DNA of 64,000 bases from Candidatus Poribacteria bacterium (GTDB lineage: Bacteria > Poribacteria > WGA-4E > PCPOR2b): assembly GCA_022826645.1 (NCBI GenBank), contig JAJDUM010000055.1, positions 399 to 64,398 of the forward strand. Direction: 5' to 3'. The notes beneath the pieces were generated by a model. The model searched no databases and was not told the origin of the DNA. It was given only the letters and a program-made list of their open reading frames with translations. Position numbers and translations under genes: made by a program. This document shows positions 1 through 64,000 of this stretch, one piece after another (the first letter of the stretch is position 1; each line of letters begins with the position of its first letter).

Positions 1-1
1 T

Positions 2-193
2 ATTCTTGTAACTCTGAGAAAGGAGGGCGGTGCATGGAATATCTACCGGTTCCGCCTTCGGGGCCGTCAACTCATCCGGTTGACAGATCATCCTGCTAGT
101 GACGCCGCTCCTCACGAATGGAATAGCCGATTGCCGGTATCACCGCAGGGACTAATTCCAAAGTTATGGGGGGATATCAAATCTAACTCGTAA
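2..193 (+). CDS. 3' end of a gene beginning upstream of the window (beta-propeller/PD40-like tail; family uncertain)
   Basis: Frame is open from the window edge to TAA 191-193: ...NIYRFRLRGRQLIRLTDHPASDAAPHEWNSRLPVSPQGLIPKLWGDIKSNS*. It is absent from the ORF track because it has no Met. The family guess rests on motif resemblance only. Confidence 0.35.
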   Translation: MLVTLRKEGGAWNIYRFRLRGRQLIRLTDHPASDAAPHEWNSRLPVSPQGLIPKLWGDIKSNS

Positions 194-198
194 CAGAA

Positions 199-229
199 TT
201 GAGGGATTGGGATTGTTCCAATCCCTCAA
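199..229 (+). terminator. Perfect 12-bp stem-loop 6 nt after the stop of the partial gene (terminator-like or REP-like; no T-run)
   Basis: TTGAGGGATTGG-gattgtt-CCAATCCCTCAA read directly; followed by a C-run, not a T-run. Confidence 0.3.
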
Positions 230-378
230 CCCCCGTCGGATACACCTCGCCAAGGCGAGTATCAATCCTCGTTTTCTCCTCTTTTCCAAACTCCCTCATT
301 TCGCCCTACTCGCTCCCGCCAAAGGCAGATTTAGCGCTTGACGCCCTTCATAGTGCGTGATATAGTTTTTTTTACCAA

Positions 379-795
379 TTGCCGTCACTTCTACGCCCGC
401 AGACAGAGAGAAAACCGATGCCCCTTATGGCTGAACCGAACCTCAAGACCGCCCGCCTCGGTGGCGTGGATGTCCCCTCCGCCGATACTCTCAAAACAAG
501 GCACCACAGTTCCTACATTCTCCATGCTCGTGCCGGCAAGTTGAGTGAAATTCTGGTCGAAAAGGTTTTGCTGCCGCCAGATCGCGAGACAAATCCACAA
601 GCAATTCAACTTGTTAAAGCACCTGACAGCACCGTATGCGCCAACCTCGGCAATATCATCTGCAAGGGCAGCGATGGCGGAAGAAGCTGGACGGCGCCCG
701 ATAAGGGTTACTTCCGCGGCGTTTTTGAAGTTCTCAAGGACGGTACGTTCATCGGCTTAGAGAGCGAAGGGGAGCATCCGAACACGAAGGCATAA
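379..795 (+). CDS. Hypothetical protein with one BNR/Asp-box-like motif (start ambiguous: TTG 379 or ATG 418)
   Basis: ORF track; motif SDGGRSW resembles SxDxGxTW; stop lies 2 nt before the next gene. Confidence 0.4.
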   Translation: MPSLLRPQTERKPMPLMAEPNLKTARLGGVDVPSADTLKTRHHSSYILHARAGKLSEILVEKVLLPPDRETNPQAIQLVKAPDSTVCANLGNIICKGSDGGRSWTAPDKGYFRGVFEVLKDGTFIGLESEGEHPNTKA

Positions 796-797
796 GG

Positions 798-1814
798 ATG
801 AGCCAATTAAATCAGGCGATCGAACAGACCGTCAGTGAAACTCGTTTTTCAGGCGTGATTTTCGTTAAACTCGGCGGAAGCATAGAATTCAAAAATGCCT
901 ACGGTTATGCGGATAGGAGCAATAAAATCCCGAATACGGTTGATACCCGTTTTGGGGTAGCGTCAGGAACCAAATTCTTGACTGCGCTTGGAATCGGAAA
1001 GCTGATTGACAGTGGTGAACTCGCTTTAACCTCAAGATTGTGCGACTGCGTAAATATTGATTTTCCACATATATCAGAAGATGTTACGATCGACCATCTC
1101 CTAACCCATACCTCTGGGGTCTACGACTATTACGATGAGGAGCTTATTGAGGATATTGATAATTTTCAGTTGGCTATTCCCTGTTTTGAGCTAAAAGGTC
1201 CGAAGGACTACATACCGTTATTTCGTGATGGGGAGATGAAGTTTAATCCGGGGGAGCGGTTTTCCTATTCAAATGGGGGATTTATTCTATTGGGAATCGT
1301 CATTGAGGAAGTCTCCGGCGTTCCCTATATCGACTTTATACAAAACAATATCCTTGAGTTATGCGGCATGAGCGATTCGGGATTTTTTGCCATGGATCGT
1401 CTGCCAGAACGTACAGCGTTCGGCTATATTGACGAGGAGGACGGGTGGAGAACCAACATTTTTACCTTACCGATCGTCGGATCATCTGATGCGGGGGTTT
1501 TCACGACCGTGGGAGATATGGACAAGTTGTGGGCCGCTTTTTTTAAAGGAAAGATCCTTTCGAAAGAGTTGACCAATCTGTTCTTGAAGAAGACCGTTAA
1601 AGACAAAGACAATAGATTTTATGGGCGTGGTATCTGGATTCACCATGAGGAGGGCAAAGATCCAGTTCACTCTCTCATGGGGTGGGACGCTGGCGTTTCT
1701 TTCAAGAGCACATGTCCGTCGAGGGATTCAGTTATAACGGTGATCTCTAATACGTCCGCTGGTGCATGGGCGGTAGATCGTGAAATCATGAAACAGTTGA
1801 AAATACTGGAATGA
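798..1814 (+). CDS. Serine hydrolase, beta-lactamase/PBP-like family
   Basis: 338-aa ORF; SxxK motif (ASGTKF) near the N-terminus; YSNGGF motif typical of class C beta-lactamase-related esterases. Confidence 0.8.
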   Translation: MSQLNQAIEQTVSETRFSGVIFVKLGGSIEFKNAYGYADRSNKIPNTVDTRFGVASGTKFLTALGIGKLIDSGELALTSRLCDCVNIDFPHISEDVTIDHLLTHTSGVYDYYDEELIEDIDNFQLAIPCFELKGPKDYIPLFRDGEMKFNPGERFSYSNGGFILLGIVIEEVSGVPYIDFIQNNILELCGMSDSGFFAMDRLPERTAFGYIDEEDGWRTNIFTLPIVGSSDAGVFTTVGDMDKLWAAFFKGKILSKELTNLFLKKTVKDKDNRFYGRGIWIHHEEGKDPVHSLMGWDAGVSFKSTCPSRDSVITVISNTSAGAWAVDREIMKQLKILE

Positions 1815-1880
1815 GGGTTACCCTTCGTAGAGTTTACGGGGATTGTGAGCAAAGGATGGGAAAATCCGGGCTATCACCCC

Positions 1881-1909
1881 GGTAGGTGCGGTTTCTAACC
1901 GCACCTACC
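1881..1909. repeat. Palindromic repeat core GGTAGGTGCGGTT-tct-AACCGCACCTACC (copy 1 of 3)
   Basis: 13-bp perfect stem; the 25-nt core GGTAGGTGCGGTTTCTAACCGCACC recurs at 34830-34854 and 36637-36661. Confidence 0.8.
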
Positions 1910-1939
1910 AAACATGGGGAGCGGTGCTTGGGTGCATTT

Positions 1940-2019
1940 AGCCCCAGCGGGGCGACATGTTTATAGCAATGTCGAATCCCTACACACCCAAAGCCCCAGC
2001 GGGGCAACATGTTTATAGC
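1940..2019. repeat. Two copies of a 28-bp direct repeat AGCCCCAGCGGGGC(G/A)ACATGTTTATAGC, period 52 bp
   Basis: Copies at 1940-1967 and 1992-2019 differ at one base; each holds a GCCCC-agc-GGGGC hairpin; the second ends 13 nt before the RM gene ATG. Confidence 0.8.
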
Positions 2020-2032
2020 CTGAACAAAACAG

Positions 2033-5000
2033 ATGAACACCGAAGAAATCAGAAAAAAAGAAGAAATCGAATCCGCCCTGGCGGTCCTATCTACCGGCGA
2101 TTTTTCGGAAAACGCAAAGCACCTGTTAGCCATCTTGGGCTACTGTAGCGAGCGGACCGTGGAACTGCCGGGAACGGCACAGGACTTTATTCAGCGATTC
2201 CCTGCTCAGAACCAAAACACCGAAACAGAACAGGAATTCCTCAACAGCGTGGAATCCGTTAAACTGGTGTTTCAAGTGACAAGCGAGGAAATTGCCCCCA
2301 CTAACCAGCCAACACTGTTTGAATCACCTGCCTTTGATGCGGGATATGTCAGAAGTTTTCTGTTCTTTGCAATCGAATTGACCGATAAAGACTACCCACG
2401 CGGCACATACGCACAGTTTACACGGGAGGTCAACAAACGGTTTATGATGCCGATTGTGGTCCTCTTTCGCGTTGGGAACCGTCTGACCATCGGCTTTGTT
2501 GGTCGCCGTCAACACCAGTATGACCCGGACCGCGATGTGCTGGAACAGGTTACGCTGATTAAGGACATCCGTTTGGATGATCCGCACCGGGCGCATATAG
2601 AGGTTCTATATGAACTAGCACTATGGGAGTGCGCGAAGTGGGTGAACGCCAATAACCGATCAGAAAACTTTGATGGTTTACTTGCGGCGTGGCTTACCCG
2701 ATTGGACACCGAAGAACTCAACAAGAAATTCTACCGGGAACTGTTCGCTTGGTTTGAATGGGCGATTGCTGAAGGGACATTCCCCACAGACAAAAATCGC
2801 ACCTTGAAGTCGGAGGAGCATATCATCCGCTTAATCACGCGCCTACTGTTCGTCTGGTTTATCAAAGAGAAGGGACTAATCGCCGATGCACTGTTCAACG
2901 AGGCGCAAATTTCCCCGTTGCTGAAGGACTACGACCACGACACCGGCGATTCCTACTATCGCGCCGTGCTACAGAACCTGTTTTTTGCTACGCTGAACAC
3001 CGAGATAGAGAAGCGTCGGTTTAGTAAAGGCGGAAACACAGGGCATCGCAATTTCTCGCTGTATCGCTACAAGGATCAGATAACCGCCCCCGATACACTG
3101 TTGACGCTATTTGAGAAAACGCCATTTATCAACGGCGGCTTATTCGACTGCCTCGACAGCGAGGCGGCGACACGCGACGGCGGCTACCGGGTTGACTGCT
3201 TCTCCGATGAACACTACAGAAAGTTGAGCCTCCCCAACCGTCTCTTCTTTGATGAACACCGCGGTCTGATTCCCTTGCTGAAAGGCTACAAGTTCACCGT
3301 TGAGGAAAACACACCGATAGAGCAGGAGGTCGCTTTGGATCCGGAGCTGCTCGGCAAGGTGTTTGAAAACCTACTCGCCGCATATAACCCCGAAACCGGC
3401 GCGACGGCCCGGAAACAGACCGGCTCCTACTACACCCCGCGCCCCATTGTGGACTATATGGTGGAGGAGGCGTTAGTGGCAGCCTTAGCAGCGCAAGTAT
3501 CGCCAACGGACGGAGATGTGCAGTTTTGGGGGGAGCGGTTGCGCTACCTGTTCGACTACGCAAAGGCGTTTGACGATGCGAGCGAATGGTTCAATAGCCG
3601 CGAATCGGATGAGGTGGTGCGGGCGATTTCGGAGTTGAAGATACTCGATCCGGCGGTCGGTTCGGGTGCATTTCCGATGGGGGCACTGCACAAACTGACC
3701 CTCGCACTGCGGCGGCTTGACCCCGATAACACCCGATGGGAGCAGCTACAGAAGGAACGCGCCATCGAACGGGCGGCGGCCGCGTTTGATACGAAGGATA
3801 GACAAACCCGCGACGAGGAGCTCACGGAAATTAGCAGAATCTTTGAGAACTATTCGGGGGACTTCGGACGGAAACTGTACCTGATCCAAAACAGCATCTT
3901 CGGCTTGGACATTCAATCCATCGCCTGCCAAATCGCCAAACTCCGCTTCTTTATCTCGCTTGCCATTGAGCAGGAACCGGATAGAGCCGCAGATAACTTT
4001 GGGATTAAGCCGCTGCCGAATCTGGAGACACGGTTTATCGCAGCGAACACGCTCATCGGTCTTGAGGGGGAACGAACCCTGACCAGCCCCAAAGCGAAGG
4101 CGTTAGAGGTGGAATTGGGCGATAACCGCGAGCGGCATTTCCACGCCACAACACGACCACAGAAACTGGCGTGTAAGCGAGCGGACAAAAAATTGCGGCG
4201 AGCCTTAGCGACGGAATTAAAGCATATCGGGATGCCCGCCGATGATGCGAATAAAGTCGCCGCATGGGACCCCTACGATCAGAACGCAAGCGCCGATTGG
4301 TTTGATCCGGAATGGATGTTTGGTATTGCAGACGGGTTTGATGTGGTGATTGGGAACCCGCCGTATGTCCGCCAAGAAAAAATTAAAGAGCTTAAGCCAA
4401 CGCTGAAGGATCAATACGACTGTTACACCGGCACGGCAGATCTCTATGTCTATTTCTATGAGCGCGGTTTTCAGATGCTTCGAGGCGATGGGGTCTTGAC
4501 CTACATCTCCTCAAACAAGTATTTCCGGTCCGCATACGGTAAGAAACTTCGTGATTTTCTCGCCCGTCAGGCTACTCTATCTCAACTCATCGACTTTGGC
4601 GACGCGCCTGTTTTTACGTCCATTGCGTATCCGAGCATTATCACAGCGTCCAAAACCCTCGCTCAAGGGAACCACCTCCGCGCCCTGAATTGGGAGCCGG
4701 GCCCCTCTATTGACGAATTCGGAACAGTTTTTCGGACAAAGGGGTTCACCATGCCGCAAAACGCCTTGACCGTTGACGGATGGCGACTCGCATCTCCCCC
4801 TGTGTTGAACCTGTTGGAAAAACTCCGCAACGCAGGGACGCCGCTAGGGGAGTATGTCAAAGGACAGCTTTATTCCGGGATCAAAACGGGTTTGAACGAG
4901 GCATTTGTCGTAGACAGGGAGACGCGGGATAGACTTATTGCAGAGCACTCATCATCAGAAGTGTTGAAGCCATTTCTACGTGGGCGCGATGTGAAACGGT

Positions 5001-5638
5001 GGCAGGTGAATTTCGCCGAGCAGTACCTCATCAAAATTGAATCGTCGGAAAACCGAACGCACCCATGGTCAGGGCAGCCTGTGACAGAAGCAGAGCAGCT
5101 TTTCGCTGATACTTATCCCGCCATCCACGCACACTTTAAACCCTTTCGAGAGCCTCTGATCAAGCGATTCGATCAGGGAAAATACTTTTGGGAGTTGCGG
5201 TCATGTGCTTATTGGGAGGAGTTTAAGCAACCGAAGATTGTTTACCCTGATATAGCACAAGGAACGGAGTTTTCCTTTGATGATGGCGGTCATTTTTTAG
5301 GTAACACTTCGTATCTCTTACCAACAAAGGAAATATGGCTTCTCGGCTTACTCAACAGCAAAGCCGTTTTCTGGTTTTACACAAAGACAAGCACACAGAT
5401 TCGGGGTGGGTTTGTAAGGTTTATTGCTCAATATGTGTCTCAAATCCCTATTCCCACTATCAAAACAGCGCAGAAAACATCTATCAGTGAAATGGTTAAT
5501 CAAATCCTTGCTGCCAAACGCACCGACCCGGACGCGGATGTATCCAAACTTGAAAATGAGATCGATCAGATAGTATACTTGTTATACGACTTGACGCCTG
5601 AAGAAATTGATATTGTGGAGGAAGCGGAAAGTGTCTGA
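2033..5638 (+). CDS. Type IIG restriction-modification fusion / Eco57I-family (COG1002-like) N6-adenine DNA methyltransferase with TaqI-like C-terminal specificity domain
   Basis: 1201-aa ORF; SAM motif I ILDPAVGSGAFP; catalytic motif IV VIGNPPYV; TRD-type motif GIKTGLNEAFVV. The N-terminal ~450 aa could be the nuclease, but I could not identify a PD-(D/E)xK motif with confidence. Confidence 0.8.
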   Translation: MNTEEIRKKEEIESALAVLSTGDFSENAKHLLAILGYCSERTVELPGTAQDFIQRFPAQNQNTETEQEFLNSVESVKLVFQVTSEEIAPTNQPTLFESPAFDAGYVRSFLFFAIELTDKDYPRGTYAQFTREVNKRFMMPIVVLFRVGNRLTIGFVGRRQHQYDPDRDVLEQVTLIKDIRLDDPHRAHIEVLYELALWECAKWVNANNRSENFDGLLAAWLTRLDTEELNKKFYRELFAWFEWAIAEGTFPTDKNRTLKSEEHIIRLITRLLFVWFIKEKGLIADALFNEAQISPLLKDYDHDTGDSYYRAVLQNLFFATLNTEIEKRRFSKGGNTGHRNFSLYRYKDQITAPDTLLTLFEKTPFINGGLFDCLDSEAATRDGGYRVDCFSDEHYRKLSLPNRLFFDEHRGLIPLLKGYKFTVEENTPIEQEVALDPELLGKVFENLLAAYNPETGATARKQTGSYYTPRPIVDYMVEEALVAALAAQVSPTDGDVQFWGERLRYLFDYAKAFDDASEWFNSRESDEVVRAISELKILDPAVGSGAFPMGALHKLTLALRRLDPDNTRWEQLQKERAIERAAAAFDTKDRQTRDEELTEISRIFENYSGDFGRKLYLIQNSIFGLDIQSIACQIAKLRFFISLAIEQEPDRAADNFGIKPLPNLETRFIAANTLIGLEGERTLTSPKAKALEVELGDNRERHFHATTRPQKLACKRADKKLRRALATELKHIGMPADDANKVAAWDPYDQNASADWFDPEWMFGIADGFDVVIGNPPYVRQEKIKELKPTLKDQYDCYTGTADLYVYFYERGFQMLRGDGVLTYISSNKYFRSAYGKKLRDFLARQATLSQLIDFGDAPVFTSIAYPSIITASKTLAQGNHLRALNWEPGPSIDEFGTVFRTKGFTMPQNALTVDGWRLASPPVLNLLEKLRNAGTPLGEYVKGQLYSGIKTGLNEAFVVDRETRDRLIAEHSSSEVLKPFLRGRDVKRWQVNFAEQYLIKIESSENRTHPWSGQPVTEAEQLFADTYPAIHAHFKPFREPLIKRFDQGKYFWELRSCAYWEEFKQPKIVYPDIAQGTEFSFDDGGHFLGNTSYLLPTKEIWLLGLLNSKAVFWFYTKTSTQIRGGFVRFIAQYVSQIPIPTIKTAQKTSISEMVNQILAAKRTDPDADVSKLENEIDQIVYLLYDLTPEEIDIVEEAESV

Positions 5639-5733
5639 ATCACGATTTTCAGGATAAGAGCGGATGCCTTCAAAAATCCTGAGAATCCTTGAATCCAGTG
5701 AATCCAGATTCTGACGGTAAGGAAACTAGGGAA

Positions 5734-7563
5734 ATGAATAAAGTTTTTATCTCCTATGTTAGTGAAAATATAGAAATAGTCGAGCGACTCTATCAAGCAC
5801 TCAAATCACACGGGATCGAAGTCTGGCGAGACCGGAATGATATTGCTCCCGGACTCCGATGGAAACGCGAAATTCGGCAGGCTATTCAACAAGGAGCTTT
5901 TTTCATTGCGTGTTTCTCAAAAGAATATGACGAGCGTGATAAGACCTACATGAACGAGGAGCTGACAATTGCAATTGAGGAGTTACGTCAGCGGTCTACT
6001 GACCAAGCTTGGTTTATCCCCGTCAAGTTAAACGAATGCGAAATTCCTGATCGAGACATTGGTGGAGGCGAAACCTTACGCGATCTTCAGTATGTTAATC
6101 TCTATGAAGACTGGGAGTCTAACCTCCAAGATATCCTTAAAGTTGTTCAACCTGCATCATCTAAAACTATAAATGCAGTTACTATCGAATGGTCAGACGA
6201 TTTAAGGGCCGTGGCGGAGTTTTTCAAAGGTCTGACCTATCAAAATAGAAGAAATTATGAAAAAGCCATTGGGCGTTATACAGAAGCATTAAGGTTAAAT
6301 CCACAGATGGTTGAGGCCTATATTAATCGTGGTAATGTATACAGCAGTAGAGGTGAACATAATTTTGCTATTGTCGACTATAACAAAGCGATAGCCTTGA
6401 ATTCTGATGATGCCGACACCTATTACAATCGTGGTTTGGCTCATGGGCAAAAAGGTGATTGTGACCGTGCCATTGCAGATTTTAACATGGCGATACAACT
6501 CAAACCGGATTATGTTGATACCTATTACAACCGCGGTCTAGCTTACGGGCATAAGAGCGATTCTGAGGCTGCCATTGCAGACTTTACTAAGGTGATACAG
6601 CTAAAACCAGATCATGCAAGTGCTTATAATGGTCGTGGTGTTTCTTACCAACAAAAAGGCGATTATGACCGTGCCTTCACAGATTTTAACACGGTGATAC
6701 AACTCAAACAAAACGATGCCATAGCTTACAACAATCGGGGTGGTGTTTACATCAAAAGAGGCGACTATGATCGTGCCATTGCAGACTGTACCAAGGCGAT
6801 ACAACTCGAACCGGATTGTGTTGATACCTATTACAACCGCGGTCTAGCTTACGGGCATAAGAGCGATTCTGAGGCTGCCATTGCAGACTTTACCAAGGTG
6901 ATACAGCTAAAACCAGATCATGCAAGTGCCTATAATGGTCGTGGTATTTCTTACCAAAAAAGAGGCGACTATGACCGTGCCATCGCAGACTATACCAAGG
7001 CGATACAACTGAATCCCAATTATACTGAAGCATATTACAAGCGCGGTCGAACTTACTATGCTAAAAGAGATTATGATCGCGCCATCGCAGACTATACTAA
7101 GGCAATACAACTAAGACCGGATGATATCGGCACCTATTACAATCGTGGTCTAGCTTATGGGCAAAAAGACAATTCTGATGCTGCCATTGCAGATTATAGC
7201 AAGGTGATACAACTCAAACCCAATTATGCCGAAGCCTACAATAATCGTGGGGTGACTTATGACGCAACGGGCGATTATAATCGTGCCATTGCAGATTATA
7301 GCAAGGCGATACAACTGAATCCCGATTATGCCGATGCCTATAATAATCGCGGTGCAGCTTATCACGATAAAGGCGAGCATGCATGGGCCATTGAAGATTT
7401 GGATATGGCGATACAACTTCAACCAGACAATGCTGATGCTTATAAAAATCGCGGGATCATGTGGTTACAGCTGGGAGAACAGGAAAAAGCGAAAGCAGAT
7501 CTAACGGCTGCCAGAAACATGGGGGTAAAACTACCGGCAGACCTCGCTGCAATGTTGCGCTGA
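5734..7563 (+). CDS. TIR domain protein fused to a long TPR array
   Basis: N-terminus VFISYVSENIEIVERLYQALKSHGIEVWRDRNDIAPG...FFIACFSKEY...YMNEEL...WFIPVKL is TIR_2-like. It is followed by about a dozen 34-aa TPR units (AYxNRGxxYxxxGDYDRAIADYxKAIQLxP). The ORF track starts at 5689; ATG 5734 fits the TIR N-terminus better. Confidence 0.85.
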   Translation: MNKVFISYVSENIEIVERLYQALKSHGIEVWRDRNDIAPGLRWKREIRQAIQQGAFFIACFSKEYDERDKTYMNEELTIAIEELRQRSTDQAWFIPVKLNECEIPDRDIGGGETLRDLQYVNLYEDWESNLQDILKVVQPASSKTINAVTIEWSDDLRAVAEFFKGLTYQNRRNYEKAIGRYTEALRLNPQMVEAYINRGNVYSSRGEHNFAIVDYNKAIALNSDDADTYYNRGLAHGQKGDCDRAIADFNMAIQLKPDYVDTYYNRGLAYGHKSDSEAAIADFTKVIQLKPDHASAYNGRGVSYQQKGDYDRAFTDFNTVIQLKQNDAIAYNNRGGVYIKRGDYDRAIADCTKAIQLEPDCVDTYYNRGLAYGHKSDSEAAIADFTKVIQLKPDHASAYNGRGISYQKRGDYDRAIADYTKAIQLNPNYTEAYYKRGRTYYAKRDYDRAIADYTKAIQLRPDDIGTYYNRGLAYGQKDNSDAAIADYSKVIQLKPNYAEAYNNRGVTYDATGDYNRAIADYSKAIQLNPDYADAYNNRGAAYHDKGEHAWAIEDLDMAIQLQPDNADAYKNRGIMWLQLGEQEKAKADLTAARNMGVKLPADLAAMLR

Positions 7564-7679
7564 CACCCCCACAATAAGCATCACCGCCGACGGGTCTTTG
7601 TGAATCCGTGTAATTCCTGAATCCGTGCCAATCCGCAATTACGACAATAAAGGGCAAACAGAACAAAAGAGGGAATACC

Positions 7680-8297
7680 ATGCGAAAAGTAGACCTACAA
7701 CAGCAGGCGGTTGAACTAATCAAACAACTCTCAACAGAAAAACTGAAAGTAGTCGTTGACTATCTGACCTATCTTCAGAATCCAGAAGACTGCGAAGCCG
7801 CGCCCGAATCAGCGAGTGATTTTGAAATCGCCTTAGACGAGATACTAAGAAACTACGATCGAGCATGGAAAGCTCTGGCAAAAGCACCTCAGATAGAAGG
7901 AAGTGCTGTTCACATAGATTTAGATGACTTTGCCCCAAAGAATATAGAGGAGGGGCTGCAAGATATACGGACAGAGGCGGAAGAGGAGAGGAGGCTTGAT
8001 CAGGAGCTAGATGCCATCCCAGAAACGGCTTACAAAGATGTGGAACGGTTTTTGAAAATGATTAACAAATTTGTGCCCCTACCCGATATGATGCCCTTAG
8101 ACAACGGTGAAATCTGTCTCGAATGGCGAGAAGAACAAAAGATATTTACCTTGAGTTTTGGTGGGGACGGGCACATTGTTTTTGCTGGAATCTTTGGCGC
8201 GAATCATCAAGCACGTGGGATACTAACCTTCTCAATGCCTCACCTTATCGCCATTATTGGCATGATTACAAGTCTGTACCTCCACTATGATTATTGA
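7680..8297 (+). CDS. Hypothetical protein with antitoxin-like (DUF2281-type) N-terminal segment and unknown C-terminal domain
   Basis: 205-aa ORF; the first ~35 aa (MRKVDLQQQAVELIKQLSTEKLKVVVDYLTYLQ) are paralogous to the N-terminus of ORF 8690-8920; its stop overlaps the start of the next gene. Confidence 0.55.
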   Translation: MRKVDLQQQAVELIKQLSTEKLKVVVDYLTYLQNPEDCEAAPESASDFEIALDEILRNYDRAWKALAKAPQIEGSAVHIDLDDFAPKNIEEGLQDIRTEAEEERRLDQELDAIPETAYKDVERFLKMINKFVPLPDMMPLDNGEICLEWREEQKIFTLSFGGDGHIVFAGIFGANHQARGILTFSMPHLIAIIGMITSLYLHYDY

Positions 8298-8677
8298 TTC
8301 AAATGAACGCCTCAGTCGTTTTGTACTGAGCAGAAGTGAGTTTCGGCCGTCTGATCAGACCGTTAAGCCTAAAGCATTTGTCCCACCAAAAAACAAAAGA
8401 GGTTCATGTTAAGAAAGCGTGCAACAGCAACTGAATCTTCGTAGGGGTTGGGTTCCCCAACCCTTACGGGCTGCGGGCGGGGAGACCCCGCCCCTACGAT
8501 TTCGATTCGCGTTTTGCGCTTTCTTTTTACATAAGCCACAAAAGATTGTCCGTTTACCGCACTTCAACACTGACCGAAGACGAGGTTTGGTCCATTGGTA
8601 ATGAGTTCGTCGCTCAACCGAGGGGTAGAACCTTGTACGGCCGATCGGATCTTTTTGATATTATACCGTTAGAATAA
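8287..8677 (+). pseudogene. Small gene of unknown function split by a MITE insertion
   Basis: ATG 8287 gives MIIDSNERLSRFVLSRSEFRPSDQTVKPKAFVPPKNKR, then runs into the insertion (stop 8410-8412). Coding resumes at 8546 in another frame: LSVYRTSTLTEDEVWSIGNEFVAQPRGRTLYGRSDLFDIIPLE*. Removing 145 bp (element plus one TSD copy) restores one frame. Confidence 0.6.
8401..8537. mobile_element. 137-bp MITE with ~20-bp terminal inverted repeats and 8-bp target-site duplication
   Basis: Left end GGTTCATGTTAAGAAAGCG; reverse complement of the right end GGCTTATGTAAAAAGAAAGCG; flanking direct repeat ACAAAAGA at 8393-8400 and 8538-8545; the interior holds two GC-rich hairpins. Confidence 0.65.
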
Positions 8678-8689
8678 AAGGGGAACATC

Positions 8690-8920
8690 ATGCAAAGAGT
8701 ATCTCTACAACAACAAGCGGTAGAGCTAATAGAACAACTTTCGACAGAAAAACTGAAAGCAGTCATTGACTATCTGAGCTATCTGCAAGATAAAGAAGCG
8801 TGGGAGGCGACCCAAGAATTAATGGGCGATCCAGAAATCGCTAAGAGCTTAAAACGTGCAGAAGCGGATGTGAAAGCAGGAAGGCTAAAGCGTTGGGAGG
8901 ATGTTAGACAGGACGTTTGA
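8690..8920 (+). CDS. Type II antitoxin-like protein (DUF2281/Phd-YefM-like)
   Basis: 76-aa ORF with a GGGGAA ribosome-binding site; N-terminus paralogous to ORF 7680; C-terminus ...ATQELMGDPEIAKSLKRAEADVKAGRLKRWEDV is typical of small antitoxins; it overlaps a toxin-like start downstream. Confidence 0.6.
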   Translation: MQRVSLQQQAVELIEQLSTEKLKAVIDYLSYLQDKEAWEATQELMGDPEIAKSLKRAEADVKAGRLKRWEDVRQDV

Positions 8921-8960
8921 TGTACAACTCACTAATGAGGCAGCGACACATTTATGTTAA
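8901..8960 (+). pseudogene. Truncated RelE/ParE-like toxin remnant (19 codons)
   Basis: GGAGG then ATG 8901 gives MLDRTFDVQLTNEAATHLC*, overlapping the antitoxin stop as in TA operons. The reading frame ends where a MITE-type terminal sequence (TTATGTTAAAA) begins. Confidence 0.4.
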
Positions 8961-8999
8961 AATAATGATCACATATTGACTGGAGAGCGATTAGGGCGT

Positions 9000-9294
9000 G
9001 TTGACATTTCTAAAGCTATCCGCAATCGTAGGGGCGAGGTTCCCTCGCCCATCGAACAATGTGGGTTGGAAAACCCAAACCATACAGGTTGAATCAATGG
9101 TAGATTGTAGGTCGAGATTCATATCTCGACGCTGAAGCGTCAATTTTGGAAAAATCGACCTACAGAAACCCGATCTCATTCGTGGTCTCGGAACGGACCC
9201 TGACGTGTGAACAAAGGGTTGGGAAACCCAACCCCTACGAAGAATCATGTGTTTGTGCGCCCTCTTGATTGTCTGGTTGCAATGAAATGTCAAC
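9000..9294. repeat. Composite palindromic element bounded by 11-bp inverted repeats (GTTGACATTTC / GAAATGTCAAC)
   Basis: Inverted repeats at 9000-9010 and 9284-9294. The interior holds at least 4 hairpin units (GGGCGAGG-ttc-CCTCGCCC 9032-9050; GTCGAGAT-tcat-ATCTCGAC 9111-9130; GGGTTGGGAAACCCAACCC about 9213). Confidence 0.5.
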
Positions 9295-9400
9295 AGAACC
9301 TAGCTGTAATCCTGAGCCTCCTGATTCAGACAATATGCGTGCCTCTACATAAACACACCACCTCACTAAAACGCACTAAAACGCACACTCAGATAAAAAA

Positions 9401-9539
9401 TATGTGAGGATATGTGATAATACATGAGGATATGTGACATCCTCATCAAGATCAAAGCTAATGCTCATCAACGTCCTGCGACCAGACTTACGAAAATATG
9501 CAAAATATGTGAGAATATGTGACATATTGTGACATCAGG
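9401..9539. repeat. Two clusters of 10-bp phased direct repeats (TGAGGATATG / TGAGAATATG type)
   Basis: Cluster 1 at 9401-9444 (tatgtgagga|tatgtgataa|tacatgagga|tatgtgacat); cluster 2 at 9499-9539 (tgagaatatg|tgacatattg|tgacatcagg); hairpin ATGAGGAT-n7-ATCCTCAT at 9424-9446. Confidence 0.6.
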
Positions 9540-9604
9540 GCGATAAATCGCCCGTCCGGACGCGCAATGAATTGCGCTACTACGAACTGAAGGGTGTAAC
9601 TCCT
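9483..9604. mobile_element. Degenerate short copy of the AGGACTTACGC-type MITE family
   Basis: Ends are CAGACTTACG... and ...GTGTAACTCCT (compare AGGA[C/G]TTACGC / GCGTAAGTCCT). The interior holds the hairpins GGCGATAAATCGCC and GCGCAATgaATTGCGC. Confidence 0.35.
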
Positions 9605-9815
9605 ATATTTCTTAACATGAGCGAACATATTTACGGTCCTTAAAATAAGGAGTGCAGTTTCCTCCCCGCTAAAAGCAACTGATGAGAGGGGAAGAAAGTG
9701 GGCAAAGACAATCGCGTGTTTCCGTTGTTTTTCCCGCTTTCAGTTTTACGCCCCCTCATACTTTCTTACTTACAGTCTTTAAGGTAAGAACGGGGTTTCC
9801 ACTGCGAAGATTTTG

Positions 9816-10424
9816 ATGAAGATTGCAGTATTAGCCTCCGGCAGCGGCACCAATTTACAGGCATTAATCGACCAACTCCACCATGACGAAAATAGTGGGG
9901 TTGAAATCGCTGTAGTGATTAGTGACCGAAGAAAGGCTTACGCGCTCACCCGTGCCGAGGAAGTGGGTATTCCCACCCGTGTGGTGAGGGTGCGAGATTT
10001 TCCGGATCGGGATGCGTTTGATACGGGAATTTCAGAAATCCTTGACGGATATGGCGTGGAGCTAATCGTTCTGGCGGGTTTTATGAAGTTGTTCCAACCG
10101 GCGTTTGTGCGGAAGTATCGGAACCGTATCATCAATATCCATCCCTCCCTACTGCCCGCGTTTCAGGGGGCGCACGCAGTACCCGATACGCTGGCGTATG
10201 GCGTTAAGGTCAGCGGTGTGAGCGTTTTTTTTGTGGATGAAGGGATGGATACGGGACCTATCATCGCCCAAGCCTCGGTGCCTGTATTCGACGATGATAA
10301 TGAAAAAAGCCTGCTCAAGCGGATTCATATTGAAGAACATAAACTGTATCCACAGGTCGTTCGATGGTACGCTGAAGGCAAAATCGAAATTGTTGACAGA
10401 AAGGTCTTGGTAAAGGGTTCGTGA
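9816..10424 (+). CDS. purN: Phosphoribosylglycinamide formyltransferase
   Basis: MKIAVLASGSGTNLQALID N-terminus; NIHPSLLPAFQG motif; length about 200 aa. Confidence 0.9.
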   Translation: MKIAVLASGSGTNLQALIDQLHHDENSGVEIAVVISDRRKAYALTRAEEVGIPTRVVRVRDFPDRDAFDTGISEILDGYGVELIVLAGFMKLFQPAFVRKYRNRIINIHPSLLPAFQGAHAVPDTLAYGVKVSGVSVFFVDEGMDTGPIIAQASVPVFDDDNEKSLLKRIHIEEHKLYPQVVRWYAEGKIEIVDRKVLVKGS

Positions 10425-10425
10425 G

Positions 10426-11361
10426 ATGATAGCAATTTCGACGATGTGGAACGCGCTGAGGCAGCCTGATGGCGCTGCACTGCTTGACGAAATCAAGGAG
10501 CTTGGATTTGATGCCATCGAACTCAGCCGACACCTGACGCGGGGACAGGTTGAGCAGATTAAGCCTCACTTGGCGACGACACAGATCTGTTCTATCCACA
10601 ACTTTTGTCCCGTTCTGTTCGATCTTCCGCAATCACAGGCGGAGACTGATCCCGTTCACTTAGCAAGTTTGGATGCGGATGCGCGGAACGAAGCGGTTAA
10701 ACAAACGATTCAGACGATGGAGCTGGCAGTCGAACTCGAAGTCCCCACCGTTGTGCTTCACTTAGGTGAGGTGGATACCTACGATCGCTCCTATCTGATG
10801 TACGATTTCTACGAATATGGCGAGCGGGAGTTTGAGGCATTCGGGGCAAAGGTTGAGGAAGCCACTGAGTGGCGTAAACGCAAGGAGGCGAAGCATCAAG
10901 ACGCTGTGCTGTTTAGCCTTGATAGACTGAACGAGATGGCTTTGCGGTTGGAGGTCTACTTGGCGATCGAGAACCGTCCGCGTTACCATCAAATCCCCAA
11001 TTTTGACGAGGTCGGGTTGTTCTTGGAGAAGTTCGAGGGGAGCAATATGCGGTATTGGCACGATGTCGGACATGCCATGCTTCAGGAGCGGGTGGGACTC
11101 TGTTGGTCGCATCGCTGGTTGGAGAATTATATAGACCATCTGATCGGTGTGAACTTGCACGATCTCAAGGACCTTGAAGCGTACCACCCGCCGGGATCTG
11201 GGGACCTTGATTTCCAGGAAATCTTAGCGCGGATTCCACCGGATACGCCAACTGTTTTGGAGGTCCGTGATGCGCCAGCGGAGCAGCTTATTGAGGTGCG
11301 GGAAGAGTGGCAATTGTGGAGTAGACCTGAACAACCGGATGGAGAAGAGGGACGCAGTTAG
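10426..11361 (+). CDS. Sugar phosphate isomerase/epimerase (xylose isomerase-like TIM barrel)
   Basis: 311-aa ORF; motifs LAIENRP...YWHDVGHA are typical of the AP_endonuc_2 fold; start is 1 nt after the purN stop. Confidence 0.7.
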   Translation: MIAISTMWNALRQPDGAALLDEIKELGFDAIELSRHLTRGQVEQIKPHLATTQICSIHNFCPVLFDLPQSQAETDPVHLASLDADARNEAVKQTIQTMELAVELEVPTVVLHLGEVDTYDRSYLMYDFYEYGEREFEAFGAKVEEATEWRKRKEAKHQDAVLFSLDRLNEMALRLEVYLAIENRPRYHQIPNFDEVGLFLEKFEGSNMRYWHDVGHAMLQERVGLCWSHRWLENYIDHLIGVNLHDLKDLEAYHPPGSGDLDFQEILARIPPDTPTVLEVRDAPAEQLIEVREEWQLWSRPEQPDGEEGRS

Positions 11362-11667
11362 AAATATAAAACATAAGATAAACGAGGTAACTCGAAAACA
11401 TGTGGCTATTCCGATACACCAATTTTAGCCCAAACTCCCCCGTAAAGGCTACAACGAAACGATTTTTTGCTTGGCATCGTTGATGCATATAGACTTCATG
11501 GATCTGTTCTGAGTAATTTATTTTACAGATTGGCGTGGGGTTAAACGGAAGAACAAGGTTCGCGGAATATCGGGGTAATGCTTCAAAATATGAAATCATA
11601 TTACATGATCCCCTCCTCTCAACCTACGCCTAATTAAAAACAGGTTTCTACGTTAGGAGAATTCATC

Positions 11668-12933
11668 ATGGATAGACTAATCATCAACGGTGGCAAGCAG
11701 CTTGAAGGTGCAATTTCAGTCAGTGGATCCAAAAATGCAACGCTTCCTATTGCTGTTGCGGCATCGATTTTGGCAGATAGTTCCAGCGTTATTCACAACG
11801 TTCCCAATCTGAATGATATTGATAGTCTATGTGCAGTGCTTGAGGTGCTCGGGGCGACAACGAAGCTTGAAAACTCGACACTCTATATCGAGCCAGGAGA
11901 TCGGGTCGCTTACGAAGCTCCCTACGACCTCGTCCGGAAGATGCGGGCATCAATTTATGTGCTGGGTCCCCTTGTTGCGCGTTTAGGCATGGCAAAGGTC
12001 TCCTTCCCCGGTGGTTGTGCCATCGGTCCGCGCCCGGTAGACTTGCATCTGAAAGGGTTGCAACAACTTGGTGCAGACATTGAGGTTGACAGTGGTTATA
12101 TCATAGCACAGGCGGATCGGTTAGCGGGTACAGAGATGTATCTGAGAGGTCCGCACGGCTCCAGCGTCGGTGCAACTGCGAATGTCATGATGGCTGCAAC
12201 GTTGGCGGAAGGCACAACAATAATTCGCGGTGCTGCCTGCGAACCGGAGGTTGCTGATCTCGCGAACTTCCTGAACGCGATGGGTGCAGACATTGAAGGG
12301 ATTGGCACTTCCAGCTTGACGATACAGGGTGTACGACAGCTTCACGGCACGGAGTATACCGTCATACCAGATCGCATCGAAGCGGGGACATTCATGGTTG
12401 CAGGTGCGATCACAAAGGGAGACGTTTTTGTGAAAGACGCCCCCGCTCAACACCTCGGCGCGACCTCCGAAAAATTAATTGAGGTGGGTGTTCAATTGGA
12501 TTGGGCGGATGATGGAGTCCGGGTGAGTGCGCCCGGGGAACTCCATGCGGTCAATATTGCCACTGATACATATCCGGGCTTTCCCACGGACATGCAGGCT
12601 CAGATGATGGGGCTTCTCAGTATCGCGCAAGGGGTTAGCAATATTACGGAAGGCATCTACTTAGATCGCTTCATGCACGCGAGCGAGCTCAATCGAATGG
12701 GAGCAGATATTCGCGTTGAAGGAAATCATGCAGTGGTACGCGGTAAGCCGAGACTCAGTGGTGCGCCTGTTATGGCGTCGGATCTCCGTGCGGGTGCGGT
12801 CCTTGTCCTTGCCGGTATGGCAGCGGTGGGCGAAACGGCTGTTTCACGCATCTATCATATCGATCGTGGGTACGAAGGTATTGAGAAGAAATTAGCGGGT
12901 ATCGGGGCGGATATCGTCCGGGTGAGGGATTAA
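11668..12933 (+). CDS. murA: UDP-N-acetylglucosamine 1-carboxyvinyltransferase
   Basis: 421 aa; MDRLIINGGKQLEGAISVSGSKNATLPI...; active-site loop GGCAIGPRPVDLHL. Confidence 0.95.
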   Translation: MDRLIINGGKQLEGAISVSGSKNATLPIAVAASILADSSSVIHNVPNLNDIDSLCAVLEVLGATTKLENSTLYIEPGDRVAYEAPYDLVRKMRASIYVLGPLVARLGMAKVSFPGGCAIGPRPVDLHLKGLQQLGADIEVDSGYIIAQADRLAGTEMYLRGPHGSSVGATANVMMAATLAEGTTIIRGAACEPEVADLANFLNAMGADIEGIGTSSLTIQGVRQLHGTEYTVIPDRIEAGTFMVAGAITKGDVFVKDAPAQHLGATSEKLIEVGVQLDWADDGVRVSAPGELHAVNIATDTYPGFPTDMQAQMMGLLSIAQGVSNITEGIYLDRFMHASELNRMGADIRVEGNHAVVRGKPRLSGAPVMASDLRAGAVLVLAGMAAVGETAVSRIYHIDRGYEGIEKKLAGIGADIVRVRD

Positions 12934-12949
12934 ACAGTCCGTAGAGACT

Positions 12950-14272
12950 TTGATAAGAAATGAGGAATTTTCTGTGATCGCCATTCTTGATGCCTGTTCG
13001 GACGAAGCAGCAGCTTTTATCGACAAACTGAATCAGCGTGGGGGATTAGAGGATCCAAACATTCTGAGGACTGTCCGTAGGACCCTGCAAGATGTCCAAA
13101 GAGATGGCGATCGAGCTGTCATTAAGTATACGCGCAAGCTTGACGCTCCACGGATCTCTGTGGAAGAGTTACGGGTTACAGATATAGAGATTGATGACGC
13201 TGCATCGCAGGTTGATTCAGAGTTTCACGATGCAATTGGTCTGGCGCGAACGAACATTGAGCGGTTTCATCAGAAGCAACTACGGAATTCATGGCTATCC
13301 ACCGAAGCGGATGGCGTCGTTTTAGGGCACATCATCCGTCCGTTAAGACGGGTCGGTGTATGTGTCCCATCTGTGAGTCAACTGTTGGTTTCTTCGCTGA
13401 TAATGAATCTTGTTCCCGCGAAGATCGCGGGTGTTGAGGAGATTGCGGTCTTCATGGGTCCGATGCGAAATCGGAAGATTGACCCGCACATGCTTGTCGC
13501 TGCGGCGGCATGCGGCGTCCGCGAGATTTACAAGTGCGGTGGTGCACAAGCGGTCGCTGCGATGGCTTATGGAACGGACACCATCCCGAAAGTTGATAAA
13601 ATCGTGGGTCCGGGCAATCTGTATGTCCAACTTGCGAAGAAAGAGGTCTACGGTCCCGTCGATATCGATAAATTAGCGGGTCCGAGCGAAGTCCTTATTA
13701 TTGCCGACCACACCGCAAATCCCGCCTATGTTGCAGCAGACCTTATCTCACAAGCGGAACACAGCGAGGAATGTTCTGCCATCCTCATCACAACATCAAG
13801 AGAAGTCGCGGAGCAAGTTTATACAGAGATTGAAGGACAAGCGCAAAAACTCCCCCGCCAATCTGAGCTGACCGGTGCTTTTGAAAACTACGGGGTGGCG
13901 TTCATCGTCCCAGATTTAGCCGAAGCGGTCGAGATCACCAACGAAATCGCCCCTGAACATGTCGAGTTAGAGGTAGAAAATCCAATCGAGTGGGTCGGTG
14001 CCATCCGTAATGCGGGAGCGATTATGCTGGGACCTTACACCCCCGAATCTGTTGGCGACTACATCGCCGGTCCCAGTCACATCCTGCCTACAGGCGGAGC
14101 AGCGAAATACGCATCGCCGTTGAGTGTTGATGATTTCTTGAAAAAGACAAGTGTTATCTCCTACACCAAAACCGCCTTAGAAAAGGTCACGCCGGCTGTC
14201 GTCAAACTCGCCCAGATTGAGGGACTTCAAGGACATGCGGAGGCGATGAAAATCCGATCTAATAAACATTAG
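12950..14272 (+). CDS. hisD: Histidinol dehydrogenase (start TTG 12950 or GVG 12974 uncertain)
   Basis: 440 aa; motifs GGAQAVAAMAYGT, GPGNLYV, SQAEHSE, APEHVEL. Confidence 0.9.
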   Translation: MIRNEEFSVIAILDACSDEAAAFIDKLNQRGGLEDPNILRTVRRTLQDVQRDGDRAVIKYTRKLDAPRISVEELRVTDIEIDDAASQVDSEFHDAIGLARTNIERFHQKQLRNSWLSTEADGVVLGHIIRPLRRVGVCVPSVSQLLVSSLIMNLVPAKIAGVEEIAVFMGPMRNRKIDPHMLVAAAACGVREIYKCGGAQAVAAMAYGTDTIPKVDKIVGPGNLYVQLAKKEVYGPVDIDKLAGPSEVLIIADHTANPAYVAADLISQAEHSEECSAILITTSREVAEQVYTEIEGQAQKLPRQSELTGAFENYGVAFIVPDLAEAVEITNEIAPEHVELEVENPIEWVGAIRNAGAIMLGPYTPESVGDYIAGPSHILPTGGAAKYASPLSVDDFLKKTSVISYTKTALEKVTPAVVKLAQIEGLQGHAEAMKIRSNKH

Positions 14273-14390
14273 GACGGGTTCGACGTCAAACGCTAACGGT
14301 TGGAAGAGGAGGGAGCGGGGAAACCTTCCGATTATCTACCCCTTGAACCCCCTGCCTCCCGTTTCAAGCATCACGTAGAGGAGATCCTGC

Positions 14391-15119
14391 ATGTTACCCC
14401 TCCGGCTTGTCTGTGCGACCATCTATACCGGCTTCCTTGCTATCGCCGGCACGGAATCGGACCAACCCAATTCTAAAGTGAATGATCTCCTTGTCACAAC
14501 CTTTTCGATTGTGGGGCGTGATCCGGAGAATGGAGATCTTGGGGTTGCCGTTCAGTCGAAGTTTTTCGCTGTGGGTGCTGTTGTCCCTTGGGCAAAGGCG
14601 GGTGTCGGTGCGGTGGCGACCCAATCGTGGACAAATACGACGTATGGATCGAAAGGGTTGGAACTTCTGGAAAACGGACTCTCTGCCCAACAAACATTGG
14701 ATCGCCTAATTGCCGAGGACGATGGAAGATCACAGCGTCAGGTCGGAATTATTGATGCAGATGGCAACGTCGCGAATCACACCGGTGGTGAATGTCTCGA
14801 ATGGGCGGGCGCACGTAGCGGTGAAAATTACACGGCGCAGGGCAACTTGCTTGCTGGCGAAGCGGTCGTTGACGCGATGGCTGAGGCATTTGAGGAAACA
14901 GACGGGGAACTGGCAGAGAAACTGATGGCAGCACTCATCGCGGGGCAGGAGAACGGGGGAGACCGCCGGGGGCAGCAGGCGGCCGCGTTACTTGTTGTAC
15001 GTGATGGGGGAGGAGAGGGCGGTTTTAATGATCGGTATATCGACTTGCGAGTTGATGACCATAAGCAGCCAATTAAAGAGCTGCATCGTCTGCTGAAGAT
15101 ACAGTTAAGTATGCGATGA
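14391..15119 (+). CDS. DUF1028 family (Ntn-hydrolase fold) protein with N-terminal extension
   Basis: TFSIVGRDPENGDLGVAVQSKFFAVGAVVPWAKAGVGAVATQS is the characteristic DUF1028 N-terminus; it is preceded by a ~36-aa hydrophobic leader. Confidence 0.75.
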   Translation: MLPLRLVCATIYTGFLAIAGTESDQPNSKVNDLLVTTFSIVGRDPENGDLGVAVQSKFFAVGAVVPWAKAGVGAVATQSWTNTTYGSKGLELLENGLSAQQTLDRLIAEDDGRSQRQVGIIDADGNVANHTGGECLEWAGARSGENYTAQGNLLAGEAVVDAMAEAFEETDGELAEKLMAALIAGQENGGDRRGQQAAALLVVRDGGGEGGFNDRYIDLRVDDHKQPIKELHRLLKIQLSMR

Positions 15120-15174
15120 GATTATGGAAATATAAAGTTGTTGGTATGTACTTAAATTTGTAACGATTCTCCAC

Positions 15175-15810
15175 ATGAAAAAAGCACTATCCCCTGTAGC
15201 CTTTGGGCGAATTGACGAAACCGATGATCACCTGTTTTATGCAGAACCGCGTATCGTCACCCATATTGACGACAACGCGATCGCCGCGATCCAGGACTTT
15301 TTTGATCGAACCCTTCCGAGAAATGCTGTCATATTAGACCTCATGAGCAGTGCCTTTTCTCACCTCCCCGAAGGATTTCCTACTGAACGCATGGTCGGAT
15401 TGGGCTTAAACGCGGTGGAACTCCAAGTCAATCCGGTGCTTGATGAATACGTAATTCATGACCTCAATGCCAATCCAACCCTCCCGTTTGACGATGGAGA
15501 ATTTGCGGCGGTAATCATGACTGTTTCGATGCAGTATCTAACGAAGCCGGTCGAGGTTTTTCGTGAGGTGCATCGCATTCTTCAGTTAGATGGTCAGTTT
15601 ATCGTCATTTTCTCGAATCGTCTATTCCCAACGAAAGCGGTGTACATCTGGCGTGTAACCTCTGATGCTGAACACGCAGAATTGGTGCAGCACTATTTCT
15701 GTTTAGCGGGTGGCTATGCGAAGATCACCTTTTTGGATTGCACCCCACAGACCGATGAGTATACGGATCCGGTGTATATCGTTATGGCGAATAAGGGCGA
15801 GGTCCCTTAG
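15175..15810 (+). CDS. Class I SAM-dependent methyltransferase
   Basis: 211 aa; ILDLMSS...LPFDDGEFAAVIMTVSMQYLTKPVEVFREVHRILQLDGQFIV (Methyltransf_11-like). Confidence 0.7.
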   Translation: MKKALSPVAFGRIDETDDHLFYAEPRIVTHIDDNAIAAIQDFFDRTLPRNAVILDLMSSAFSHLPEGFPTERMVGLGLNAVELQVNPVLDEYVIHDLNANPTLPFDDGEFAAVIMTVSMQYLTKPVEVFREVHRILQLDGQFIVIFSNRLFPTKAVYIWRVTSDAEHAELVQHYFCLAGGYAKITFLDCTPQTDEYTDPVYIVMANKGEVP

Positions 15811-15882
15811 ATGCGGCAGACAAGAAACATCTTTTACATTCGATGATTTCGTGAAACTATAACGAAAGGAGAATTTTGAATC

Positions 15883-17742
15883 ATGGCTGATAGCAACACC
15901 ACCGAAGAAATTCAAGAATTTGAGTATAAGGCAGAGATGAAGCAGCTCTTGCATCTCATTGTTCACTCGCTTTATACTCGCCCCGAAGTCGCCATCCGCG
16001 AACTAATTTCCAACGCTTCCGATGCCTTGCACAAAATCCGCTTCCGGCAATTGACGGATAAGGATATCCTAAATCCTGAAGCACCTTTGCGGATTGACAT
16101 TACCGTTGATTCCGATGCACAGACATTCTCGATCACCGATACGGGTGTCGGTATGACCAAGGAAGATTTGACCGAAAGGATCGGCACCGTTGCCAGTTCG
16201 GGAACGCTGGAGTTTTTGGAGCAGATGAAAGAGGGAGACAAACCTTTCGACGCTAACCTGATCGGTCAGTTCGGTATCGGTTTCTATTCGGTATTCATGA
16301 TTACGAATGAAGTCACCATTGAAACACGCCACGCAGATGCCGACTCAAAAGGATTCCGGTGGCAGTCGACGGGTGAAGGGAAGTTTAGCGTCAAGGAGAT
16401 TGAACGTCCACAGCGGGGCACCCAAATCACCTTTAAGCTCAAAGATGAGTCCAAGGAATTCAGCGAGTCCTATCGCGTTGAACAGGTCATCACGAAATAT
16501 TCCAATTTTGTCGATTTTCCCGTTTCGGTCAATGGGAAGCAGGTGAATACTGTCAGTGCGTTGTGGCATAAGAACAGGAATGAAGTGACGGAAGAGGAGC
16601 GGAATGAGTTCTATAAATTTATATCAAACGACCTCAATCTGCCGCTCGGTCACCTGCACCTCTCTCTCGAAGGCCGCGTGAATTTCAAAGCGTTGATGTT
16701 TATACCGGAAACACCGCCGCTCAGATTTCTCAGGGAAGAGGATCTGAACTCGTTACACCTGTATTCGAGCAAGGTTTTTATCCAAGATGATTGCAAAGAA
16801 CTCCTTCCCGAATACCTTCGATTTATGTCAGGGGTGGTGGATACCGAAGATCTGCCTTTGAATGTGTCACGTGAGGTAACACAATCGAGTCCCGTCATGG
16901 CACGCATCCGTGAAACCTTAACGGGCAGGGTGCTCTCTCTGTTGGAAGATTGGGTGGAAAAAGACTCAGAGAGATACGAAAAATTCTTCAGGAATTTCGG
17001 TTTGCTCTTTAAGGCAGGGCTCAGTTCAGATTTCGTTAACCGAGATCGAGTACTTGATCTCTTGCGGTTTGAGTCGACCAAAACCGAAAGCGGCAAGTTC
17101 ACTTCCTTGAAGGATTATGTCGCCGGGATGTCGGAAGATCAGCAGGAGATTTATTACCTAGCAGGTGATCACAGGGAGGCTGTCGAACGGAATCCAAACT
17201 TGGAATATTTCAGGAAACAAGGGATTGAGGTGCTGTTTTTTATCGATCCCGTTGATCTATTCAATATTCCCCACCTGCTTGAATATGACGAAAAACCGCT
17301 GAAAAGCATCGAAAAGGCGGATATAGATCTGAAGACCGAGGAAGACAGCCAAGAGGAGGCTTTAACTGAAGATGCGACGCTGATTTCTGTTTTCAAGGAG
17401 ACCCTCGGCGATAAGGTGGAAGATGTAGTTGCTTCCAAAAGGCTGGTTGATTCAGCGGTAACCTTGGTGGTTGGGGCGGATGGTATGGACGCGCATATGG
17501 AACGGATGATGAAAATGATGAATCAGGACTTTGCTGGATCCAAGCGCATCTTGGAGCTCAATTTTTCTCATCCGTTGATTAAGAATCTCGCGCAGCTTAA
17601 CCAGAATCAAGGCGATGAGCCCCTTATCAAGAACTGTATTTTACAGCTTTATGAAGGTGCGTCACTGGTTGATGGAAATCCCGTGGACCCGCCTACGTTT
17701 GTCGCTCGGATGACAGAGATTATGGAACGCGCAACGGGTTGA
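15883..17742 (+). CDS. htpG: Molecular chaperone HtpG (Hsp90)
   Basis: 619 aa; EFEYKAEMKQLLHLIVHSLYT...RELISNASDALHKIRF; GQFGIGFYS. Confidence 0.95.
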   Translation: MADSNTTEEIQEFEYKAEMKQLLHLIVHSLYTRPEVAIRELISNASDALHKIRFRQLTDKDILNPEAPLRIDITVDSDAQTFSITDTGVGMTKEDLTERIGTVASSGTLEFLEQMKEGDKPFDANLIGQFGIGFYSVFMITNEVTIETRHADADSKGFRWQSTGEGKFSVKEIERPQRGTQITFKLKDESKEFSESYRVEQVITKYSNFVDFPVSVNGKQVNTVSALWHKNRNEVTEEERNEFYKFISNDLNLPLGHLHLSLEGRVNFKALMFIPETPPLRFLREEDLNSLHLYSSKVFIQDDCKELLPEYLRFMSGVVDTEDLPLNVSREVTQSSPVMARIRETLTGRVLSLLEDWVEKDSERYEKFFRNFGLLFKAGLSSDFVNRDRVLDLLRFESTKTESGKFTSLKDYVAGMSEDQQEIYYLAGDHREAVERNPNLEYFRKQGIEVLFFIDPVDLFNIPHLLEYDEKPLKSIEKADIDLKTEEDSQEEALTEDATLISVFKETLGDKVEDVVASKRLVDSAVTLVVGADGMDAHMERMMKMMNQDFAGSKRILELNFSHPLIKNLAQLNQNQGDEPLIKNCILQLYEGASLVDGNPVDPPTFVARMTEIMERATG

Positions 17743-17822
17743 TCCGGGTTCTGATTTGTAAGAAGTGTCCCAATCCATTGGGGCAATATTTAATTTATTA
17801 GGAGGCTTTGAAAGAGAAATTA

Positions 17823-18908
17823 ATGGACACAAAAATAACCGTAATCCCCGGAGATGGAATTGGTCAAGAGGTCACAGCCGAGGCTATTCGGGTATTAGAT
17901 ACTATCCAAGACGAATATGGACATCGATTTGAGTATGAATATGGACTTCTCGGCGGCTGCGCGATTGATGAAACAGGTACAGCCCTGCCACAAGAGACGT
18001 TAGACTTATGCCGGAGATCCAACGCAATTTTGTTCGGCGCAGCGGGCGGACCGGAATGGGAAGATGTTCCGAGTGCGGAGCGCCCCGAACGCGCGGTCGG
18101 GACAATTCGCAAAGAACTCGACCTTTTTGTGAACCTACGTCCCATTCGTGGGAGGAAAGCATTGGCACCCGTCATGCCGGTGAAAGACGAGATCGTCGGC
18201 GAGGGGTTGGACTTTATCGTGATTCGTGAGTTGGCTGGCGGTTTATACTATGGAGAACCACGCGGCATTGAACCACACGCCGATGGAGAGCGGGGCTGCA
18301 ATACACTTGCTTACACAACACGAGAGATTGACCGTGTCGTGCGCGCTGGCTTTGAACTCGCACGAAAGCGATCCCAAAGACTCACCTCTGTGGCGAAGGA
18401 AAACATGCTGGAAAGTTCAAAACTCTGGCGCGAAGTTGCGACAAAGGTCAGCCAAGATTATCCGGACGTTGAGTTGAATCATATTTTAGTGGACGCGTGT
18501 GCGTATCATATCATCCGGAATCCGAGCCAATTTGATGTTATGGTAACGGGAAATATCTTTGGCGACATCCTCACTGACGAAGCAGCTGTGTTGGTCGGCT
18601 CACTCGGCATGTGCCCATCGGCGAGTTACGGTAACGCTAAGCAGGGCTTCTACGAACCCATTCACGGTACCGCACCGGATATCACCGGGCAGGGGATTGC
18701 CAATCCGATAGGAGAGATTTTGTCCGCAGCCCTTTTGCTTCGACACTCCTTCGATCTTGATACGGAGGCTGCGGCTATTGAAAACGCCGTTGACCGTGCA
18801 ATCGACAAAGGATTCCGCACCGTTGATATCCAGCAGCCGGGACTGAAAACAGTCGGTACCATTGAAATGACGGATGCGATTATTGCAGAACTTCGATCCG
18901 ACTCGTGA
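17823..18908 (+). CDS. leuB: 3-isopropylmalate dehydrogenase
   Basis: MDTKITVIPGDGIGQEV...; NLRP; GSLGMCPSAS; HGTAPDI. The ORF track start 17808 (TTG) is an alternative. Confidence 0.9.
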   Translation: MDTKITVIPGDGIGQEVTAEAIRVLDTIQDEYGHRFEYEYGLLGGCAIDETGTALPQETLDLCRRSNAILFGAAGGPEWEDVPSAERPERAVGTIRKELDLFVNLRPIRGRKALAPVMPVKDEIVGEGLDFIVIRELAGGLYYGEPRGIEPHADGERGCNTLAYTTREIDRVVRAGFELARKRSQRLTSVAKENMLESSKLWREVATKVSQDYPDVELNHILVDACAYHIIRNPSQFDVMVTGNIFGDILTDEAAVLVGSLGMCPSASYGNAKQGFYEPIHGTAPDITGQGIANPIGEILSAALLLRHSFDLDTEAAAIENAVDRAIDKGFRTVDIQQPGLKTVGTIEMTDAIIAELRSDS

Positions 18909-19024
18909 AGCGTAAAATGTGAAAGAAGTTCGACATTTTACCCGATTAGCTCGCAGGTTTTACCTATCGGCTGCGTAAATCCCTAAGTTACCAATAAACG
19001 TTGGTCGTGAGGAGATCTATAGAT

Positions 19025-19657
19025 ATGGATAAGCTTCGCAGAGAATATACCGACGCTGGCTTGGACGAACGAGACGTAGACGCGAATCCCTTTAAGCAAT
19101 TCGAGCAGTGGTTTCAAGAGGCTATTGATGCGAAAATTGATCTGCCGGACGCAATGACGTTGGCAACAGCAACGAGGGAGGGCATGCCTTCGGCAAGGAT
19201 TGTGCTCCTCCGGGGGCATGATGAGCGGGGTTTTGTTTTTTATACGGACTACAAGAGCCAAAAAGGGGAGGAACTTGCAGAGAATCCGAACGCAGCACTG
19301 GTTTTTTACTGGCGCGAACTGGATCGGCAGGTGCGCATCACCGGACAGGTAAGCAAGGTTTCCCGTGAAAACTCCAACAACTATTTTCAGACCCGCCCTG
19401 TCGATAGCCGTTTGGCTGCGTTGGCGTCAAAACAGAGCGAAGTTATCCCGAATCGAGCCGTACTGGAAGAACGGTTCAAACAGCTAGCAGCCCAGTACCA
19501 AGATGAAGAGATTCCGCTGCCCTCAGATTGGGGAGGGTACCGTTTATCCCCAAACATGATTGAGTTCTGGGGTGGTCGTCCAAGCCGTCTGCATGATCGG
19601 CTGCGTTACACCCGGCAATCCGATGATAATTGGCGAATTGAACGAATTTCGCCGTGA
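19025..19657 (+). CDS. pdxH: Pyridoxamine 5'-phosphate oxidase
   Basis: GAGGAG ribosome-binding site 10 nt upstream of ATG 19025; ...RIVLLRG...FVFYTDYKSQKG...; C-terminal RLHDRLRY motif. Confidence 0.9.
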   Translation: MDKLRREYTDAGLDERDVDANPFKQFEQWFQEAIDAKIDLPDAMTLATATREGMPSARIVLLRGHDERGFVFYTDYKSQKGEELAENPNAALVFYWRELDRQVRITGQVSKVSRENSNNYFQTRPVDSRLAALASKQSEVIPNRAVLEERFKQLAAQYQDEEIPLPSDWGGYRLSPNMIEFWGGRPSRLHDRLRYTRQSDDNWRIERISP

Positions 19658-19684
19658 CGCTTTCTCTCGAACAGGTTTCGTAGG

Positions 19685-20512
19685 TTAAATGACTACGTCG
19701 GATTTTTTAGCCTTTTCGGTTGTCTGGCCGGAGATGTCATCGCCAGCTTGTCGAAGTTGGTCGAAGTCGCGTTGGAAACCTTCGTGTAGTGCGCCCACGT
19801 CGGTTTTGTGGAGGACAAACCGTACCCCTTCTTGAATCCATTTTTTTGACAACTCGACGGATTGCAGATGGACAGCGACAGGAATATTTCGTGCAGCGGC
19901 TGTACGAATGACAAAACGGAGCATCTCCTCAAAATCCGGGTGATCGTACTGATCTGGGATACCCATTGTGATGCTCATGTCGTTGGGACCTACGAAAATT
20001 GCATCAATCCCGCCAACATCCAAGATTTTCTCCAAATTCTCAGCTGCAGGCACACTCTCAATCCCAATCATGACAACGGTATTGCGGTTTCTTTCCTGCA
20101 AATACTCTTTTGTTGTTTCGCTTGGGAACTCCCCTGTATCCATCACGTTGTCCACGAGTGCGCCCTTTAATGGACGCCATCTGGCTGCCGCGATCACCTC
20201 TTTGACTTCCGCGACGGTTTCACAGTATGGGACAAGAACGCCGTGTGCACCGGCATCAAGCGCCATGGTTACGTAATGAGACGAAGGAATTGGGACGCGG
20301 ATGATTGATGTCGTTCCCGTTGTGTTGATTGCTGCTATGAAATCGGCTACCTCTCCCCGGCTATATGCCGAATGCTCGTTATCGATAATGACATAATCGA
20401 ACTGGAGCTGACCAATAGCTCTTGCCCAGCGGGGATTCCGCGATAGACTTAGCATTGTGCCGTATACAATGCCACCATTTTCTAATTTTTCTCGTAGATC
20501 TATACCAGCCAT
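19685..20512 (-). CDS. HpcH/HpaI family aldolase
   Basis: 275 aa; FDYVIIDNEHS...; GIESVPAAENLEKILDVGGIDAIFVGPNDMS. Confidence 0.8.
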   Translation of the reverse strand: MAGIDLREKLENGGIVYGTMLSLSRNPRWARAIGQLQFDYVIIDNEHSAYSRGEVADFIAAINTTGTTSIIRVPIPSSHYVTMALDAGAHGVLVPYCETVAEVKEVIAAARWRPLKGALVDNVMDTGEFPSETTKEYLQERNRNTVVMIGIESVPAAENLEKILDVGGIDAIFVGPNDMSITMGIPDQYDHPDFEEMLRFVIRTAAARNIPVAVHLQSVELSKKWIQEGVRFVLHKTDVGALHEGFQRDFDQLRQAGDDISGQTTEKAKKSDVVI

Positions 20513-20611
20513 TTATGTCTCCGTATCGGTTTTGCTTGGTGGTAGGGTGTACTTATCAGAGCCAAGCGATATGGGTTCACGAATTGGTTTATGAGTTGAT
20601 AGACTGTGCCG

Positions 20612-21295
20612 TCATTCAGATCTGGGATTTATGTTGATCTGTTCCTGTATCTGCTGCCGAATGGTGAAGTCATCGGGGGCAACAATCCCACCCGAGATCA
20701 GCATTTTCATAGCTGTTTCAACTTTCAGGTTTGTCTCGTAGAGAATCTCTGGTTCACAGAAGAGCAAAACGCCTGTTGTCGGATTTGGACTGGTTGGTAC
20801 AAAAACAGAGACGAGTGGGACAGGATTGCCTTCCTCGCGGAACTCTCCAGTAACCAAGCCGATGACACGCATCGGCGATCCGGGAGTCCGAACCGCGACC
20901 ACTCGCGTAAATTTGCTAGCATCTGAGGGGAGCAAAGCCATTTGCACCACCTGTTTGACGGGGGCATAGACCTCGCGCACGAGCGGAATTTTTGTTAAGA
21001 TTTTCTCACCCGCTCCAAGTAGCTTTTGCCCCAAAAAATTAGAGACAACCAAACCGACTAGGTAGACAAGCAAAATTGTTACCAGTAGCCCCATGCCGAC
21101 GTGATATCTGCCACCCAAAACCTCTGCCACTATTGGCGCAAGCCAACCGTCGATCGTAGTGAAAAGGAAGCGCAGCACAAAGAAGGTGACACCCAACGGT
21201 ATCAGCGTCAAAATTCCTGTGATTAATGTACTCCTGAAATGCCTTCTGATTCTCATTTTTGTTTGTTTTGATAGAATAAGGCTAAACGACCTCAA
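20612..21295 (-). CDS. DUF502 family membrane protein
   Basis: 227 aa; N-terminal LITGILTLIPLGVTFFVLRFLF and IPLVREVY motifs are typical of DUF502. Confidence 0.7.
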   Translation of the reverse strand: MRSFSLILSKQTKMRIRRHFRSTLITGILTLIPLGVTFFVLRFLFTTIDGWLAPIVAEVLGGRYHVGMGLLVTILLVYLVGLVVSNFLGQKLLGAGEKILTKIPLVREVYAPVKQVVQMALLPSDASKFTRVVAVRTPGSPMRVIGLVTGEFREEGNPVPLVSVFVPTSPNPTTGVLLFCEPEILYETNLKVETAMKMLISGGIVAPDDFTIRQQIQEQININPRSE

Positions 21296-21608
21296 ATACC
21301 TGTCGTTGGTCGTTAATCACGCAAGCTGCACATATAAGATAGATTACAACTTGGATGAATGAAAGCCAGTGAGAAGATCGGTGCCCTCGGTAAACAATTT
21401 TATCTCCATTTACCCTGAATGGATTAGAGATGTCTATTCAAGCCGAGCGAGGTAGTACATACAACGCAAGGCGAAAAAAAAAGATGCAGCTTATTCCAAT
21501 TTGCAAGGGGTAATAACTTACACCTTAATATGCCAAATATGATAGCATATAGTAGGCGTGTCGTCAATCAGGTTGCTCCGCTCCACGGTCAAACTGAATT
21601 GTCTTCTC

Positions 21609-21788
21609 AGGACTTACGCGCTTCGATTGTAGTTGCCCGTTTTTTAATCCCGTGCCGTTCCGTGCCTCCCGACGAGTCGGGACCTGCCTGCTCTCGGCTT
21701 GTCGGAGTCCCGATTCATCGGGGATCCTATCGGGGCGGCGATGAATCCCCGAACTACAGGGCTTTAACCGTTTAGCTGCGTAAGTCCT
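21609..21788. mobile_element. 180-bp MITE-like element with 11-bp terminal inverted repeats AGGACTTACGC / GCGTAAGTCCT
   Basis: Terminal inverted repeats read directly; subterminal inverted TGTAGTT / AACTACA; internal hairpins CCCGACgagGTCGGG and CCCGATtcATCGGGG; lies in a divergent intergenic region. Confidence 0.6.
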
Positions 21789-21884
21789 ACTTTTGTGAGA
21801 TACATGGAAGTTGTTGTCATCGGGATCTGGTCGGGTTAAAATACGGCTGGTTCAACACAAAGATTGATTGAGGGAAGGTATATC

Positions 21885-23054
21885 GTGAAAATTACTAAAA
21901 TTGAGACACTTCGAGCCAGTCGATTCATGTACGTCAAAGTTGAGACGGATGCGGGTATTACGGGGGTTGGCGAACTCCATCCTGCAAGCGGCACCAGCGG
22001 TACGCCATTTCTGCCAATCGCAGGGGTCGAATATTGTGCTGAATATCTTGTCGGTAAAGACCCGCTGCATATCGAGCGGCACTGGCAGCATATGTTCCGT
22101 CGCTGTCTATTCCGTGGCGGGTCGGATGCTATGTCCGCCATCGGTGCAATTGACATCGCTTTGTGGGACATCAAAGGCAAAGTGTTTGGTGCACCCGTTT
22201 ATGAGTTGATCGGGGGACCAACACGGGAAAAGGTTCGTCTTTATACACATCTGGGTGGGACCACGCCCGAAGAGCTGGCAGAGCAGGCAGCTGCGCGTGT
22301 TGAAGAGGGGTTCACCGCCGTTAGGTTGTATCCGTTCGGTGATTTTGGTGTTTTCGATTTTGAAGAGGGATGCGGGCTGGAGAGCATGAGCTATACCGCG
22401 ATGATTCGCAATGCAGAGCAGCGGGTCGGAGCAGTTCGAGATGCCGTGGGTCCAGATGTGGATGTTATGATCGACGTCGTCAACCGGCTCACACCAGCAG
22501 AAGCCATCGCTGTGGGACGTGCACTTGAGCCGTATGATCTGTATTTTTTTGAGGATCCGATTGAACCTGAGAACATGGACGCGTGGGAATACGTTGCGGC
22601 GAGCGTCCCTATGCCGATTGCCATGGGCGAACGGCTCTACACCATTTATCAGTTCCGAGATCTGTTGAACCACAACGGTGCTGCATTCGTTCGCCCTGAC
22701 TTGTCGCTTGCCGGGGGCATCACAAATGTCAAGAAAATTGCAACGCTTGCAGAGGCGGGTTACATCGGTGTGGTGCCGCACAACCCGTTGAGCTGTGTTC
22801 TCACCGCTGCGTGTGTGCAGATTGATGGTGCCATTCACAACCTTGCTGTGCAAGAGTATCCGCTGGGTGAAGATAATGCCCCGAAGCGCGATCTTGTCAA
22901 AGAGCCGATCAAACGGGAGGGCGGCTATTTAACTCTTCCGGACACGCCGGGAATCGGGATTGAGCTCAACGAGGAGGCGTTCGAGCATTATCCTCCAGAG
23001 CCGTATGTGCGTCCACCACTCATTGCCCCGGATGGGGGATTAAAGGAGTATTAA
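21885..23054 (+). CDS. Enolase-superfamily (mandelate racemase/muconate lactonizing enzyme) sugar-acid dehydratase, D-galactonate dehydratase-like
   Basis: VKITKIETL... N-terminus; AIDIALWDIKGK; IDVVNRL; FFEDP; HNPLSCV. The ORF track start 21864 is an alternative. Confidence 0.85.
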   Translation: MKITKIETLRASRFMYVKVETDAGITGVGELHPASGTSGTPFLPIAGVEYCAEYLVGKDPLHIERHWQHMFRRCLFRGGSDAMSAIGAIDIALWDIKGKVFGAPVYELIGGPTREKVRLYTHLGGTTPEELAEQAAARVEEGFTAVRLYPFGDFGVFDFEEGCGLESMSYTAMIRNAEQRVGAVRDAVGPDVDVMIDVVNRLTPAEAIAVGRALEPYDLYFFEDPIEPENMDAWEYVAASVPMPIAMGERLYTIYQFRDLLNHNGAAFVRPDLSLAGGITNVKKIATLAEAGYIGVVPHNPLSCVLTAACVQIDGAIHNLAVQEYPLGEDNAPKRDLVKEPIKREGGYLTLPDTPGIGIELNEEAFEHYPPEPYVRPPLIAPDGGLKEY

Positions 23055-23233
23055 TTGCTTCAGACCTGTACGCTGCCCAAGCCGCGCCGGATAGTTTATT
23101 TTTTACCGAGGTAAGTGAATGTGATGTGTTTTGCCATCGTTATCTACAATAGACATCGAACGCGGCTTACCTTCTACGCGCTATTGAGTCCTCGTTTGGG
23201 ATTAGAATTACCTTTCTTTGGATTTTGGGATCA

Positions 23234-23950
23234 TTAGTCCTCATATTCGCCATTTTCATTTAAAATCTGTTTCGCTCGTTCCATCAAACTATCGGCAAGC
23301 GTTTGTGACAGATTGTTGTCAGAGCCAGTGCGTTGGCGAATTGCATTTTTAAGTTCTACCTCTAACTCAATCATTGCATCTTTGTCCTTAATGGCAGCCT
23401 TAGACAATTGAACCGTTAAATCTATCGGCACCCGAATCGATTTTAATTTATCGTTCTCCATGGCATAGAGCAGCGACACTTTGTCGTCTTTGATTCGCTT
23501 CTTGCCATATATGCCACGATAAAATGCGAGCTGATCGTAAGGATAGTTGGCGTAATAGCTATCTGTCGAGTTCACCATAAACAGTAACACCTCGTCGTTT
23601 ATCGCAAACTTCGGAACCTCGGTAACGAACAGTCTCTGTGTTTTACCCGTAGCAGGATTAACAGCTGCGCCTCCCTCAATCATAAACTTTACCTGGGTTT
23701 TATTGATGTTGGGAGTGCCTTTAATCGTTTCGGTAACAGCGATAGTCACATCGGTCGTGATCTTGACTCTAATGTTTTCACGGAACACACCCTCAAGCGC
23801 AATGACCCGACCCTTAACAATTAAATGGGATTTTTCAACTGATGTTGAGAGAGCAAAGCCTTGCCTGTACTCTGAATCCCAACCGAACGTATCTGACATA
23901 CACAAAACAAACAACACAACTGCAAGTGCTACTAACCGTTGAGGTTGCAT
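23234..23950 (-). CDS. Hypothetical secreted protein
   Basis: 238-aa ORF with an N-terminal hydrophobic signal-like segment (LVALAVVLFVLCMS); no recognisable family. Confidence 0.5.
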   Translation of the reverse strand: MQPQRLVALAVVLFVLCMSDTFGWDSEYRQGFALSTSVEKSHLIVKGRVIALEGVFRENIRVKITTDVTIAVTETIKGTPNINKTQVKFMIEGGAAVNPATGKTQRLFVTEVPKFAINDEVLLFMVNSTDSYYANYPYDQLAFYRGIYGKKRIKDDKVSLLYAMENDKLKSIRVPIDLTVQLSKAAIKDKDAMIELEVELKNAIRQRTGSDNNLSQTLADSLMERAKQILNENGEYED

Positions 23951-24225
23951 TCTTGTAAACTCCTGTAGTTGTGGGTGAAAGTCTCTAAAACTGTGCTAAT
24001 TGGGTGTAATCGTAAACTGAATCATATCCGATGAATGCCGGTCACTATCCGCAATCAACTGCGAATCAAAGACACGCTGTTCATACAAAGAGGAGTAACA
24101 TTTAAGAAAGGATATGGAGCACAGACAGACATATCTGATAACTTTTCAACCCCGCTTGCCTTTGTTGGGATAACAATAGTAAACCCGCTTTGAATGATTG
24201 TCTTAACCGGGTTTACGCACTGCCC

Positions 24226-25464
24226 TTAATTTTTTGGTATCGGGAACCACGCCCCGCCGGTTTTTCTCGCCAGTGCTTTCTGCTCACGTTCGGCTTTGAG
24301 CGGATCGTCAGTTTCGGCCCTATCAGTTACACCTCCGATTATGTCCAACGTTATTCCTGCGTCCCAACATCGTTGCAGTACCTCTTGGATTGTATAGGGA
24401 CCTGTGCACGGCGCATCGGTAATGAGGATAAATCGGCGGCGCGCCTCCGGCCGGAATTTTATCCTTGTAATCGATTTGACAATTGCATGATAAGCCTGTT
24501 CAGCGCCACCGCACTCGATGTTTTCCAACAGACGTTCATACCTCTCATAGTCCTTCGTTGGTTGATGGAAGTGCTGTACCAGATACTTAAACGGTACCAC
24601 TGCCATCGTAAAATCCAACTGTTCTGCTCGGAAGATTTCTACCATATCAATCAGATGCCTTCCCACCGCGCGGATGTTATCTTCCATGCTGCCACTGGTA
24701 TCCAATAAAAAGACAATATCCGCGGTTGGCGAACTCTTTCCGCTCGCGATACCGCTGGCGATCGTTTGAAGAACCGATCCAATCTGTGCATCGCGATCAA
24801 GCGATTGCTTCTCAACACTATCAGTTTGGGATTTCTGTGTTTTTGAGATATTACGCTCGACTTCAGTGGGCATTGGCTGGGGAAGTTCTGTTACAGCTTC
24901 CAGAGGTTTGCCGATTGATTCCTGCAAATCCCAATCATCTTTGGACGCTGCTCCAAACGGCGTATCTGATGTGGGGAATAGGTCGGCAGCCGTACTCAGC
25001 GGTTGAGCCGATGCCTGACTTGGTGGTGTCACCTGATCTATCTGCACCGCCAAAGCTTTTGGAGACACTAGCGGTGTGGTGGGGGAAACGCTTGCGTGGG
25101 GTTGAGTGGGGGTGTTTACATGAAAGATCGGTTTTTTGACATCTACGGGGTGGAGGCGTTGGGAATGAAGTTCGATCTCGATGAACTCCGCGATAATCGG
25201 TTCCAGTGGGGGCGGCGGTCGATACCATCTTGGCAAATTAATGCTAACTATGACAACTACCATCACGTGTATCAGCAAGGCGGTAAGAAACGATAAACGG
25301 GCGCGTCGACGCATTCGGACTCGATTGACTATCGGCGACCAGTGATGATATGTGGATGTGGGGTGGGAAGCGTGCGGTTTGCGTTGTAAAAAAACGAGCA
25401 GAGCGCCCCCTTTGTAAAACTTGGAATGTGATGTGCGATGCGTAAATATAGTCCGCCAATTCAT
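24226..25464 (-). CDS. von Willebrand factor A domain protein with an N-terminal TM segment and a Pro-rich linker (true start may be the internal Met at 25314)
   Basis: MIDAS motif VFLLDTSGSMEDN; TM segment LSFLTALLIHVMVVVIVSI. Confidence 0.75.
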   Translation of the reverse strand: MNWRTIFTHRTSHSKFYKGGALLVFLQRKPHASHPTSTYHHWSPIVNRVRMRRRARLSFLTALLIHVMVVVIVSINLPRWYRPPPPLEPIIAEFIEIELHSQRLHPVDVKKPIFHVNTPTQPHASVSPTTPLVSPKALAVQIDQVTPPSQASAQPLSTAADLFPTSDTPFGAASKDDWDLQESIGKPLEAVTELPQPMPTEVERNISKTQKSQTDSVEKQSLDRDAQIGSVLQTIASGIASGKSSPTADIVFLLDTSGSMEDNIRAVGRHLIDMVEIFRAEQLDFTMAVVPFKYLVQHFHQPTKDYERYERLLENIECGGAEQAYHAIVKSITRIKFRPEARRRFILITDAPCTGPYTIQEVLQRCWDAGITLDIIGGVTDRAETDDPLKAEREQKALARKTGGAWFPIPKN

Positions 25465-25664
25465 TGGATGTCCTCGTTCACCGATGAGTTCGCTGCGATT
25501 CTATCACCAAACGTTTTGGATGTCAAAGAAAACGCCCTTGAAATCAAGCCAGTCAAGGGATGAAGGAGTGGATATTTTGCTTGCAGGTTCAAAGATAGGT
25601 GTGTTACAATTATTTCAATTTTCATGTTTTCGGTAATTTAGGCTTCGTGATTGGAACGGGAACC

Positions 25665-26177
25665 ATGGACGCAAATGTGCTGGTATTAAATGCGAGCTAT
25701 GAAGCGATTAACGTTTGCAACCTGAGGCGTGCAATGAAGATGCTTGTCAAGGGTGTGGCGTGCATGGAGGAAGTTTCTGATCTGGAGATTCGTTCGCCGA
25801 CTGTTTCGATGAAGATACCGTTGGTAATCCGTTTGGTGAACTATGTTCATATCCCTCACTGTGTTGTGAAATTTTCGCGTAAGAATGTTTTGGTCCGCGA
25901 TCAATACACATGTCAATATTGCGATGAACATTTTCCGCCATCAACGCTAACGATTGATCACGTCAAACCTCGTTCGAGAGGAGGTACGACCGTTTGGGAA
26001 AATGTGGCGACAGCGTGTAAAAAGTGTAATGCTGAGAAAGGCGATCGTACCCCTCATGAAGCGCGTATGTTCCCCAAACGTTCCCCCAAAGCTCCCTCAA
26101 TTATCTCGTATCTACACCTGAGCCGCAATGGTCGATCCTATGACGAAGCCTGGAAAAAATACCTTTACATCAACTGA
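25665..26177 (+). CDS. HNH endonuclease (COG1403-like)
   Basis: MDANVLVLNASYEAINVCNLRRAMKMLVKG...; CQYCDEHF...LTIDHVKPRSRGGTTVWENVATACKKCNAEK. Confidence 0.8.
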   Translation: MDANVLVLNASYEAINVCNLRRAMKMLVKGVACMEEVSDLEIRSPTVSMKIPLVIRLVNYVHIPHCVVKFSRKNVLVRDQYTCQYCDEHFPPSTLTIDHVKPRSRGGTTVWENVATACKKCNAEKGDRTPHEARMFPKRSPKAPSIISYLHLSRNGRSYDEAWKKYLYIN

Positions 26178-26233
26178 AACTGTGTCTTGATAGAAGTTGA
26201 CAGGACACGCCGAAAACGGCAGGTATCATCTCG

Positions 26234-26977
26234 GTGGAGAGAAAATTGTATCTATTGAGAAAAATCACAAAAACTCGTCGATGCTTTTCTGTTCTTTTGC
26301 TTATGTACTCGTATATTCGTATGTATATTTCTAATTTCTTGATATTGAGTCTTCCATTCCTACTGCTAGCTTGTACGTTACACGCTCCAGAAGATTACTA
26401 CTATGAGTTTGCCCTGATGGAGGGTTGGGGAAACACCAACCGACAGAATACTGGACGACAACTTCATGAAGTTATACGCCATCCAGAGAACAGTGAACCA
26501 CTTGTGATCGCATTTGAAGTCGGTAGACCGCCTGCAGCCCTGATCGGTTTTGTGCCGTACGATGTTCCAGATCTACCGAAGGTAGATCAACCACCTATTG
26601 TTAAAGTCCCCAAGGTGCCAATTTCGCTACGGGGTGAGGTGTTGCGGCAGCTTTTTGTGGAGAAACAGATCCGGGTTGTTCATTGGCGATTGAAGAATGG
26701 TCGTCTAAAAGACGATCAGAACGTAGTGCTACTAAACTTTATCCCGCGTGCATTCTCCGAACGCGCAATCAAGGAAGAATTCCTGATAATTTTTGCACTT
26801 GTGCATGCGGTGCAGATACAAGCAGACACAATTGATGCGATACGGGTGATGGCAGAGGACGAGAACGGTATACCACAGATGAGTTTGGAGGCTCAGGTTG
26901 TAAATTATACGGCGTATTTGCAAGGACAAATTGACGGACAGCAGTGGGAGCAGCGGCTTCGACTCCAGAGATTTTAA
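26234..26977 (+). CDS. Hypothetical lipoprotein (start ambiguous: 26234/26303/26321)
   Basis: Lipobox-like LLLAC after a hydrophobic stretch; no family recognised; its stop directly abuts the rnpA start. Confidence 0.45.
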   Translation: MERKLYLLRKITKTRRCFSVLLLMYSYIRMYISNFLILSLPFLLLACTLHAPEDYYYEFALMEGWGNTNRQNTGRQLHEVIRHPENSEPLVIAFEVGRPPAALIGFVPYDVPDLPKVDQPPIVKVPKVPISLRGEVLRQLFVEKQIRVVHWRLKNGRLKDDQNVVLLNFIPRAFSERAIKEEFLIIFALVHAVQIQADTIDAIRVMAEDENGIPQMSLEAQVVNYTAYLQGQIDGQQWEQRLRLQRF

Positions 26978-26978
26978 T

Positions 26979-27329
26979 ATGGCGCGCAAAGTCCATCCAG
27001 ATAGACTGACACAACGTTGGGAGTTTCAACGGGGGTATAAAAAAGGGAAGAAATACTGGAATCGCCATCTTGTTATCTATGTTTTCAAGCAATCTTTATA
27101 CTCCACCCGCTTGGGCATTACTGTCAGTAAAAAAATCGGAAACAGTGTTAAACGGAACCGCCTCAAACGCCTGATTCGAGAATCTTTTAGGTTATCACAA
27201 CAGCAGATATCTCAAGGATATGATATTGTCGCTGTTGGCAGGGGTGCGGCGGTCGGCGTGAAATGTCAGCAAATTCAAGCGTCATTCTTGCAACTGCTAC
27301 AGCGAGCTAAGGTTTGCAAATCCGAGTAA
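26979..27329 (+). CDS. rnpA: Ribonuclease P protein component
   Basis: Basic ~116-aa protein; ...[28 protein letters not shown]... is the RnpA signature; sits immediately upstream of yidD-yidC. Confidence 0.8.
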
Positions 27330-27363
27330 TGTAGCATGTGTAGACCTAATAGCTCTGAAATTT

Positions 27364-27594
27364 ATGAGCCGTTGGGTCAATACCATGAAAATCTTACTCA
27401 TCTGTGCCATACACTGTTATCGTAAACTGATTTCACCTCTCTTTCCGCCAACCTGCCGTTTTTATCCCACGTGCTCTCAATATGCCCTTGAAGCCATTAC
27501 AAAGTATGGAACTTTGAAAGGAGGGTGGCTTGCGCTTAAACGGCTATCCAAGTGTCACCCTTACCACCCCGGCGGGTACCACCCCCTCAAGTAA
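27364..27594 (+). CDS. yidD: Membrane protein insertion efficiency factor YidD (alternative start 27385)
   Basis: [31 protein letters not shown]...[11 protein letters not shown]. Confidence 0.85.
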
Positions 27595-27633
27595 TTCTAT
27601 TATTGATGAAATTGTCACGAGGAGATTCTTTAA

Positions 27634-29523
27634 ATGGAGAAACGTTATGTCATAGCCCTTGTACTCATGGTTGCGGTGATGTTCGGCTGGAGTTGGTTTT
27701 ATGGTCGAAACCTTCCCGAACCCCCGGAAACAACTGAGCAAGGGACTGAGCAATCGAGGGAGGCCTTACCCCTCTCACCGGATTCATCGTCATCTTCCAG
27801 TGGAGAAACAGTTGATACGACTCAATTAGAGCAAGTAGAGGCGCCATCACGTTCCCGTCAACCGGTTAGGGAGCGTGAAACGGTTCAGGTTGAAACCGGG
27901 AAGTATTATATTATATTTTCAGTTGGACGATTCGCTTACGCACATGAATGGGCACTTAAAGGCTATCCCGACAGGTCCGGTTTGCATGGATCGTTGTTTA
28001 ACTTGATTCCGGAAACGGCTCAGAACTGTTTGTCAGTCCACTTTCTTAATCCGGGTTTGACGGTTGATGCTATGGACACATTCTGGGAAGCGGACAAAAC
28101 GGAGCTCATTCTCACAAATCAAAATCCGCAAGATACCCTTACATTCAGCAAGCAGATTGGAGACAGCCTCAGGGTCCTCAAGAAATTTACGTTTTACCAT
28201 GATAGGTATTACGTTGACCTCGAGTTAATGTTCCAAAATTTATCCAATCAACCCTTAATTTCTCTTGATACAATGAGCGATAACCGTAACGGATATAAAC
28301 TCCGTTGGGGTCCTGGGATCAATGCTGACCTGCTTCCACATGAAATCAAGAATGGCAATCGTGGGCGACACAACCCGAAAAGTGAAGGCGCCAGAGTCTT
28401 GAGCAGTGGCTCTAGTAAGCCTGAAAAAGAACTTGATGACGCTCAAAGTACGAATCCAGTCTTATGGGCAGGTATGAATAATAAGTATTTTGCTGCACTC
28501 ATGATCCCAGATGGAATGCTCAGTGCAACATACGAATTGGAAACCCTTTCAGATAACGGAGCAACGGTGCCGGTGGCTATTACTGCCCCATCGGAAGCCG
28601 CAAGCCTCATTGTTCCTGGATTTTCATTAGATTCCAACGATAGCCGGGCAGATCAATTCCGCATTTATGTCGGTCCAAAGGAATACACGGCTCTAAAGGC
28701 AATCGAGGCACCGGGAGTTCAGGCAGCAGACCTCCAACTCGCTGATATTATCGACTTCGGTTTCTTTTGGTATATTGCTTGGGTCATGCTTTGGCTCCTG
28801 AATTTCTTCTACGGTATCATCAATAATTATGGAGTTGCCATTATTCTTTTGACTTTATTGGTAAAAGTGGTCTCATACCCACTGACCCGTAAAGGTTACA
28901 AATCTATGCAGGCGATGCAAAAACTGCAACCCCTGCTTACAGAACTCCGTGAAAAGCATCGGGATGATCCGCAAAAACTTAATAAGGCGACGATGCAGCT
29001 GTACAAAGAACATGGCGTTAATCCATTCGGGGGTTGCATCCCATGGATCCCACAGATCCCGGTCTTCATTGCACTATTTGCACTGCTTGGCAACGCAGTT
29101 GAACTACGGGGCGCGCCTTTCGTCTCATGGATAGATGATCTTTCCGCCCCTGACGTGTTATTCACCCTTCCCTTTTCGATTCCATTCATTGGAGATGCAT
29201 TTCGATTATTACCGATTGTCAACGGTTTCACTACTTGGTTACAGCAGAAAACGTCGGGTGGTATGGCACCTACGACCGACAATGTACAAGCAAAGATTAT
29301 GCAATTTATGCCTTTGCTCTTTGTTTTTATCCTTTATAATTTTGCCTCAGGGTTGGCACTCTATTGGCTATGCAACAATATTTTTACCATCGGTCAACAA
29401 TACTTACCCAAATTATGGCAATCCGATGAAGAGGAAGAAGCCACCCCTGTTGGAGCCTCATCGAGAAGAAAACAACCTCAATCCAGGAAACGACAGTCCC
29501 CAAACGCGGGTCGCAAGGCGTGA
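27634..29523 (+). CDS. yidC: Membrane protein insertase YidC
   Basis: 629 aa; large periplasmic domain followed by ...NYGVAIILLTLLVKVVSYPLT...MQKLQP...GCIPWIPQIPVFIALF. Confidence 0.9.
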   Translation: MEKRYVIALVLMVAVMFGWSWFYGRNLPEPPETTEQGTEQSREALPLSPDSSSSSSGETVDTTQLEQVEAPSRSRQPVRERETVQVETGKYYIIFSVGRFAYAHEWALKGYPDRSGLHGSLFNLIPETAQNCLSVHFLNPGLTVDAMDTFWEADKTELILTNQNPQDTLTFSKQIGDSLRVLKKFTFYHDRYYVDLELMFQNLSNQPLISLDTMSDNRNGYKLRWGPGINADLLPHEIKNGNRGRHNPKSEGARVLSSGSSKPEKELDDAQSTNPVLWAGMNNKYFAALMIPDGMLSATYELETLSDNGATVPVAITAPSEAASLIVPGFSLDSNDSRADQFRIYVGPKEYTALKAIEAPGVQAADLQLADIIDFGFFWYIAWVMLWLLNFFYGIINNYGVAIILLTLLVKVVSYPLTRKGYKSMQAMQKLQPLLTELREKHRDDPQKLNKATMQLYKEHGVNPFGGCIPWIPQIPVFIALFALLGNAVELRGAPFVSWIDDLSAPDVLFTLPFSIPFIGDAFRLLPIVNGFTTWLQQKTSGGMAPTTDNVQAKIMQFMPLLFVFILYNFASGLALYWLCNNIFTIGQQYLPKLWQSDEEEEATPVGASSRRKQPQSRKRQSPNAGRKA

Positions 29524-29603
29524 GATGCGGAACGCGAATCATAGATCTCAATGACACCACTCAACTATAGATATTATGCGGTTATTCGGGAGGACATTGT
29601 ATC

Positions 29604-30254
29604 GTGCACCAATATATTGAAGTTGAAGAAAATACAACGGAAGAGGCCTTGGAAGCTGCGCTTAAGGAACTTGGCGTTAGTCGTGAGCAGGTGAGTGTGA
29701 GGGTTTTACATGAACCTACGAAGGGTATCCTTGGCTTGGGGGCAAAACTCGCTAAGATCCGCGTGACCCTAAAGGAGGATATTTCTTCGACGCCAGAGGC
29801 GATACTTCATGAAATTCTGAGTCATATGGGGCTCGAGGCGGAGATTGAATCTCAAATTATCAATGGAAGTGTACATCTCACGGTGAGCACTGATAATCCC
29901 GGCATACTAATCGGTAAACACGGGCAGACACTAAACGCTGTCGAATATTTGTTGAATTGTATATTAAATAGGTCTTCACTCGTAAAGAAGAAGGTCTTCG
30001 TTGATGCGGAAGGATACCGTGAACGCCGTGAGCAGACGCTGGTAGATCTGGCTCATCGTGCTGCCGCCAAGGTCAAACAGACCCATCAAGAAATCGTTTT
30101 AGAGCCGATGCCTCCTCGTGACCGCCGAATTATTCACGTTACCTTACAATCGGATGAGGATATTCGCACGCATAGCCGAGGTGAGGGAATGATGCGGCGC
30201 GTTGCTGTCACCATGCGCGAAGGATATGAGCCAAACGCAAAGCAGTATGATTGA
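29604..30254 (+). CDS. khpB: Jag/KhpB RNA-binding protein (Jag_N, KH and R3H domains)
   Basis: GTG start; GILIGKHGQTLNAVEYLL (KH); PMPPRDRRIIHVTL (R3H). Confidence 0.85.
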   Translation: MHQYIEVEENTTEEALEAALKELGVSREQVSVRVLHEPTKGILGLGAKLAKIRVTLKEDISSTPEAILHEILSHMGLEAEIESQIINGSVHLTVSTDNPGILIGKHGQTLNAVEYLLNCILNRSSLVKKKVFVDAEGYRERREQTLVDLAHRAAAKVKQTHQEIVLEPMPPRDRRIIHVTLQSDEDIRTHSRGEGMMRRVAVTMREGYEPNAKQYD

Positions 30255-31632
30255 ATGGGATACGATCGCAGCCATTGCGACACCGCGGGGCGAGGGTGGT
30301 GTTGGTATTGTCCGAGTGAGCGGTAGTCTTGCTATTCCCATTGCCTGCCAGATTTTTCGTTCGTCTCGCCACATTTCCGCGGCTGAGTTGCCGAGCCACA
30401 CGCTGAATTACGGGCATGTTATCCGGTCATCGTCAGGCGAGGTTATCGATGAAGTAATGCTCGGTATCATGCGGGCTCCAAAATCGTATACAGCCGAGGA
30501 TGTGGTTGAGTTTAACTGCCACGGCGGTATTGTCCCTCTCAGAGGTGTGCTTGAACTAACGCTAAAAGCCGGAGCACGTCTTGCGGCACCGGGGGAATTT
30601 ACCAAACGCGCTTTTCTCAATGGTCGGCTAGACCTAGCGCAGGCAGAAGCGGTCGTAGATTTAATTCGTTCAAAGACTGACCTCTCCCGTCAAATTGCGA
30701 TAGACCAACTGTCCGGCAGGTTGTCCCAAACGATTAACGCACTCAACGATCGGCTTGCAAATTTGCTTGCGGAAGTCGAAGCCTCTATCGATTTTCCCGA
30801 AGAAGAACTCGATTTCATGGATTTAAGGGCTATGAGGCAGACCGCCCAAGACATCCTTGATGATTTGGATCGGCTGATTGCGAGCGCATCGGACGGCAAA
30901 CTCCTGCGAGAGGGGGTTAACATCGCAATTCTCGGACGACCAAACGTTGGGAAATCGAGCTTGCTGAACACTTTGTTGCAGGAAGACCGAGCGATAGTTA
31001 CGGAAATACCGGGGACGACACGGGATACAATTGAAGCGCCATTGAACCTCGGTGGGATTCCGCTCCAGCTGATAGATACCGCCGGGATACATCAGACAAC
31101 GGATATTGTTGAACAGCAAGGCGTCGAACGAAGTAAAGCCTATCTTGACAGTGCTGACCTGCTCCTAATAATGTTCGATTCATCTCGGTCCTTAACTGAC
31201 GAGGATCGAGAACTACTCCACGCGGCGAAGATTCGTAAATCCGTCCTAATTCTAAACAAAATCGACCTACCTATCGTTACAACTGTTGCAGACTTACACA
31301 TTGATGCGCCTCAGAAACCTGTGGTTCAGATTTCTCTCCTCGATGGCAGAGGGATCGAAGAGTTGAAATCCGCAGTTCACCAAGAACTCCTTGAGGGTGA
31401 CGTGATATGGGGCGATTCTCCAATTGTAACAAATGTGCGTCATCACGATGCGCTGTGTCGCGGAAGGCTCGCGCTTGGGCATGCGATAGAGAGTTTCACC
31501 CAACAGATGCCTCCAGACCTGGTGGCGGTTGACCTCCACATCAGTTTAGATTGCCTCGGTGAAATTGTTGGGAAAACAACGACAGAAGATATCTTGGGTA
31601 GAATTTTTTCTCAATTCTGTGTTGGGAAGTGA
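30226..31632 (+). CDS. mnmE: tRNA modification GTPase MnmE
   Basis: DTIAAIATPRGEGGVGIVRVSG; GRPNVGKSSLLN; DTAGI; C-terminal FCVGK motif. Confidence 0.9.
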   Translation: MSQTQSSMIEWDTIAAIATPRGEGGVGIVRVSGSLAIPIACQIFRSSRHISAAELPSHTLNYGHVIRSSSGEVIDEVMLGIMRAPKSYTAEDVVEFNCHGGIVPLRGVLELTLKAGARLAAPGEFTKRAFLNGRLDLAQAEAVVDLIRSKTDLSRQIAIDQLSGRLSQTINALNDRLANLLAEVEASIDFPEEELDFMDLRAMRQTAQDILDDLDRLIASASDGKLLREGVNIAILGRPNVGKSSLLNTLLQEDRAIVTEIPGTTRDTIEAPLNLGGIPLQLIDTAGIHQTTDIVEQQGVERSKAYLDSADLLLIMFDSSRSLTDEDRELLHAAKIRKSVLILNKIDLPIVTTVADLHIDAPQKPVVQISLLDGRGIEELKSAVHQELLEGDVIWGDSPIVTNVRHHDALCRGRLALGHAIESFTQQMPPDLVAVDLHISLDCLGEIVGKTTTEDILGRIFSQFCVGK

Positions 31633-31734
31633 AATGAAGCGGCAGAAAGCGCACGCGCTAACACCCCGTCGTGGAAAGTATTGAACCGCAGTCTTTTAAG
31701 ATGCGGTTGGACGATTGATCTCTGATTCAGGATA

Positions 31735-31974
31735 GTGAAGGAGGGATGTAAGATGTTAACACAGCAACAGCAGTGGTGTCCTCAATGCAAACGCTACGTT
31801 GAGACGGAACAGCAGCAGAATAAATTGGGTAGGCGCGGCAATCTGATAAAGCTTACCACAACCTGCCAGAAGTGTCGGACAACATTGGGTAGCAAAACAG
31901 TTAGTGCCGCAACTCTTGAGCAGATGCAAACGGAATCTACTGCTGACCAGTCGACTTCTGGAGACAACCAATAA
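31735..31974 (+). CDS. Small zinc-ribbon protein (hypothetical)
   Basis: Two CxxC pairs (CPQC ... CQKC); no family recognised. Confidence 0.4.
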   Translation: MKEGCKMLTQQQQWCPQCKRYVETEQQQNKLGRRGNLIKLTTTCQKCRTTLGSKTVSAATLEQMQTESTADQSTSGDNQ

Positions 31975-32083
31975 CTAATTTGCAATACAAACTACACTTT
32001 TTTTAGATCTATCCGTTTAAGATATTGATGGACTTTTTTGGAATCTTTAATTTCTATCCCTAAATTCGTTACAAAGGAGAAAA

Positions 32084-32983
32084 ATGATGTTACGTTTTGT
32101 TTGGAAACAAAACCAGCTTATTGTACTTGCTGCGCTGCTGTTGGTCGTTGCTGCAAGTCCGATAGTGCTGGCAGAGGAGAAGATTCAGTGGGCAGGGACA
32201 ATCGAGGAAGGGTTGGCAGAAGCGAAAAAAACAGACAAGCCAATCATGATGGATTTCTACACCGATTGGTGAGGTTGGTGTAAACGGCTGGATGCCGAAA
32301 CGTTTACGGATCCCCAAGTTGTTGAGCTATCGAAAGACTTTGTCAACCTCAAGGTCAATCCTGAAGATACGGACTACCCTGAAAATGAGGAAGCTCGAGT
32401 CAAATATGGTATCAATGGGTACCCGGTAGTTGCATTTCTCACTTCCGAGGGGGATTTGATCCGTCTCAACCACGGATATAGCCCGCCCGACGAGTTTTTT
32501 GGAGTGATGGAAGGTATCTTCAAAGAGGAAGAAGCATTTAAGGAACTGAAAGTAGCGGTTCAGAAGAACCCAGATGATTCGAAGGCTAATGCTGGACTTG
32601 CACTGATTTACATCAAGCGCGGTAAATTTGAGCAGGGGAAGCCCCTATTTGATAAAGCGGTAAAACAGGATCCAAACAATGAAACGGGTCTTTTACCGGA
32701 GTTGTATGTGAATGTTGCGCTCCATTATGGAAATAACGCTGCCGGCGACAATGCGAATGACAATTTCCAGACAGCGGAAGAGCTATTCCAAAAGGTCATT
32801 GATACCTATCCGGACAGCAAGTTCTATGAAGACGCTCAATATTACTTAGGGATTACCTACGCAATTCAGCAGAAGTCTGAACTGGCAATTGCAACGCTTG
32901 AGAAATTACGTGACGCTAAAGATGAGGAGATCCGTCAGCAGACGACACTACTTCTTGAGCGTCTCAAAATGTCGACGAAATAG
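32084..32983 (+). CDS. Secreted thioredoxin-fold (Thioredoxin_7/DUF255-like) plus TPR protein with in-frame TGA at 32270-32272: candidate selenoprotein (U-G-W-C redox motif)
   Basis: ORFs 32084-32272 and 32456-32983 share one frame with no other stop between them. Translation reads ...KPIMMDFYTDW-TGA-GWCKRLDAETF..., so the TGA replaces the first Cys of WCGWC. A hairpin follows the TGA. Confidence 0.65.
32280..32307 (+). promoter_or_regulatory. Candidate bacterial SECIS hairpin
   Basis: GUAAACGGC-UGGAU-GCC(gaaa)CGUUUAC starts 8 nt after the UGA; the apical loop contains GG. Confidence 0.45.
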
Positions 32984-33013
32984 TCCCTTACCAACTTGAA
33001 CGTATCCACGAAG

Positions 33014-33055
33014 AAAGCCCATGTCCGATGAAAATTGGTGTGGGCTTTTTCATTT
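33014..33055 (+). terminator. Rho-independent terminator candidate
   Basis: AAAGCCCA ... TGGGCTTTTTCATTTTT about 30 nt after the 32983 stop; 8-bp stem with a rather long loop and a T-rich tail. Confidence 0.45.
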
Positions 33056-33156
33056 TTGGTGGGCTGGAATTCTCATATTTTAATGCGCTGACTGTGCTAC
33101 CTCATCCCTAAACTGGGGACGCATGATTATCCCACAGGAGATGGTACAATCACCGC

Positions 33157-33186
33157 TTGTCAACCCAGCCTGCTTCATGCTATAAT
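33157..33186 (+). promoter_or_regulatory. Sigma70-like promoter candidate for argH
   Basis: TTGTCA - 18 nt - TATAAT, about 75 nt upstream of ATG 33262. Confidence 0.4.
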
Positions 33187-33261
33187 ACCGCCCAATTTGA
33201 TGGCTCAATAATAGGAATCTAACGGATTCCCACAGCTTCCCACCTTCAGAAATGGTCAACG

Positions 33262-34785
33262 ATGAACACTTCCACCAAACTATGGGGCGGTCGATTTCGC
33301 TCCGAGTTGTCAACTGAAACTGAGGACTTTACACAATCCATTGATGTCGATTCCCGCTTGGTCCCATACGACATTTGGGCGAGCCAGGTCCATGCGATCA
33401 TGTTGGCACGGCAGCGTATCATCTCTGATGACGATCTCCGGCAGATCCTGCCTTGGTTGCGCAAGGCGGAGTCGGATTTCCGTGATGGAAAATTTGTCCT
33501 CAAGCCGGAAAAGGAAGATGTCCACATGAATGTGGAATCCTACCTCATTGAGGGGGCCGGAAATGAGTATGGTGGAAAACTTCATACCGCTCGCTCTCGG
33601 AATGATCAGGTGCTTGTCGATGCGCATCTCTATATCCGGGAGCAGCTTCTCGACACGCAGCAGGGCGTGTCGCGCTTGTGCCGTGTGTTTCTGTCTATAG
33701 CACAGGAACACACCGAAACGGTAATGCCAGGCTATACACACACGCAGCACGCGCAGCCAATCAGCCTCGGTTTTTGGGCGACAGCCTACATCAGCATGTT
33801 CCTTCGAGATCAGAAGCGGTTGAGCGCCGCTTACGACCTCGCTAATCTCAATCCACTTGGTGCTTGTGCGCTTGCGGGAACCTCCTTCCCAATTGATCGG
33901 GATTTGACAACCGAGTTGCTCGGCTTTGATGGGGCGCATGAACATGCGTTGGACGTGATCAGCTCCCGTGATTTTATCGCTGAACCCCTTTTTGCGCTGA
34001 CGATGCTGATGACTACCCTCTCACGGTTCGGTGAAGAGGTTGTCTACTGGACCACGTATGAGTTTAATATTGCAAGACTTGACGATGCGTATGCAACAGG
34101 CAGCTCGATCATGCCTCAGAAAAAGAACGCTGATATTGCGGAACTGACACGTGGACGGACAGGGAAGGTGTATGCAGCGCTGATGGATCTGTTGACGAAT
34201 CTGAAAGGGTTGCCTACGGGATATAATCGCGATCTCCAAGAGGATAAACCGCCGCTGTGGGGTGCTTTTGATGTAGTTCAATCCTGCTTGGGGATTCTGC
34301 CCGGTTTGCTTGAGACGCTCGACTTTAACACGGATCGGTTGGAACTGCTCGCCAACGCAAACTTTGCAACAGCGACAGAGTTAGCCAACTTCCTCGTGAG
34401 TGAACAGGGGTTACCATTCAGAAAATGTCATGAGATAGTCGGGAGCGTTGTCGGTGGTCTGGCGAAAAAAGAGAAGACTTTTGAGGATTGGGCTGATACG
34501 CAGAAGCTGTTACAATCCGAAGGTATTGACCTATCCATCCCGCAACTCCAACGTATTCTTGATCCGAAACTGTCTCTCCGCAATAACCGGAGTCTTGGCG
34601 GTACATCGCCCACGGAGGTGAAGCGGATGGTGGGTGAATTTGAGGCAAAATTGAACGAGATTGATGCCCAGATCCGTTCACGCCAGGAACGGATCGATAC
34701 TGCTTATCAGCAGACGCTTCGGGTCATTGAACAGGTGCTGGACGGTAAGACGATTTCAGAAGTTCACATTTATAGTAGATCTTAG
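33262..34785 (+). CDS. argH: Argininosuccinate lyase (with C-terminal extension)
   Basis: STKLWGGRF N-terminus; GYTHTQHAQP; GSSIMPQKKNADIAEL signature. Confidence 0.9.
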   Translation: MNTSTKLWGGRFRSELSTETEDFTQSIDVDSRLVPYDIWASQVHAIMLARQRIISDDDLRQILPWLRKAESDFRDGKFVLKPEKEDVHMNVESYLIEGAGNEYGGKLHTARSRNDQVLVDAHLYIREQLLDTQQGVSRLCRVFLSIAQEHTETVMPGYTHTQHAQPISLGFWATAYISMFLRDQKRLSAAYDLANLNPLGACALAGTSFPIDRDLTTELLGFDGAHEHALDVISSRDFIAEPLFALTMLMTTLSRFGEEVVYWTTYEFNIARLDDAYATGSSIMPQKKNADIAELTRGRTGKVYAALMDLLTNLKGLPTGYNRDLQEDKPPLWGAFDVVQSCLGILPGLLETLDFNTDRLELLANANFATATELANFLVSEQGLPFRKCHEIVGSVVGGLAKKEKTFEDWADTQKLLQSEGIDLSIPQLQRILDPKLSLRNNRSLGGTSPTEVKRMVGEFEAKLNEIDAQIRSRQERIDTAYQQTLRVIEQVLDGKTISEVHIYSRS

Positions 34786-34829
34786 AATCAATGGGACATG
34801 TCAAACCGAACCGCATTGCCCCCAGGCCC

Positions 34830-34854
34830 GGTAGGTGCGGTTTCTAACCGCACC
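34830..34854. repeat. Palindromic repeat core GGTAGGTGCGGTTTCTAACCGCACC (copy 2), followed by CCCGAC/CCCGAT hairpin modules to about 34930
   Basis: Exact 25-nt match to 1881-1905 and 36637-36661. Confidence 0.8.
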
Positions 34855-34990
34855 GCATCCCGACGAGTCCCCGATTACATTGGGAGCAGGTCCCGATTCG
34901 TCGGGATGCACGGAACGGCACGGGACAGGACACGAGGAGCGAAAGCATCTATCTGTTTTTAGGATTTACTATAATTAGGGGGAGTAGAAG

Positions 34991-36520
34991 ATGAGAATTG
35001 GTGTTGCCAGTCTCTGGCATGAGACGAATACCTTCGCTGTCGAACAGAACGATACCATGGATACTGTCCATATCCAGCGTGGAGACGCACTTTTGGGGTC
35101 ACAGCCTAAGAGTTTTATCGGCGGTTTTGTGGAAGGTGCCAAGCGAGCCGATATAGAACTAATTCCCACCGTCGGAATTGGCTTTGCCCATGGCGGGATC
35201 ATCCACGCTGAAGTTTACCAACGCTGTCGTGATATGATTGTGACCGGCTTGCAGGAGGCGGAACCGCTGGATGGTGTCTATTTCGCGCTTCACGGAGCGA
35301 TGGTCGCGGAAGCTCCCTATACCGATGCCGAAGGCGAGTTGGTGCAGGACGCACGGCGGGTACTGGGAAATATCCCTATGGTCGGTACTTACGACTTTCA
35401 TACTATCATGAGTGATAAAGAGGCTGAAGCACTGGTCCCGTTCCCCAATAACACCAATCCCCATATTGACGGCTACGAACGGGGATTGGAGGCGGCGGAA
35501 TGTCTGCTTCAGATGCTGGATGGCAAGATTAATCCTGTTACTCATCGGGTATTCGTGCCAATCATCGGTCCCAATATCGGTCAGAGCACTTGGTCGCATC
35601 TGCCGCAGGAGGAACAAGGACTGCTGCTCTATCAGTTAAATGAAAAGCGAGCGGAGATGGAAAAGATTTCCAAAGTTATCAATATCACCATTCTCGGTGG
35701 CTATGGGTACGGAGATTCTCCCGATGCGGGTATGTCGATTGTAGCGACAACTGACGACGATCCAGAACTCGCCAAGCGATTGGCTCAAGAGTTGGCGCAG
35801 GACCTGTGGGAGCAACGGGAGCAACTGAAAACAGTGCGCCCGATACACCCCATTGATGCGGGGGTGAAAATGGCGATGGCTGACCCGCGAAAGCCGATTC
35901 TCTTGGTAGATTTGGGCGATGATCCCGGCAGCGCCTGCCCCGCCGATAGTCCGGCGGTGCTGGAAAGTCTGCTCCGTTGTGGAGCACAGGATTGCGCGCT
36001 CACTATCCGCGATGCGGAAGTAGTGCGTGCAGGTTTAGCGGCTGGGGTGGGTGCAGAGCTCAACATCACGGTCGGAGGTAAGATTGATCAACGCTTCTAC
36101 CAACCGCTGAAGGTGACGGGTCAGGTCAAGTCCATCGACGATGGTAGGTACATGATATGTGGACCGACCCATGGCGGTTGGGGTCGTGAAGTCAACGAGG
36201 ACACATTTCGTGAGGCGAATGTAGGTAATCGGGTCGTGCTGCGTATCGGGAATAAAATCGACGTTATCTTCTCCCAACGGCGGACCGGCAAGGACCGCGA
36301 CTTTTTCAAGAGTGCCGGCATCCTGTTAGAGGAGAAACAGATCCTCGTTGTCAAGTCTAATCAGGCGCATCGTGCCTCCTTTGATCCGGTTGTCGCTGGC
36401 ACCGTTGAACTGGCTACCCCCGGTGTCAGTACTGTGGACTATGCTAGTCTCCCCTATCGCCATCTGCGTCGACCGATCTGGCCCATTGATGAGACGATGC
36501 ACTGGACGTTGTCTGCGTAG
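34991..36520 (+). CDS. M81 family metallopeptidase (MlrC/microcystinase C-like)
   Basis: MRIGVASLWHETNTF N-terminus is typical of MlrC; 509 aa. Confidence 0.8.
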   Translation: MRIGVASLWHETNTFAVEQNDTMDTVHIQRGDALLGSQPKSFIGGFVEGAKRADIELIPTVGIGFAHGGIIHAEVYQRCRDMIVTGLQEAEPLDGVYFALHGAMVAEAPYTDAEGELVQDARRVLGNIPMVGTYDFHTIMSDKEAEALVPFPNNTNPHIDGYERGLEAAECLLQMLDGKINPVTHRVFVPIIGPNIGQSTWSHLPQEEQGLLLYQLNEKRAEMEKISKVINITILGGYGYGDSPDAGMSIVATTDDDPELAKRLAQELAQDLWEQREQLKTVRPIHPIDAGVKMAMADPRKPILLVDLGDDPGSACPADSPAVLESLLRCGAQDCALTIRDAEVVRAGLAAGVGAELNITVGGKIDQRFYQPLKVTGQVKSIDDGRYMICGPTHGGWGREVNEDTFREANVGNRVVLRIGNKIDVIFSQRRTGKDRDFFKSAGILLEEKQILVVKSNQAHRASFDPVVAGTVELATPGVSTVDYASLPYRHLRRPIWPIDETMHWTLSA

Positions 36521-36636
36521 TGTCTAGGGAGAATTTACTATCATTTATGGTGGATTTTAGAATTACTTGGACACTGCCAATCGGCGAGGTGAGCAAACCT
36601 CGACTACTGGGGTTAGAAAAATCTGGACTACCACCC

Positions 36637-36661
36637 GGTAGGTGCGGTTTCTAACCGCACC
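36637..36661. repeat. Palindromic repeat core (copy 3), with mosaic hairpin modules to about 36770
   Basis: Exact 25-nt core. Relative to copy 1, about 54 nt of CCCGATaaATCGG and CCCGACctGTCGGG hairpins sit inside the 3' arm before CCTACCAAACATG(A/G)GGAGCG. Confidence 0.8.
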
Positions 36662-36904
36662 GAATAGGCACGTCCCGATAAATCGGAATCCCGACCTGTC
36701 GGGAGAACCAGCGCCTACCAAACATGAGGAGCGAAAGTGTCTATTTATTTTTGTAATCTACCATAATTGGTTCTGTTTGCTGCATTACGGAAATTACCTA
36801 GAGTTTACACTTTTGCGATGTCTGTTTTCAGTTCCGATACGGATGCTAACAGATTGGTTGTCGGATGGACTGCGAACCCTTCCAATCAGAACAGGAGATT
36901 GCTG

Positions 36905-37732
36905 ATGGAACAGCAACCACGAGAAAAATATGAACTCACCCTCGATCAGCGGCGCTTCTTTGGGACCCAAGGCTATCTGAAGGTCGAAGGATTGCTGAGT
37001 AACGAAGATCTGCGTGAACTTGATCGCCATTCAATGGATATGGCGATGGGGAAGGTCGACTTCAGCGAACTGGAGGGGGTTACACCGAGAGGTGAGGGCA
37101 ACACGCCCGCGGATATGGAGGACAAGTTTTTCCGTTTCATTCAATTCCACCGTCATCTGGAGGTCCATGAACGGTATCTACTCCATCTCCGCATCCTTGA
37201 TGTGCTTGAAACCTTGATTGGACCCGATGTGATGGCAATGCAGTCGATGCTTTTCCTTAAGCCGCCGAAAAAATCTGGTCAAGCGTATCATCAGGATTCC
37301 TTTTACATCAAGACTGCCCCCGATACGCTGTGCGGGGCTTGGATAGCCATTGACGATTGCGACGAGGAGAATGGCTGCATGTATGTTGTTCCCGGGTCCC
37401 ACCTGCATCCCATCTACGAGGAGGTGGCGCTGCCGGACAATACCGATGATTTTCAAGACAGGTTGACCGAGATTGTAGGTGTGAACGAAAGTAGTGAGGT
37501 GCCAGCGACCGCCAGTGCTGGAGATGTGATCTTCTTCCACGGTCACCTCATCCATAGATCTAAACAGAATCGCTCTAAAGATCGATTTCGGCGGTCATAC
37601 GTCTGCCACTATGCCAACGCCCGCTCTTATACCGAATGGGGCGAAGGCAATCAGAATCATATCCTTGCGCGTGGGGCAACGCATATGCCGTTTGCTGCGC
37701 CTCGCTTTGTTACGCATGATCCGCTTGGGTAG
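36905..37732 (+). CDS. Phytanoyl-CoA dioxygenase (PhyH) family Fe(II)/2OG oxygenase
   Basis: MEQQPREKYELTLDQRRFFGTQGYL...; HQDSFY...; GDVIFFHGHLIHRS. The ORF track start 36767 lies inside the repeat, so ATG 36905 is preferred. Confidence 0.8.
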   Translation: MEQQPREKYELTLDQRRFFGTQGYLKVEGLLSNEDLRELDRHSMDMAMGKVDFSELEGVTPRGEGNTPADMEDKFFRFIQFHRHLEVHERYLLHLRILDVLETLIGPDVMAMQSMLFLKPPKKSGQAYHQDSFYIKTAPDTLCGAWIAIDDCDEENGCMYVVPGSHLHPIYEEVALPDNTDDFQDRLTEIVGVNESSEVPATASAGDVIFFHGHLIHRSKQNRSKDRFRRSYVCHYANARSYTEWGEGNQNHILARGATHMPFAAPRFVTHDPLG

Positions 37733-37932
37733 TGTCCAATTTAGTGTTTATGGTGAATTAGACAAATAAGTGGACATTTGCCGACAACTTCGACCTTCGA
37801 GCAGTTTCTGAAGTCCCCCTGACAAGGGGGTTAGCCGTACATTGGAAGTGTCTAAGTAATTGTAAAACCTACCATAGTTTCGGTTTTTAAGAGTGTCAGT
37901 TCGTTACGCTGAAACTTGGAAAGGAGATTTAG

Positions 37933-38784
37933 ATGAAAGATCAAGATTTCAAACTGACGGATCAGCAGATCAATTTTTTTCAGACCTTCGGTTATCTGAG
38001 TTTTCCCGGACTTCTGGCAGACCGTAGCGACGAAATCATCGACGCCTTTGAAGCGGTTTGGACAGAACGTGGGGGAGGTCATGACGGGAAACCCCACGAG
38101 GGAACAGCGCGCTCGTGCATCGTTCCGTTCATTGATCAAAGCGAATACCTATCTTCGCTGTTGGACGAGCCCCGTATCTTGGGGATAGCAACTACTCTCC
38201 TCGGTGATGACTTCAACTATATGGGTAGCGATGGAAACTACTACGTCGGGGATACGCGCTGGCATTCTGACGGGGGACACAAGCCGGAGGATCCTACCCA
38301 CCTCAAAATTGCATTTTACCTCGATCATTTAACCCGTGATAGTGGTGCCCTGCGGGTCATCCCCGGGAGTCATCTTTTTGGGGATGGCTATGCGGATCGG
38401 CTTCAGGAGGAGATCCGGGAGAGTGAGGCAGATTGGGGTGTCCACGGCAAGGATGTACCGGCAATCGCATTCGAGACCCGTCCGGGGGATGTGGTTTGCT
38501 TCAATCACAATACCAAACACGCTGCGTTTGGTGGTGGCACACGCCGACGGATGTTCACTATGAACCTCTGCGAACGCTATCCTGAAGACCGATTGGAAGA
38601 TCTACGCACCTACATCGGTGGCTCAGCGCGTTTCTGGATTGACCGAAAATACGGTCCGAAAATGGTAGGTACTGCGGGATCTGGACGGATGGTGCACCTG
38701 GAGCAGGTGATGGCTAACGATGGTCATCTCGCAGAGCTTGCCCAAAAAGCGCGGGAAACAATGAGCGAGCCTTCGCGTGGTTAA
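37933..38784 (+). CDS. Phytanoyl-CoA dioxygenase (PhyH) family protein (second copy)
   Basis: LTDQQINFFQTFGYL...; WHSDG...; GDVVCFNHNTKHAA. Confidence 0.8.
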   Translation: MKDQDFKLTDQQINFFQTFGYLSFPGLLADRSDEIIDAFEAVWTERGGGHDGKPHEGTARSCIVPFIDQSEYLSSLLDEPRILGIATTLLGDDFNYMGSDGNYYVGDTRWHSDGGHKPEDPTHLKIAFYLDHLTRDSGALRVIPGSHLFGDGYADRLQEEIRESEADWGVHGKDVPAIAFETRPGDVVCFNHNTKHAAFGGGTRRRMFTMNLCERYPEDRLEDLRTYIGGSARFWIDRKYGPKMVGTAGSGRMVHLEQVMANDGHLAELAQKARETMSEPSRG

Positions 38785-38896
38785 GTGCACTCCCCGTGCA
38801 ACTTGTCTATTCCCTTACTTTGGGTGATTCCTGTTTGGATTCGGGGGTTCGATGCGTTCTTGAGCCCCTGAATCTGTAGTAGCGATTATGGATCCG

Positions 38897-39937
38897 CTAA
38901 AACGCTGATTGCACCCCTTCCATTTTTCCACTGCTTGCGGACCGCTCACACGCGTCCAGTACCGCGATGACCTTTGTGCCGACCTCTGCGTTGATCAGCG
39001 GCTGTTTGTCGTGCTTGAGGCAGTCTTCAAAATGTAGCATATAACGCACAACTTCCCCGATATGCCCGATATCGCCGATCTCATCTGTTTCCATAGAGGC
39101 AGCTTCTTCGACAGGGATCACGCTGTGATGGTCATCATCGAAAATTGCCTGCCCATTGACAACGCTGCCAGCAGTCCCATAGATCGATAGGCCCAGCATT
39201 GGCATCGGTGCATGACAGAGACCGTAAAGCCCAAGCACACGTCCGAGCCGTCCATCTTCGTAGATTAGGTTGACCATCCAGTTATCGTTGAAATGTCCCT
39301 CGCCTGCCGGATATCGACTATCAATTCCACTTTCGTGGGCAATTGCATGTACGGCATTGGGGAAACCGAGAAACCAGATAATGAGATCCATCGGATGACA
39401 CAGTCCACCGTAAAGCGTTTTCTGAGGCATCTGGTGTCTCCAAGGAGTTGCTGTGAGGACGCTGCGCATATCGTGCACGTAATGCGCTTCAGCTGCAACG
39501 ATGCTGCCAAGCCTACCAGAATTCGCGAGTCGGTGCGTGTGCATGAAATCTGGTCGAAAACGACAGGTCTGTCCAATCATAAGTTTCAAACCGGTTTCCC
39601 GCGTTTTCTGTAATACACGAACTGCATCGTCGAGGCTGTCAACAAAACCTTTTGTACAGATCACATGCTTACCGCAATCGAGCGCGTCAAGGCAGTGCTG
39701 TGCATGAAGTGGATCCGGTGTGTATATACCGACGATATCAATGTCGTCTCGCCGGAGAATTTCCCGATAGTCCGTCGTTGTGAACGGGACATTATGTTCT
39801 GCACGGATGCTCTCAAGCCGGTCTGTATCTGTATCACAAATTCCCCGAACTTCCAGAGTAGTATCAGGAATCTGTTTAATCCCGAACATCGACTTACCCA
39901 TCCCTAAGCCAATAATACCGACGCCAATTTTCCCCAT
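38897..39937 (-). CDS. Gfo/Idh/MocA family oxidoreductase
   Basis: MGKIGVGIIGLGMGK Rossmann N-terminus; DIVGIYTPDPLHAQH; CTKG. Confidence 0.85.
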   Translation of the reverse strand: MGKIGVGIIGLGMGKSMFGIKQIPDTTLEVRGICDTDTDRLESIRAEHNVPFTTTDYREILRRDDIDIVGIYTPDPLHAQHCLDALDCGKHVICTKGFVDSLDDAVRVLQKTRETGLKLMIGQTCRFRPDFMHTHRLANSGRLGSIVAAEAHYVHDMRSVLTATPWRHQMPQKTLYGGLCHPMDLIIWFLGFPNAVHAIAHESGIDSRYPAGEGHFNDNWMVNLIYEDGRLGRVLGLYGLCHAPMPMLGLSIYGTAGSVVNGQAIFDDDHHSVIPVEEAASMETDEIGDIGHIGEVVRYMLHFEDCLKHDKQPLINAEVGTKVIAVLDACERSASSGKMEGVQSAF

Positions 39938-40066
39938 GTTGTTATCCTCTCCTGTCTATGCGTAGGAACTACACATTTTACACGCAAAGATACGAGAATG
40001 GTTCCATCGCAGCATTGCGGGCTTTGTCATAGTCTGTCAATTGTATTGCAAAGAATTATAAATAAT

Positions 40067-40332
40067 AGGAGTTACGCAGTTGGGTGCTCAACCCCTCCGT
40101 TCCGAGGGTCTTTGACTTGTAGTTCGGCGATTTATCGCCGCTAGACACCCTTCTCAATCCTGGTCTCCCCGATGGAATCGGGACAGGCGGAACGGACGCC
40201 CGTTTCTTAATTCCGATTTATCGGGGATGAATCGGGCAACTACAATAGAGGATCTATCAAGGGTTCGTAGGGAATAACGATCCTCCGTTCCGAGAGTCCG
40301 AGAGTGGTTCCCTACTGAAGTGCGTAAGTCCT
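40067..40332. mobile_element. 266-bp MITE-like element, same family as 21609-21788 (terminal inverted repeats AGGAGTTACGC / GCGTAAGTCCT)
   Basis: Terminal inverted repeats read directly. Shares the exact 14-mer ATTGTAGTTGCCCG (inverted) and the 10-mer CCGAACTACA (inverted) with the other copy. Internal hairpins include GGCGATTTATCGCC, CCCCGATggaATCGGG and CCGATTTATCGGGG. Confidence 0.6.
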
Positions 40333-40658
40333 AAATAATTACGAATCATTACATTACTCGCATCGCATAAGTTGCTAAATAGCTTGTAGGTTGTGTTCCC
40401 ATCTTCTATATCTGCTCGAAAAAAAACAGATTTGCGTACGATGAGAATTCAGAGTGATATGCTGTAGTCCTTATGAACGGTGGTTACAGCGGTTCGGAGG
40501 AGGTCTGCTACTCGCAATTTGGGTTAATTTAACGGATTTTCGGGGAAAAGGCAAGGCGATTGAGATAATTGGTCTGAACAATCTGATATTGACCCGTAAC
40601 CAATTATGAGATAGAATTCAAAAGCAAATCCTTCCCCAAGTATAGTATATAATTTTGC

Positions 40659-40687
40659 TTGTATAAAAAAATGGTTTGTGCTACAAT
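40659..40687 (+). promoter_or_regulatory. Sigma70-like promoter candidate for the OmpA-family gene
   Basis: TTGTAT - 17 nt - TACAAT, about 80 nt upstream of ATG 40766. Confidence 0.3.
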
Positions 40688-40765
40688 ATGGCAAACTTAT
40701 GGAAATTGTCATACGATAAACCATATTTGTTCACTTTAGAATGGATCTTTTCCGAGGAGGTAACA

Positions 40766-41638
40766 ATGAGAAATATAGCAGGAATAGCGATTGTTAGCAT
40801 TTTTGTTTTTAGCATCGTCCTCAGCGGCTGCGGCAAATTGAGCAAAGAAGAATTTGCTATGGAGATGGATAAATACAACCAGGAAAATACAGCGTCACAC
40901 ACCGATTTGAGCAACAAAGTTGCTGAGGTCAGTGGTAAGGTTGATGCGCAGGGGGATGCTTTGAGGTCGGAGGTGTCTATGGCAAAGGAAGCTGCCATTA
41001 CTGCCTCTCAACAGGGTGATGCGGATACAATAACAGCCGCCAAAGAGGCAGCTGAAAGTGGAGACGCTAAACTGCGCGAGGAGCTCATGCAGACTACAGA
41101 TATGGTTGGCGCAAAGGCACAGGAAGCCGCCGAATCTGGAGATAAGATGCTGCAAGAACAGATTGCTGCAGTTAAAGATACGAACAAAATGCAAGCCCAA
41201 CAGATATCCGACTTGGAAGCTGCGCTTATGGCGACGAAAAAGGATCTTGCTGCGACTGCGGAGATGGCTGCTGCCAAGCCAATGATGGCGGCTACAGTTC
41301 AATTCCCCAGTGGTAAGGTCGGCTTGACTGCGGCTGCCATGGAAGCCCTTGATAAAGCAGTGGCAAAGATTCAAGCAGATGCTGGGGCGTCGGTACTCGT
41401 CAAAGGGCACGCGGATGGCAGTCCCGTACTCAGGGGGAGATACCGCAGCAACTGGGATCTTTCTCAAGCCCGCGCAGATTCGGTTGCGCAATATCTCAAG
41501 AGCAAAGGTGTAACCAACACAATTAGGTCTCGTGGACTTGGACATACAGAACCTGTTGCGCCAGTCAATACAAAAGCGGGACGCGCCCAGAACCGGCGAG
41601 CAGAGGTCATTATCGTGCCTGCTGGCTCGATGATGTAG
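40766..41638 (+). CDS. OmpA-family lipoprotein with coiled-coil linker
   Basis: GAGGAGG ribosome-binding site; signal plus lipobox ...VLSGC; C-terminal OmpA_C motif ...GHADGSPV...NWDLSQARADSVAQYL...GLGHTEPVAPVNT...NRRAEVII. Confidence 0.8.
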   Translation: MRNIAGIAIVSIFVFSIVLSGCGKLSKEEFAMEMDKYNQENTASHTDLSNKVAEVSGKVDAQGDALRSEVSMAKEAAITASQQGDADTITAAKEAAESGDAKLREELMQTTDMVGAKAQEAAESGDKMLQEQIAAVKDTNKMQAQQISDLEAALMATKKDLAATAEMAAAKPMMAATVQFPSGKVGLTAAAMEALDKAVAKIQADAGASVLVKGHADGSPVLRGRYRSNWDLSQARADSVAQYLKSKGVTNTIRSRGLGHTEPVAPVNTKAGRAQNRRAEVIIVPAGSMM

Positions 41639-41663
41639 TACTTCGCACTGTATCTACTCTCAA

Positions 41664-41707
41664 GGGAAATTGGGTGGAATCGGTTTCATCCCAATTTCCC
41701 TTTTTTT
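41664..41707 (+). terminator. Rho-independent terminator
   Basis: GGGAAATTGGG-n15-CCCAATTTCCC followed by TTTTTTT, 25 nt after the stop. Confidence 0.75.
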
Positions 41708-41738
41708 ATGATAATTCAAGCTGCTGTCTGAAAAGTGC

Positions 41739-42218
41739 ATGGCGAGCAAGAACCAACTATTTGAGGCGAAAACAGAATTTATCGGTACGCGCGGTGTCAG
41801 GGAGTATCGCGAGACCATCCCTGTTTGGGTGAATGCCAGTGACGTTGTGCTCGAAATCGGTTGTGAGTGGGGAACGACGACCGCTTTGATTGCACCGCAT
41901 TGTAAGAAGGTCATTGGTACTGACATCAGCCCTAAGTGTATCGAACGTGCACGGGAAATGCATCCTGACTTGCATTTTGAAGTCTTAGATGGATTTGATG
42001 TCAAGGCTGCACTTGATTTCGGTGAACCGTTCAACAAGATCTATATTGACATATCTGGTTTATCTGGCTACCGGTCTCTGCTTGATACGATTTCGCTGCT
42101 TATGATGTACGCAACTGTGCTGCAACCGGAAGCGATTATCGTCAAAAGCGGTGCGCTCAAACGTTTTGCTGCACACTGCATCCCTTGGCGATCAGGGGCA
42201 TCTCAATCGTCAAATTAG
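41739..42218 (+). CDS. Small SAM-dependent methyltransferase-like protein
   Basis: 159 aa; motif I-like VVLEIGCEWGTTT; DISP motif. Confidence 0.5.
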   Translation: MASKNQLFEAKTEFIGTRGVREYRETIPVWVNASDVVLEIGCEWGTTTALIAPHCKKVIGTDISPKCIERAREMHPDLHFEVLDGFDVKAALDFGEPFNKIYIDISGLSGYRSLLDTISLLMMYATVLQPEAIIVKSGALKRFAAHCIPWRSGASQSSN

Positions 42219-42269
42219 GGGACTTTCCATTCACTGGCTTCAGACTGACCGATTGCAGCTGCGCGCACC

Positions 42270-43004
42270 ATGCACCTCCCACAAGGTCCCGTCACTTACA
42301 AATATATTGAGGTTGGCAAAACACTCTATCAAGCCGTTTCAACGCGAACCCCTCGATTTCCGCCTCGTGTTGCCTATGTGATGCTTAACTCACTATTCGA
42401 GGAGGATCGGGAGCCGATTGCGGTCTATGATCCGTTCTGCGGTAACGGTGTCATCCTCTGTACAGCGTACCTTCTTTTTTGGCAGAAGATAAAAAAAATA
42501 ATTGGGGCAGACCTGCATCCGGTTGTGTTAGAAACGGCGCGGCGAAATTTTCAGTGGCTGAAGGAACAAAACGCGCTTGAGGAGCGATTACGCGCAATCC
42601 GAGCGTACAAAACTGAGAATGATGAACTGAAGACCTCCTATCAGGAGCGGTGTCGGTTGATGTTCAATCATGCGCAGCAAGTTCACCTTGATGTGGAACT
42701 CTTGCAGCGTGATGCAACTCAGATTCAGGAGCATTTAGCATCGATTGATGGGGAGGTTGCCCTCATCACAGATCCGCCTTATGCTCATAACGATCATTGG
42801 GATCCGAGAGATGGGCTTAAATCAGCGGATTTTGGTCCTCTTGAGCCGTTCCTGCAGGGGGTTGCAGAAGCACCGAATGTGGATACACTCCTGATCTGTT
42901 ACCGAGTCGATCAGCCGATTCGGAAATTGTTGGAGATGTATTTTGCAGTAACACCACTCGGCGGAACAAAGGGCAGAGCTATCTATCGATGCGAGCGGCA
43001 ATGA
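42270..43004 (+). CDS. Putative N-methyltransferase with DPPY catalytic motif (nucleic-acid N6/N2 type)
   Basis: Motif I VYDPFCGNG; motif IV ITDPPYAHN; a coiled-coil-like insertion lies between them. Confidence 0.55.
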   Translation: MHLPQGPVTYKYIEVGKTLYQAVSTRTPRFPPRVAYVMLNSLFEEDREPIAVYDPFCGNGVILCTAYLLFWQKIKKIIGADLHPVVLETARRNFQWLKEQNALEERLRAIRAYKTENDELKTSYQERCRLMFNHAQQVHLDVELLQRDATQIQEHLASIDGEVALITDPPYAHNDHWDPRDGLKSADFGPLEPFLQGVAEAPNVDTLLICYRVDQPIRKLLEMYFAVTPLGGTKGRAIYRCERQ

Positions 43005-43060
43005 AGTGTGATGTCTGAGGTGTGGTGAAACCGAAAACAGGGCAGGAGAATTAACGAGAA

Positions 43061-43774
43061 ATGGGCAAGTCGTATAGGATTCTTTCGGTGCTGTTCATAG
43101 GGGTTATCGGCTGTTTCGTGGGAAATATCTCGCTTGGATCAACGGTCGTTCCAGAGACGGCGATTGAACGTGAGCAATCAAACGTATTGTCGGATTTTAT
43201 GAGTCGTGGCGTTGAATCCACATCGTTCCACCTCTCTTTCTTTTCCTACAAGCCAAACTTGGGACAGCTCACGGCACTATTAACCAGTCTCGGTGTTCCA
43301 GCACTCGATGCCGGCTTGATGCCCGTTGTTTCCGTGAAGTTGGAACACATGCCGCAGTTATCTTCCCAGATAGCACTTGGGTACTGGACGAATAGCACCG
43401 CGTTACCGCCGCCGACCGCTGCAGATCTTTCCGCTACCTTTATCCCGATTTCATTCAATTTGCTGTACCAGCCGCTGCTGCTTAGTGACCTCTTTCCGCT
43501 TTATTTCGGTGGTGGGGTTGGGTATTCGCACCTAAGCGTTGCTGGTAGTGCCCTTCCTTTATTAGCGGCAGAGGGGGTGGCTCTTGATAGCGGGAATTCT
43601 GGTTTAACCGGATATGCGCAAATAGGGTTAACGTATCTGCTTCTCGAAGATCAACTGACCCTTACCCTGGAGGCAAAGCGCATCCTCAAGACGTTTGGGG
43701 GGAGCGGCACAGTGCCCTTCGAACTTGATTTTGATGGTACAGCGATTGGCGTTGGGATTGGATTACACTTCTGA
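43061..43774 (+). CDS. Putative outer-membrane beta-barrel protein
   Basis: Signal-like N-terminus; alternating hydrophobic pattern; C-terminal ...GVGIGLHF ends in an aromatic residue. Confidence 0.45.
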   Translation: MGKSYRILSVLFIGVIGCFVGNISLGSTVVPETAIEREQSNVLSDFMSRGVESTSFHLSFFSYKPNLGQLTALLTSLGVPALDAGLMPVVSVKLEHMPQLSSQIALGYWTNSTALPPPTAADLSATFIPISFNLLYQPLLLSDLFPLYFGGGVGYSHLSVAGSALPLLAAEGVALDSGNSGLTGYAQIGLTYLLLEDQLTLTLEAKRILKTFGGSGTVPFELDFDGTAIGVGIGLHF

Positions 43775-43779
43775 GGAGA

Positions 43780-44304
43780 ATGAAGTTGAAGACGAATTTC
43801 TTGCAAGACAAAGCAGTAAGAAAAATTTTGCCTTGGCTCGCTTGTGGATGTCTAATTGCAATTTTAGGCTGTGAGACCGGCATAATAGACAATTTCGCAG
43901 GTATTAAGGTTGAAACTACTTTTCGGCCCAATGAGATTGAGTTCGACATCTTTCTACTGAATGAGAATGGTCGTCCCTTAATTCAGCATGGAAGTATCTT
44001 GACACCGGGAACTGGTCCCAGGAGCCTCTCAGAATCCAAATTCACGCATCATGTCGAGATCTACTCGATGCGAAATGGTACGAGAAGCAAAAAAGTCTAC
44101 GATGGGCGCCTCATCGGTTTGGTATGGGGAGCGGTCGGTGGAAACCGTAGAGTCCTTTTCGGGGAGATCCCGCATCGGCTTATTGACAAAGATGAACAAA
44201 GTGACACGGACATGGGCGTGATTATTGTCACATTGCAAACAGAAAAGCAGGGACCGTTTAAGGATACACTGGAAAACAGGCGAATTTATAGGCGAACCTT
44301 CTGA
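43780..44304 (+). CDS. Hypothetical lipoprotein
   Basis: Lipobox-like IAILGC; starts 5 nt after the upstream stop. Confidence 0.4.
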   Translation: MKLKTNFLQDKAVRKILPWLACGCLIAILGCETGIIDNFAGIKVETTFRPNEIEFDIFLLNENGRPLIQHGSILTPGTGPRSLSESKFTHHVEIYSMRNGTRSKKVYDGRLIGLVWGAVGGNRRVLFGEIPHRLIDKDEQSDTDMGVIIVTLQTEKQGPFKDTLENRRIYRRTF

Positions 44305-44465
44305 TTGGAGTCGCAATCTCCAATATCTTTCCCTCTCATGATAACTCAAATTGACCTACCCGAATTCTTATCACACAATTTTGGTTAATCCCTTCCTCTC
44401 CTTTTTCGTCATTCTAATGTCTATATATAACACAGTTCAATATCTAACAGCTAAAAAAAGAAAAT

Positions 44466-46694
44466 ATGAGGTTTAATTTGTATCAATCCTCTGAAATCAG
44501 AAGATATCTGTGTGTTTTGAGTTTTATATTCATATTTCCAATCTGTGTAGGTGCTGCCTCCGAACCAATGGAGTACCGAGCCGAGGCATATCGAACTTTC
44601 CAAAGCATTGAAATTGACGGGGATTTCAGTGAAGCAGACTGGCAACATGCCAAACCCATAAACCAGTTTGTCCAAACTGAGCCCGACGAAGGGGTACCAG
44701 TAACCGAATCTACTGAAGTCCGCATCCTTTACGACGAGAAAAACGTCTACTTCGGTTTTACCTGTTCAAGTTCACGTCGTGATCACATTGTCGCCAACGA
44801 AATGCGTCGAGACGCAGAGGGTTTGCGCGAGAACGATAATGTGTTCATCCTGTTGGATACCTACAACGATAAACGTAATGGAGTTTTCTTCCGCATCAAT
44901 CCATTGGGTGCGATGCAGGATATTGCGTTGACGAACAGCGGAGATACCCGAAATACGAGTTGGGATGCTGTATGGGACTGCCGCTCCAAGATTCACGATA
45001 CCCATTGGACTACAGAGATTGCTATCCCTTTCAGTCAACTCCGTTTCAAGAGAACCGATTCGATGGTTTGGGGCGTCAATTTCGGACGAACCCTCCGACG
45101 AAAAAATGAGGAAGCAACGTGGTTCCCCGTATCCAGACAGTATGGCAGTCTGTCGAAATATCGAACTGCTAATCTTGGCAGCCTCGTTGGTTTAGCGGGC
45201 ATCACTCCGTCAAGGCGTCTTGAATTTCTGCCTTATGTTTTACCGGGGATGAGTCGAATTGAAGAAGATGCGAGCACCGATGGGGTATTCGACGCTGGCT
45301 TGGATGTCAAGTACGGTCTAACGTCGAACCTCACCGCAGATCTGACGCTTAATACCGACTTTGCCCAAGTTGAAGCGGATCAAGAACAGGTCAACTTGTC
45401 GCGCTTTAGCTTATACTTTCCGGAGAAGCGTCCCTTCTTCTTGGAAGGGGCGGGAATGTTTGATTTTGGTATTCCCAGTCCGACTTTCTTTGCTCCTCCT
45501 CCGTTGATTCTGTTTTATAGTCGTCGCATCGGTCTTGAAGAAGGCTACGCCATCCCGATCATTGGTGGGGGTAAGATTACTGGGAAAGTGGGACCTTACG
45601 GGGTTGGTCTGTTGAATGTGGCGACAGATGAATTTCACACCGATCCAGCGGATACGGATGAAGATGATATGGTCGATCTGTCGAGGACAAACTACTCCGT
45701 GCTGCGTGTCAGGCGGGATCTCTTTAGTGGCTCCAGCATTGGAGCGATTGCGATTAATAAACAGGATACGGATACCTATAATCGCGCGGGTGGCTTGGAT
45801 TTCGCGTATCGTCCAAACGACAGCATTGATGTGCGTGGACTTTGGGCGCAGACTTATGAAAAAGATGTCTCTGACGAAAACGATGCGATGTACTTTGGCG
45901 GTACTTGGCGCAACAGCTTACTGCGATTCAACGGCGCATATACCTTCATTGGAGAGGATTTCAACCCCGAAGTTGGATTCGTCCGCCGTCAGGGTAGTAG
46001 ACGACTTCGTGGGCAGATACGTTTCACCCCGTGGCCCAGAAAATTCGGTGTTCGGCGCATCTTCATGGGACCGGACGTTGACTATATTCTCAACCAAGAT
46101 GATGAGTTGGAAACGCGAGAATTTTCACTCACCAATTGGATTCAACTTGAACAGGGGAATTGGATCAATCTTGAAATCCGGCGAACCTCTGAATTCCTCG
46201 ACGAGGACTTTGAAATCCGTGACGACGTTATCATACCGGTCGGCGATTATGATTTGACCTCCATCAGAACTATGATTGATATGGATGAGGGACGAAAAAT
46301 TTCGGGCGGATTCGGGGCAAATTACGGCACCTTCTTCAAGGGAACGAGGCGCGGTTTTGATGTCCGAGCGAACTTCAAACCGAGCGGACGCCTCGCTTTT
46401 GAAACACGATACCAATTTAACCGGGTGAATCTACCGAACGAAACCCCGTTCAATGTGAATGTTTTCGGGAGTCGCATTGTCTATTCTTTTGCTACAACGC
46501 TCTATGCGAAGTTGTTTGCGCAATGGAACAGCGACGATGAGGTGATCTCCACCAACTTTCTGCTCAACTACATCTACCGTCCCGGCAGCGATTTCTACCT
46601 CGTTTTCAACCAGGTCTATGATAGTGATGGTACAAACACAGCGCTTGAGGAATCGACGGTTGTAGCAAAGATGACTTATTGGTGGAACCCGTAA
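44466..46694 (+). CDS. CBM9-like / DUF5916 domain outer-membrane-type protein (paralog 1)
   Basis: Signal peptide; IEIDGDFSEADWQHA...TEVRILYDEKNVYFGFTC (CBM9-like); TDFAQVEADQEQVNLSRFSLYFPEKRPFFLEGAG (DUF5916 core); C-terminus ...MTYWWNP. Confidence 0.8.
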   Translation: MRFNLYQSSEIRRYLCVLSFIFIFPICVGAASEPMEYRAEAYRTFQSIEIDGDFSEADWQHAKPINQFVQTEPDEGVPVTESTEVRILYDEKNVYFGFTCSSSRRDHIVANEMRRDAEGLRENDNVFILLDTYNDKRNGVFFRINPLGAMQDIALTNSGDTRNTSWDAVWDCRSKIHDTHWTTEIAIPFSQLRFKRTDSMVWGVNFGRTLRRKNEEATWFPVSRQYGSLSKYRTANLGSLVGLAGITPSRRLEFLPYVLPGMSRIEEDASTDGVFDAGLDVKYGLTSNLTADLTLNTDFAQVEADQEQVNLSRFSLYFPEKRPFFLEGAGMFDFGIPSPTFFAPPPLILFYSRRIGLEEGYAIPIIGGGKITGKVGPYGVGLLNVATDEFHTDPADTDEDDMVDLSRTNYSVLRVRRDLFSGSSIGAIAINKQDTDTYNRAGGLDFAYRPNDSIDVRGLWAQTYEKDVSDENDAMYFGGTWRNSLLRFNGAYTFIGEDFNPEVGFVRRQGSRRLRGQIRFTPWPRKFGVRRIFMGPDVDYILNQDDELETREFSLTNWIQLEQGNWINLEIRRTSEFLDEDFEIRDDVIIPVGDYDLTSIRTMIDMDEGRKISGGFGANYGTFFKGTRRGFDVRANFKPSGRLAFETRYQFNRVNLPNETPFNVNVFGSRIVYSFATTLYAKLFAQWNSDDEVISTNFLLNYIYRPGSDFYLVFNQVYDSDGTNTALEESTVVAKMTYWWNP

Positions 46695-46746
46695 CGCGTG
46701 AAATATGGTACATCTTGTGATATTGCTTTCTAAAAGGAGGTCATCT

Positions 46747-48984
46747 ATGATTTGCCATCTCAACAGAGTGCCCACAACGTCGTGGTGCGGCAAATCTCTT
46801 TTTATTCTGTCTATGTACTATCTTCTGTTGCCGCTCATCGCGAGTGCCGATTCTGGGGCTGTAGAAACCCAAGCCGAGGCGTACCGGACTTACCAGAGTA
46901 TTGAGATCGATGGAGAGTTCAACGAGGAAGACTGGCAGAACGCAAAGACCATCACTCAATTCATCCAGTATGAACCTGTTGAGGGAGAACTGATCTCGCA
47001 ACCCACAGAGGTACGGATTCTTTATGATGCTAACGAGATCTACTTCGGGTTTACCTGTTTTGACAGCGATATGTCCAAAATGGTCGCCAACGAGATGCGC
47101 CGCGATGGCAGCGGTCAGGACGGGTTGCGTGAAAACGACCATGTTTCTATCCTTCTGGATACTTATAACGACCGGCGCAACGGATTTTTCTTCCGCGTCA
47201 ATCCGTTAGGAGCGATGGAAGACATGGCCTTAATAAACAGCGGAGAGAGCCGGAATCAGGCTTGGGATGCGATCTGGACATGTGGCACCAAGGTCAATGA
47301 CGATCATTGGACCGCAGAGATTGGTATTCCTTTCAGCCAACTCCGTTTCAGTAAGAGCGATGAGATGACTTGGGGGATGAATTTGGGACGGAGCCTCATG
47401 CGAAACCAAGAGGACGCAACGTGGGCACCGCTTTCCAAAGCACATGGGTTCTTTGCGAGATACCGCACCGATGTCATCGGTAATTTAGTCGGCCTGAAAG
47501 GGATTACTCCTCCTCGGAACTTGGAACTGTTGCCTTATGTCTTGCCGGGGGCGAATCGTATTGAGGAAGAAGATAAGACCGATGGGGTATTCGATGTCGG
47601 GTTGGATCTTAAGTATGGCATTACCTCCAATCTCACAGCGGATGTGACGTATAACACCGATTTTGCGCAGGTCGAGGCGGATCAGGAGCAGGTCAACCTT
47701 ACCCGCTTCAGCCTGTTTTTCCCGGAGAAACGACCGTTTTTCTTGGAGGGTGCAGGACTGTTCGATTTCGGCATCCCACGCACCAGTTTCCGCCGACCAC
47801 CTCCTTTGCTCCTGTTTTATAGTCGCCGTATTGGTTTGGCTGAAGGACGTGCTGTCCCGATTATCGGTGGGGCTAAGATTACAGGCAAAGCAGGACCTTA
47901 CGGCATCGGTTTGCTGAATGTGTTGACAAATGAATTTTACGATGAGAGCGATCCGGAGGAGATTATCGATGTACCGCGTACCAACTATTCTGTGTTGAGG
48001 TTGACGCGGGACCTTTTCAGTGGTTCACGCATCGGGTTAATCGGCATCAACAAGCAAGACGTCGACGACTACAATCGAGCAACTGGACTTGACTTCACGT
48101 ATCGCCCAAGCGATAGCCTTGATATGCGTGGTCTCTGGGCTCGCACGTTTGAAGCGGATGTTTCCGATGACAATAACGCCTTATACCTTGGCAGCACTTG
48201 GCGGAACCGGGATTTTCGCGTGGAGGGCTCATATACGGACATCGATGAAAACTTTAACCCTGATGCCGGATTTATCCGGCGAGAGGGAATCCGTCGAATC
48301 AACGGTCAAATGCGTTATAGCCCACGGCTTGGCAAGTTTAAGATTCGCCAAATCTATACCGGACCGGAGTTTGATTTTATCCTCAATCAAAACAACGAGT
48401 TAGAAACTCAAGAAATCACACTGACCAACTATTTTCGGTTTGAAAGCGGAAGCTACATTGGTTTCCTACCTAAACGAACTGTAGAACACCTCGACGAGGA
48501 TTTTGAAATCCGCGATGGGATTATCATCCCTCAGGGCGAATACACCTTTACTGAAATAATGATTAGGGGTTCTACCGATGATACGAAAGCGCTTACAGGG
48601 CAGTATAGTATGAATTTTGGAAACTTTTACAATGGAAGTAAGTGGGGCTTCACCCTCAATGCTGGTTTCAAGCCGAATGGGCGTCTCAATGTTGAGCCTA
48701 TATTTCAATTTAACCGCGTAACGCTTCCCGGCGACGCATTCAATGCGAGCATTTTTGGCGCTCGTGTGGGCTACTCCTTTTCGACAACGCTTTTTGCAAA
48801 GATATTCGCCCAATGGAACAGCGATGACGACATAATCGCCACCAACTTTCTGCTCAATTACATCTACCGTCCCGGCAGCGATTTCTACCTTGTTTTCAAC
48901 CAGATTTATGATAGTGGTGGTACAAACACAGCACTTGAGGAATCGACAGTTGTCGCAAAAATGACCTACTGGTGGAACCCGTAA
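46747..48984 (+). CDS. CBM9-like / DUF5916 protein (paralog 2)
   Basis: AAGGAGG ribosome-binding site 6 nt before ATG 46747; same motif set as paralog 1. Confidence 0.8.
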   Translation: MICHLNRVPTTSWCGKSLFILSMYYLLLPLIASADSGAVETQAEAYRTYQSIEIDGEFNEEDWQNAKTITQFIQYEPVEGELISQPTEVRILYDANEIYFGFTCFDSDMSKMVANEMRRDGSGQDGLRENDHVSILLDTYNDRRNGFFFRVNPLGAMEDMALINSGESRNQAWDAIWTCGTKVNDDHWTAEIGIPFSQLRFSKSDEMTWGMNLGRSLMRNQEDATWAPLSKAHGFFARYRTDVIGNLVGLKGITPPRNLELLPYVLPGANRIEEEDKTDGVFDVGLDLKYGITSNLTADVTYNTDFAQVEADQEQVNLTRFSLFFPEKRPFFLEGAGLFDFGIPRTSFRRPPPLLLFYSRRIGLAEGRAVPIIGGAKITGKAGPYGIGLLNVLTNEFYDESDPEEIIDVPRTNYSVLRLTRDLFSGSRIGLIGINKQDVDDYNRATGLDFTYRPSDSLDMRGLWARTFEADVSDDNNALYLGSTWRNRDFRVEGSYTDIDENFNPDAGFIRREGIRRINGQMRYSPRLGKFKIRQIYTGPEFDFILNQNNELETQEITLTNYFRFESGSYIGFLPKRTVEHLDEDFEIRDGIIIPQGEYTFTEIMIRGSTDDTKALTGQYSMNFGNFYNGSKWGFTLNAGFKPNGRLNVEPIFQFNRVTLPGDAFNASIFGARVGYSFSTTLFAKIFAQWNSDDDIIATNFLLNYIYRPGSDFYLVFNQIYDSGGTNTALEESTVVAKMTYWWNP

Positions 48985-49109
48985 ATGTGAAGCGCATGAT
49001 CAATGTGCTACCTTCCGAGCAAACGACTTGAAACGACTGGTATACTCGCATGAACACAGATCCCTGACCTTAGAATCCATTCTGGAGCCATTTTGAAAGG
49101 AGACCGTTT

Positions 49110-51362
49110 GTGATTTATCATCTCAATTTTTGGTGTCAGTTTTCAAGTGGTAGCATTCTACAATACGGAAGATGTCTTCTTCTGTTGGCTATCTGCTATC
49201 TGCTATTTCCGCTCACGGTGAATGCTGATCTTGGTCCCGTAGAGTACAAGATTGAAGCATACCGAACGTTTCAGAGCATTGAGGTTGATGGTGATTTCAA
49301 TGAATCTGATTGGCAGCAGGCGAGTCCAATTAATCAGTTTTTCCAAATTGAGCCTGATGAAGGTAAATCAATAAGCGAACCAACGGAAGTTCGCATCCTG
49401 TACGATGACAAAAACATCTACTTTGGTTTTACCTGCTTTGAATCAGATATGTCCAAGCTGGTTGCCAACGACATGCGCCATGACGCACAAGATCTGCATG
49501 AAAACGACAACGTCTTTCTGATTCTGGATACTTATAACGACAAGCGGAATGGATTCGCCTTCCGTATCAACCCTTTGGGAGCGTATCAGGACAGAGCCTT
49601 AACGAACGGTGGGGATAGCTTGAATCGGAGTTGGGATGTAGTCGTTGAATGTCAAGCTAAGGTTAATTCAGATCACTGGACAGCTGAATTCGGTATTCCG
49701 TTCAGCCAACTCCGCTTCGACAAAAACGATCAGATGACTTGGGGTATGAATGTGGGACGGGGAGTCCGCAAGAACAATGAGGAGGCGATATGGGTGCCGG
49801 TGCCTCGGCAGTATGGGGGGATGGCGAAATACCGTCTCGGTAATCTCGGCAGCCTTACCGGTTTAGAAGGGATTGCTCCATCTCGGCGCTTGGAACTGCT
49901 GCCTTATGTTTTGCCGGGGATGAGCCGAACGGAAGGAAATACCGCTGATACGGATGGGGTGTTCGATATCGGTTTGGATCTCAAGTACGGGATTAACTCA
50001 AACCTTACCACTGACCTAACCTTTAATACCGACTTTGCACAGGTCGAAGCTGACGAAGAGCAGGTCAACCTCAGTCGTTTTAGCCTATTCTTTCCTGAGA
50101 AACGTCCCTTTTTCTTAGAAGGGGCGGGATTGTTTGATTTCGGCATTGGTCGCTCCAGCTTCCGCCGTCCACCGCCGCTGCTTCTGTTTTATAGTCGTCG
50201 TATCGGTCTTGAAGAGGGACGCTCCATCCCGATTATCACTGGTGGTAAGATCACCGGCAAAATGGGACCTTATGGCGTCGGTATGCTAAACGTGCTGACG
50301 AACGAATTTCTTGATGAGACGGATCCAGATGAGATTGTTGATGTGCCCCGCACCAATTACTCCGTGCTAAGGTTGACGCGAGATCTTTTCAGCGGTTCAC
50401 GCGTCGGGTTAATTGGTATAAATAAGCAGGATGGAGATGCCTACAATCGCGCTGGTGGGTTGGACTTCACATACCGTCCGGTAGACAATTTTGATGTGCG
50501 TGGGTTGTGGGCGCGCACTGCTGATTCGGACGAGGATGATGGGACTGGCAATGCGTGGTATGTCGGCAGCACTTGGCGAAATGATAAGCTTCGATTGGGC
50601 GGATCATATACCGATATTGGTGAGGATTTTAACCCCAAAGTGGGATACATCCGACGGAAGGGTGTGCGCCAAATCCGGAGCGACGTGCGCTATACCCCTT
50701 GGCCCAGGAGATTTGGGATTCGGCGCATTTGGACAGGACCTGAATTCGACCTTGTCCTCAACCAGAACGGTGACTTAGAGACCCGATCCATCCGGTTCAG
50801 TAACTGGTTTGAACTGGAAAAAGGTGGTCGCCTGCAAGTTGAGATTCGGCAGACTGCTGAGCACCTCGACGAGGATTTTGAAATCCGAGATGACGTCATC
50901 ATACCCATTGATGAGTATAGTTTTACATCTGTAAGGGCAGGGGTTCAGACCGATGAAAGTAAAATGATTGCTATGGAGTTTGATGTGGATTTTGGTGAGT
51001 TCTACAACGGTGATAGGCGAGGGTTTGACATTGGAGGAACGTTCAAACCGAGTGGACGTTTTGCCCTTGAATCTCAGTATCAATTTAACCGAGTGTCTCT
51101 TCCCGGAGAAGACCCCTTCAATGTGAATGTGTTTGGAGGTCGCTTCGCCTATTCCTTCTCGACCCAACTCTTTGCGAAATTGTTTGCCCAATGGAACAGC
51201 AGCGACGAGGTGATATCCACCAACTTCCTGCTCAACTACATCTATCGTCCGGGTAGCGACTTCTACCTTGTTTTCAACCAGATTTATGATGGTAACGGTG
51301 GAGGAATCAGTCTTGAGGAATCCACACTTGTTGGAAAGCTAACGTATTGGTGGAATCCGTAA
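49110..51362 (+). CDS. CBM9-like / DUF5916 protein (paralog 3; GTG start)
   Basis: AAAGGAG ribosome-binding site upstream; N-terminus (V)IYHLN... parallels MICHLN... of paralog 2; same motif set. Confidence 0.8.
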   Translation: MIYHLNFWCQFSSGSILQYGRCLLLLAICYLLFPLTVNADLGPVEYKIEAYRTFQSIEVDGDFNESDWQQASPINQFFQIEPDEGKSISEPTEVRILYDDKNIYFGFTCFESDMSKLVANDMRHDAQDLHENDNVFLILDTYNDKRNGFAFRINPLGAYQDRALTNGGDSLNRSWDVVVECQAKVNSDHWTAEFGIPFSQLRFDKNDQMTWGMNVGRGVRKNNEEAIWVPVPRQYGGMAKYRLGNLGSLTGLEGIAPSRRLELLPYVLPGMSRTEGNTADTDGVFDIGLDLKYGINSNLTTDLTFNTDFAQVEADEEQVNLSRFSLFFPEKRPFFLEGAGLFDFGIGRSSFRRPPPLLLFYSRRIGLEEGRSIPIITGGKITGKMGPYGVGMLNVLTNEFLDETDPDEIVDVPRTNYSVLRLTRDLFSGSRVGLIGINKQDGDAYNRAGGLDFTYRPVDNFDVRGLWARTADSDEDDGTGNAWYVGSTWRNDKLRLGGSYTDIGEDFNPKVGYIRRKGVRQIRSDVRYTPWPRRFGIRRIWTGPEFDLVLNQNGDLETRSIRFSNWFELEKGGRLQVEIRQTAEHLDEDFEIRDDVIIPIDEYSFTSVRAGVQTDESKMIAMEFDVDFGEFYNGDRRGFDIGGTFKPSGRFALESQYQFNRVSLPGEDPFNVNVFGGRFAYSFSTQLFAKLFAQWNSSDEVISTNFLLNYIYRPGSDFYLVFNQIYDGNGGGISLEESTLVGKLTYWWNP

Positions 51363-51426
51363 ATTCAGTATATTGGACGATTAAGGAACGAGTGTACTGA
51401 CATATTTCCGGAAAGGAGCGTTTCCC

Positions 51427-52362
51427 ATGAGTCAAGAGACTGTTTGGTTACTTTCAGAAGAGGGCATCTTAGACTTCAACGGCGAGCCGATTAACGATGT
51501 TCCATTTCAGCCTGCATCGGTCATTGCAGGGGATGCGGGGCACGATCGGTTATCCGTGATTGTCAACAACCAGGACGTGTGGACGTATGCTTCGGGGCTG
51601 TGGGATCAGCAGATATTAGCGGATGTCACGCTGAACTGCATTTGCTGGACACCCGATAATCGGCTACTCGTGGGCACAGAATGTGCTCGGCTCGCGTGGG
51701 TCGCCGATGGTGAACTGGATTTTATCGACAGTTTTGACGCAGTGCCAGGACGCAAACTTTGGAAGACACCGTGGGGAGGTCCCCCGGATGTGCGCTCTTT
51801 GGCGGTCTCCGCGGATGGAACCATCTACGCAAACATCCATGTCGGTTGGATTGTTCGCTCTTGCGATGGTGGGGAAACGTGGGAAAACCTTCAGGAAGGA
51901 TTGGAGATGGACGTGCATCAGGTCTCCACTCACCCGTCCGATCCAGCGATCGTCTTTGCCGCGACCGCAAGGGGATTCTATCTGAGTCGAGATTATGGCG
52001 ATACGTTTATGCACCAGCGAAATGGCATGCCTTACTACTATCAACGAGCGTGTACCTGCTTTCCTGAGAGTGACGTCTACTTAGTTTCTACATCGCGGGG
52101 TCCCCACAGCAGGGTAGATGCCCAACTCTATAGAAGCGAGGACGCGGGTGAAAATTGGGCGTTGGTCAATGGCCTGCCGAAACAGATCGGTGAGAATATT
52201 GACACCTTTCAGATTATTACGGTTGACGGAGCGAAGGCGTTAGTTGTCGTGGACGACACCACCCTATACCAAACAGATGATTTAGGGCTAAACTGGCAGA
52301 AGGTCGCCGATTATCCGAGGTTGTTTGGCGGACTTGTGGTACAAATGCCGCAAGCAGCGTAA
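51427..52362 (+). CDS. BNR/Asp-box repeat beta-propeller protein (no signal peptide seen)
   Basis: Asp-box motifs SCDGGETW, SRDYGDTF, SEDAGENW, TDDLGLNW. Confidence 0.7.
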   Translation: MSQETVWLLSEEGILDFNGEPINDVPFQPASVIAGDAGHDRLSVIVNNQDVWTYASGLWDQQILADVTLNCICWTPDNRLLVGTECARLAWVADGELDFIDSFDAVPGRKLWKTPWGGPPDVRSLAVSADGTIYANIHVGWIVRSCDGGETWENLQEGLEMDVHQVSTHPSDPAIVFAATARGFYLSRDYGDTFMHQRNGMPYYYQRACTCFPESDVYLVSTSRGPHSRVDAQLYRSEDAGENWALVNGLPKQIGENIDTFQIITVDGAKALVVVDDTTLYQTDDLGLNWQKVADYPRLFGGLVVQMPQAA

Positions 52363-52420
52363 GATTCAGTTTTCTGCTGTTTAGCAATCACACATCCACC
52401 CGTAGGAGAAATTAGTACCA

Positions 52421-54730
52421 TTGGCACATCAAGAGATATTAGATACGTTGTCTCCCTCAATGGAAGCAGCTTTGCGGGAGGCAGACATTCCTTTAGACAA
52501 AGTGCGGTTCGCGGCGCAGAGCGATCTCAATCCCGACGGGCTGTTCGGTGAAAGTTGGTTCGTCCTGACCGATGTGGAGGTTTTGGCACTTGATACAGAA
52601 GGCGCTGTCCTCCACCGTGTGCCGTACGGCGAAGTGGTAGAGGTGCGTTCAGAGGCGGTTGTTGACGGCGGGATTCTCGTTTTAGAGATGATGGGCGATA
52701 CCTTAGATCTCATCCGTTACTCAAACGGCCTGATGCCGAAGTTCGGGTATATAGCGAAATTTCTCAGCGAAGAGATTGAGCATCGTCAGGGGAAACGCGA
52801 CGAAGCGCCAATATGGGAGTACGAAGAGGAGCAGAAGTTCTGCCAGACGTGTGGCTTGCCCCTGCCTGATATGTTTTTGCCGTGTCCAGCGTGCACCAAA
52901 AAGCATCGGGTCATGTTGCGGGTCCTCTCTTATCTCAAACCGCATAAGGCGCGCGCGGCTGTGGTAGCGCTTCTCATGCTTATCTCGACACTAATTGCAC
53001 TCGTGCCTCCCTATTTTACGCGCATCCTTATTGACGATGTCCTGAAGCTAAACGAAGATCTCGCAGCAGCACAAAGTCTAGCGACAACGGCGATAGGTCG
53101 AATCTTCCGGTCGTTCGAGACGGCAACGCTTGCGTTGGGGATTGCCATGGTGTGTCTAGTGGCAGCGCATATTCTCACCCATATCCTTGACATTTTTCGT
53201 GGGCGTTTAGCCGCTTGGTTGACCTTCCGCATGACAGCGGACATCCGCGATCAGATCTACGAACGACTACACGGGCTTTCCCTTCGGTTCTTCGATAAAC
53301 GCAAGACTGGGACAGTTATCTCCCACATCACCGAAGACAGTACGCGTCTTCAGTGGTTTCTGTTGGATGGGCTTCAATTCCTTGTTATCGACGTGCTGAT
53401 GCTTTTTGGAATCGGTGCTTTCTTGTTCTCGATGAACTGGCAATTGGCGTGCTTTATCCTAATTCCTATTCCGCTGGTTGTCCTCGGCGCGCGATGGTTT
53501 TGGAAGAAGGTTCGTGGACTGTGGCATCGGGCGTGGCGGCGAAGATCGAAGTTGTACGACATTGTGAACGATTCTGTCTCCGGTATTCGCGTTGTTCGAG
53601 CGTTTGGTCAGCAGCGGAGTGAGGTGGGACGATTTTCCGATACGAACGAGGATGCCCGGAATTACGATACGGTTGCCGAGAAGGTCTGGGCAACCTACTA
53701 TCCCCTACTGGGGTTTTCCGTTCAGTTGGGGACGCTTATCGTCTGGTACGCCGGTGGTCTGCAGATCATCACGGGTGATATGACCTTTGGTACGTTGATG
53801 GCGTTCCATAGTTACTTGGCAATGTTCTACGGTCCGTTACGGCATCTGAGCCCAATGGTTAACTGGGCATCGCGAGCGATGACCGCGGCAGAACGAATTT
53901 TTGAGGTGATTGACTCCGAGCCAGAGCAGTCAGATGACAGTGCTCTCATCTCGAAATCGGAACTCCAAGGAGAGGTCAAATTTCACAATATGACCTTCGG
54001 CTATGATTCGCATAAGCCTGTTCTCCGAGATATCAACCTCCATGTTAAGCCGGGCGAGATGATCGGCTTAGTTGGGCATTCTGGGGCAGGAAAATCGACG
54101 CTGATTAACCTGATTTGCCGGTTTTACATACCGGATTCGGGGAGTATTACCATTGATGGCGTAGATATAACGGAGATTCGCCCTGAGGACCTACGGCAGC
54201 AGATTGGTGTCGTGCTCCAGGAACCGTACTTATTCAATGGGACCATTGCAGAAAACATCGCCTACGCAAAGCCGGGAGCCGGGATGGAGGCGGTTATTGC
54301 TTCCGCGAAAGCTGCCAACGCTCATGAGTTCATCGTGAAGTTTCCCGATGGATACGACACAGAAGTTGGTGAACGGGGTGGCAGATTGTCCGGTGGGGAA
54401 CGGCAGCGCATATCAATTGCGCGGGCAATCCTGCATAACCCACGTATTCTAATTCTTGATGAAGCAACTTCGTCCGTTGACGTTCAGACGGAACGCAAAA
54501 TCCAGCAGGCGATTGACCGACTTGTGCAGAACCGAACCACTTTTGCCATTGCGCATCGGTTATCGACGCTGCGAAATGCAGATCGCCTCTTCGTCATAGA
54601 TAAAGGGCGTGGTGTCGAGTGTGGGTCCCATGAAGAATTGATGGAGAAGAAAGGGATTTACTACAATCTCGTTGAGACACAACGACAAGCTTCCGAGATT
54701 CGCTCAGAAGCGCAGGCTGTCGAGAGCTGA
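52421..54730 (+). CDS. ABC exporter (fused TMD-NBD) with an N-terminal PH-like domain and zinc ribbon
   Basis: Walker A GHSGAGKST; signature LSGGERQR; Walker B ILILDEATS. N-terminal ~165 aa: ...ESWFVLTDVEVLALD... (bPH-like), then CQTCGLPLPDMFLPCPAC. Confidence 0.9.
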   Translation: MAHQEILDTLSPSMEAALREADIPLDKVRFAAQSDLNPDGLFGESWFVLTDVEVLALDTEGAVLHRVPYGEVVEVRSEAVVDGGILVLEMMGDTLDLIRYSNGLMPKFGYIAKFLSEEIEHRQGKRDEAPIWEYEEEQKFCQTCGLPLPDMFLPCPACTKKHRVMLRVLSYLKPHKARAAVVALLMLISTLIALVPPYFTRILIDDVLKLNEDLAAAQSLATTAIGRIFRSFETATLALGIAMVCLVAAHILTHILDIFRGRLAAWLTFRMTADIRDQIYERLHGLSLRFFDKRKTGTVISHITEDSTRLQWFLLDGLQFLVIDVLMLFGIGAFLFSMNWQLACFILIPIPLVVLGARWFWKKVRGLWHRAWRRRSKLYDIVNDSVSGIRVVRAFGQQRSEVGRFSDTNEDARNYDTVAEKVWATYYPLLGFSVQLGTLIVWYAGGLQIITGDMTFGTLMAFHSYLAMFYGPLRHLSPMVNWASRAMTAAERIFEVIDSEPEQSDDSALISKSELQGEVKFHNMTFGYDSHKPVLRDINLHVKPGEMIGLVGHSGAGKSTLINLICRFYIPDSGSITIDGVDITEIRPEDLRQQIGVVLQEPYLFNGTIAENIAYAKPGAGMEAVIASAKAANAHEFIVKFPDGYDTEVGERGGRLSGGERQRISIARAILHNPRILILDEATSSVDVQTERKIQQAIDRLVQNRTTFAIAHRLSTLRNADRLFVIDKGRGVECGSHEELMEKKGIYYNLVETQRQASEIRSEAQAVES

Positions 54731-54732
54731 AC

Positions 54733-55308
54733 ATGAACACAGACAAAGAAAATATATCCAAAGGTATCGCCGCTTTGGAATCGGGTCCGCCGCTTCCGGT
54801 CTCAGTTGATGGCAATGACTTCACGCCGAGATATTTGAACCCAGAGGAGATACGTCTATTCCGGTCGCCGATGGGTGCTCCCCGTTTGGAGATTCTGGAG
54901 GAGGTCTGCTACACTCGTGTGACAGTGCGCCGAATCCTTCCGTTGAGTGATCCAAATCGCTACATCTCACTTGGAGTTGGGGAGGAGATGGAAATCGGTA
55001 TCATTGAGGACCCAGCGCGACTCGACTCCGAAAGCCTCAAAATCCTTCGTGAGGAGCTCGATAAACGGTATTTTACGCCCATCATTCAGAAAGTTATCCG
55101 CGTCAAGGAGCGGTTTGGTATCCATGACTGGGAGGTCGAAACGTCGCGTGGTCGGATAACTTTCTCTGTGCAGGGGCTTCATCAGAACGTCAGACAGTTT
55201 CCACCTGCCCGGCTGCTCGTGACAGACGTGCGTGGGAATCGGTACGATATTCCCGACTATCACAGGCTCGATTTGCACAGCTTTAATCAGATTCAGCGGC
55301 ATCTGTAG
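54733..55308 (+). CDS. DUF1854 domain protein
   Basis: Starts 2 nt after the ABC stop. RILPLSDPNRYISL...EIGIIEDPARLDSESLKILREELDKRYFTPIIQKVIRV...WEVETSRGRITF...LLVTDVRGNRYDIPDYHRLD matches my recollection of the DUF1854 pattern. Confidence 0.65.
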   Translation: MNTDKENISKGIAALESGPPLPVSVDGNDFTPRYLNPEEIRLFRSPMGAPRLEILEEVCYTRVTVRRILPLSDPNRYISLGVGEEMEIGIIEDPARLDSESLKILREELDKRYFTPIIQKVIRVKERFGIHDWEVETSRGRITFSVQGLHQNVRQFPPARLLVTDVRGNRYDIPDYHRLDLHSFNQIQRHL

Positions 55309-55448
55309 GTTGGCACGACTGCTATCAGCAAATTCCAAGGTTCCGACCGCCAAAAAGTTAGTCGGTTGCTTGCCTACCTTCGATGCAATGCGAACGCTCA
55401 GGCAAAACGCCTTATCTGAAAGTTAGAACTCATCACGGGAGACAAACT

Positions 55449-57680
55449 ATGATTGATCGTTTACCATTATGTGGAATTACTCGAAACAGAAAACTGTTTC
55501 TCTGTCTGGTTATTTGTTGTTTGTTATTTCCCTCAATCGTGGATGCAAGTCCGGACTCTACAGATTACAAAGCCGAGGCGTATCGAACTTTTCAAGCCAT
55601 TGAGGTTGACGGCGATCTTACAGAACCGGATTGGCAAAACGCGAAGCGCCTCCGTCAGTTTGTCCAAATGGAACCGGACACCGGTCAGTCGATGACAGAG
55701 ACAACGGAGGTCCGCATCCTTTATGATGAGAAAAATATCTATTTCGGTTTCACCTGCTTTGATTCGGATATTTCTAAGATTACTGCCAAAGAGATGCGCC
55801 GTGACGGCAATCTGTGGGATAATGACAACGTTTTTGTGCTTTTGGATACTTATGACGATCAGCGAAGCGGGTTCTTCTTCCGCGTCAATCCGTTGGGAGC
55901 AATGGAAGATGTTGCTATAATGGATGCTGGGGACAGCCGGAACGAGAACTGGGATGCGGTCTGGGACTGTCGTACACAAACCAACGAGAAATACTGGACA
56001 GCAGAAATTGGTATTCCCTTCAGCCAACTCCGTTTCAATCGGAGTGATACGATGACCTGGGGACTCAATGTAGGACGAAGTCTCATGCGAAACCAGGAGG
56101 AAGGGCTATGGGCACCAGTCTCCAGAGCGCACGGGTGGCGAGCCAGATATCGCACCGCGAACATTGGTCGTTTGATAGGGTTGAAAGGACTTGCCCCGTC
56201 CCGTAATTTGGAGCTACTGCCTTACGTTTTGCCGGGAGTGAGCCGAATTGAGGCAGATGATGATACGAGCGGAAAGTTTGAGTTCGGGCTTGATGCCAAG
56301 TATGGACTTACCTCAAATCTGACCGCCGATATGACTTTCAACACCGATTTTGCACAGGTCGAAGCCGATGAAGAGCAGGTCAATTTAACCCGCTTCAGTC
56401 TATTTTTCCCAGAGAAACGTCCTTTCTTCTTAGAGGGGGCTGGGCTGTTTGATTTCGGTATCCCGCGCACCAGTTTCCGGCGGCCACCTCCATTACTTCT
56501 CTTTTACAGTCGTCGTATCGGTCTTGCGGAAGGACATGCTGTCCCAATTATCACCGGTGGAAAGATTACCGGTAAGGTGGGACCTTACGGTATTGGTCTA
56601 TTGAATGTTTTTACGGACCAATTTCACACCGATGCTTCTGTGACTGATCCGGATGACATTGTTGATGAACCACGCACAAACTACTCAGTGTTACGCATGA
56701 GACGGGATTTCTTCAGTGGTTCCACTGTTGGACTGATTGCAGTCAATAAACAGAATGCTGATGCCTACAACCGTGCGGGCGGATTTGACATTGCGTACCG
56801 TCCCGCTGACAATATCAACCTACGTGGCCTCTGGGCGCGCACGTTTGAAGATGGTGTAGGAGATCAAAGGGATGCCATGTACTTTGGGGGCGATTGGCGG
56901 AATGAGAACGTGCGTCTTGTAGGGTCATACATAGATATCGGCGAGAACTTCCAGCCCGAAGTTGGATTTGTCCGGCGGCAAGATGTCCGTCGCCTCCGGG
57001 GCGAAGTGCGCCTTACGCCGATGCTTAGTAAATTTGGGATTCGTCAAATCTGGGCGGGACCGGAATTTGACTTAGTCCTCAATCGGGATAATGAACTGAC
57101 GACCCGAGAGTTTACATACGTGAACTGGTTTGAACTGGAGGGCGGCGGGTGGTTTGGTTTTCAGGCACAACGAACCTTTGAACGGCTCGACGAGGATTTC
57201 GAAATTCGAGACGATATCACGATTCCGATTGACGAGTATCAGTTTAATTCCTATCGGGCTTCGATCAACACCGATGATACAAAGACGTTTTCCCTCGAAT
57301 TAGGTACTAATTTTGGCGGTTTCTTCGATGGACAAAGGGTCGGTTTTGATATCGGACCCGACTTCAAACCAAATGGTCACTTCAGCCTTGAACCGCGTTT
57401 CCAATTTAATCGGATCACCCTTCCAGCAGGTTCATTCAATGCGAGCATTTTTGGTGCCCGTATGAGCTATTCTTTTTCCACCAGATTCTTTACTAAACTG
57501 TTTGCCCAATGGAACAGCGATAGCCATGTGATTTCCACCAACTTTCTGCTCAACTATATCTACCGTCCCGGCAGCGATTTCTACCTTGTTTTCAACCAAA
57601 TCTATGATGCTAGTGGCTCCAGTACTAAGCTGGAGGAATCCACCTTTGTCGGAAAAATGACTTATTGGTGGAATCCCTAA
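55449..57680 (+). CDS. CBM9-like / DUF5916 protein (paralog 4)
   Basis: Same motif set as the other paralogs; signal-like N-terminus MIDRLPLCG...LLFPSIVDA. The ORF track start 55383 is an alternative. Confidence 0.8.
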   Translation: MIDRLPLCGITRNRKLFLCLVICCLLFPSIVDASPDSTDYKAEAYRTFQAIEVDGDLTEPDWQNAKRLRQFVQMEPDTGQSMTETTEVRILYDEKNIYFGFTCFDSDISKITAKEMRRDGNLWDNDNVFVLLDTYDDQRSGFFFRVNPLGAMEDVAIMDAGDSRNENWDAVWDCRTQTNEKYWTAEIGIPFSQLRFNRSDTMTWGLNVGRSLMRNQEEGLWAPVSRAHGWRARYRTANIGRLIGLKGLAPSRNLELLPYVLPGVSRIEADDDTSGKFEFGLDAKYGLTSNLTADMTFNTDFAQVEADEEQVNLTRFSLFFPEKRPFFLEGAGLFDFGIPRTSFRRPPPLLLFYSRRIGLAEGHAVPIITGGKITGKVGPYGIGLLNVFTDQFHTDASVTDPDDIVDEPRTNYSVLRMRRDFFSGSTVGLIAVNKQNADAYNRAGGFDIAYRPADNINLRGLWARTFEDGVGDQRDAMYFGGDWRNENVRLVGSYIDIGENFQPEVGFVRRQDVRRLRGEVRLTPMLSKFGIRQIWAGPEFDLVLNRDNELTTREFTYVNWFELEGGGWFGFQAQRTFERLDEDFEIRDDITIPIDEYQFNSYRASINTDDTKTFSLELGTNFGGFFDGQRVGFDIGPDFKPNGHFSLEPRFQFNRITLPAGSFNASIFGARMSYSFSTRFFTKLFAQWNSDSHVISTNFLLNYIYRPGSDFYLVFNQIYDASGSSTKLEESTFVGKMTYWWNP

Positions 57681-57852
57681 CATGAAGCTTGATATTTGGT
57701 AGATTCTCACGCTCAAACCAGCTACCCTCCTTTCCAACCCGCAAATTCCTGACACCTCCCCAGCGTGTTTTCGTGGTTGACAATTTATGTTGGCATAAAT
57801 TATGCTTGCATTAAAAGATGTATTTGTACTCTTGACATTTTCGAGGGATACC

Positions 57853-60174
57853 ATGAAGCGCTTGGTTTTATCGTTTGCAATCTTTTTTCTTATTCTGTTA
57901 TGCGTAAATAGTTACGCGGAGTTCCCTCACCAATTTCTGTTAGGGCACACTGGACGTGTGCTCGCAGTTGGGTATAGCCTTGATGGGAAGTGGCTTGCTT
58001 CTGGTGGCGCGAATGAAATTCGCATCTGGGAGGCCAATGTCAATGAACCTATGTACACCCTGACGGGACATAGGGGAAAAGTTGAAGATCTTGCGTTCCG
58101 CCCTAATGGTGACCTCGTATCTGCCTCTATTGATGGAACGATTAGATTGTGGGAGGTTCGGACACAGCGGGAAATTCGTGCGTTTGAAGGACATCTTGGA
58201 CAGGTCACATCTGTAGATTTTAATTCCAACGGAAACCGCATCATTTCCGGATCAAGGGATCGAACGCTCAAGCTGTGGGAAGCAAATACCGGTAAGCTTC
58301 TGGCGACGCTTGAAGGGCATACAGACGTTGTTTGGTCTGTTGCATTCAGTCCTGATGGCAGTATGATCGCCTCCGGATCCGAGGATGGCACGGTGCGTGT
58401 CTGGAATGCATCGGATGGTTCACCGCTCCACGAATTGATTGGGCATGCGCAAGGGGTTCTTTCTGTGGCATTCCATCCCGATGGCAACCTCATCGCGTCA
58501 GGCGGTAGAGATGGAACCGTCCAACTCTGGGACCTCAATTCGGCGGAGCCCGAAGGCACTATCGGGGAGACGGAACCGTTTGCAACCTATGACCGGCAAG
58601 TGATGTCAGTTAGTTTTAATCCAAATGGGCGCCTCCTCGCTGTTGGACTACTTAATTCGCTGGTTGATAACACTCTTAAACTGTGGGATGTCTTGACCCG
58701 CTCAGAACTCCAGTCTTTCGATACACAGCTCATACACGATCTATCGTTCAGTCCAACGCGTCCCCAACTCGCAGTCGCGGGGGCAGCCGAAGGAACAATC
58801 ACTATTTGGAGTTCAAGTCATGTAAGACCGGCGCTCCTTGCGCCGCAAGCTGGCGAGTCTGTCAGACCCTCGCAGATCAACTTAAAGTGGGAAACCGTTG
58901 AGAATGCAGTCTATTATGATATCGAAATTTCAAGCACTTCAAACTTTATCGCAGAGAACACACAGTTAATAACTGTTACTGCGGATGAGCTATCCTTTGA
59001 GCCTGAGAACAATATCTCCCATTATTGGTGGCGTGTTCGTGCTGGCAGCTTCGATGGAGTCAGTAACTGGTCGGCGGTCCGGGATTTTCGAGCCCTGGGG
59101 TGCGTGGTCAGGATAGCATCGTCCGTTCGACGGATCAATTTAGGAGAGGAATTTGCCATAGATATTTTCGTTGATTCTGTTATTGACTTGCAAGGATTTA
59201 GCTTCGATTTGCGGTGGACTAATCCTGACGTGCTTACATTTGTAACTGTCACCAGGTTCCGAGATATCTTTGGCGAATCTGGGCTTGGACACCAGCCGAC
59301 GTCGCCGCCCGACCAAATAAATGGGATATACAAGAACATCAGCGCCGCTAAGACCGGGACTAGCGGAATAACTGGTAGTGGTATCGTGTTAGGTGCCTCA
59401 TTTCGGGCAAAAGCTGCTGGAATGAGCACAATTCAGTTGCAGAATCTTATTCTTGTTAATTCAAATCAAGAACAGATCGACTGTGAAATCCACGAGTTGA
59501 AAGTGCTGGTCGAAGAACTTGGCCGACCTTGGGATGTCAACGTTGATGGGATTGTGAATATTTTCGATCTTAGTACTGTTGTGCGATACTTAGGGCAGCC
59601 AGTTCCGACAGATTTGGATGTCTATCCGGATGTCAACGGTGACGGTGTTGTTGATTTTAATGACACCGTGCTGGTGGGTGCACATTTTGGAGAATCTTAT
59701 CAGGTTGATGAAGCCCCTGCTGCACCGCAAGCCGCTGTTGAATCTCTGCACTTAATCTCACCAACCTTGCGCAAGCAGCTTGAATCGATTTACCACGAAC
59801 TCCTGTTGTTACCTGAAAATTCCCCAGAGCTTATTCGTACCAGACAGGTTTTACAACAGCTCCTCTTTTCATCAATTCCGACATATAATCAGCTGCTTCA
59901 AAACTATCCTAACCCGTTCAACCCGGAGACGTGGATCCCCTTCCACCTTGCTTCAGCCGGTCAGGTTAGTATCGAAATTTATGATGCTACTGGGATGCTT
60001 ATCCGTCAGATTGACTTGGGATACCTGATACCCGGTCGCTATCTGAATCGGACAAACGCAGCGTACTGGGATGGGAAGAATCTATATGGCGAGCCTGTCG
60101 CCAGCGGCATATATTTCTACACGCTCTCCACTCCCTCCTTCCGTGCAACCCGGAAAATGATTATCAGCAAATAG
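57853..60174 (+). CDS. Secreted WD40-repeat protein with FN3-like, cohesin-like and dockerin-like modules and a FlgD-Ig/T9SS-type C-terminal domain
   Basis: Signal peptide MKRLVLSFAIFFLILLCVNSYA; about 7 WD40 units (GHxxxVxSVAFSPDG...LWD); cohesin-like FAIDIFVDSVIDLQGFSFDLRW; dockerin repeats DVNVDGIVNIFDL and DVNGDGVVDFNDT; C-terminus NYPNPFNPETWIPF... Confidence 0.8.
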   Translation: MKRLVLSFAIFFLILLCVNSYAEFPHQFLLGHTGRVLAVGYSLDGKWLASGGANEIRIWEANVNEPMYTLTGHRGKVEDLAFRPNGDLVSASIDGTIRLWEVRTQREIRAFEGHLGQVTSVDFNSNGNRIISGSRDRTLKLWEANTGKLLATLEGHTDVVWSVAFSPDGSMIASGSEDGTVRVWNASDGSPLHELIGHAQGVLSVAFHPDGNLIASGGRDGTVQLWDLNSAEPEGTIGETEPFATYDRQVMSVSFNPNGRLLAVGLLNSLVDNTLKLWDVLTRSELQSFDTQLIHDLSFSPTRPQLAVAGAAEGTITIWSSSHVRPALLAPQAGESVRPSQINLKWETVENAVYYDIEISSTSNFIAENTQLITVTADELSFEPENNISHYWWRVRAGSFDGVSNWSAVRDFRALGCVVRIASSVRRINLGEEFAIDIFVDSVIDLQGFSFDLRWTNPDVLTFVTVTRFRDIFGESGLGHQPTSPPDQINGIYKNISAAKTGTSGITGSGIVLGASFRAKAAGMSTIQLQNLILVNSNQEQIDCEIHELKVLVEELGRPWDVNVDGIVNIFDLSTVVRYLGQPVPTDLDVYPDVNGDGVVDFNDTVLVGAHFGESYQVDEAPAAPQAAVESLHLISPTLRKQLESIYHELLLLPENSPELIRTRQVLQQLLFSSIPTYNQLLQNYPNPFNPETWIPFHLASAGQVSIEIYDATGMLIRQIDLGYLIPGRYLNRTNAAYWDGKNLYGEPVASGIYFYTLSTPSFRATRKMIISK

Positions 60175-60192
60175 GAGGGGCATACCATTTCA

Positions 60193-60572
60193 ATGCAAAA
60201 TAAGTCTCACTCTCTATTGCTTGCAGAGCAATATCTCGGTGAGGAGGTGTCAATTATCATTGACAGACCTCTCGGCAGCACCCTAAACACGGTTTTCTCT
60301 ACGAGGTCAATTACGGCTATGTTCCCGGAACACAATCCGCTGACGGTGAGGAATTAGGCGCGTATTACTTAGGCGTCAGTCTACCTCTACACACCGCACA
60401 GGGCAAATGTATTGCCATTATCCACCGACTAAACGACGACGATGGCAAGCTAGTTATAGGTCCCGGAACCCAGATAAATCTAAGTGACGATGAAATCGCC
60501 AAGGCTGTCAACTTCCAGGAACAATGGTTCGATAGTGAAATTCTTCGGACACGCACTTTAAACTGCTGTTGA
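60193..60572 (+). pseudogene. Small inorganic-pyrophosphatase-like gene carrying a 1-nt frameshift
   Basis: Frame 1 reads MQNKSHSLLLAEQYLGEEVSIIIDRPLGS, then becomes nonsense and stops at 60355. Shifting the frame by -1 at about 60279 reads HPKHGFLYEVNYGYVPGTQSADGEELGAYYLGVS...CIAIIHRLNDDDGKLV...NFQEQWF..* up to 60572. Confidence 0.6.
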
Positions 60573-60628
60573 CTAAGACAACAAATGCTAACAACGCGAT
60601 CAGCGTTTTTAGTTTGGACATATAGACA

Positions 60629-63600
60629 ATGAGCGCATTTCTATATTTCTCCCGATCTTCTCATCTACACATCCCCATATCTTCCAAATATATTTTTCGC
60701 TTTCCATTTTACCTTTCACTTTTTGTCTTCTGTCTTACGTTTTTCCTTTTAACGCCTGATATTACACTTGCCCAGCAAAATTTCCAGTGGCGAAATTTCA
60801 CACGGATTGGTGATAATCTCAGCAGCAACAATATTAGAACTATCACCGAGGATCGATTTGGGCAAATCTGGTTGGGGACAGACAAGGGATTAAATCGTTT
60901 AGACGGGTTCTGGCGCGAAGCCGGTAGGTCGAATGGGGGTCCGCAAGAGACTGAGATTTTCAAGGTTCTTGAAGACACCGCGGGTTTCATCTGGGTTGCT
61001 GCAGATACAGGAGTGTATCGAGGGGTATGGGAGGGTTCGCGAGGGCAGATTGATTGGTTGCAGCATTATACCCAAGGAGCGGGACTGGTCGATATCGGTG
61101 CGCGTGTTGTGACGATAATTCAAGACCAAAATGGAGGGATCTGGATCGGGACACCGCTTGGAGTCAACCGATTTGATGGCACAGTTTGGCATACTGTGGA
61201 CGGCGCAGAAATTGGACAACTCAATCAAGGAGTACAGACTATCTATGAGGATAGGACTGGGGTTCTCTGGTTTGGGCTTTCACAGAACAATCGCCGCCAA
61301 AGTGGCAATCTTATCAGTCGTTTCGATGGTGTAGGTTGGGAAATTTTTAGCGTAAACGACGGTTTGCCGAACGGCGATGTTCAGGCGATTTTAGAGGATA
61401 GGTTCGGCAATCTTTGGGTCGGTACAACAGCTGGCGTGGCAATTTACGACGGTTCAGTTTGGCATGTTGTAACGACGCAGGATAGACTTCTGGTTGGGAA
61501 CAATGTGCAGTCCATGATGAGTGATGGGGAGGAGATGATCTGGGTTGGGACTACGGCTGGTATCAGTCAATTTCGTCTCCCTGCACAACTCTCAGCTACA
61601 ACACTGCGCGACGTAGGACGCTGGCGTCATCTAACAAGAGCAAATGGCTTGGCAAGCAACAATATTCAAGCCCTGTTTGAAACACAGGACGGTGAGATCT
61701 GGATTGGAACACGCGATAATGGAGTCAATTTTTCAGATCGATCATGGAAGTCGATTACGACAGATAACGGCCTGAGTCACAATAGTGTGACAGCAATGCT
61801 GAAAGACCGACAGGATAGGCTCTGGGTCGGAACGCGCGATGGATTGAGCCTCTATACTCGGAATGGGGTTAAATTGATTAGCGGGGTTCCAGGAAACGAG
61901 ATTCGTGGGTTAGCCGAGGATCTTCAGGAGCGAATCTGGGTTGGGACGAACGCTGGTATTGGTATTTTTGATGGATCCTCATGGGAAATTTTCCGGATTC
62001 CAGATATTAACGTCAATAGCGTTCAATCCATTGTTGTTGATTCGTCTGGCGATGTTTGGGCTGGAACGGGATTTTTACCCACAGATGATCTCCCCGGTTT
62101 AGACCGTTACGACGGACGACAGTGGGAAAGAAATCAGTTTCTGGAGATTGGTCGGACAATCGTGGCAATGTTTGTAGACTCGCTGGGGCGGGTCTACTTC
62201 GGCACTGTTGGCAACGAAGAACGGGGCAGCGATCTGTGGGTTTACGACGGATTGAATTTAAAACCAATCTATAGCCTGCCTGAACCATTCTCTATTCACA
62301 CGATTTTAGAAGTGCCCAGCGGCGAGATCTGGGCGGGGACAGATACCGGTATTCAGATTTTTGACAGAGTGACGTTGAGACACATTGTTTCCCTGACAAC
62401 TGCCGATGGATTGGCGGATAATCGTGTGCAGGCACTTTACCGTGATGAAGATAACCGAATTTGGATTGGAACCGCTGACGGCGTGAGCTTATTCCAAAGC
62501 GACCGATTTGAACGAACACTGACAGCAAGTGATGGGCTTAACAGTAACAACATCTCCGCAATTGTCAAAGTGAACGATGTGCTCTGGTTTGGTAGTGAGG
62601 ACAGTGGTGGGCTAAGCGTCTTTAGTCCAGAGAGGACTCCGCCTCGTACACAGATTAACGACGGTCCGAAAAACGGCGAAATTGTTGGAGAGACAAGTTT
62701 TGTCTTTAAGTTTGAAGGAGGTGATGCCAGCACGCCAACTGGGGACCTTCGTTATCTTTACCAACTTGACGATGGACCGCTAATCCCCACTGATAATGGA
62801 GGCAGAGATAGACGTGCAGTATTATCAAGACTCACAGAGGGACCGCATCGTTTTGCGGTTTATGCCATTGATAGGGAAGGCAACCGGGATTTGACAGGGG
62901 CAAGCAGGGAATTTGTGGTTGATTCCCTCGCTCCGATTGTGAGCATTACCGCACCAAAAGAGAACGCTGTGATTGGTGATGTTTATGAAATCAAAGGCAC
63001 TGCGAAGGATGAAACGGATTTTCTGGATTACCAGATCCGGATTTTTCCCGGTGATTCTACGTCAGGTGAATCCCTGCCTCCTTTTATTTCAACAGTGCCT
63101 GTCGAAGACGACACACTTTATCGTTGGGATACGCGAACGGTCGCCGCCGGTTTATACACGATTGAGTTGGTGGCGAGAGATACTCCGAATGGTGATTACG
63201 ATAGGGAACATTTTGCCGATATATCGGTCACGGTTGAGGTTGATAGGCTTCGTCCGCAGGTTGAAATCCTTTCTCCCGCTGAGAACGAACAAGTGTCACA
63301 GAGCATTGAGATTCGCGGCACCGCAAATGATCGAAATTTCAAGGAATATGTTATTGAATACGGTTCCGGAGACTCGCCTGATACTTGGTTGCCTATATCG
63401 AAACCGCCAGCGTTTCCAAGTCCTGTCACCGATGATATATTGGCATTATGGGAGGTGCCAAGTTTATCGGGTCGATACACTTTGCGACTTATTGTGGCAG
63501 ATACAGCGGGGCATAGAGAAGTTGATCAGGTGCATATATTTTTCAACCCGACTGTAAATCATGAAACTGGTGGTATGGTGGAAAGCCATGACAATCGCGC

Positions 63601-64000
63601 CAGAATCACGTTTCCGCCCAACAGCTTGCCACGGACAACCGTTGTGACAGTGAATCCGGTAGTAACGGAGTCAACGCCCTCGGTTTCCTCTATTCCGATC
63701 CAGGCTTACGAGTTTGCACCTGAAAATCTGCGGTTACACCGGTTGAAACCGGCGGTCATTGAATTGTCTATCGAGAGTACAGCAGGATTTTCGCGCTCTA
63801 CACCAAAAGAAATCCTGACGGTTGCTCACTGGGATGGCAAAACATGGCTTCCTATTGGGGGGACAATTGATGCACGGCGCGGAACCATCTCAACAGTGGT
63901 TTCGGGACTCGGACGGTATGCCATCATAACAAGACCTGCTGCAGAGACGGAAGAGACCACAGTTATCTCCGATCTAACATGCCAGCCGCGCGTATTCTCG
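60629..64000 (+). CDS. Two-component-regulator-propeller (Reg_prop) repeat protein with Y_Y_Y-like and Ig-like modules; 3' end outside the window
   Basis: Open frame from ATG 60629 to the window end (1124 codons, no stop), so it is missing from the ORF track. Signal-like N-terminus; repeated NNIRTITEDRFGQIWLGTDKGLNRLDG-type units; LRYLYQLDDG (Y_Y_Y-like). Confidence 0.8.
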   Translation, partial: MSAFLYFSRSSHLHIPISSKYIFRFPFYLSLFVFCLTFFLLTPDITLAQQNFQWRNFTRIGDNLSSNNIRTITEDRFGQIWLGTDKGLNRLDGFWREAGRSNGGPQETEIFKVLEDTAGFIWVAADTGVYRGVWEGSRGQIDWLQHYTQGAGLVDIGARVVTIIQDQNGGIWIGTPLGVNRFDGTVWHTVDGAEIGQLNQGVQTIYEDRTGVLWFGLSQNNRRQSGNLISRFDGVGWEIFSVNDGLPNGDVQAILEDRFGNLWVGTTAGVAIYDGSVWHVVTTQDRLLVGNNVQSMMSDGEEMIWVGTTAGISQFRLPAQLSATTLRDVGRWRHLTRANGLASNNIQALFETQDGEIWIGTRDNGVNFSDRSWKSITTDNGLSHNSVTAMLKDRQDRLWVGTRDGLSLYTRNGVKLISGVPGNEIRGLAEDLQERIWVGTNAGIGIFDGSSWEIFRIPDINVNSVQSIVVDSSGDVWAGTGFLPTDDLPGLDRYDGRQWERNQFLEIGRTIVAMFVDSLGRVYFGTVGNEERGSDLWVYDGLNLKPIYSLPEPFSIHTILEVPSGEIWAGTDTGIQIFDRVTLRHIVSLTTADGLADNRVQALYRDEDNRIWIGTADGVSLFQSDRFERTLTASDGLNSNNISAIVKVNDVLWFGSEDSGGLSVFSPERTPPRTQINDGPKNGEIVGETSFVFKFEGGDASTPTGDLRYLYQLDDGPLIPTDNGGRDRRAVLSRLTEGPHRFAVYAIDREGNRDLTGASREFVVDSLAPIVSITAPKENAVIGDVYEIKGTAKDETDFLDYQIRIFPGDSTSGESLPPFISTVPVEDDTLYRWDTRTVAAGLYTIELVARDTPNGDYDREHFADISVTVEVDRLRPQVEILSPAENEQVSQSIEIRGTANDRNFKEYVIEYGSGDSPDTWLPISKPPAFPSPVTDDILALWEVPSLSGRYTLRLIVADTAGHREVDQVHIFFNPTVNHETGGMVESHDNRARITFPPNSLPRTTVVTVNPVVTESTPSVSSIPIQAYEFAPENLRLHRLKPAVIELSIESTAGFSRSTPKEILTVAHWDGKTWLPIGGTIDARRGTISTVVSGLGRYAIITRPAAETEETTVISDLTCQPRVFS

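What the first reader, a model, noticed from the sequence alone, without database searches (positions are those of the whole stretch)
5734..7563. Intact TIR domain fused directly to a ~dozen-unit TPR array, adjacent to an RM enzyme: candidate one-gene sensor-effector
The first ~140 aa carry TIR_2-like signatures: VFISYVSEN, FFIACFSKEY, YMNEEL (a Glu where the NADase catalytic Glu is expected), and WFIPVKL. TPR repeats follow with no NTPase/STAND module, no TM segment and no partner gene. TIR domains act as NAD-consuming or signal-producing effectors in Thoeris, some CBASS and Avs-type systems, and TPR arrays act as ligand sensors in Avs/STAND proteins. A bare TIR-TPR fusion is not, to my knowledge, a validated defence system. 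Here it lies 95 nt downstream of a Type IIG RM gene, on the same strand, inside a region otherwise filled with TA relics and MITEs. It is one of only two clearly intact defence-type genes in the island (ORF 7680-8297 is also uninterrupted but of unknown function), which suggests it is maintained by selection.
Basis: partly seen in the sequence, partly recalled or inferred. Interest (0 to 1): 0.65.

Follow-up and report, generated by a model that had tools for sequence, protein, structure and literature searches.

The report
Restriction-linked TIR-TPR NADase defence gene
An intact TIR-TPR gene in a sponge symbiont (Candidatus Poribacteria) is one member of a large, undescribed cassette family in which a Type IIG-like restriction-modification gene is followed by TPR proteins with interchangeable NAD-processing heads, so it is probably phage defence and not host interaction.

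Summary
Window 5734-7563 (+) is an intact 609-aa ORF with a TIR_2 domain (E 2e-25), twelve in-register 34-aa TPRs and a short C-terminal tail. It has no NTPase and no TM segment. It lies 95 nt downstream of an intact Type IIG-like RM gene.

The TIR fold is confirmed (AF2 pLDDT 81). The best structural matches are SPARTA, PdTIR, AbTir and SARM1. E76 aligns with Roq1 residue 86, recalled as its catalytic Glu, and is nearly invariant.

- A single-protein TIR+TPR system ("TIR-II") was validated in E. coli in 2024.
- The gene is not partnerless.

The source is Candidatus Poribacteria. The RM belongs to a much-expanded family (346 hits). In 52 of 80 loci it is followed on the same strand by a TPR ORF; only 4 of 80 have one upstream. 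The N-terminal head of that ORF is modular: two TIR types, FRG (ART superfamily), weak DrHyd-like+TIR, or none. Most share a conserved C-terminal tail.

RMs 84-94% identical carry different heads. The cassette also occurs on Nitrospirales and Caldilineaceae chromosomes.

Best reading: an NAD-depleting abortive-infection module coupled to an RM. Whether it guards the RM is untested.

The parts
2033..5638 (+). Type IIG-like restriction-modification gene (1201 aa), first gene of the cassette
   Evidence: Pfam Eco57I E 7e-39 and TaqI_C E 1e-17. PADLOC REase_MTase_IIG E 3e-107. NPPY at aa 775 and VGSGAF at aa 542; dN/dS 0.11-0.12. Not a BREX PglX: scores are far below the cut-offs. The N-terminal 200 aa are conserved in 69 paralogues, but no PD-ExK motif was recognised.
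5672..5715 (+). Junction element type 1: roughly 9-nt periodic AATCC units ending GATTCTGAC, 18 nt upstream of the TIR-TPR start codon
   Evidence: TRF finds period 9 x3.6. The strict pattern occurs at one place in 64 kb, with 0 expected. It occurs in 40 of 114 related loci, almost always on the cassette strand at gene junctions. No Rfam match.
5734..6156 (+). TIR domain (aa 1-141); predicted catalytic Glu E76 = codon 5959-5961; BB-loop DRNDIAPG aa 33-40
   Evidence: TIR_2 E 2e-25. AF2 pLDDT 81, pTM 0.75. Foldseek matches SPARTA TIR-APAZ at E 6e-7, then PdTIR, BtTir, AbTir, SARM1. E76 aligns with Roq1 residue 86. E75 and E76 are at least 90% conserved and G40 is invariant in 43 homologues.
6157..6207 (+). 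Flexible linker (aa 142-158)
   Evidence: pLDDT below 50 for aa 142-165 in the AF2 model.
6208..7431 (+). Array of 12 TPRs (aa 159-566), perfect 34-aa register, with a recent 3-repeat (306-nt) duplication
   Evidence: Repeat 4 (6514-6615) and repeat 7 (6820-6921) are 101/102 nt identical. The most variable repeat positions are 13, 12, 9, 2 and 34. Regex motif count in TIR_A-anchored ORFs is 0-23; Pfam TPR_1 stretches are 1-24.
7432..7563 (+). C-terminal capping repeat and family tail (...WLQLGEQEKAKADLTAARNMGVKLPADLAAMLR*), a short variant of the conserved tail
   Evidence: The tail motif ...LPxDIAAMLTP lies within the last 25 aa in 36 of 52 RM-linked TPR ORFs whatever their head. Only 1 of 62 window ORFs of at least 150 aa has it.
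7597..7646 (+). Junction element type 2 (degenerate copy): TTTGTGAATCCGTGTAATTCCTGAATCCGTGCCAATCCGCAATTACGACA
   Evidence: Alignment of 53 instances. Metatranscriptome contigs join 5715->7579 and 7647->5673, so in other loci the two elements lie next to each other with no gene between.
7680..8297 (+). orf205: cassette-associated protein of unknown fold, a mosaic of modules that are fused to TPR proteins elsewhere
   Evidence: No Pfam or NCBIfam family above a curated cut-off. Homologues are standalone or fused to TPR arrays, e.g. P0136, P0138, P0141, P0144. Its C-domain forms the C-terminus of TPR proteins in L037 and L048; its middle segment is fused after the tail in L043, L084, L088 and L092. 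AF2 pLDDT 64; no significant fold match.
8690..8920 (+). orf76: small protein sharing its N-terminal ~50 aa with orf205 (antitoxin-like by appearance only)
   Evidence: 67% identity over 51 aa with the orf205 N-terminus. It recurs downstream of X-TPR genes in more than 20 RM loci. No family hit.

Best explanation
The gene encodes a cytoplasmic, autoinhibited NADase sensor-effector. The N-terminal TIR domain, with catalytic Glu E76, is the effector. The 12-unit TPR superhelix is the protein-binding sensor and regulatory module. It is the second gene of a recurrent cassette: a Type IIG-like RM gene, then one to three [NAD-processing head]-TPR-tail genes, then small accessory ORFs such as orf205.

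Proposed mechanism:
1. The RM provides first-line restriction of unmethylated DNA.
2. When infection proceeds anyway, a protein ligand engages the concave face of the TPR array.
3. The protein oligomerises, and TIR domains assemble head to tail into composite active sites.
4. NAD+ is hydrolysed, and growth arrest or cell death aborts the infection.

Shown here: domain architecture, TIR fold, conserved catalytic and BB-loop residues, purifying selection, conserved same-strand linkage to the RM, modular exchange of NAD-processing heads, and cross-phylum co-transfer.

Inferred: NADase activity, activation by oligomerisation, the nature of the trigger, co-transcription, and the anti-phage phenotype.

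I put about 0.6 on 'defence NADase that works as part of an RM-linked cassette'. Within that, I put about one third on the trigger being the state of the RM itself (guarding) and not a phage protein sensed directly.
For: **Effector.**
- TIR_2 E 2e-25. AF2 model pLDDT 81.
- The closest folds are NADase TIRs: SPARTA, PdTIR, AbTir, SARM1.
- E76 aligns with Roq1 residue 86. E75, E76, P39 and G40 are at least 90% conserved or invariant.
- dN/dS is 0.14-0.36.

**Sensor.**
- 12 in-register TPRs whose variability peaks at positions 13, 12, 9 and 2.
- Rapid copy-number change: regex motif count 0-23, Pfam TPR_1 stretches 1-24. One duplication is 101/102 nt identical.

**Linkage to the RM.**
- TIR_A-anchored: the RM is upstream on the same strand in L001-L004, L007 and L008. 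RM identity falls from 93% to 38%, and only L001 shares the window's other flanks.
- RM-anchored: a TPR ORF lies downstream on the same strand in 52 of 80 loci and upstream in 4 of 80. Fisher p = 1.5e-16 with equal flank lengths. Gaps are often 0-300 nt.
- FRG-anchored: 79 of 80 heads are fused to TPRs. The RM is upstream on the same strand in 37 of 80 and on the opposite strand in 0 of 80.

**Functionally equivalent heads.**
- Heads are two TIR_2 types, FRG, weak Nuc_deoxyrib_tr-like+TIR, or weak HEPN+FRG.
- FRG is an ART-superfamily predicted NADase effector (PMC9503650).
- RMs 84-94% identical carry different heads.

**Co-transfer.** On a Nitrospirales chromosome, L172 has an RM at 439-4137 and a 603-aa ORF with TIR_B and TPR hits starting at 4134, a 4-nt overlap. 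Two ORFs with FRG and TPR hits follow. Caldilineaceae L167 is similar.

**Precedent.**
- Single-protein TIR+TPR 'TIR-II' protects E. coli and needs the TIR active site (PMC11350192).
- RM guardian systems PrrC and PARIS (PMC12707154).
Against: - No biochemical or phenotypic data exist for this protein or any close relative.
- PADLOC has no system-level model; hits are domain-level only.
- Co-transcription with the RM is not shown. The RNA contigs found come from paralogues at 85-95% identity. The promoter and terminator scans were uninformative.
- Linkage is frequent but not obligatory. 28 of 80 RM loci have no downstream TPR ORF, and 43 of 80 FRG-TPR genes have no RM within 6 kb upstream. L009-L011 keep long TIR-TPR ORFs next to RM fragments only.
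- Loci are paralogues and orthologues, so the counts are not independent events.
- The RM's nuclease domain was not recognised.
- The TPR array is close to the consensus TPR, so a generic scaffold role cannot be excluded.
Confidence: 0.6

Rival explanations
1. RM guardian, a stronger form of the best explanation. The conserved C-terminal tail or the TPR array docks on the Type IIG enzyme and holds the NADase latent. Inhibition of the RM by an anti-restriction protein, or engagement of the RM with unmodified DNA, releases or assembles the NADase. This would be analogous to PrrC with EcoprrI.
For: - Same-strand, often abutting or overlapping gene pairs.
- Constant elements across the family are the RM and the C-terminal tail. 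The heads and the TPR number vary.
- Co-transfer across phyla.
- Guardian precedent (PMC12707154).
Against: - About half of the FRG-TPR genes lack an adjacent RM.
- TIR-TPR ORFs persist beside RM remnants.
- No homology to PrrC or AriAB.
- No interaction evidence; a complex prediction was not possible with these tools.
Confidence: 0.22
2. Independent single-gene abortive-infection system of the TIR-II type. It sits next to the RM only because both ride in the same mobile, recombining cassette array marked by the AATCC junction elements, with no functional coupling.
For: - TIR-II works as a single protein in E. coli.
- Each cassette gene carries its own copy of the junction element.
- Empty junctions exist.
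- Cassette dS (0.28-0.33) is lower than flank dS (0.46-0.93), which suggests exchange.
- Many X-TPR genes occur without an RM.
Against: - The orientation and position bias is extreme: 52 downstream against 4 upstream, and 37 same-strand against 0 opposite.
- The 4-nt start/stop overlap in L172, and gaps of 0 in five loci, suggest translational coupling.
- The pairing persists through head swaps and transfer between phyla.
Confidence: 0.3
3. Signal generator rather than NAD depleter. The TIR makes a cADPR-isomer-type nucleotide that activates a separate effector, as in Thoeris or BcTir/Tpr. orf205 or another cassette gene would be the receiver.
For: - TIR domains in Thoeris and the DrHyd-TPR protein BcTpr make cADPR isomers (bioRxiv 10.1101/2023.05.26.542521).
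- orf205 modules are fused to TPR proteins elsewhere, a Rosetta-stone link.
Against: - No SLOG, SIR2, Macro, SAVED or other known nucleotide-sensor domain lies within 1-11.4 kb.
- orf205 has no recognisable fold.
- The closest TIR folds, SPARTA and SARM1, are depleters.
Confidence: 0.1
4. Eukaryote-like repeat protein for host interaction. The TIR-TPR protein is delivered to sponge cells, where it interferes with TIR-dependent innate immunity or phagocytosis. TPR enrichment in Poribacteria is usually interpreted this way.
For: - TPRs are the most frequent 'eukaryote-like' repeat in Poribacteria and are postulated to mediate host interaction (PMC3909097; PMC11706023).
- Bacterial TIR proteins such as BtpA are structurally similar.
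Against: - No signal peptide or TM segment; the TIR beta-A strand starts at residue 3.
- Operon-like linkage to an RM gene.
- Heads are exchanged with FRG/ART modules typical of prokaryotic immunity.
- No secretion genes nearby.
Confidence: 0.06

Closest known systems
E. coli TIR-II defence system (single protein with TIR and TPR domains; PMC11350192)
   Same: TIR and TPR lie in one polypeptide, in many members without an NTPase. TIR-II is experimentally anti-phage, depends on the TIR active-site residue, and acts by growth arrest or cell death. It is described as the most abundant and widespread of that study's TIR systems.
   Different: No RM linkage, head modularity or conserved C-terminal tail is reported for TIR-II. 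The trigger of TIR-II is unknown, since no escape phages were obtained.
BcTir/Tpr system of Bacillus cereus (bioRxiv 10.1101/2023.05.26.542521)
   Same: A TPR array fused to an N-terminal NAD+-cleaving head. The TPR controls product and activity. A TIR is part of the system. It is anti-phage. L082 in this family has a weak deoxyribosyltransferase-like match plus TIR plus TPR.
   Different: BcTir/Tpr is a two-gene system. The NADase head is a glycosidase, not a TIR, and BcTir is a separate, catalytically silent protein. No RM partner is described.
SPARTA (short pAgo with TIR-APAZ)
   Same: The closest solved TIR folds: Foldseek E 6e-7, 22-28% identity. The Glu sits at a similar position. In SPARTA the NADase switches on when a separate nucleic-acid-recognising partner triggers oligomerisation; that activation mechanism comes from established knowledge.
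   Different: No APAZ or Argonaute is present here. The regulatory module is a TPR array and the neighbour is an RM enzyme.
RM guardian systems PrrC-EcoprrI and PARIS (PMC12707154)
   Same: An abortive-infection effector that is genetically embedded in or associated with restriction systems and acts as a second layer when restriction is countered.
   Different: There is no homology. PrrC and AriB are tRNA nucleases, not NADases. Guarding is untested here.
Avs / STAND NTPase sensors and Thoeris
   Same: Avs-type proteins use TPR-like repeat sensors, and both groups use TIR effectors. There are domain-level PADLOC hits.
   Different: No STAND NTPase is present. No ThsA-type SIR2/Macro-SLOG partner lies within 11 kb.

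Membership tests
TIR-domain NADases (Pfam TIR_2, PF13676) | Flavodoxin-like TIR fold | tested here: met
   TIR_2 E 2.2e-25, 89.9 bits against a cut-off of 28. AF2 pLDDT 81. 62 PDB matches at E <= 1e-3; the 50 listed are TIR or SEFIR-type domains.
TIR-domain NADases (Pfam TIR_2, PF13676) | Catalytic glutamate at the conserved position | tested here: met
   YMNEEL aligns with Roq1 WCLEEL, so E76 matches Roq1 residue 86. That this residue is Roq1's catalytic Glu comes from prior knowledge. E75 and E76 are at least 90% conserved in 43 homologues.
TIR-domain NADases (Pfam TIR_2, PF13676) | BB-loop used for head-to-tail assembly | tested here: met
   DRNDIAPG lies between beta-B and alpha-B. G40 is invariant and P39 is at least 90% conserved. 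This is sequence-level evidence only.
TIR-domain NADases (Pfam TIR_2, PF13676) | NAD+ hydrolase or cyclase activity | not testable with these tools
   Needs an enzyme assay with and without E76A.
E. coli TIR-II (single-protein TIR+TPR defence) | TIR and TPR in one protein | tested here: met
.
E. coli TIR-II (single-protein TIR+TPR defence) | Sequence homology to the validated E. coli protein | not tested
   The sequence is not in the held text and no supplements are held.
E. coli TIR-II (single-protein TIR+TPR defence) | Anti-phage phenotype that depends on the TIR active site | not testable with these tools
   Experimental.
Thoeris | ThsA partner (SIR2 or Macro/TM with a SLOG sensor) next to the TIR gene | tested here: not met
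   No such domain in any ORF scanned within 1-11.4 kb. There is only a weak ThsB hit, E 0.004.
Avs / STAND antiviral NTPases | Central STAND NTPase between the effector and the repeat sensor | tested here: not met
   Only TIR and TPR families were found. The linker is 17 aa.
BcTir/Tpr | Separate TIR gene plus a glycosidase(DrHyd-like)-TPR gene | tested here: not met
   In the window the TIR is fused to the TPR and no DrHyd domain is present. A relative, L082, has a weak Nuc_deoxyrib_tr match (E 2.8e-4, below the cut-off) before TIR-TPR.
RM guardian systems (PrrC/PARIS type) | Genetic embedding in or next to an RM locus | tested here: met
   95 nt downstream on the same strand. The arrangement is conserved: 52 of 80, and 37 against 0 for orientation.
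RM guardian systems (PrrC/PARIS type) | Effector latent until the RM is inhibited | not testable with these tools
   Needs co-expression with anti-restriction proteins and interaction assays.
Type IIG RM enzymes (for the upstream partner gene) | N6-adenine MTase motifs and a TaqI-like target recognition domain in one polypeptide | tested here: met
   Eco57I and TaqI_C. NPPY at aa 775 and VGSGAF at aa 542. BseCI and TaqI MTase matches.
Type IIG RM enzymes (for the upstream partner gene) | N-terminal PD-(D/E)xK endonuclease domain | tested here: inconclusive
   Colinear with Type IIG profiles from about aa 218. The first 200 aa are conserved in 69 paralogues, but no recognisable motif was found.
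Sponge-symbiont eukaryote-like proteins acting on the host | Export signal or surface location | tested here: not met
   No hydrophobic segment; the N-terminus is the first TIR strand. Non-classical secretion cannot be excluded.

The most novel reading that the evidence does not exclude
The Type IIG-like enzyme and the [NADase head]-TPR-tail proteins form one physically coupled immune machine. The conserved C-terminal tail or the TPR array docks on the RM. The interchangeable TIR, FRG or DrHyd-like head then fires according to the state of the RM, either blocked by anti-restriction proteins or engaged on unmethylated DNA. This would be an RM-guard or RM-sensor system with polymorphic NAD-depleting effectors. 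It has been amplified to six or more copies per genome and exchanged between sponge-symbiont phyla. A corollary is that part of the well-known 'eukaryote-like' TPR enrichment of Poribacteria reflects phage defence, not host interaction.
Probability: 0.22. Interest if true: 0.8.

Novelty: new variant of a known kind. Interest (0 to 1): 0.6.

Why it matters
Taken alone, the gene is a new member of a known kind: single-protein TIR+TPR defence. Three things around it appear to be undescribed in the literature I could search.

1. **A cassette rule.** A Type IIG-like RM gene is followed on the same strand by TPR proteins whose N-terminal heads are swapped among NAD-processing domains (TIR, FRG/ART, DrHyd-like). 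They share a conserved tail and conserved junction elements.

2. **A testable coupling.** The rule suggests a way to ask how a second-layer abortive-infection effector is tied to restriction, using a TIR NADase in place of the classical tRNA nucleases.

3. **A reinterpretation for sponge microbiology.** TPR proteins are the most frequent 'eukaryote-like' repeat class in Poribacteria and are conventionally read as host-interaction factors. Hundreds of them sit in RM-linked cassettes: 346 RM-family and 444 FRG-head stretches were found in species-representative genomes.

The FRG-TPR members also provide a natural context for testing the predicted NADase function of the FRG domain.

Tried and rejected
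- **Cyanobacterial or MITE framing.** Rejected. The closest loci are all Candidatus Poribacteria.
- **First junction-motif pattern (GAATCCNKTGAATCC).** Not significant: 4 matches against 1.4 expected. A refined periodic pattern was significant.
- **Rfam on 5400-9900.** No match.
- **Promoter and terminator scan.** Counts were at or below shuffle expectation, so it was uninformative.
- **Phage collection (tblastn).** Only weak TPR-only or TIR-only hits, with no TIR-TPR relative.
- **Metatranscriptomes.** Only paralogous contigs at 85-95% identity. These show that related cassettes are transcribed in sponges, but they do not show co-transcription at this locus.
- **orf205 fold.** AF2 pLDDT 64. 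The best Foldseek hit is the immunity protein TriTu of an ART toxin at E 0.17, which is not significant and is kept only as a lead.
- **NCBIfam.** Only generic TPR families for TIR-TPR, including a spurious MamA hit above its cut-off caused by the repeats. Nothing for the small ORFs.
- **Papers not available.** Burroughs & Aravind 2020 (PMC7685563) is not held. No supplements of the TIR-II paper are held. Homology to TIR-II and any earlier mention of FRG-TPR contexts could therefore not be checked.
- **Minus-strand ORFs inside the array** (6295-6498, 6601-6804, 6907-7110, each 67 aa). These are periodic artefacts of the repeat.
- **Thoeris, Avs and BREX membership.** Rejected on missing defining components.
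Full report
**1. Observation**

Window 5734-7563 (+) is an uninterrupted 609-aa ORF. Pfam finds TIR_2 at aa 4-134 (E 2.2e-25) and twelve TPR_1 units (E 2e-121), and nothing else. The array is in perfect 34-aa register from aa 159 to 566, followed by a capping repeat and a short tail. There is no hydrophobic segment.

The upstream gene 2033-5638 (+) is a 1201-aa Type IIG-like RM. It has Eco57I and TaqI_C domains and matches PADLOC REase_MTase_IIG at E 3e-107. It keeps NPPY and VGSGAF motifs and has dN/dS 0.11-0.12. The intergenic gap is 95 nt.

**2. The TIR domain**

An alignment of 43 homologues shows E75 and E76, P39 and G40 conserved at 90% or more, or invariant. The AlphaFold model of aa 1-165 has pLDDT 81 and pTM 0.75, with a disordered linker at aa 142-165. 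Foldseek against the PDB returns only TIR-type domains. SPARTA TIR-APAZ comes first (E 6e-7, 22-28% identity), followed by PdTIR, BtTir, BtpA, SARM1, AbTir and Cat1.

Profile and single-sequence alignments place YMNEEL on Roq1 WCLEEL, so E76 matches Roq1 residue 86. That this residue is Roq1's catalytic Glu is from prior knowledge. dN/dS of the TIR domain against eight orthologues is 0.14-0.36.

**3. Source organism**

The closest loci in species-representative genomes are all Candidatus Poribacteria, which are sponge symbionts. The DNA is held almost completely (0.99 of sampled words) by a sponge metagenome run. L001 is the syntenic orthologous locus: beta-lactamase-family gene, RM at 93%, TIR at 84%, purN, and so on.

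**4. The gene is part of a cassette family**

*Starting from the TIR.* The RM family lies upstream on the same strand in L001-L004, L007 and L008. RM identity falls from 93% to 38%, and only L001 shares the window's other flanks. L009-L011 have RM fragments.

*Starting from the RM.* There are 346 matching stretches, with up to six or more copies per genome. Among the best 80 loci, a TPR ORF lies downstream on the same strand in 52. It lies upstream on the same strand in 4, upstream on the opposite strand in 2, and downstream on the opposite strand in 0. Flank lengths are equal, about 500 kb each side, and Fisher p = 1.5e-16. Gaps are often 0-300 nt.

*The heads.* Pfam shows the N-terminal head of these TPR proteins is modular:
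- the window's TIR_2 type;
- a second TIR_2 type;
- FRG (PF08867);
- a weak deoxyribosyltransferase-like match plus TIR;
- a weak HEPN match plus FRG;
- or no head.

FRG is assigned to the ADP-ribosyltransferase superfamily and is predicted to be an antiviral NADase effector (PMC9503650). The alternative heads are therefore all NAD-processing modules. Many loci carry two or three such genes in tandem. RMs that are 84-94% identical carry different heads, so heads are exchanged quickly.

*Starting from FRG.* There are 444 stretches. 79 of the best 80 are fused to TPRs. The RM is upstream on the same strand in 37 and on the opposite strand in 0.

*Other phyla.* The arrangement also occurs on complete chromosomes outside Poribacteria. 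In Nitrospirales L172 the RM is at 439-4137. A 603-aa ORF with TIR_B and TPR hits starts at 4134, a 4-nt overlap, and two ORFs with FRG and TPR hits follow. Caldilineaceae L167 and L162 are similar.

**5. Family-defining features beyond TPRs**

Most of these proteins, whatever their head, end in a conserved module...WLxLxEWEKAKxDLTxAxxMG...LPxDIAAMLTP. The window has a short variant, NMGVKLPADLAAMLR*. The motif lies in the last 25 residues in 36 of 52 RM-linked ORFs, and in 1 of 62 long ORFs of the window.

Cassette genes are separated by conserved elements of about 50 nt, built of roughly 9-nt periodic AATCC units. One form lies 20-30 nt upstream of start codons, at window 5672-5715. Another follows stop codons, with a degenerate copy at 7597-7646. 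The strict pattern occurs at one place in the 64-kb window, with none expected. It occurs in 40 of 114 related loci, almost always on the cassette strand.

The downstream ORF 7680-8297 has no family above a curated cut-off and no significant fold match. Its modules are fused to TPR proteins in other loci, which ties it to the cassette.

The window holds no other copy of any cassette component. TPR arrays are therefore not a pervasive background.

**6. The TPR array**

Repeat-to-repeat variability peaks at positions 13, 12, 9, 2 and 34. From general knowledge of TPR structure, positions 2, 9, 12 and 13 lie on the helix-A concave face that canonical TPRs use for binding.

Repeat number varies widely. 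The regex motif count in TIR_A-anchored ORFs runs from 0 to 23, and Pfam counts 1-24 TPR_1 stretches. The window has a three-repeat duplication whose first unit is 101/102 nt identical.

**7. Comparison with known systems**

A single-protein TIR+TPR system, TIR-II, protects E. coli in a way that depends on the TIR active site (PMC11350192).

BcTir/Tpr couples a glycosidase-TPR NADase with a separate TIR gene. Thoeris, Avs and BREX are excluded because defining components are missing. RM guardian systems, PrrC and PARIS, are a functional precedent without homology.

I found no paper describing an RM-linked NADase-TPR cassette or the poribacterial expansion. Kamke et al. 2014 treat poribacterial TPRs as eukaryote-like host-interaction proteins and mention neither TIR nor RM.

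**8. Interpretation**

The most likely function is an NAD-depleting abortive-infection sensor-effector that operates as the second layer of an RM cassette. The trigger is unknown. The conserved RM partner and the conserved tail make an RM-state sensor (guard) plausible. However, many family members lack an adjacent RM, and no interaction data exist.

The RM's endonuclease domain was not recognised. It therefore remains open whether the partner restricts DNA itself.

The host-interaction reading is disfavoured by the lack of export signals and by the RM and ART context.

**9. Limits**

- All evidence is computational.
- Loci are related by descent, so the counts overstate the number of independent events.
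- Only the best 80 loci per scan were examined.
- RNA evidence is from paralogues only.
- Homology to E. coli TIR-II could not be tested.

Noticed in passing
window 5672-5715 and 7597-7646; L060 10792-11103; 40 of 114 loci: A conserved element of about 50 nt, built of roughly 9-nt periodic AATCC units ending GATTCAGACA, marks the junctions between cassette genes. One form lies 20-30 nt upstream of start codons and the other follows stop codons. L060 has a tandem array of them. Metatranscriptome contigs show 'empty' junctions where the two forms are adjacent. There is no Rfam match. The function is unknown; it could be a promoter or operator, a 5' UTR element, or a recombination site.
   Followed up: partly
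window 7680-8297 and 8690-8920; L037 10875-12677; L048 10958-12724: orf205 and orf76 share an N-terminal module of about 50 aa (LQQQAVELIxQLSTEKLKxVxDYLxYLQ). The orf205 C-terminal domain has no Pfam family and no significant fold match. It forms the C-terminus of TPR proteins in L037 and L048, and its middle segment is fused after the family tail in L043, L084, L088 and L092.
   Followed up: partly
Genome-contig scan; e.g. OZ240244.1, OZ244042.1: The Type IIG-like RM family is greatly expanded in Poribacteria: 346 matching stretches in species-representative genomes and six or more paralogues in single chromosomes.
   Followed up: partly
window 2033-7563 against L001: Synonymous divergence of the RM (0.33) and the TIR domain (0.28) against the syntenic relative is lower than that of the flanking housekeeping genes (0.46-0.93). 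This suggests recent exchange or gene conversion of the cassette.
   Followed up: no
window 2033-2632 (RM aa 1-200): The N-terminal 200 aa of the RM are conserved across 69 paralogues but match no nuclease profile and show no obvious PD-(D/E)xK motif. Endonuclease activity of this family is unverified.
   Followed up: partly
L012, L013, L016-L020, L022-L024 (about 456-479 aa ORFs): A second poribacterial TIR subfamily of constant length, with a conserved N-terminal extension (EVEFDYEAYTRDNAPD...) and, in L012, the one member scanned, no Pfam family in its C-terminal half. It has no RM of this family upstream on the same strand. A similar FDY-AY motif starts some head-less TPR proteins (L037, L048) and the L102 ORF.
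   Followed up: no
L006 2563-4005; L009 10001-12391; L002 10001-12868; L010 9992-14032: Architectural variants were seen. L006 and L009 have two TIR domains before the TPRs. The L002 ORF runs on into a TaqI_C-like domain. The L010 ORF (1346 aa, 24 TPR_1 stretches) ends in a UPF0175 antitoxin-like domain.
   Followed up: no
L156, L163, L181, L193 (Latescibacterota); L161, L164 (Binatia); L176 (Chloroflexota): FRG-TPR genes 52-55% identical to poribacterial ones occur in several other phyla, here without this RM family within 6 kb upstream. This suggests transfer between phyla among co-resident bacteria.
   Followed up: partly
window 6295-6498, 6601-6804, 6907-7110 (minus strand): Three evenly spaced 67-aa minus-strand ORFs lie inside the TPR array, 306 nt apart. 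They are by-products of the repeat and not genes.
   Followed up: yes

Follow-up and report, generated by a model that had tools for sequence, protein, structure and literature searches.

The 64-kb stretch of Poribacteria DNA analysed here (64,000 nucleotides, the window, to which all positions refer) raises a simple question at 32084-32983: is the TGA that interrupts this locus a stop that separates two open reading frames, or is it a codon within one gene? The locus (32084..32983, + strand) is a single frame of 299 codons followed by the true stop codon TAG (32981..32983, + strand), and its sole interruption is the TGA at 32270-32272. The open reading frame 32084-32272 encodes 62 amino acids and ends in this TGA; beyond it, the frame is open up to the TAG, and the second listed piece, 32456-32983, starts merely at the first TTG of the same frame. 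The ORF layout thus agrees with the initial annotation, which had placed both pieces in one frame with no other stop between them. The translation across the TGA, ...KPIMMDFYTDW*GWCKRLDAETFTDPQVV..., reads as the thioredoxin core described there, and the TGA stands where a thioredoxin motif, W-C-G-W-C, has its first Cys. As read from the sequence, a Shine-Dalgarno-like AAGGAG (32074..32079, + strand) lies 4 nt before the ATG at 32084 and 7 nt before the ATG at 32087; no comparable ribosome-binding site is present ahead of the TTG at 32456. Downstream of the TAG, a long hairpin of high G+C content with UUUUUCAUUUUU after it (33010..33057, + strand; -22.3 kcal/mol, z = -4.19, equal folding in 0 of 200 shuffles) probably acts as an intrinsic terminator: it was not called by a simple terminator scan, and both the hairpin and the U-run were seen by direct folding. 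In 75 Poribacteria genomes, the two parts are joined in the same way, and we regard the locus as one complete coding sequence rather than two ORFs. In our assessment, 32084-32983 is very probably one gene, the product of which is an exported 299-residue selenoprotein, and the comparison of sequences indicates that the apparent stop is almost certainly read as selenocysteine.

The distribution of the TGA codon among the relatives is the first line of evidence for this reading. The recovered Poribacteria homologs come from 75 genomes of sponge symbionts and cover protein identities from 31 to 97%, the ortholog in OZ244825.1 being 97% identical. All 76 Poribacteria sequences (75 species genomes and the window) have TGA at the Cys column, well outside what chance would produce. 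Three homologs from outside the phylum (Aminicenantes, Burkholderiales, and Enterobacteriaceae) have TGT or TGC at this position, and more distant homologs with the same thioredoxin and TPR architecture have DWCGWCKRLD at the motif. The TGA is also aligned with the first Cys of WCGWC/WCxxC in P0062, P0064, and P0065. The initial annotation had proposed that homologs should carry Cys or Sec at this column, and this was borne out. Accordingly, we assign the UGA at 32270..32272 (+ strand) to a predicted selenocysteine at residue 63, where the nucleophile of U-G-W-C is located. The TGT at 32279..32281 (+ strand) encodes Cys66, the resolving residue of UxxC; this Cys is invariant in the protein alignment. 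Moreover, synonymous sites vary freely, with high synonymous entropy, in the conserved amino acid columns before and after the TGA, as expected for purifying selection on both sides. Such a pattern on both sides of the TGA indicates that the whole frame is translated.

The second line of evidence is an RNA element directly downstream of the UGA. The hairpin GUAAACGGCUGGAUGCCGAAACGUUUAC is located at 32280-32307, and its core (32285..32297, + strand) consists of a CGGC stem, a UGGAU apical loop, and a GCCG stem. These 13 nucleotides are encoded by Arg68-Leu69-Asp70-Ala71 (CGG CTG GAT GCC) and the first base of the next codon. The codons CGG, CTG, GAT, and GCC are used for these residues in 76, 76, 75, and 75 of the 76 sequences, respectively; of the two exceptions, one retains the pairing as G-U and the other sits in the loop. 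The normalised synonymous entropy at the four codons is 0, 0, 0.10, and 0.05, compared to about 0.6-1.0 at most other conserved columns, and their joint expected frequency would be 0.006 according to the codon usage of the window. In the core stem, 99.3% of the cells are paired. Judged by these synonymous sites, the RNA element is under selection beyond the coding constraint. The R-L-D amino acids are conserved in some Cys homologs as well, so that the nucleotide conservation partly reflects protein constraint. The element agrees with the bacterial SECIS consensus, which demands a loop of 3-9 nt, an upper stem of at least 4 bp, a G in the first two loop positions, a distance of 16-37 nt from the UGA to the loop, and a minimum free energy of -7.5 kcal/mol or lower (PMC13188914): we applied these criteria by hand and found a 5-nt loop (UGGAU, with G at position 2 and again thereafter), the 4-bp CGGC/GCCG stem, a spacing of 16 nt, and -10.0 kcal/mol for 32270-32312, with the stem length and the spacing at the lower limits of the model.

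The hairpin is thermodynamically unremarkable: folding of the single sequence in four sub-windows gave z values of -0.5 to -2.0 versus shuffled sequences, which is not significant, and the minimum free energy structures of the sub-windows differ in the lower stem. Thus, a single sequence by itself is insufficient to establish the hairpin. Compensatory covariation was not found in the alignment, with counts equal to those of shuffled controls, since the stem is invariant. The SECIS region may extend to 32269..32307 (+ strand) by a lower helix formed by G-UGA-G (32269-32273) and UUUAC (32303-32307). In the RNAalifold consensus all five pairs can form in 67-68 of 68 sequences, and in 20 sequences a change from TTT to TTC turns a G.U into a G-C pair. 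As compensatory double changes were not seen in this helix, we consider it as putative. A lower stem GUAAAC/GUUUAC (32280-32285/32302-32307) is also possible in the window. The initial annotation had proposed the GUAAA/UUUAC version of this stem, which can pair in 89.9% of the cells and competes with the fully pairable G-UGA-G alternative; the position of the hairpin and its conserved core could be confirmed, the proposed lower stem less so. Likewise, the suggestion that the placement of the hairpin fits a bacterial SECIS element is supported by the invariance of the core at synonymous sites and by the bSECIS criteria, and the proposed check against SECIS models succeeded with these criteria but not with the covariance models of Rfam. 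Neither a SECIS element nor any other credible family was detected by Rfam in the window at gathering thresholds or in 32200-32400 at E values up to 10. The bacterial SECIS models of Rfam are specific to few gene families, and the missing match therefore says little. A search of the window for further copies of the hairpin core with up to two mismatches yielded three weak matches, which is within chance.

Could the conserved TGA be explained without selenocysteine? The most obvious alternative, already raised by the initial annotation, is a true stop in a pseudogene that arose from a recent TGY-to-TGA nonsense mutation. Automated annotation agrees with this idea, as public records give the C-terminal piece only, e.g. 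P0017, a 'tetratricopeptide repeat protein'. It is hardly compatible with a TGA that is present in 76 out of 76 sequences down to 31% identity and flanked by purifying selection on both sides: between the TGA and the next possible start, the amino acids are conserved and the synonymous sites vary, and the short locus L075 is the only one that contains frameshifts or further stops. A systematic error shared by most of the 75 assemblies is implausible since platforms and assemblers differ. We therefore regard a pseudogene as extremely improbable. A related possibility is that the locus gives rise to two products, a secreted peptide of 62 residues and a separately initiated TPR protein, with the hairpin serving as a coupling or attenuation signal. 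In some species gene callers indeed place starts soon after the TGA (the 'MCKRLD...' models P0007 and P0009), and the hairpin is positioned where ribosome pausing would be possible. Such an arrangement would break the thioredoxin fold after strand beta-1 and ahead of the active-site helix, into two pieces neither of which could fold, and no in-frame start is encountered in the window until 61 codons past the TGA, where a ribosome-binding site is lacking. These 61 codons are conserved as protein, and the position taken by the stop is in every case exactly that of the catalytic Cys; the probability of two products is thus very small. Finally, TGA might be reassigned genome-wide to Trp or Gly as in the genetic codes 4 or 25, and W is indeed found at the TGA in several database gene models (P0001-P0005, P0138, and P0210). 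All these models come from short contigs for which the gene caller picked code 4, and with Trp in place of the nucleophile the thioredoxin motif would be inactive. In the window, TGA terminates 20 of the 44 long ORFs, including conserved genes at their normal C-termini such as mnmE, which ends in ...FCVGK-TGA, the canonical C-terminus of this protein. The probability of a reassignment is therefore next to nil. In a separate mechanical screen of the window for other cases of TGA read-through, 35 candidates were listed; the only one inspected (187-795) was rejected, as we could not recognise a conserved motif spanning the TGA.

A different kind of alternative accepts the recoding and concerns the amino acid: the UGA might be decoded via the same SECIS element and SelB by a tRNA-Cys-like SelC* (tRNA-ReC), so that Cys would be inserted, at least partly. 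Such tRNAs exist, and our data do not tell which aminoacyl-tRNA is delivered by SelB. In the 64-kb window, Pfam scans of 40 ORFs detected none of selA, selB, and selD. ARAGORN found no tRNAs at all, and hence no tRNA-Sec, either here or in 60 related loci. The COGs of SelA, SelB, and SelD are listed for Ca. Poribacteria WGA-3G, bin44, and bin70 (Slaby et al. 2017, Table S4), and locus L049, which is derived from WGA-3G, carries the TGA form of the gene. The presence of SelA and SelD in these three tabulated genomes speaks against the insertion of Cys, as both proteins are needed only for making selenocysteine. Sec-type hydrogenases have been reported from Poribacteria metagenome-assembled genomes. 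In a hydrogenase survey, tRNA-ReC is named among genomes with UXXU-type enzymes only in Armatimonadota, Desulfobacterota, and JAPLJL01, not in Poribacteria. Finally, a phylum-wide use of UGA and SECIS for Cys would have no obvious advantage over a TGY codon. We consider the insertion of Cys as very unlikely, and selenocysteine remains our preferred reading of the codon.

What kind of protein would be formed? For the Pfam analysis, we joined the two parts to a product of 299 amino acids with Cys in place of the stop. The best Pfam model is Thioredoxin_7 (PF13899; residues 36-120, E 2.9e-16, 59.8 bits, cutoff 27), followed by Thioredox_DsbH/DUF255 (PF03190; E 6.4e-14, 52.7 bits); PF13098 matches with 48 bits (cutoff 27). 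TPR_19, TPR_1, and TPR_2 score above their cutoffs, and the TPR families cover residues 149-279. These assignments bear out the Thioredoxin_7/DUF255-type core and the C-terminal TPR fusion of the initial annotation. The DsbD-gamma-like thioredoxin-fold domain (32189..32443, + strand) is supported by the Pfam models, by matches to sequences in the PDB (2kuc, 9.8e-33; DsbD-gamma, about 1e-22), and by Foldseek. For the structural comparisons we used the AlphaFold model of an ortholog with 79% identity (P0001), which has W at the Sec site. In this model (pLDDT 93.9), the predicted thioredoxin domain superposes on DsbD-gamma, and helices at residues 134 to 297 are predicted with a pLDDT of about 97. 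Together with Pfam, these helices delimit a C-terminal TPR or helical-repeat domain at residues ~149-299 (32528..32980, + strand). An N-terminal helix (residues 3-22) is modelled with low confidence and detached from the fold. The N-terminus also has the features of a Sec-type signal peptide, as had been proposed before: we predict it at residues 1-30 (MMLRFVWKQNQ-LIVLAALLLVVAA-SPIVLA, then EE; 32084..32173, + strand), and in 73 of 76 orthologs a 12-residue window with a mean hydropathy above 2.0 precedes the thioredoxin core and is followed by an A-x-A-like site. The product is thus a U-x-x-C oxidoreductase with a DsbD-gamma-like fold fused to TPR repeats, and we infer that it is exported.

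Based on the established bacterial mechanism, the UGA at 32270-32272 would not be taken as a stop during translation. The CGGC-UGGAU-GCCG hairpin, which starts 12 nt past the UGA and has its apical loop 16 nt past it, would recruit the SelB-GTP-Sec-tRNA(Sec) complex, and selenocysteine would be inserted at residue 63. Upon export, the signal peptide would be cleaved off, leaving a protein with the redox centre U63-G-W-C66 in the thioredoxin domain, followed by a long helix and the C-terminal TPR domain. In the periplasm, client proteins may be selected or held by the TPR domain and have their disulfides, or other forms of oxidised sulfur, attacked by the selenolate; Cys66 may resolve the resulting selenenylsulfide. 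An electron carrier in the membrane, of the DsbD/CcdA type and without a gene nearby, could then return the oxidised U-C centre to its reduced state. In this model, the redox partner and the clients are suppositions, as is the direction in which the electrons flow.

In public records the gene is split or truncated: NCBI and JGI name just a 'tetratricopeptide repeat protein', and the UGA is rendered as Trp by some gene callers. As a consequence of these gene models, a conserved periplasmic redox enzyme is missing from the annotation of all 75 recovered Poribacteria genomes. The reading proposed here would make the use of selenium a fixed trait across a whole candidate phylum of sponge symbionts, and it would add an exported thioredoxin-TPR architecture to the selenoproteome. 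As the SECIS element lies within the coding sequence of the active-site helix, the R-L-D-A peptide is fixed together with the precise codons that encode it, which makes the gene a clear natural example of mutual constraint between RNA signal and peptide motif. The invariant hairpin, common to many marine and soil relatives, could serve as a simple and very specific probe for this class in metagenomes. The understanding of the mechanism of selenocysteine insertion is not changed by this finding.

The combination of the TGA and the hairpin is not confined to Poribacteria: the module is present in related thioredoxin genes of many other metagenomic lineages. In metagenomes, we found the exact hairpin core after a TGA in 76 coding thioredoxin genes on contigs with a GC content of 0.33-0.73, and after Cys codons in only 20 thioredoxin genes, all on contigs with at least 50% GC. 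It is tempting to speculate that the core CGGCUGGAUGCCG, i.e. the R-L-D-A codons with the next base, is a transferable or pre-adapted Sec module, and that the Poribacteria form is a periplasmic seleno-chaperedoxin; we regard this idea as tentative and rather unlikely. Such a module would account for the same hairpin after UGA in DsbD-gamma-like thioredoxin genes of unrelated lineages (GC 33-73%), and wherever it is present, one TGY-to-TGA change would be enough to obtain a selenoprotein. A seleno-chaperedoxin, in turn, would be a CnoX-like holdase and reductase, with the selenocysteine resisting over-oxidation in an aerobic symbiont.

This brings us to the known systems. E. coli CnoX/YbbN (PDB 3qou) shares the order of an N-terminal thioredoxin fold and a C-terminal TPR domain, and 3qou and 3qdn are the best whole-length Foldseek matches of the model (probability 1.0; E 6.7e-07). 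The TM-score of only 0.28-0.30 suggests that the orientation of the domains differs. Moreover, CnoX is a cytoplasmic protein with a classical thioredoxin domain and without Sec, whereas a signal peptide is predicted for the Poribacteria protein. Given the signal-peptide-like N-terminus and an identity of 14% to 3qou, we rejected membership in the CnoX/YbbN family and consider CnoX as an analogue; a YbbN-type family was not detected by the Pfam and NCBIfam scans of the product. By analogy, the likeness suggests holding a client and protecting its thiols as a mode of action. The closest folds of the thioredoxin domain are those of DsbD-gamma and DsbH (1vrs, 2fwg, 1uc7, and 2ju5), periplasmic domains with a CxxC-type centre at the same position; for DsbD-gamma, Foldseek gives the model a TM-score (normalised to the target) of 0.72-0.80 at an rmsd of about 2.5 A. 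These proteins use Cys rather than the Sec predicted here. DsbD-gamma is linked to an electron-transfer domain in the membrane whereas the Poribacteria protein is free-standing with a TPR domain; none of the 40 ORFs scanned in the window encodes DsbD-beta or CcdA, and the 3-kb flanks of related loci were compared for the window's own neighbours only.

Sec is already known from related domains. Thioredoxin_7 or DsbD-like domains that can carry it occur in the Trx7/PDZ (NF041199) and TsoB (NF045694) families; in Trx7/PDZ proteins, Sec takes the second position (CxxU) and the partner is a PDZ domain, in contrast to UxxC and TPR here. The NCBIfam selenoprotein models were rejected as their scores are below the cutoffs (TsoB, 83.1 vs 805 bits; trx7_PDZ_seleno, 27.2 vs 300 bits; VPGUxxT NF041383, 24.4 vs 275 bits). 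Also close in kind are the selenoproteins known as 'Thiol:disulfide interchange protein' or Trx-like 2, which are DsbD-gamma-like proteins with a UxxC motif (Kryukov & Gladyshev 2004; Zhang & Gladyshev 2006, 2008). They share with the Poribacteria protein the DsbD-gamma-type thioredoxin fold, Sec as the first residue of UxxC, a match to PF13098, and a SECIS element that immediately follows the UGA within the coding sequence. The class is defined by UxxC in a domain of the PF13098 or cd02953 type, the latter being the DsbD-gamma model, and the product has U-G-W-C in such a domain (48 bits); this comparison is by domain and motif, and the reference WP_011366075.1 (Geobacter metallireducens) was absent among the 125 matches of our sequence search. 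The known members have been catalogued from Geobacter, Syntrophus, and 22 GOS reads, neither a TPR fusion nor a member from Poribacteria is described in this catalogue, and our search of the literature on Poribacteria and selenoproteins or selenocysteine found no description of this thioredoxin-TPR protein. We thus count the Poribacteria gene, as a new member, among the selenoproteins of a known class.

The thioredoxin-TPR gene studied here is a genuine selenoprotein gene that is mis-annotated in the public records examined. Direct reading of the forward strand places its ATG at 32084, just downstream of a ribosome-binding-like AAGGAG (32074-32079), and the frame then runs to a TAG stop at 32981-32983 with a single interruption, the in-frame TGA at 32270-32272. 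The initial annotation had described one frame across this TGA, and the layout is correct: the translation reads KPIMMDFYTDW-TGA-GWCKRLDAETFTDPQVV. Directly 3' of the TAG, a strong hairpin (33010-33057, forward strand; -22.3 kcal/mol, z -4.19) is followed by the U-run UUUUUCAUUUUU; it is a probable intrinsic terminator and was not called by a simple consensus terminator scan.

Several explanations for the internal TGA have to be weighed. A genome-wide reassignment of TGA is ruled out, since 20 of the 44 long stop-to-stop ORFs of the window end with this codon, including mnmE (30202-31632), whose product finishes with FCVGK, the canonical MnmE C-terminus. In the window, read-through is confined to the TGA at 32270-32272 alone. 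The initial annotation had also considered a pseudogene arising from a recent TGY-to-TGA nonsense mutation. A homolog scan of a collection with one genome per species yielded 78 loci encoding relatives, 75 of them from Candidatus Poribacteria (31-97% protein identity to the window product). The codon in the column of the first active-site cysteine is TGA in the window and in all 75 Poribacteria loci, and TGT or TGC in the three others (Aminicenantes, Burkholderiales, Enterobacteriaceae); P0062, P0064 and P0065, more remote homologs from the databases that likewise combine Trx and TPR, read DWCGWCKRLD. As the TGA is common to 75 species-level lineages and the frame is kept intact, the pseudogene reading is rejected. 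The gene might also give two separate products, split at the TGA. In a codon alignment of 76 Poribacteria coding sequences (75 genomes plus the window), however, conserved amino acid columns on both sides of the TGA show free synonymous choice (normalised entropy typically 0.6-1.0), and so does the stretch of 61 codons that separates the TGA from the next start codon downstream. This pattern argues against two products and indicates that purifying selection acts on one protein spanning the TGA. A single Poribacteria locus, L075 (PYJE01000050.1, AGPOR5), has a frame that closes 68 codons after the TGA; its match spans residues 34-113 only, and either faulty assembly or true decay of this copy may be the cause.

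A further, unlikely reading is that a tRNA-ReC-type SelC* places cysteine rather than selenocysteine at the UGA. The window covers only 64 kb of the roughly 6 Mb genome; it contains no tRNA genes, and no selA, selB or selD was found among its 40 ORFs scanned with Pfam. For other Poribacteria, the COG counts of Slaby et al. 2017 (Table S4, PMC5649159) list SelA 2, SelB 1 and SelD 1 both in WGA-3G and in bin70, and SelA 4, SelB 1 and SelD 2 in bin44; the locus from WGA-3G itself (L049) carries the TGA form of the gene. Moreover, a 2026 survey reports Sec-type group 4 hydrogenases in Poribacteria MAGs. Together, these observations from other Poribacteria provide good indirect support for a selenocysteine machinery in the phylum.

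The initial annotation had placed a SECIS-like hairpin at 32280-32307. From the single sequence this hairpin is unremarkable: folding of four sub-windows gave z values of -0.5 to -2.0 against dinucleotide shuffles, and the lower stems disagree. Across the 76 aligned sequences, Arg68 is always CGG and Leu69 always CTG (normalised synonymous entropy 0 for both), Asp70 is GAT in 75 (0.10) and Ala71 is GCC in 75 (0.05); for comparison, another conserved arginine column is divided among CGG (40), CGC (19), CGT (14) and CGA (2). With the codon usage of the window, the chance that R-L-D-A is spelled CGG CTG GAT GCC is 0.006. These codons and the following base form the core CGGC-UGGAU-GCCG (32285-32297), with its four pairs intact in 99.3% of the cells of a 68-sequence alignment; the sole GCC-to-GCT change keeps the pairing as G-U, and the sole GAT-to-GAC change falls in the loop. 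No compensatory covariation was detected in the stem in this alignment (counts equal those of shuffled controls) because the stem does not vary, and the structural evidence is therefore synonymous-site invariance rather than covariation. The hairpin is present and its core invariant; the lower stem originally suggested, GUAAA/UUUAC, is 89.9% paired and is broken by TTT-to-TTC in 19 sequences. RNAalifold prefers a candidate lower helix of G-UGA-G (32269-32273) with UUUAC (32303-32307), which is pairable in 67-68 of the 68 sequences and in which the Phe change TTT-to-TTC converts G.U into G-C in 20. According to a 2026 review (PMC13188914), bacterial SECIS elements carry an apical loop of 3-9 nt on an upper stem of 4-16 bp, have a G within the first two loop nucleotides (mostly with G or U next), keep 16-37 nt between UGA and loop, and fold with an MFE of -7.5 kcal/mol or lower. 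With its loop UGGAU, a stem of 4 bp, a spacing of 16 nt and an MFE of -10.0 kcal/mol (32270-32312), the element lies within all four ranges, although its stem length and spacing are the smallest that they allow. No Rfam family matches the hairpin region. The conserved UGA, the hairpin of SECIS geometry and the intact frame support the original selenoprotein reading: we are highly confident that the UGA is recoded through the SECIS, and nearly as confident that the inserted residue is selenocysteine.

The protein itself bears out the signal peptide, thioredoxin fold and C-terminal TPR domain proposed for it. With cysteine put for the TGA, the joined product of 299 residues matches Thioredoxin_7 (residues 36-120, E 2.9e-16), Thioredox_DsbH/DUF255, Thioredoxin_2 and several TPR families (residues 149-279), all above the Pfam cutoffs. 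Its N-terminus, MMLRFVWKQNQ / LIVLAALLLVVAA / SPIVLA followed by EE, is built in three parts like a Sec signal peptide, and 73 of the 76 orthologs have a comparable hydrophobic segment, so export is predicted. An AlphaFold model of the ortholog P0001, 79% identical to the window product, has a pLDDT of 93.9 and a pTM of 0.82, with an intact thioredoxin fold (residues ~34-130), a connecting long helix (134-160) and, from there to the C-terminus, helical repeats. In Foldseek searches against the PDB, the thioredoxin domain matches DsbD-gamma (1vrs, 2fwg, 1uc7; target-normalised TM-score 0.72-0.80, rmsd ~2.5 A) and also DsbH (2ju5); sequence profiles favour 2kuc (9.8e-33), DsbD-gamma (~1e-22) and the NCBIfam DsbD C-terminus.

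How such a protein is most likely made and used can be proposed from known systems. According to the established bacterial pathway, the hairpin would be bound by SelB-GTP-Sec-tRNA(Sec) with the ribosome at the UGA, giving Sec63. From what is known of DsbD-gamma, DsbH and thioredoxins, the protein, once exported, would work as a thiol-disulfide oxidoreductase: the selenolate would attack oxidised cysteines of clients, Cys66 would resolve the selenenylsulfide, and a DsbD/CcdA-type membrane carrier would re-reduce the redox centre; no DsbD or CcdA gene is among the scanned window ORFs. The TPR domain may bind clients or partners, by analogy with CnoX.

Upstream of the gene lie yidC, jag/khpB, mnmE and a small zinc-ribbon-like ORF (31735-31974, forward strand; 79 residues) with two CxxC pairs (CPQCKRY...CQKCRTT) and no Pfam match. 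This ORF keeps its position between mnmE and the selenoprotein gene in 51 related Poribacteria loci; mnmE is upstream in 68 related loci, and the downstream genes differ. With its listed TTG start, mnmE would share 53 nt with the end of jag/khpB (29604-30254, forward strand), and the true start is probably further downstream. Judging by the yidC-jag-mnmE cluster, the window may lie close to the rnpA-yidC region, a frequent neighbour of the chromosomal origin. Elsewhere in the window, five forward-strand ORFs of ~740-770 residues each (44466-57680; starts 44466, 46705, 49110, 52421 and 55383), of which the two scanned match DUF5916, look like tandemly arrayed paralogs; a BNR/sortilin-like ORF (51427-52362) and a DUF1854 ORF (54733-55308) break up the run. 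The region 2033-7563, encoding on the forward strand an Eco57I-type fused restriction-modification methylase (1201 aa) and, downstream, a TIR-domain protein with ~11 TPR repeats (624 aa), resembles a neighbourhood of defence genes; an ORF at 25599-26177 encodes an HNH endonuclease. A WD40 beta-propeller protein of 790 residues (57802-60174, forward strand) has many eukaryote-type WD40 family matches; eukaryote-like repeat proteins such as WD40 are often noted in sponge symbionts.

The combination of UGA and hairpin extends beyond the Poribacteria. The pattern TGG-TGH-N6-TGY-N3-CGGCTGGAYGCC retrieved at least 120 metagenome contigs (L079-L198), from which non-coding chance matches were then removed; it demanded the hairpin, and the counts are silent on the frequency of other SECIS forms. 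Among the matches listed, 76 thioredoxin-like ORFs have TGA at the site (contig GC 0.33-0.73, median 0.45; closing G after GCC in 70) and 20 have a Cys codon (contig GC 0.50-0.68, median 0.61; closing G in 6). The TGA-containing ORFs listed come from marine, soil, sediment and lake metagenomes, and only about seven of the contigs listed have the Poribacteria synteny. Since they lie on contigs of 33-73% GC with so few syntenic cases, the module is multi-lineage: the UGA and the R-L-D-A-encoded hairpin appear, at the sequence level, as the module of a broad, largely unannotated set of predicted DsbD-gamma-like selenoproteins. Other subgroups among the matches listed are short soil forms and marine lipoprotein-like proteins (~350 residues) with a helical/TPR tail. 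Most database entries of the marine subgroup are 267-residue truncations starting after the TGA, and some of its clusters have hundreds of member sequences. Its Cys-type proteins read C-x-x-C-K-K-L-D-E or C-x-x-C-K-M-M-D-E (KKLDE or KMMDE, not KRLDA, in the three inspected, P0122, P0124 and P0133), whereas the Sec-type P0138 and P0210 read U-x-x-C-[KD]-R-L-D-A; in this subgroup the residues that follow the active site seem to go with whether the SECIS is there.

In the databases, the closest apparently full-length proteins (P0001-P0005) have tryptophan at this position, their gene caller having applied genetic code 4 to short contigs, and most other close matches are C-terminal pieces only, one NCBI record being a 'tetratricopeptide repeat protein'. 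P0049, P0138 and P0210 are further public gene models with Trp at the Sec site or a post-TGA start. Models starting just after the TGA (P0121, P0126 and others) include clusters of more than 300 members, named 'tetratricopeptide repeat protein' or nameless.

Among bacterial selenoproteins, thioredoxin-fold UxxC proteins are the most frequent kind, and cd02953 is the DsbD-gamma model. Since 2004-2006, catalogues have included a selenoprotein family from Geobacter and Syntrophus under the name 'thiol:disulfide interchange protein' (UxxC, PF13098); in the GOS survey it goes under 'Trx-like 2, cd02953', with 22 Sec and 2,098 Cys sequences. The window protein shares the UxxC motif, scores above the PF13098 cutoff and probably belongs to this class. 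It is not a member of the curated NCBIfam selenoprotein families (TsoB, 83 vs 805 bits; Trx7/PDZ, 27 vs 300 bits), and Trx7/PDZ has CxxU rather than UxxC. A Trx-TPR selenoprotein is absent from the 2022 and 2026 catalogues, and a full-text literature search found neither a description of the Trx-TPR protein nor a Poribacteria selenoproteome beyond the hydrogenase report. The best whole-length Foldseek matches, E. coli YbbN/CnoX (3qou) and the homolog from Salmonella (3qdn), likewise place a TPR domain after the thioredoxin domain; with TM-scores of just 0.28-0.30 and 14-15% identity, they are architectural analogues rather than relatives. Of modest extra interest is that the invariant SECIS doubles as the code for the active-site-helix motif and occurs in many lineages. 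The kind of selenoprotein is not new; within it, the window protein has a TPR fusion and is fixed phylum-wide.
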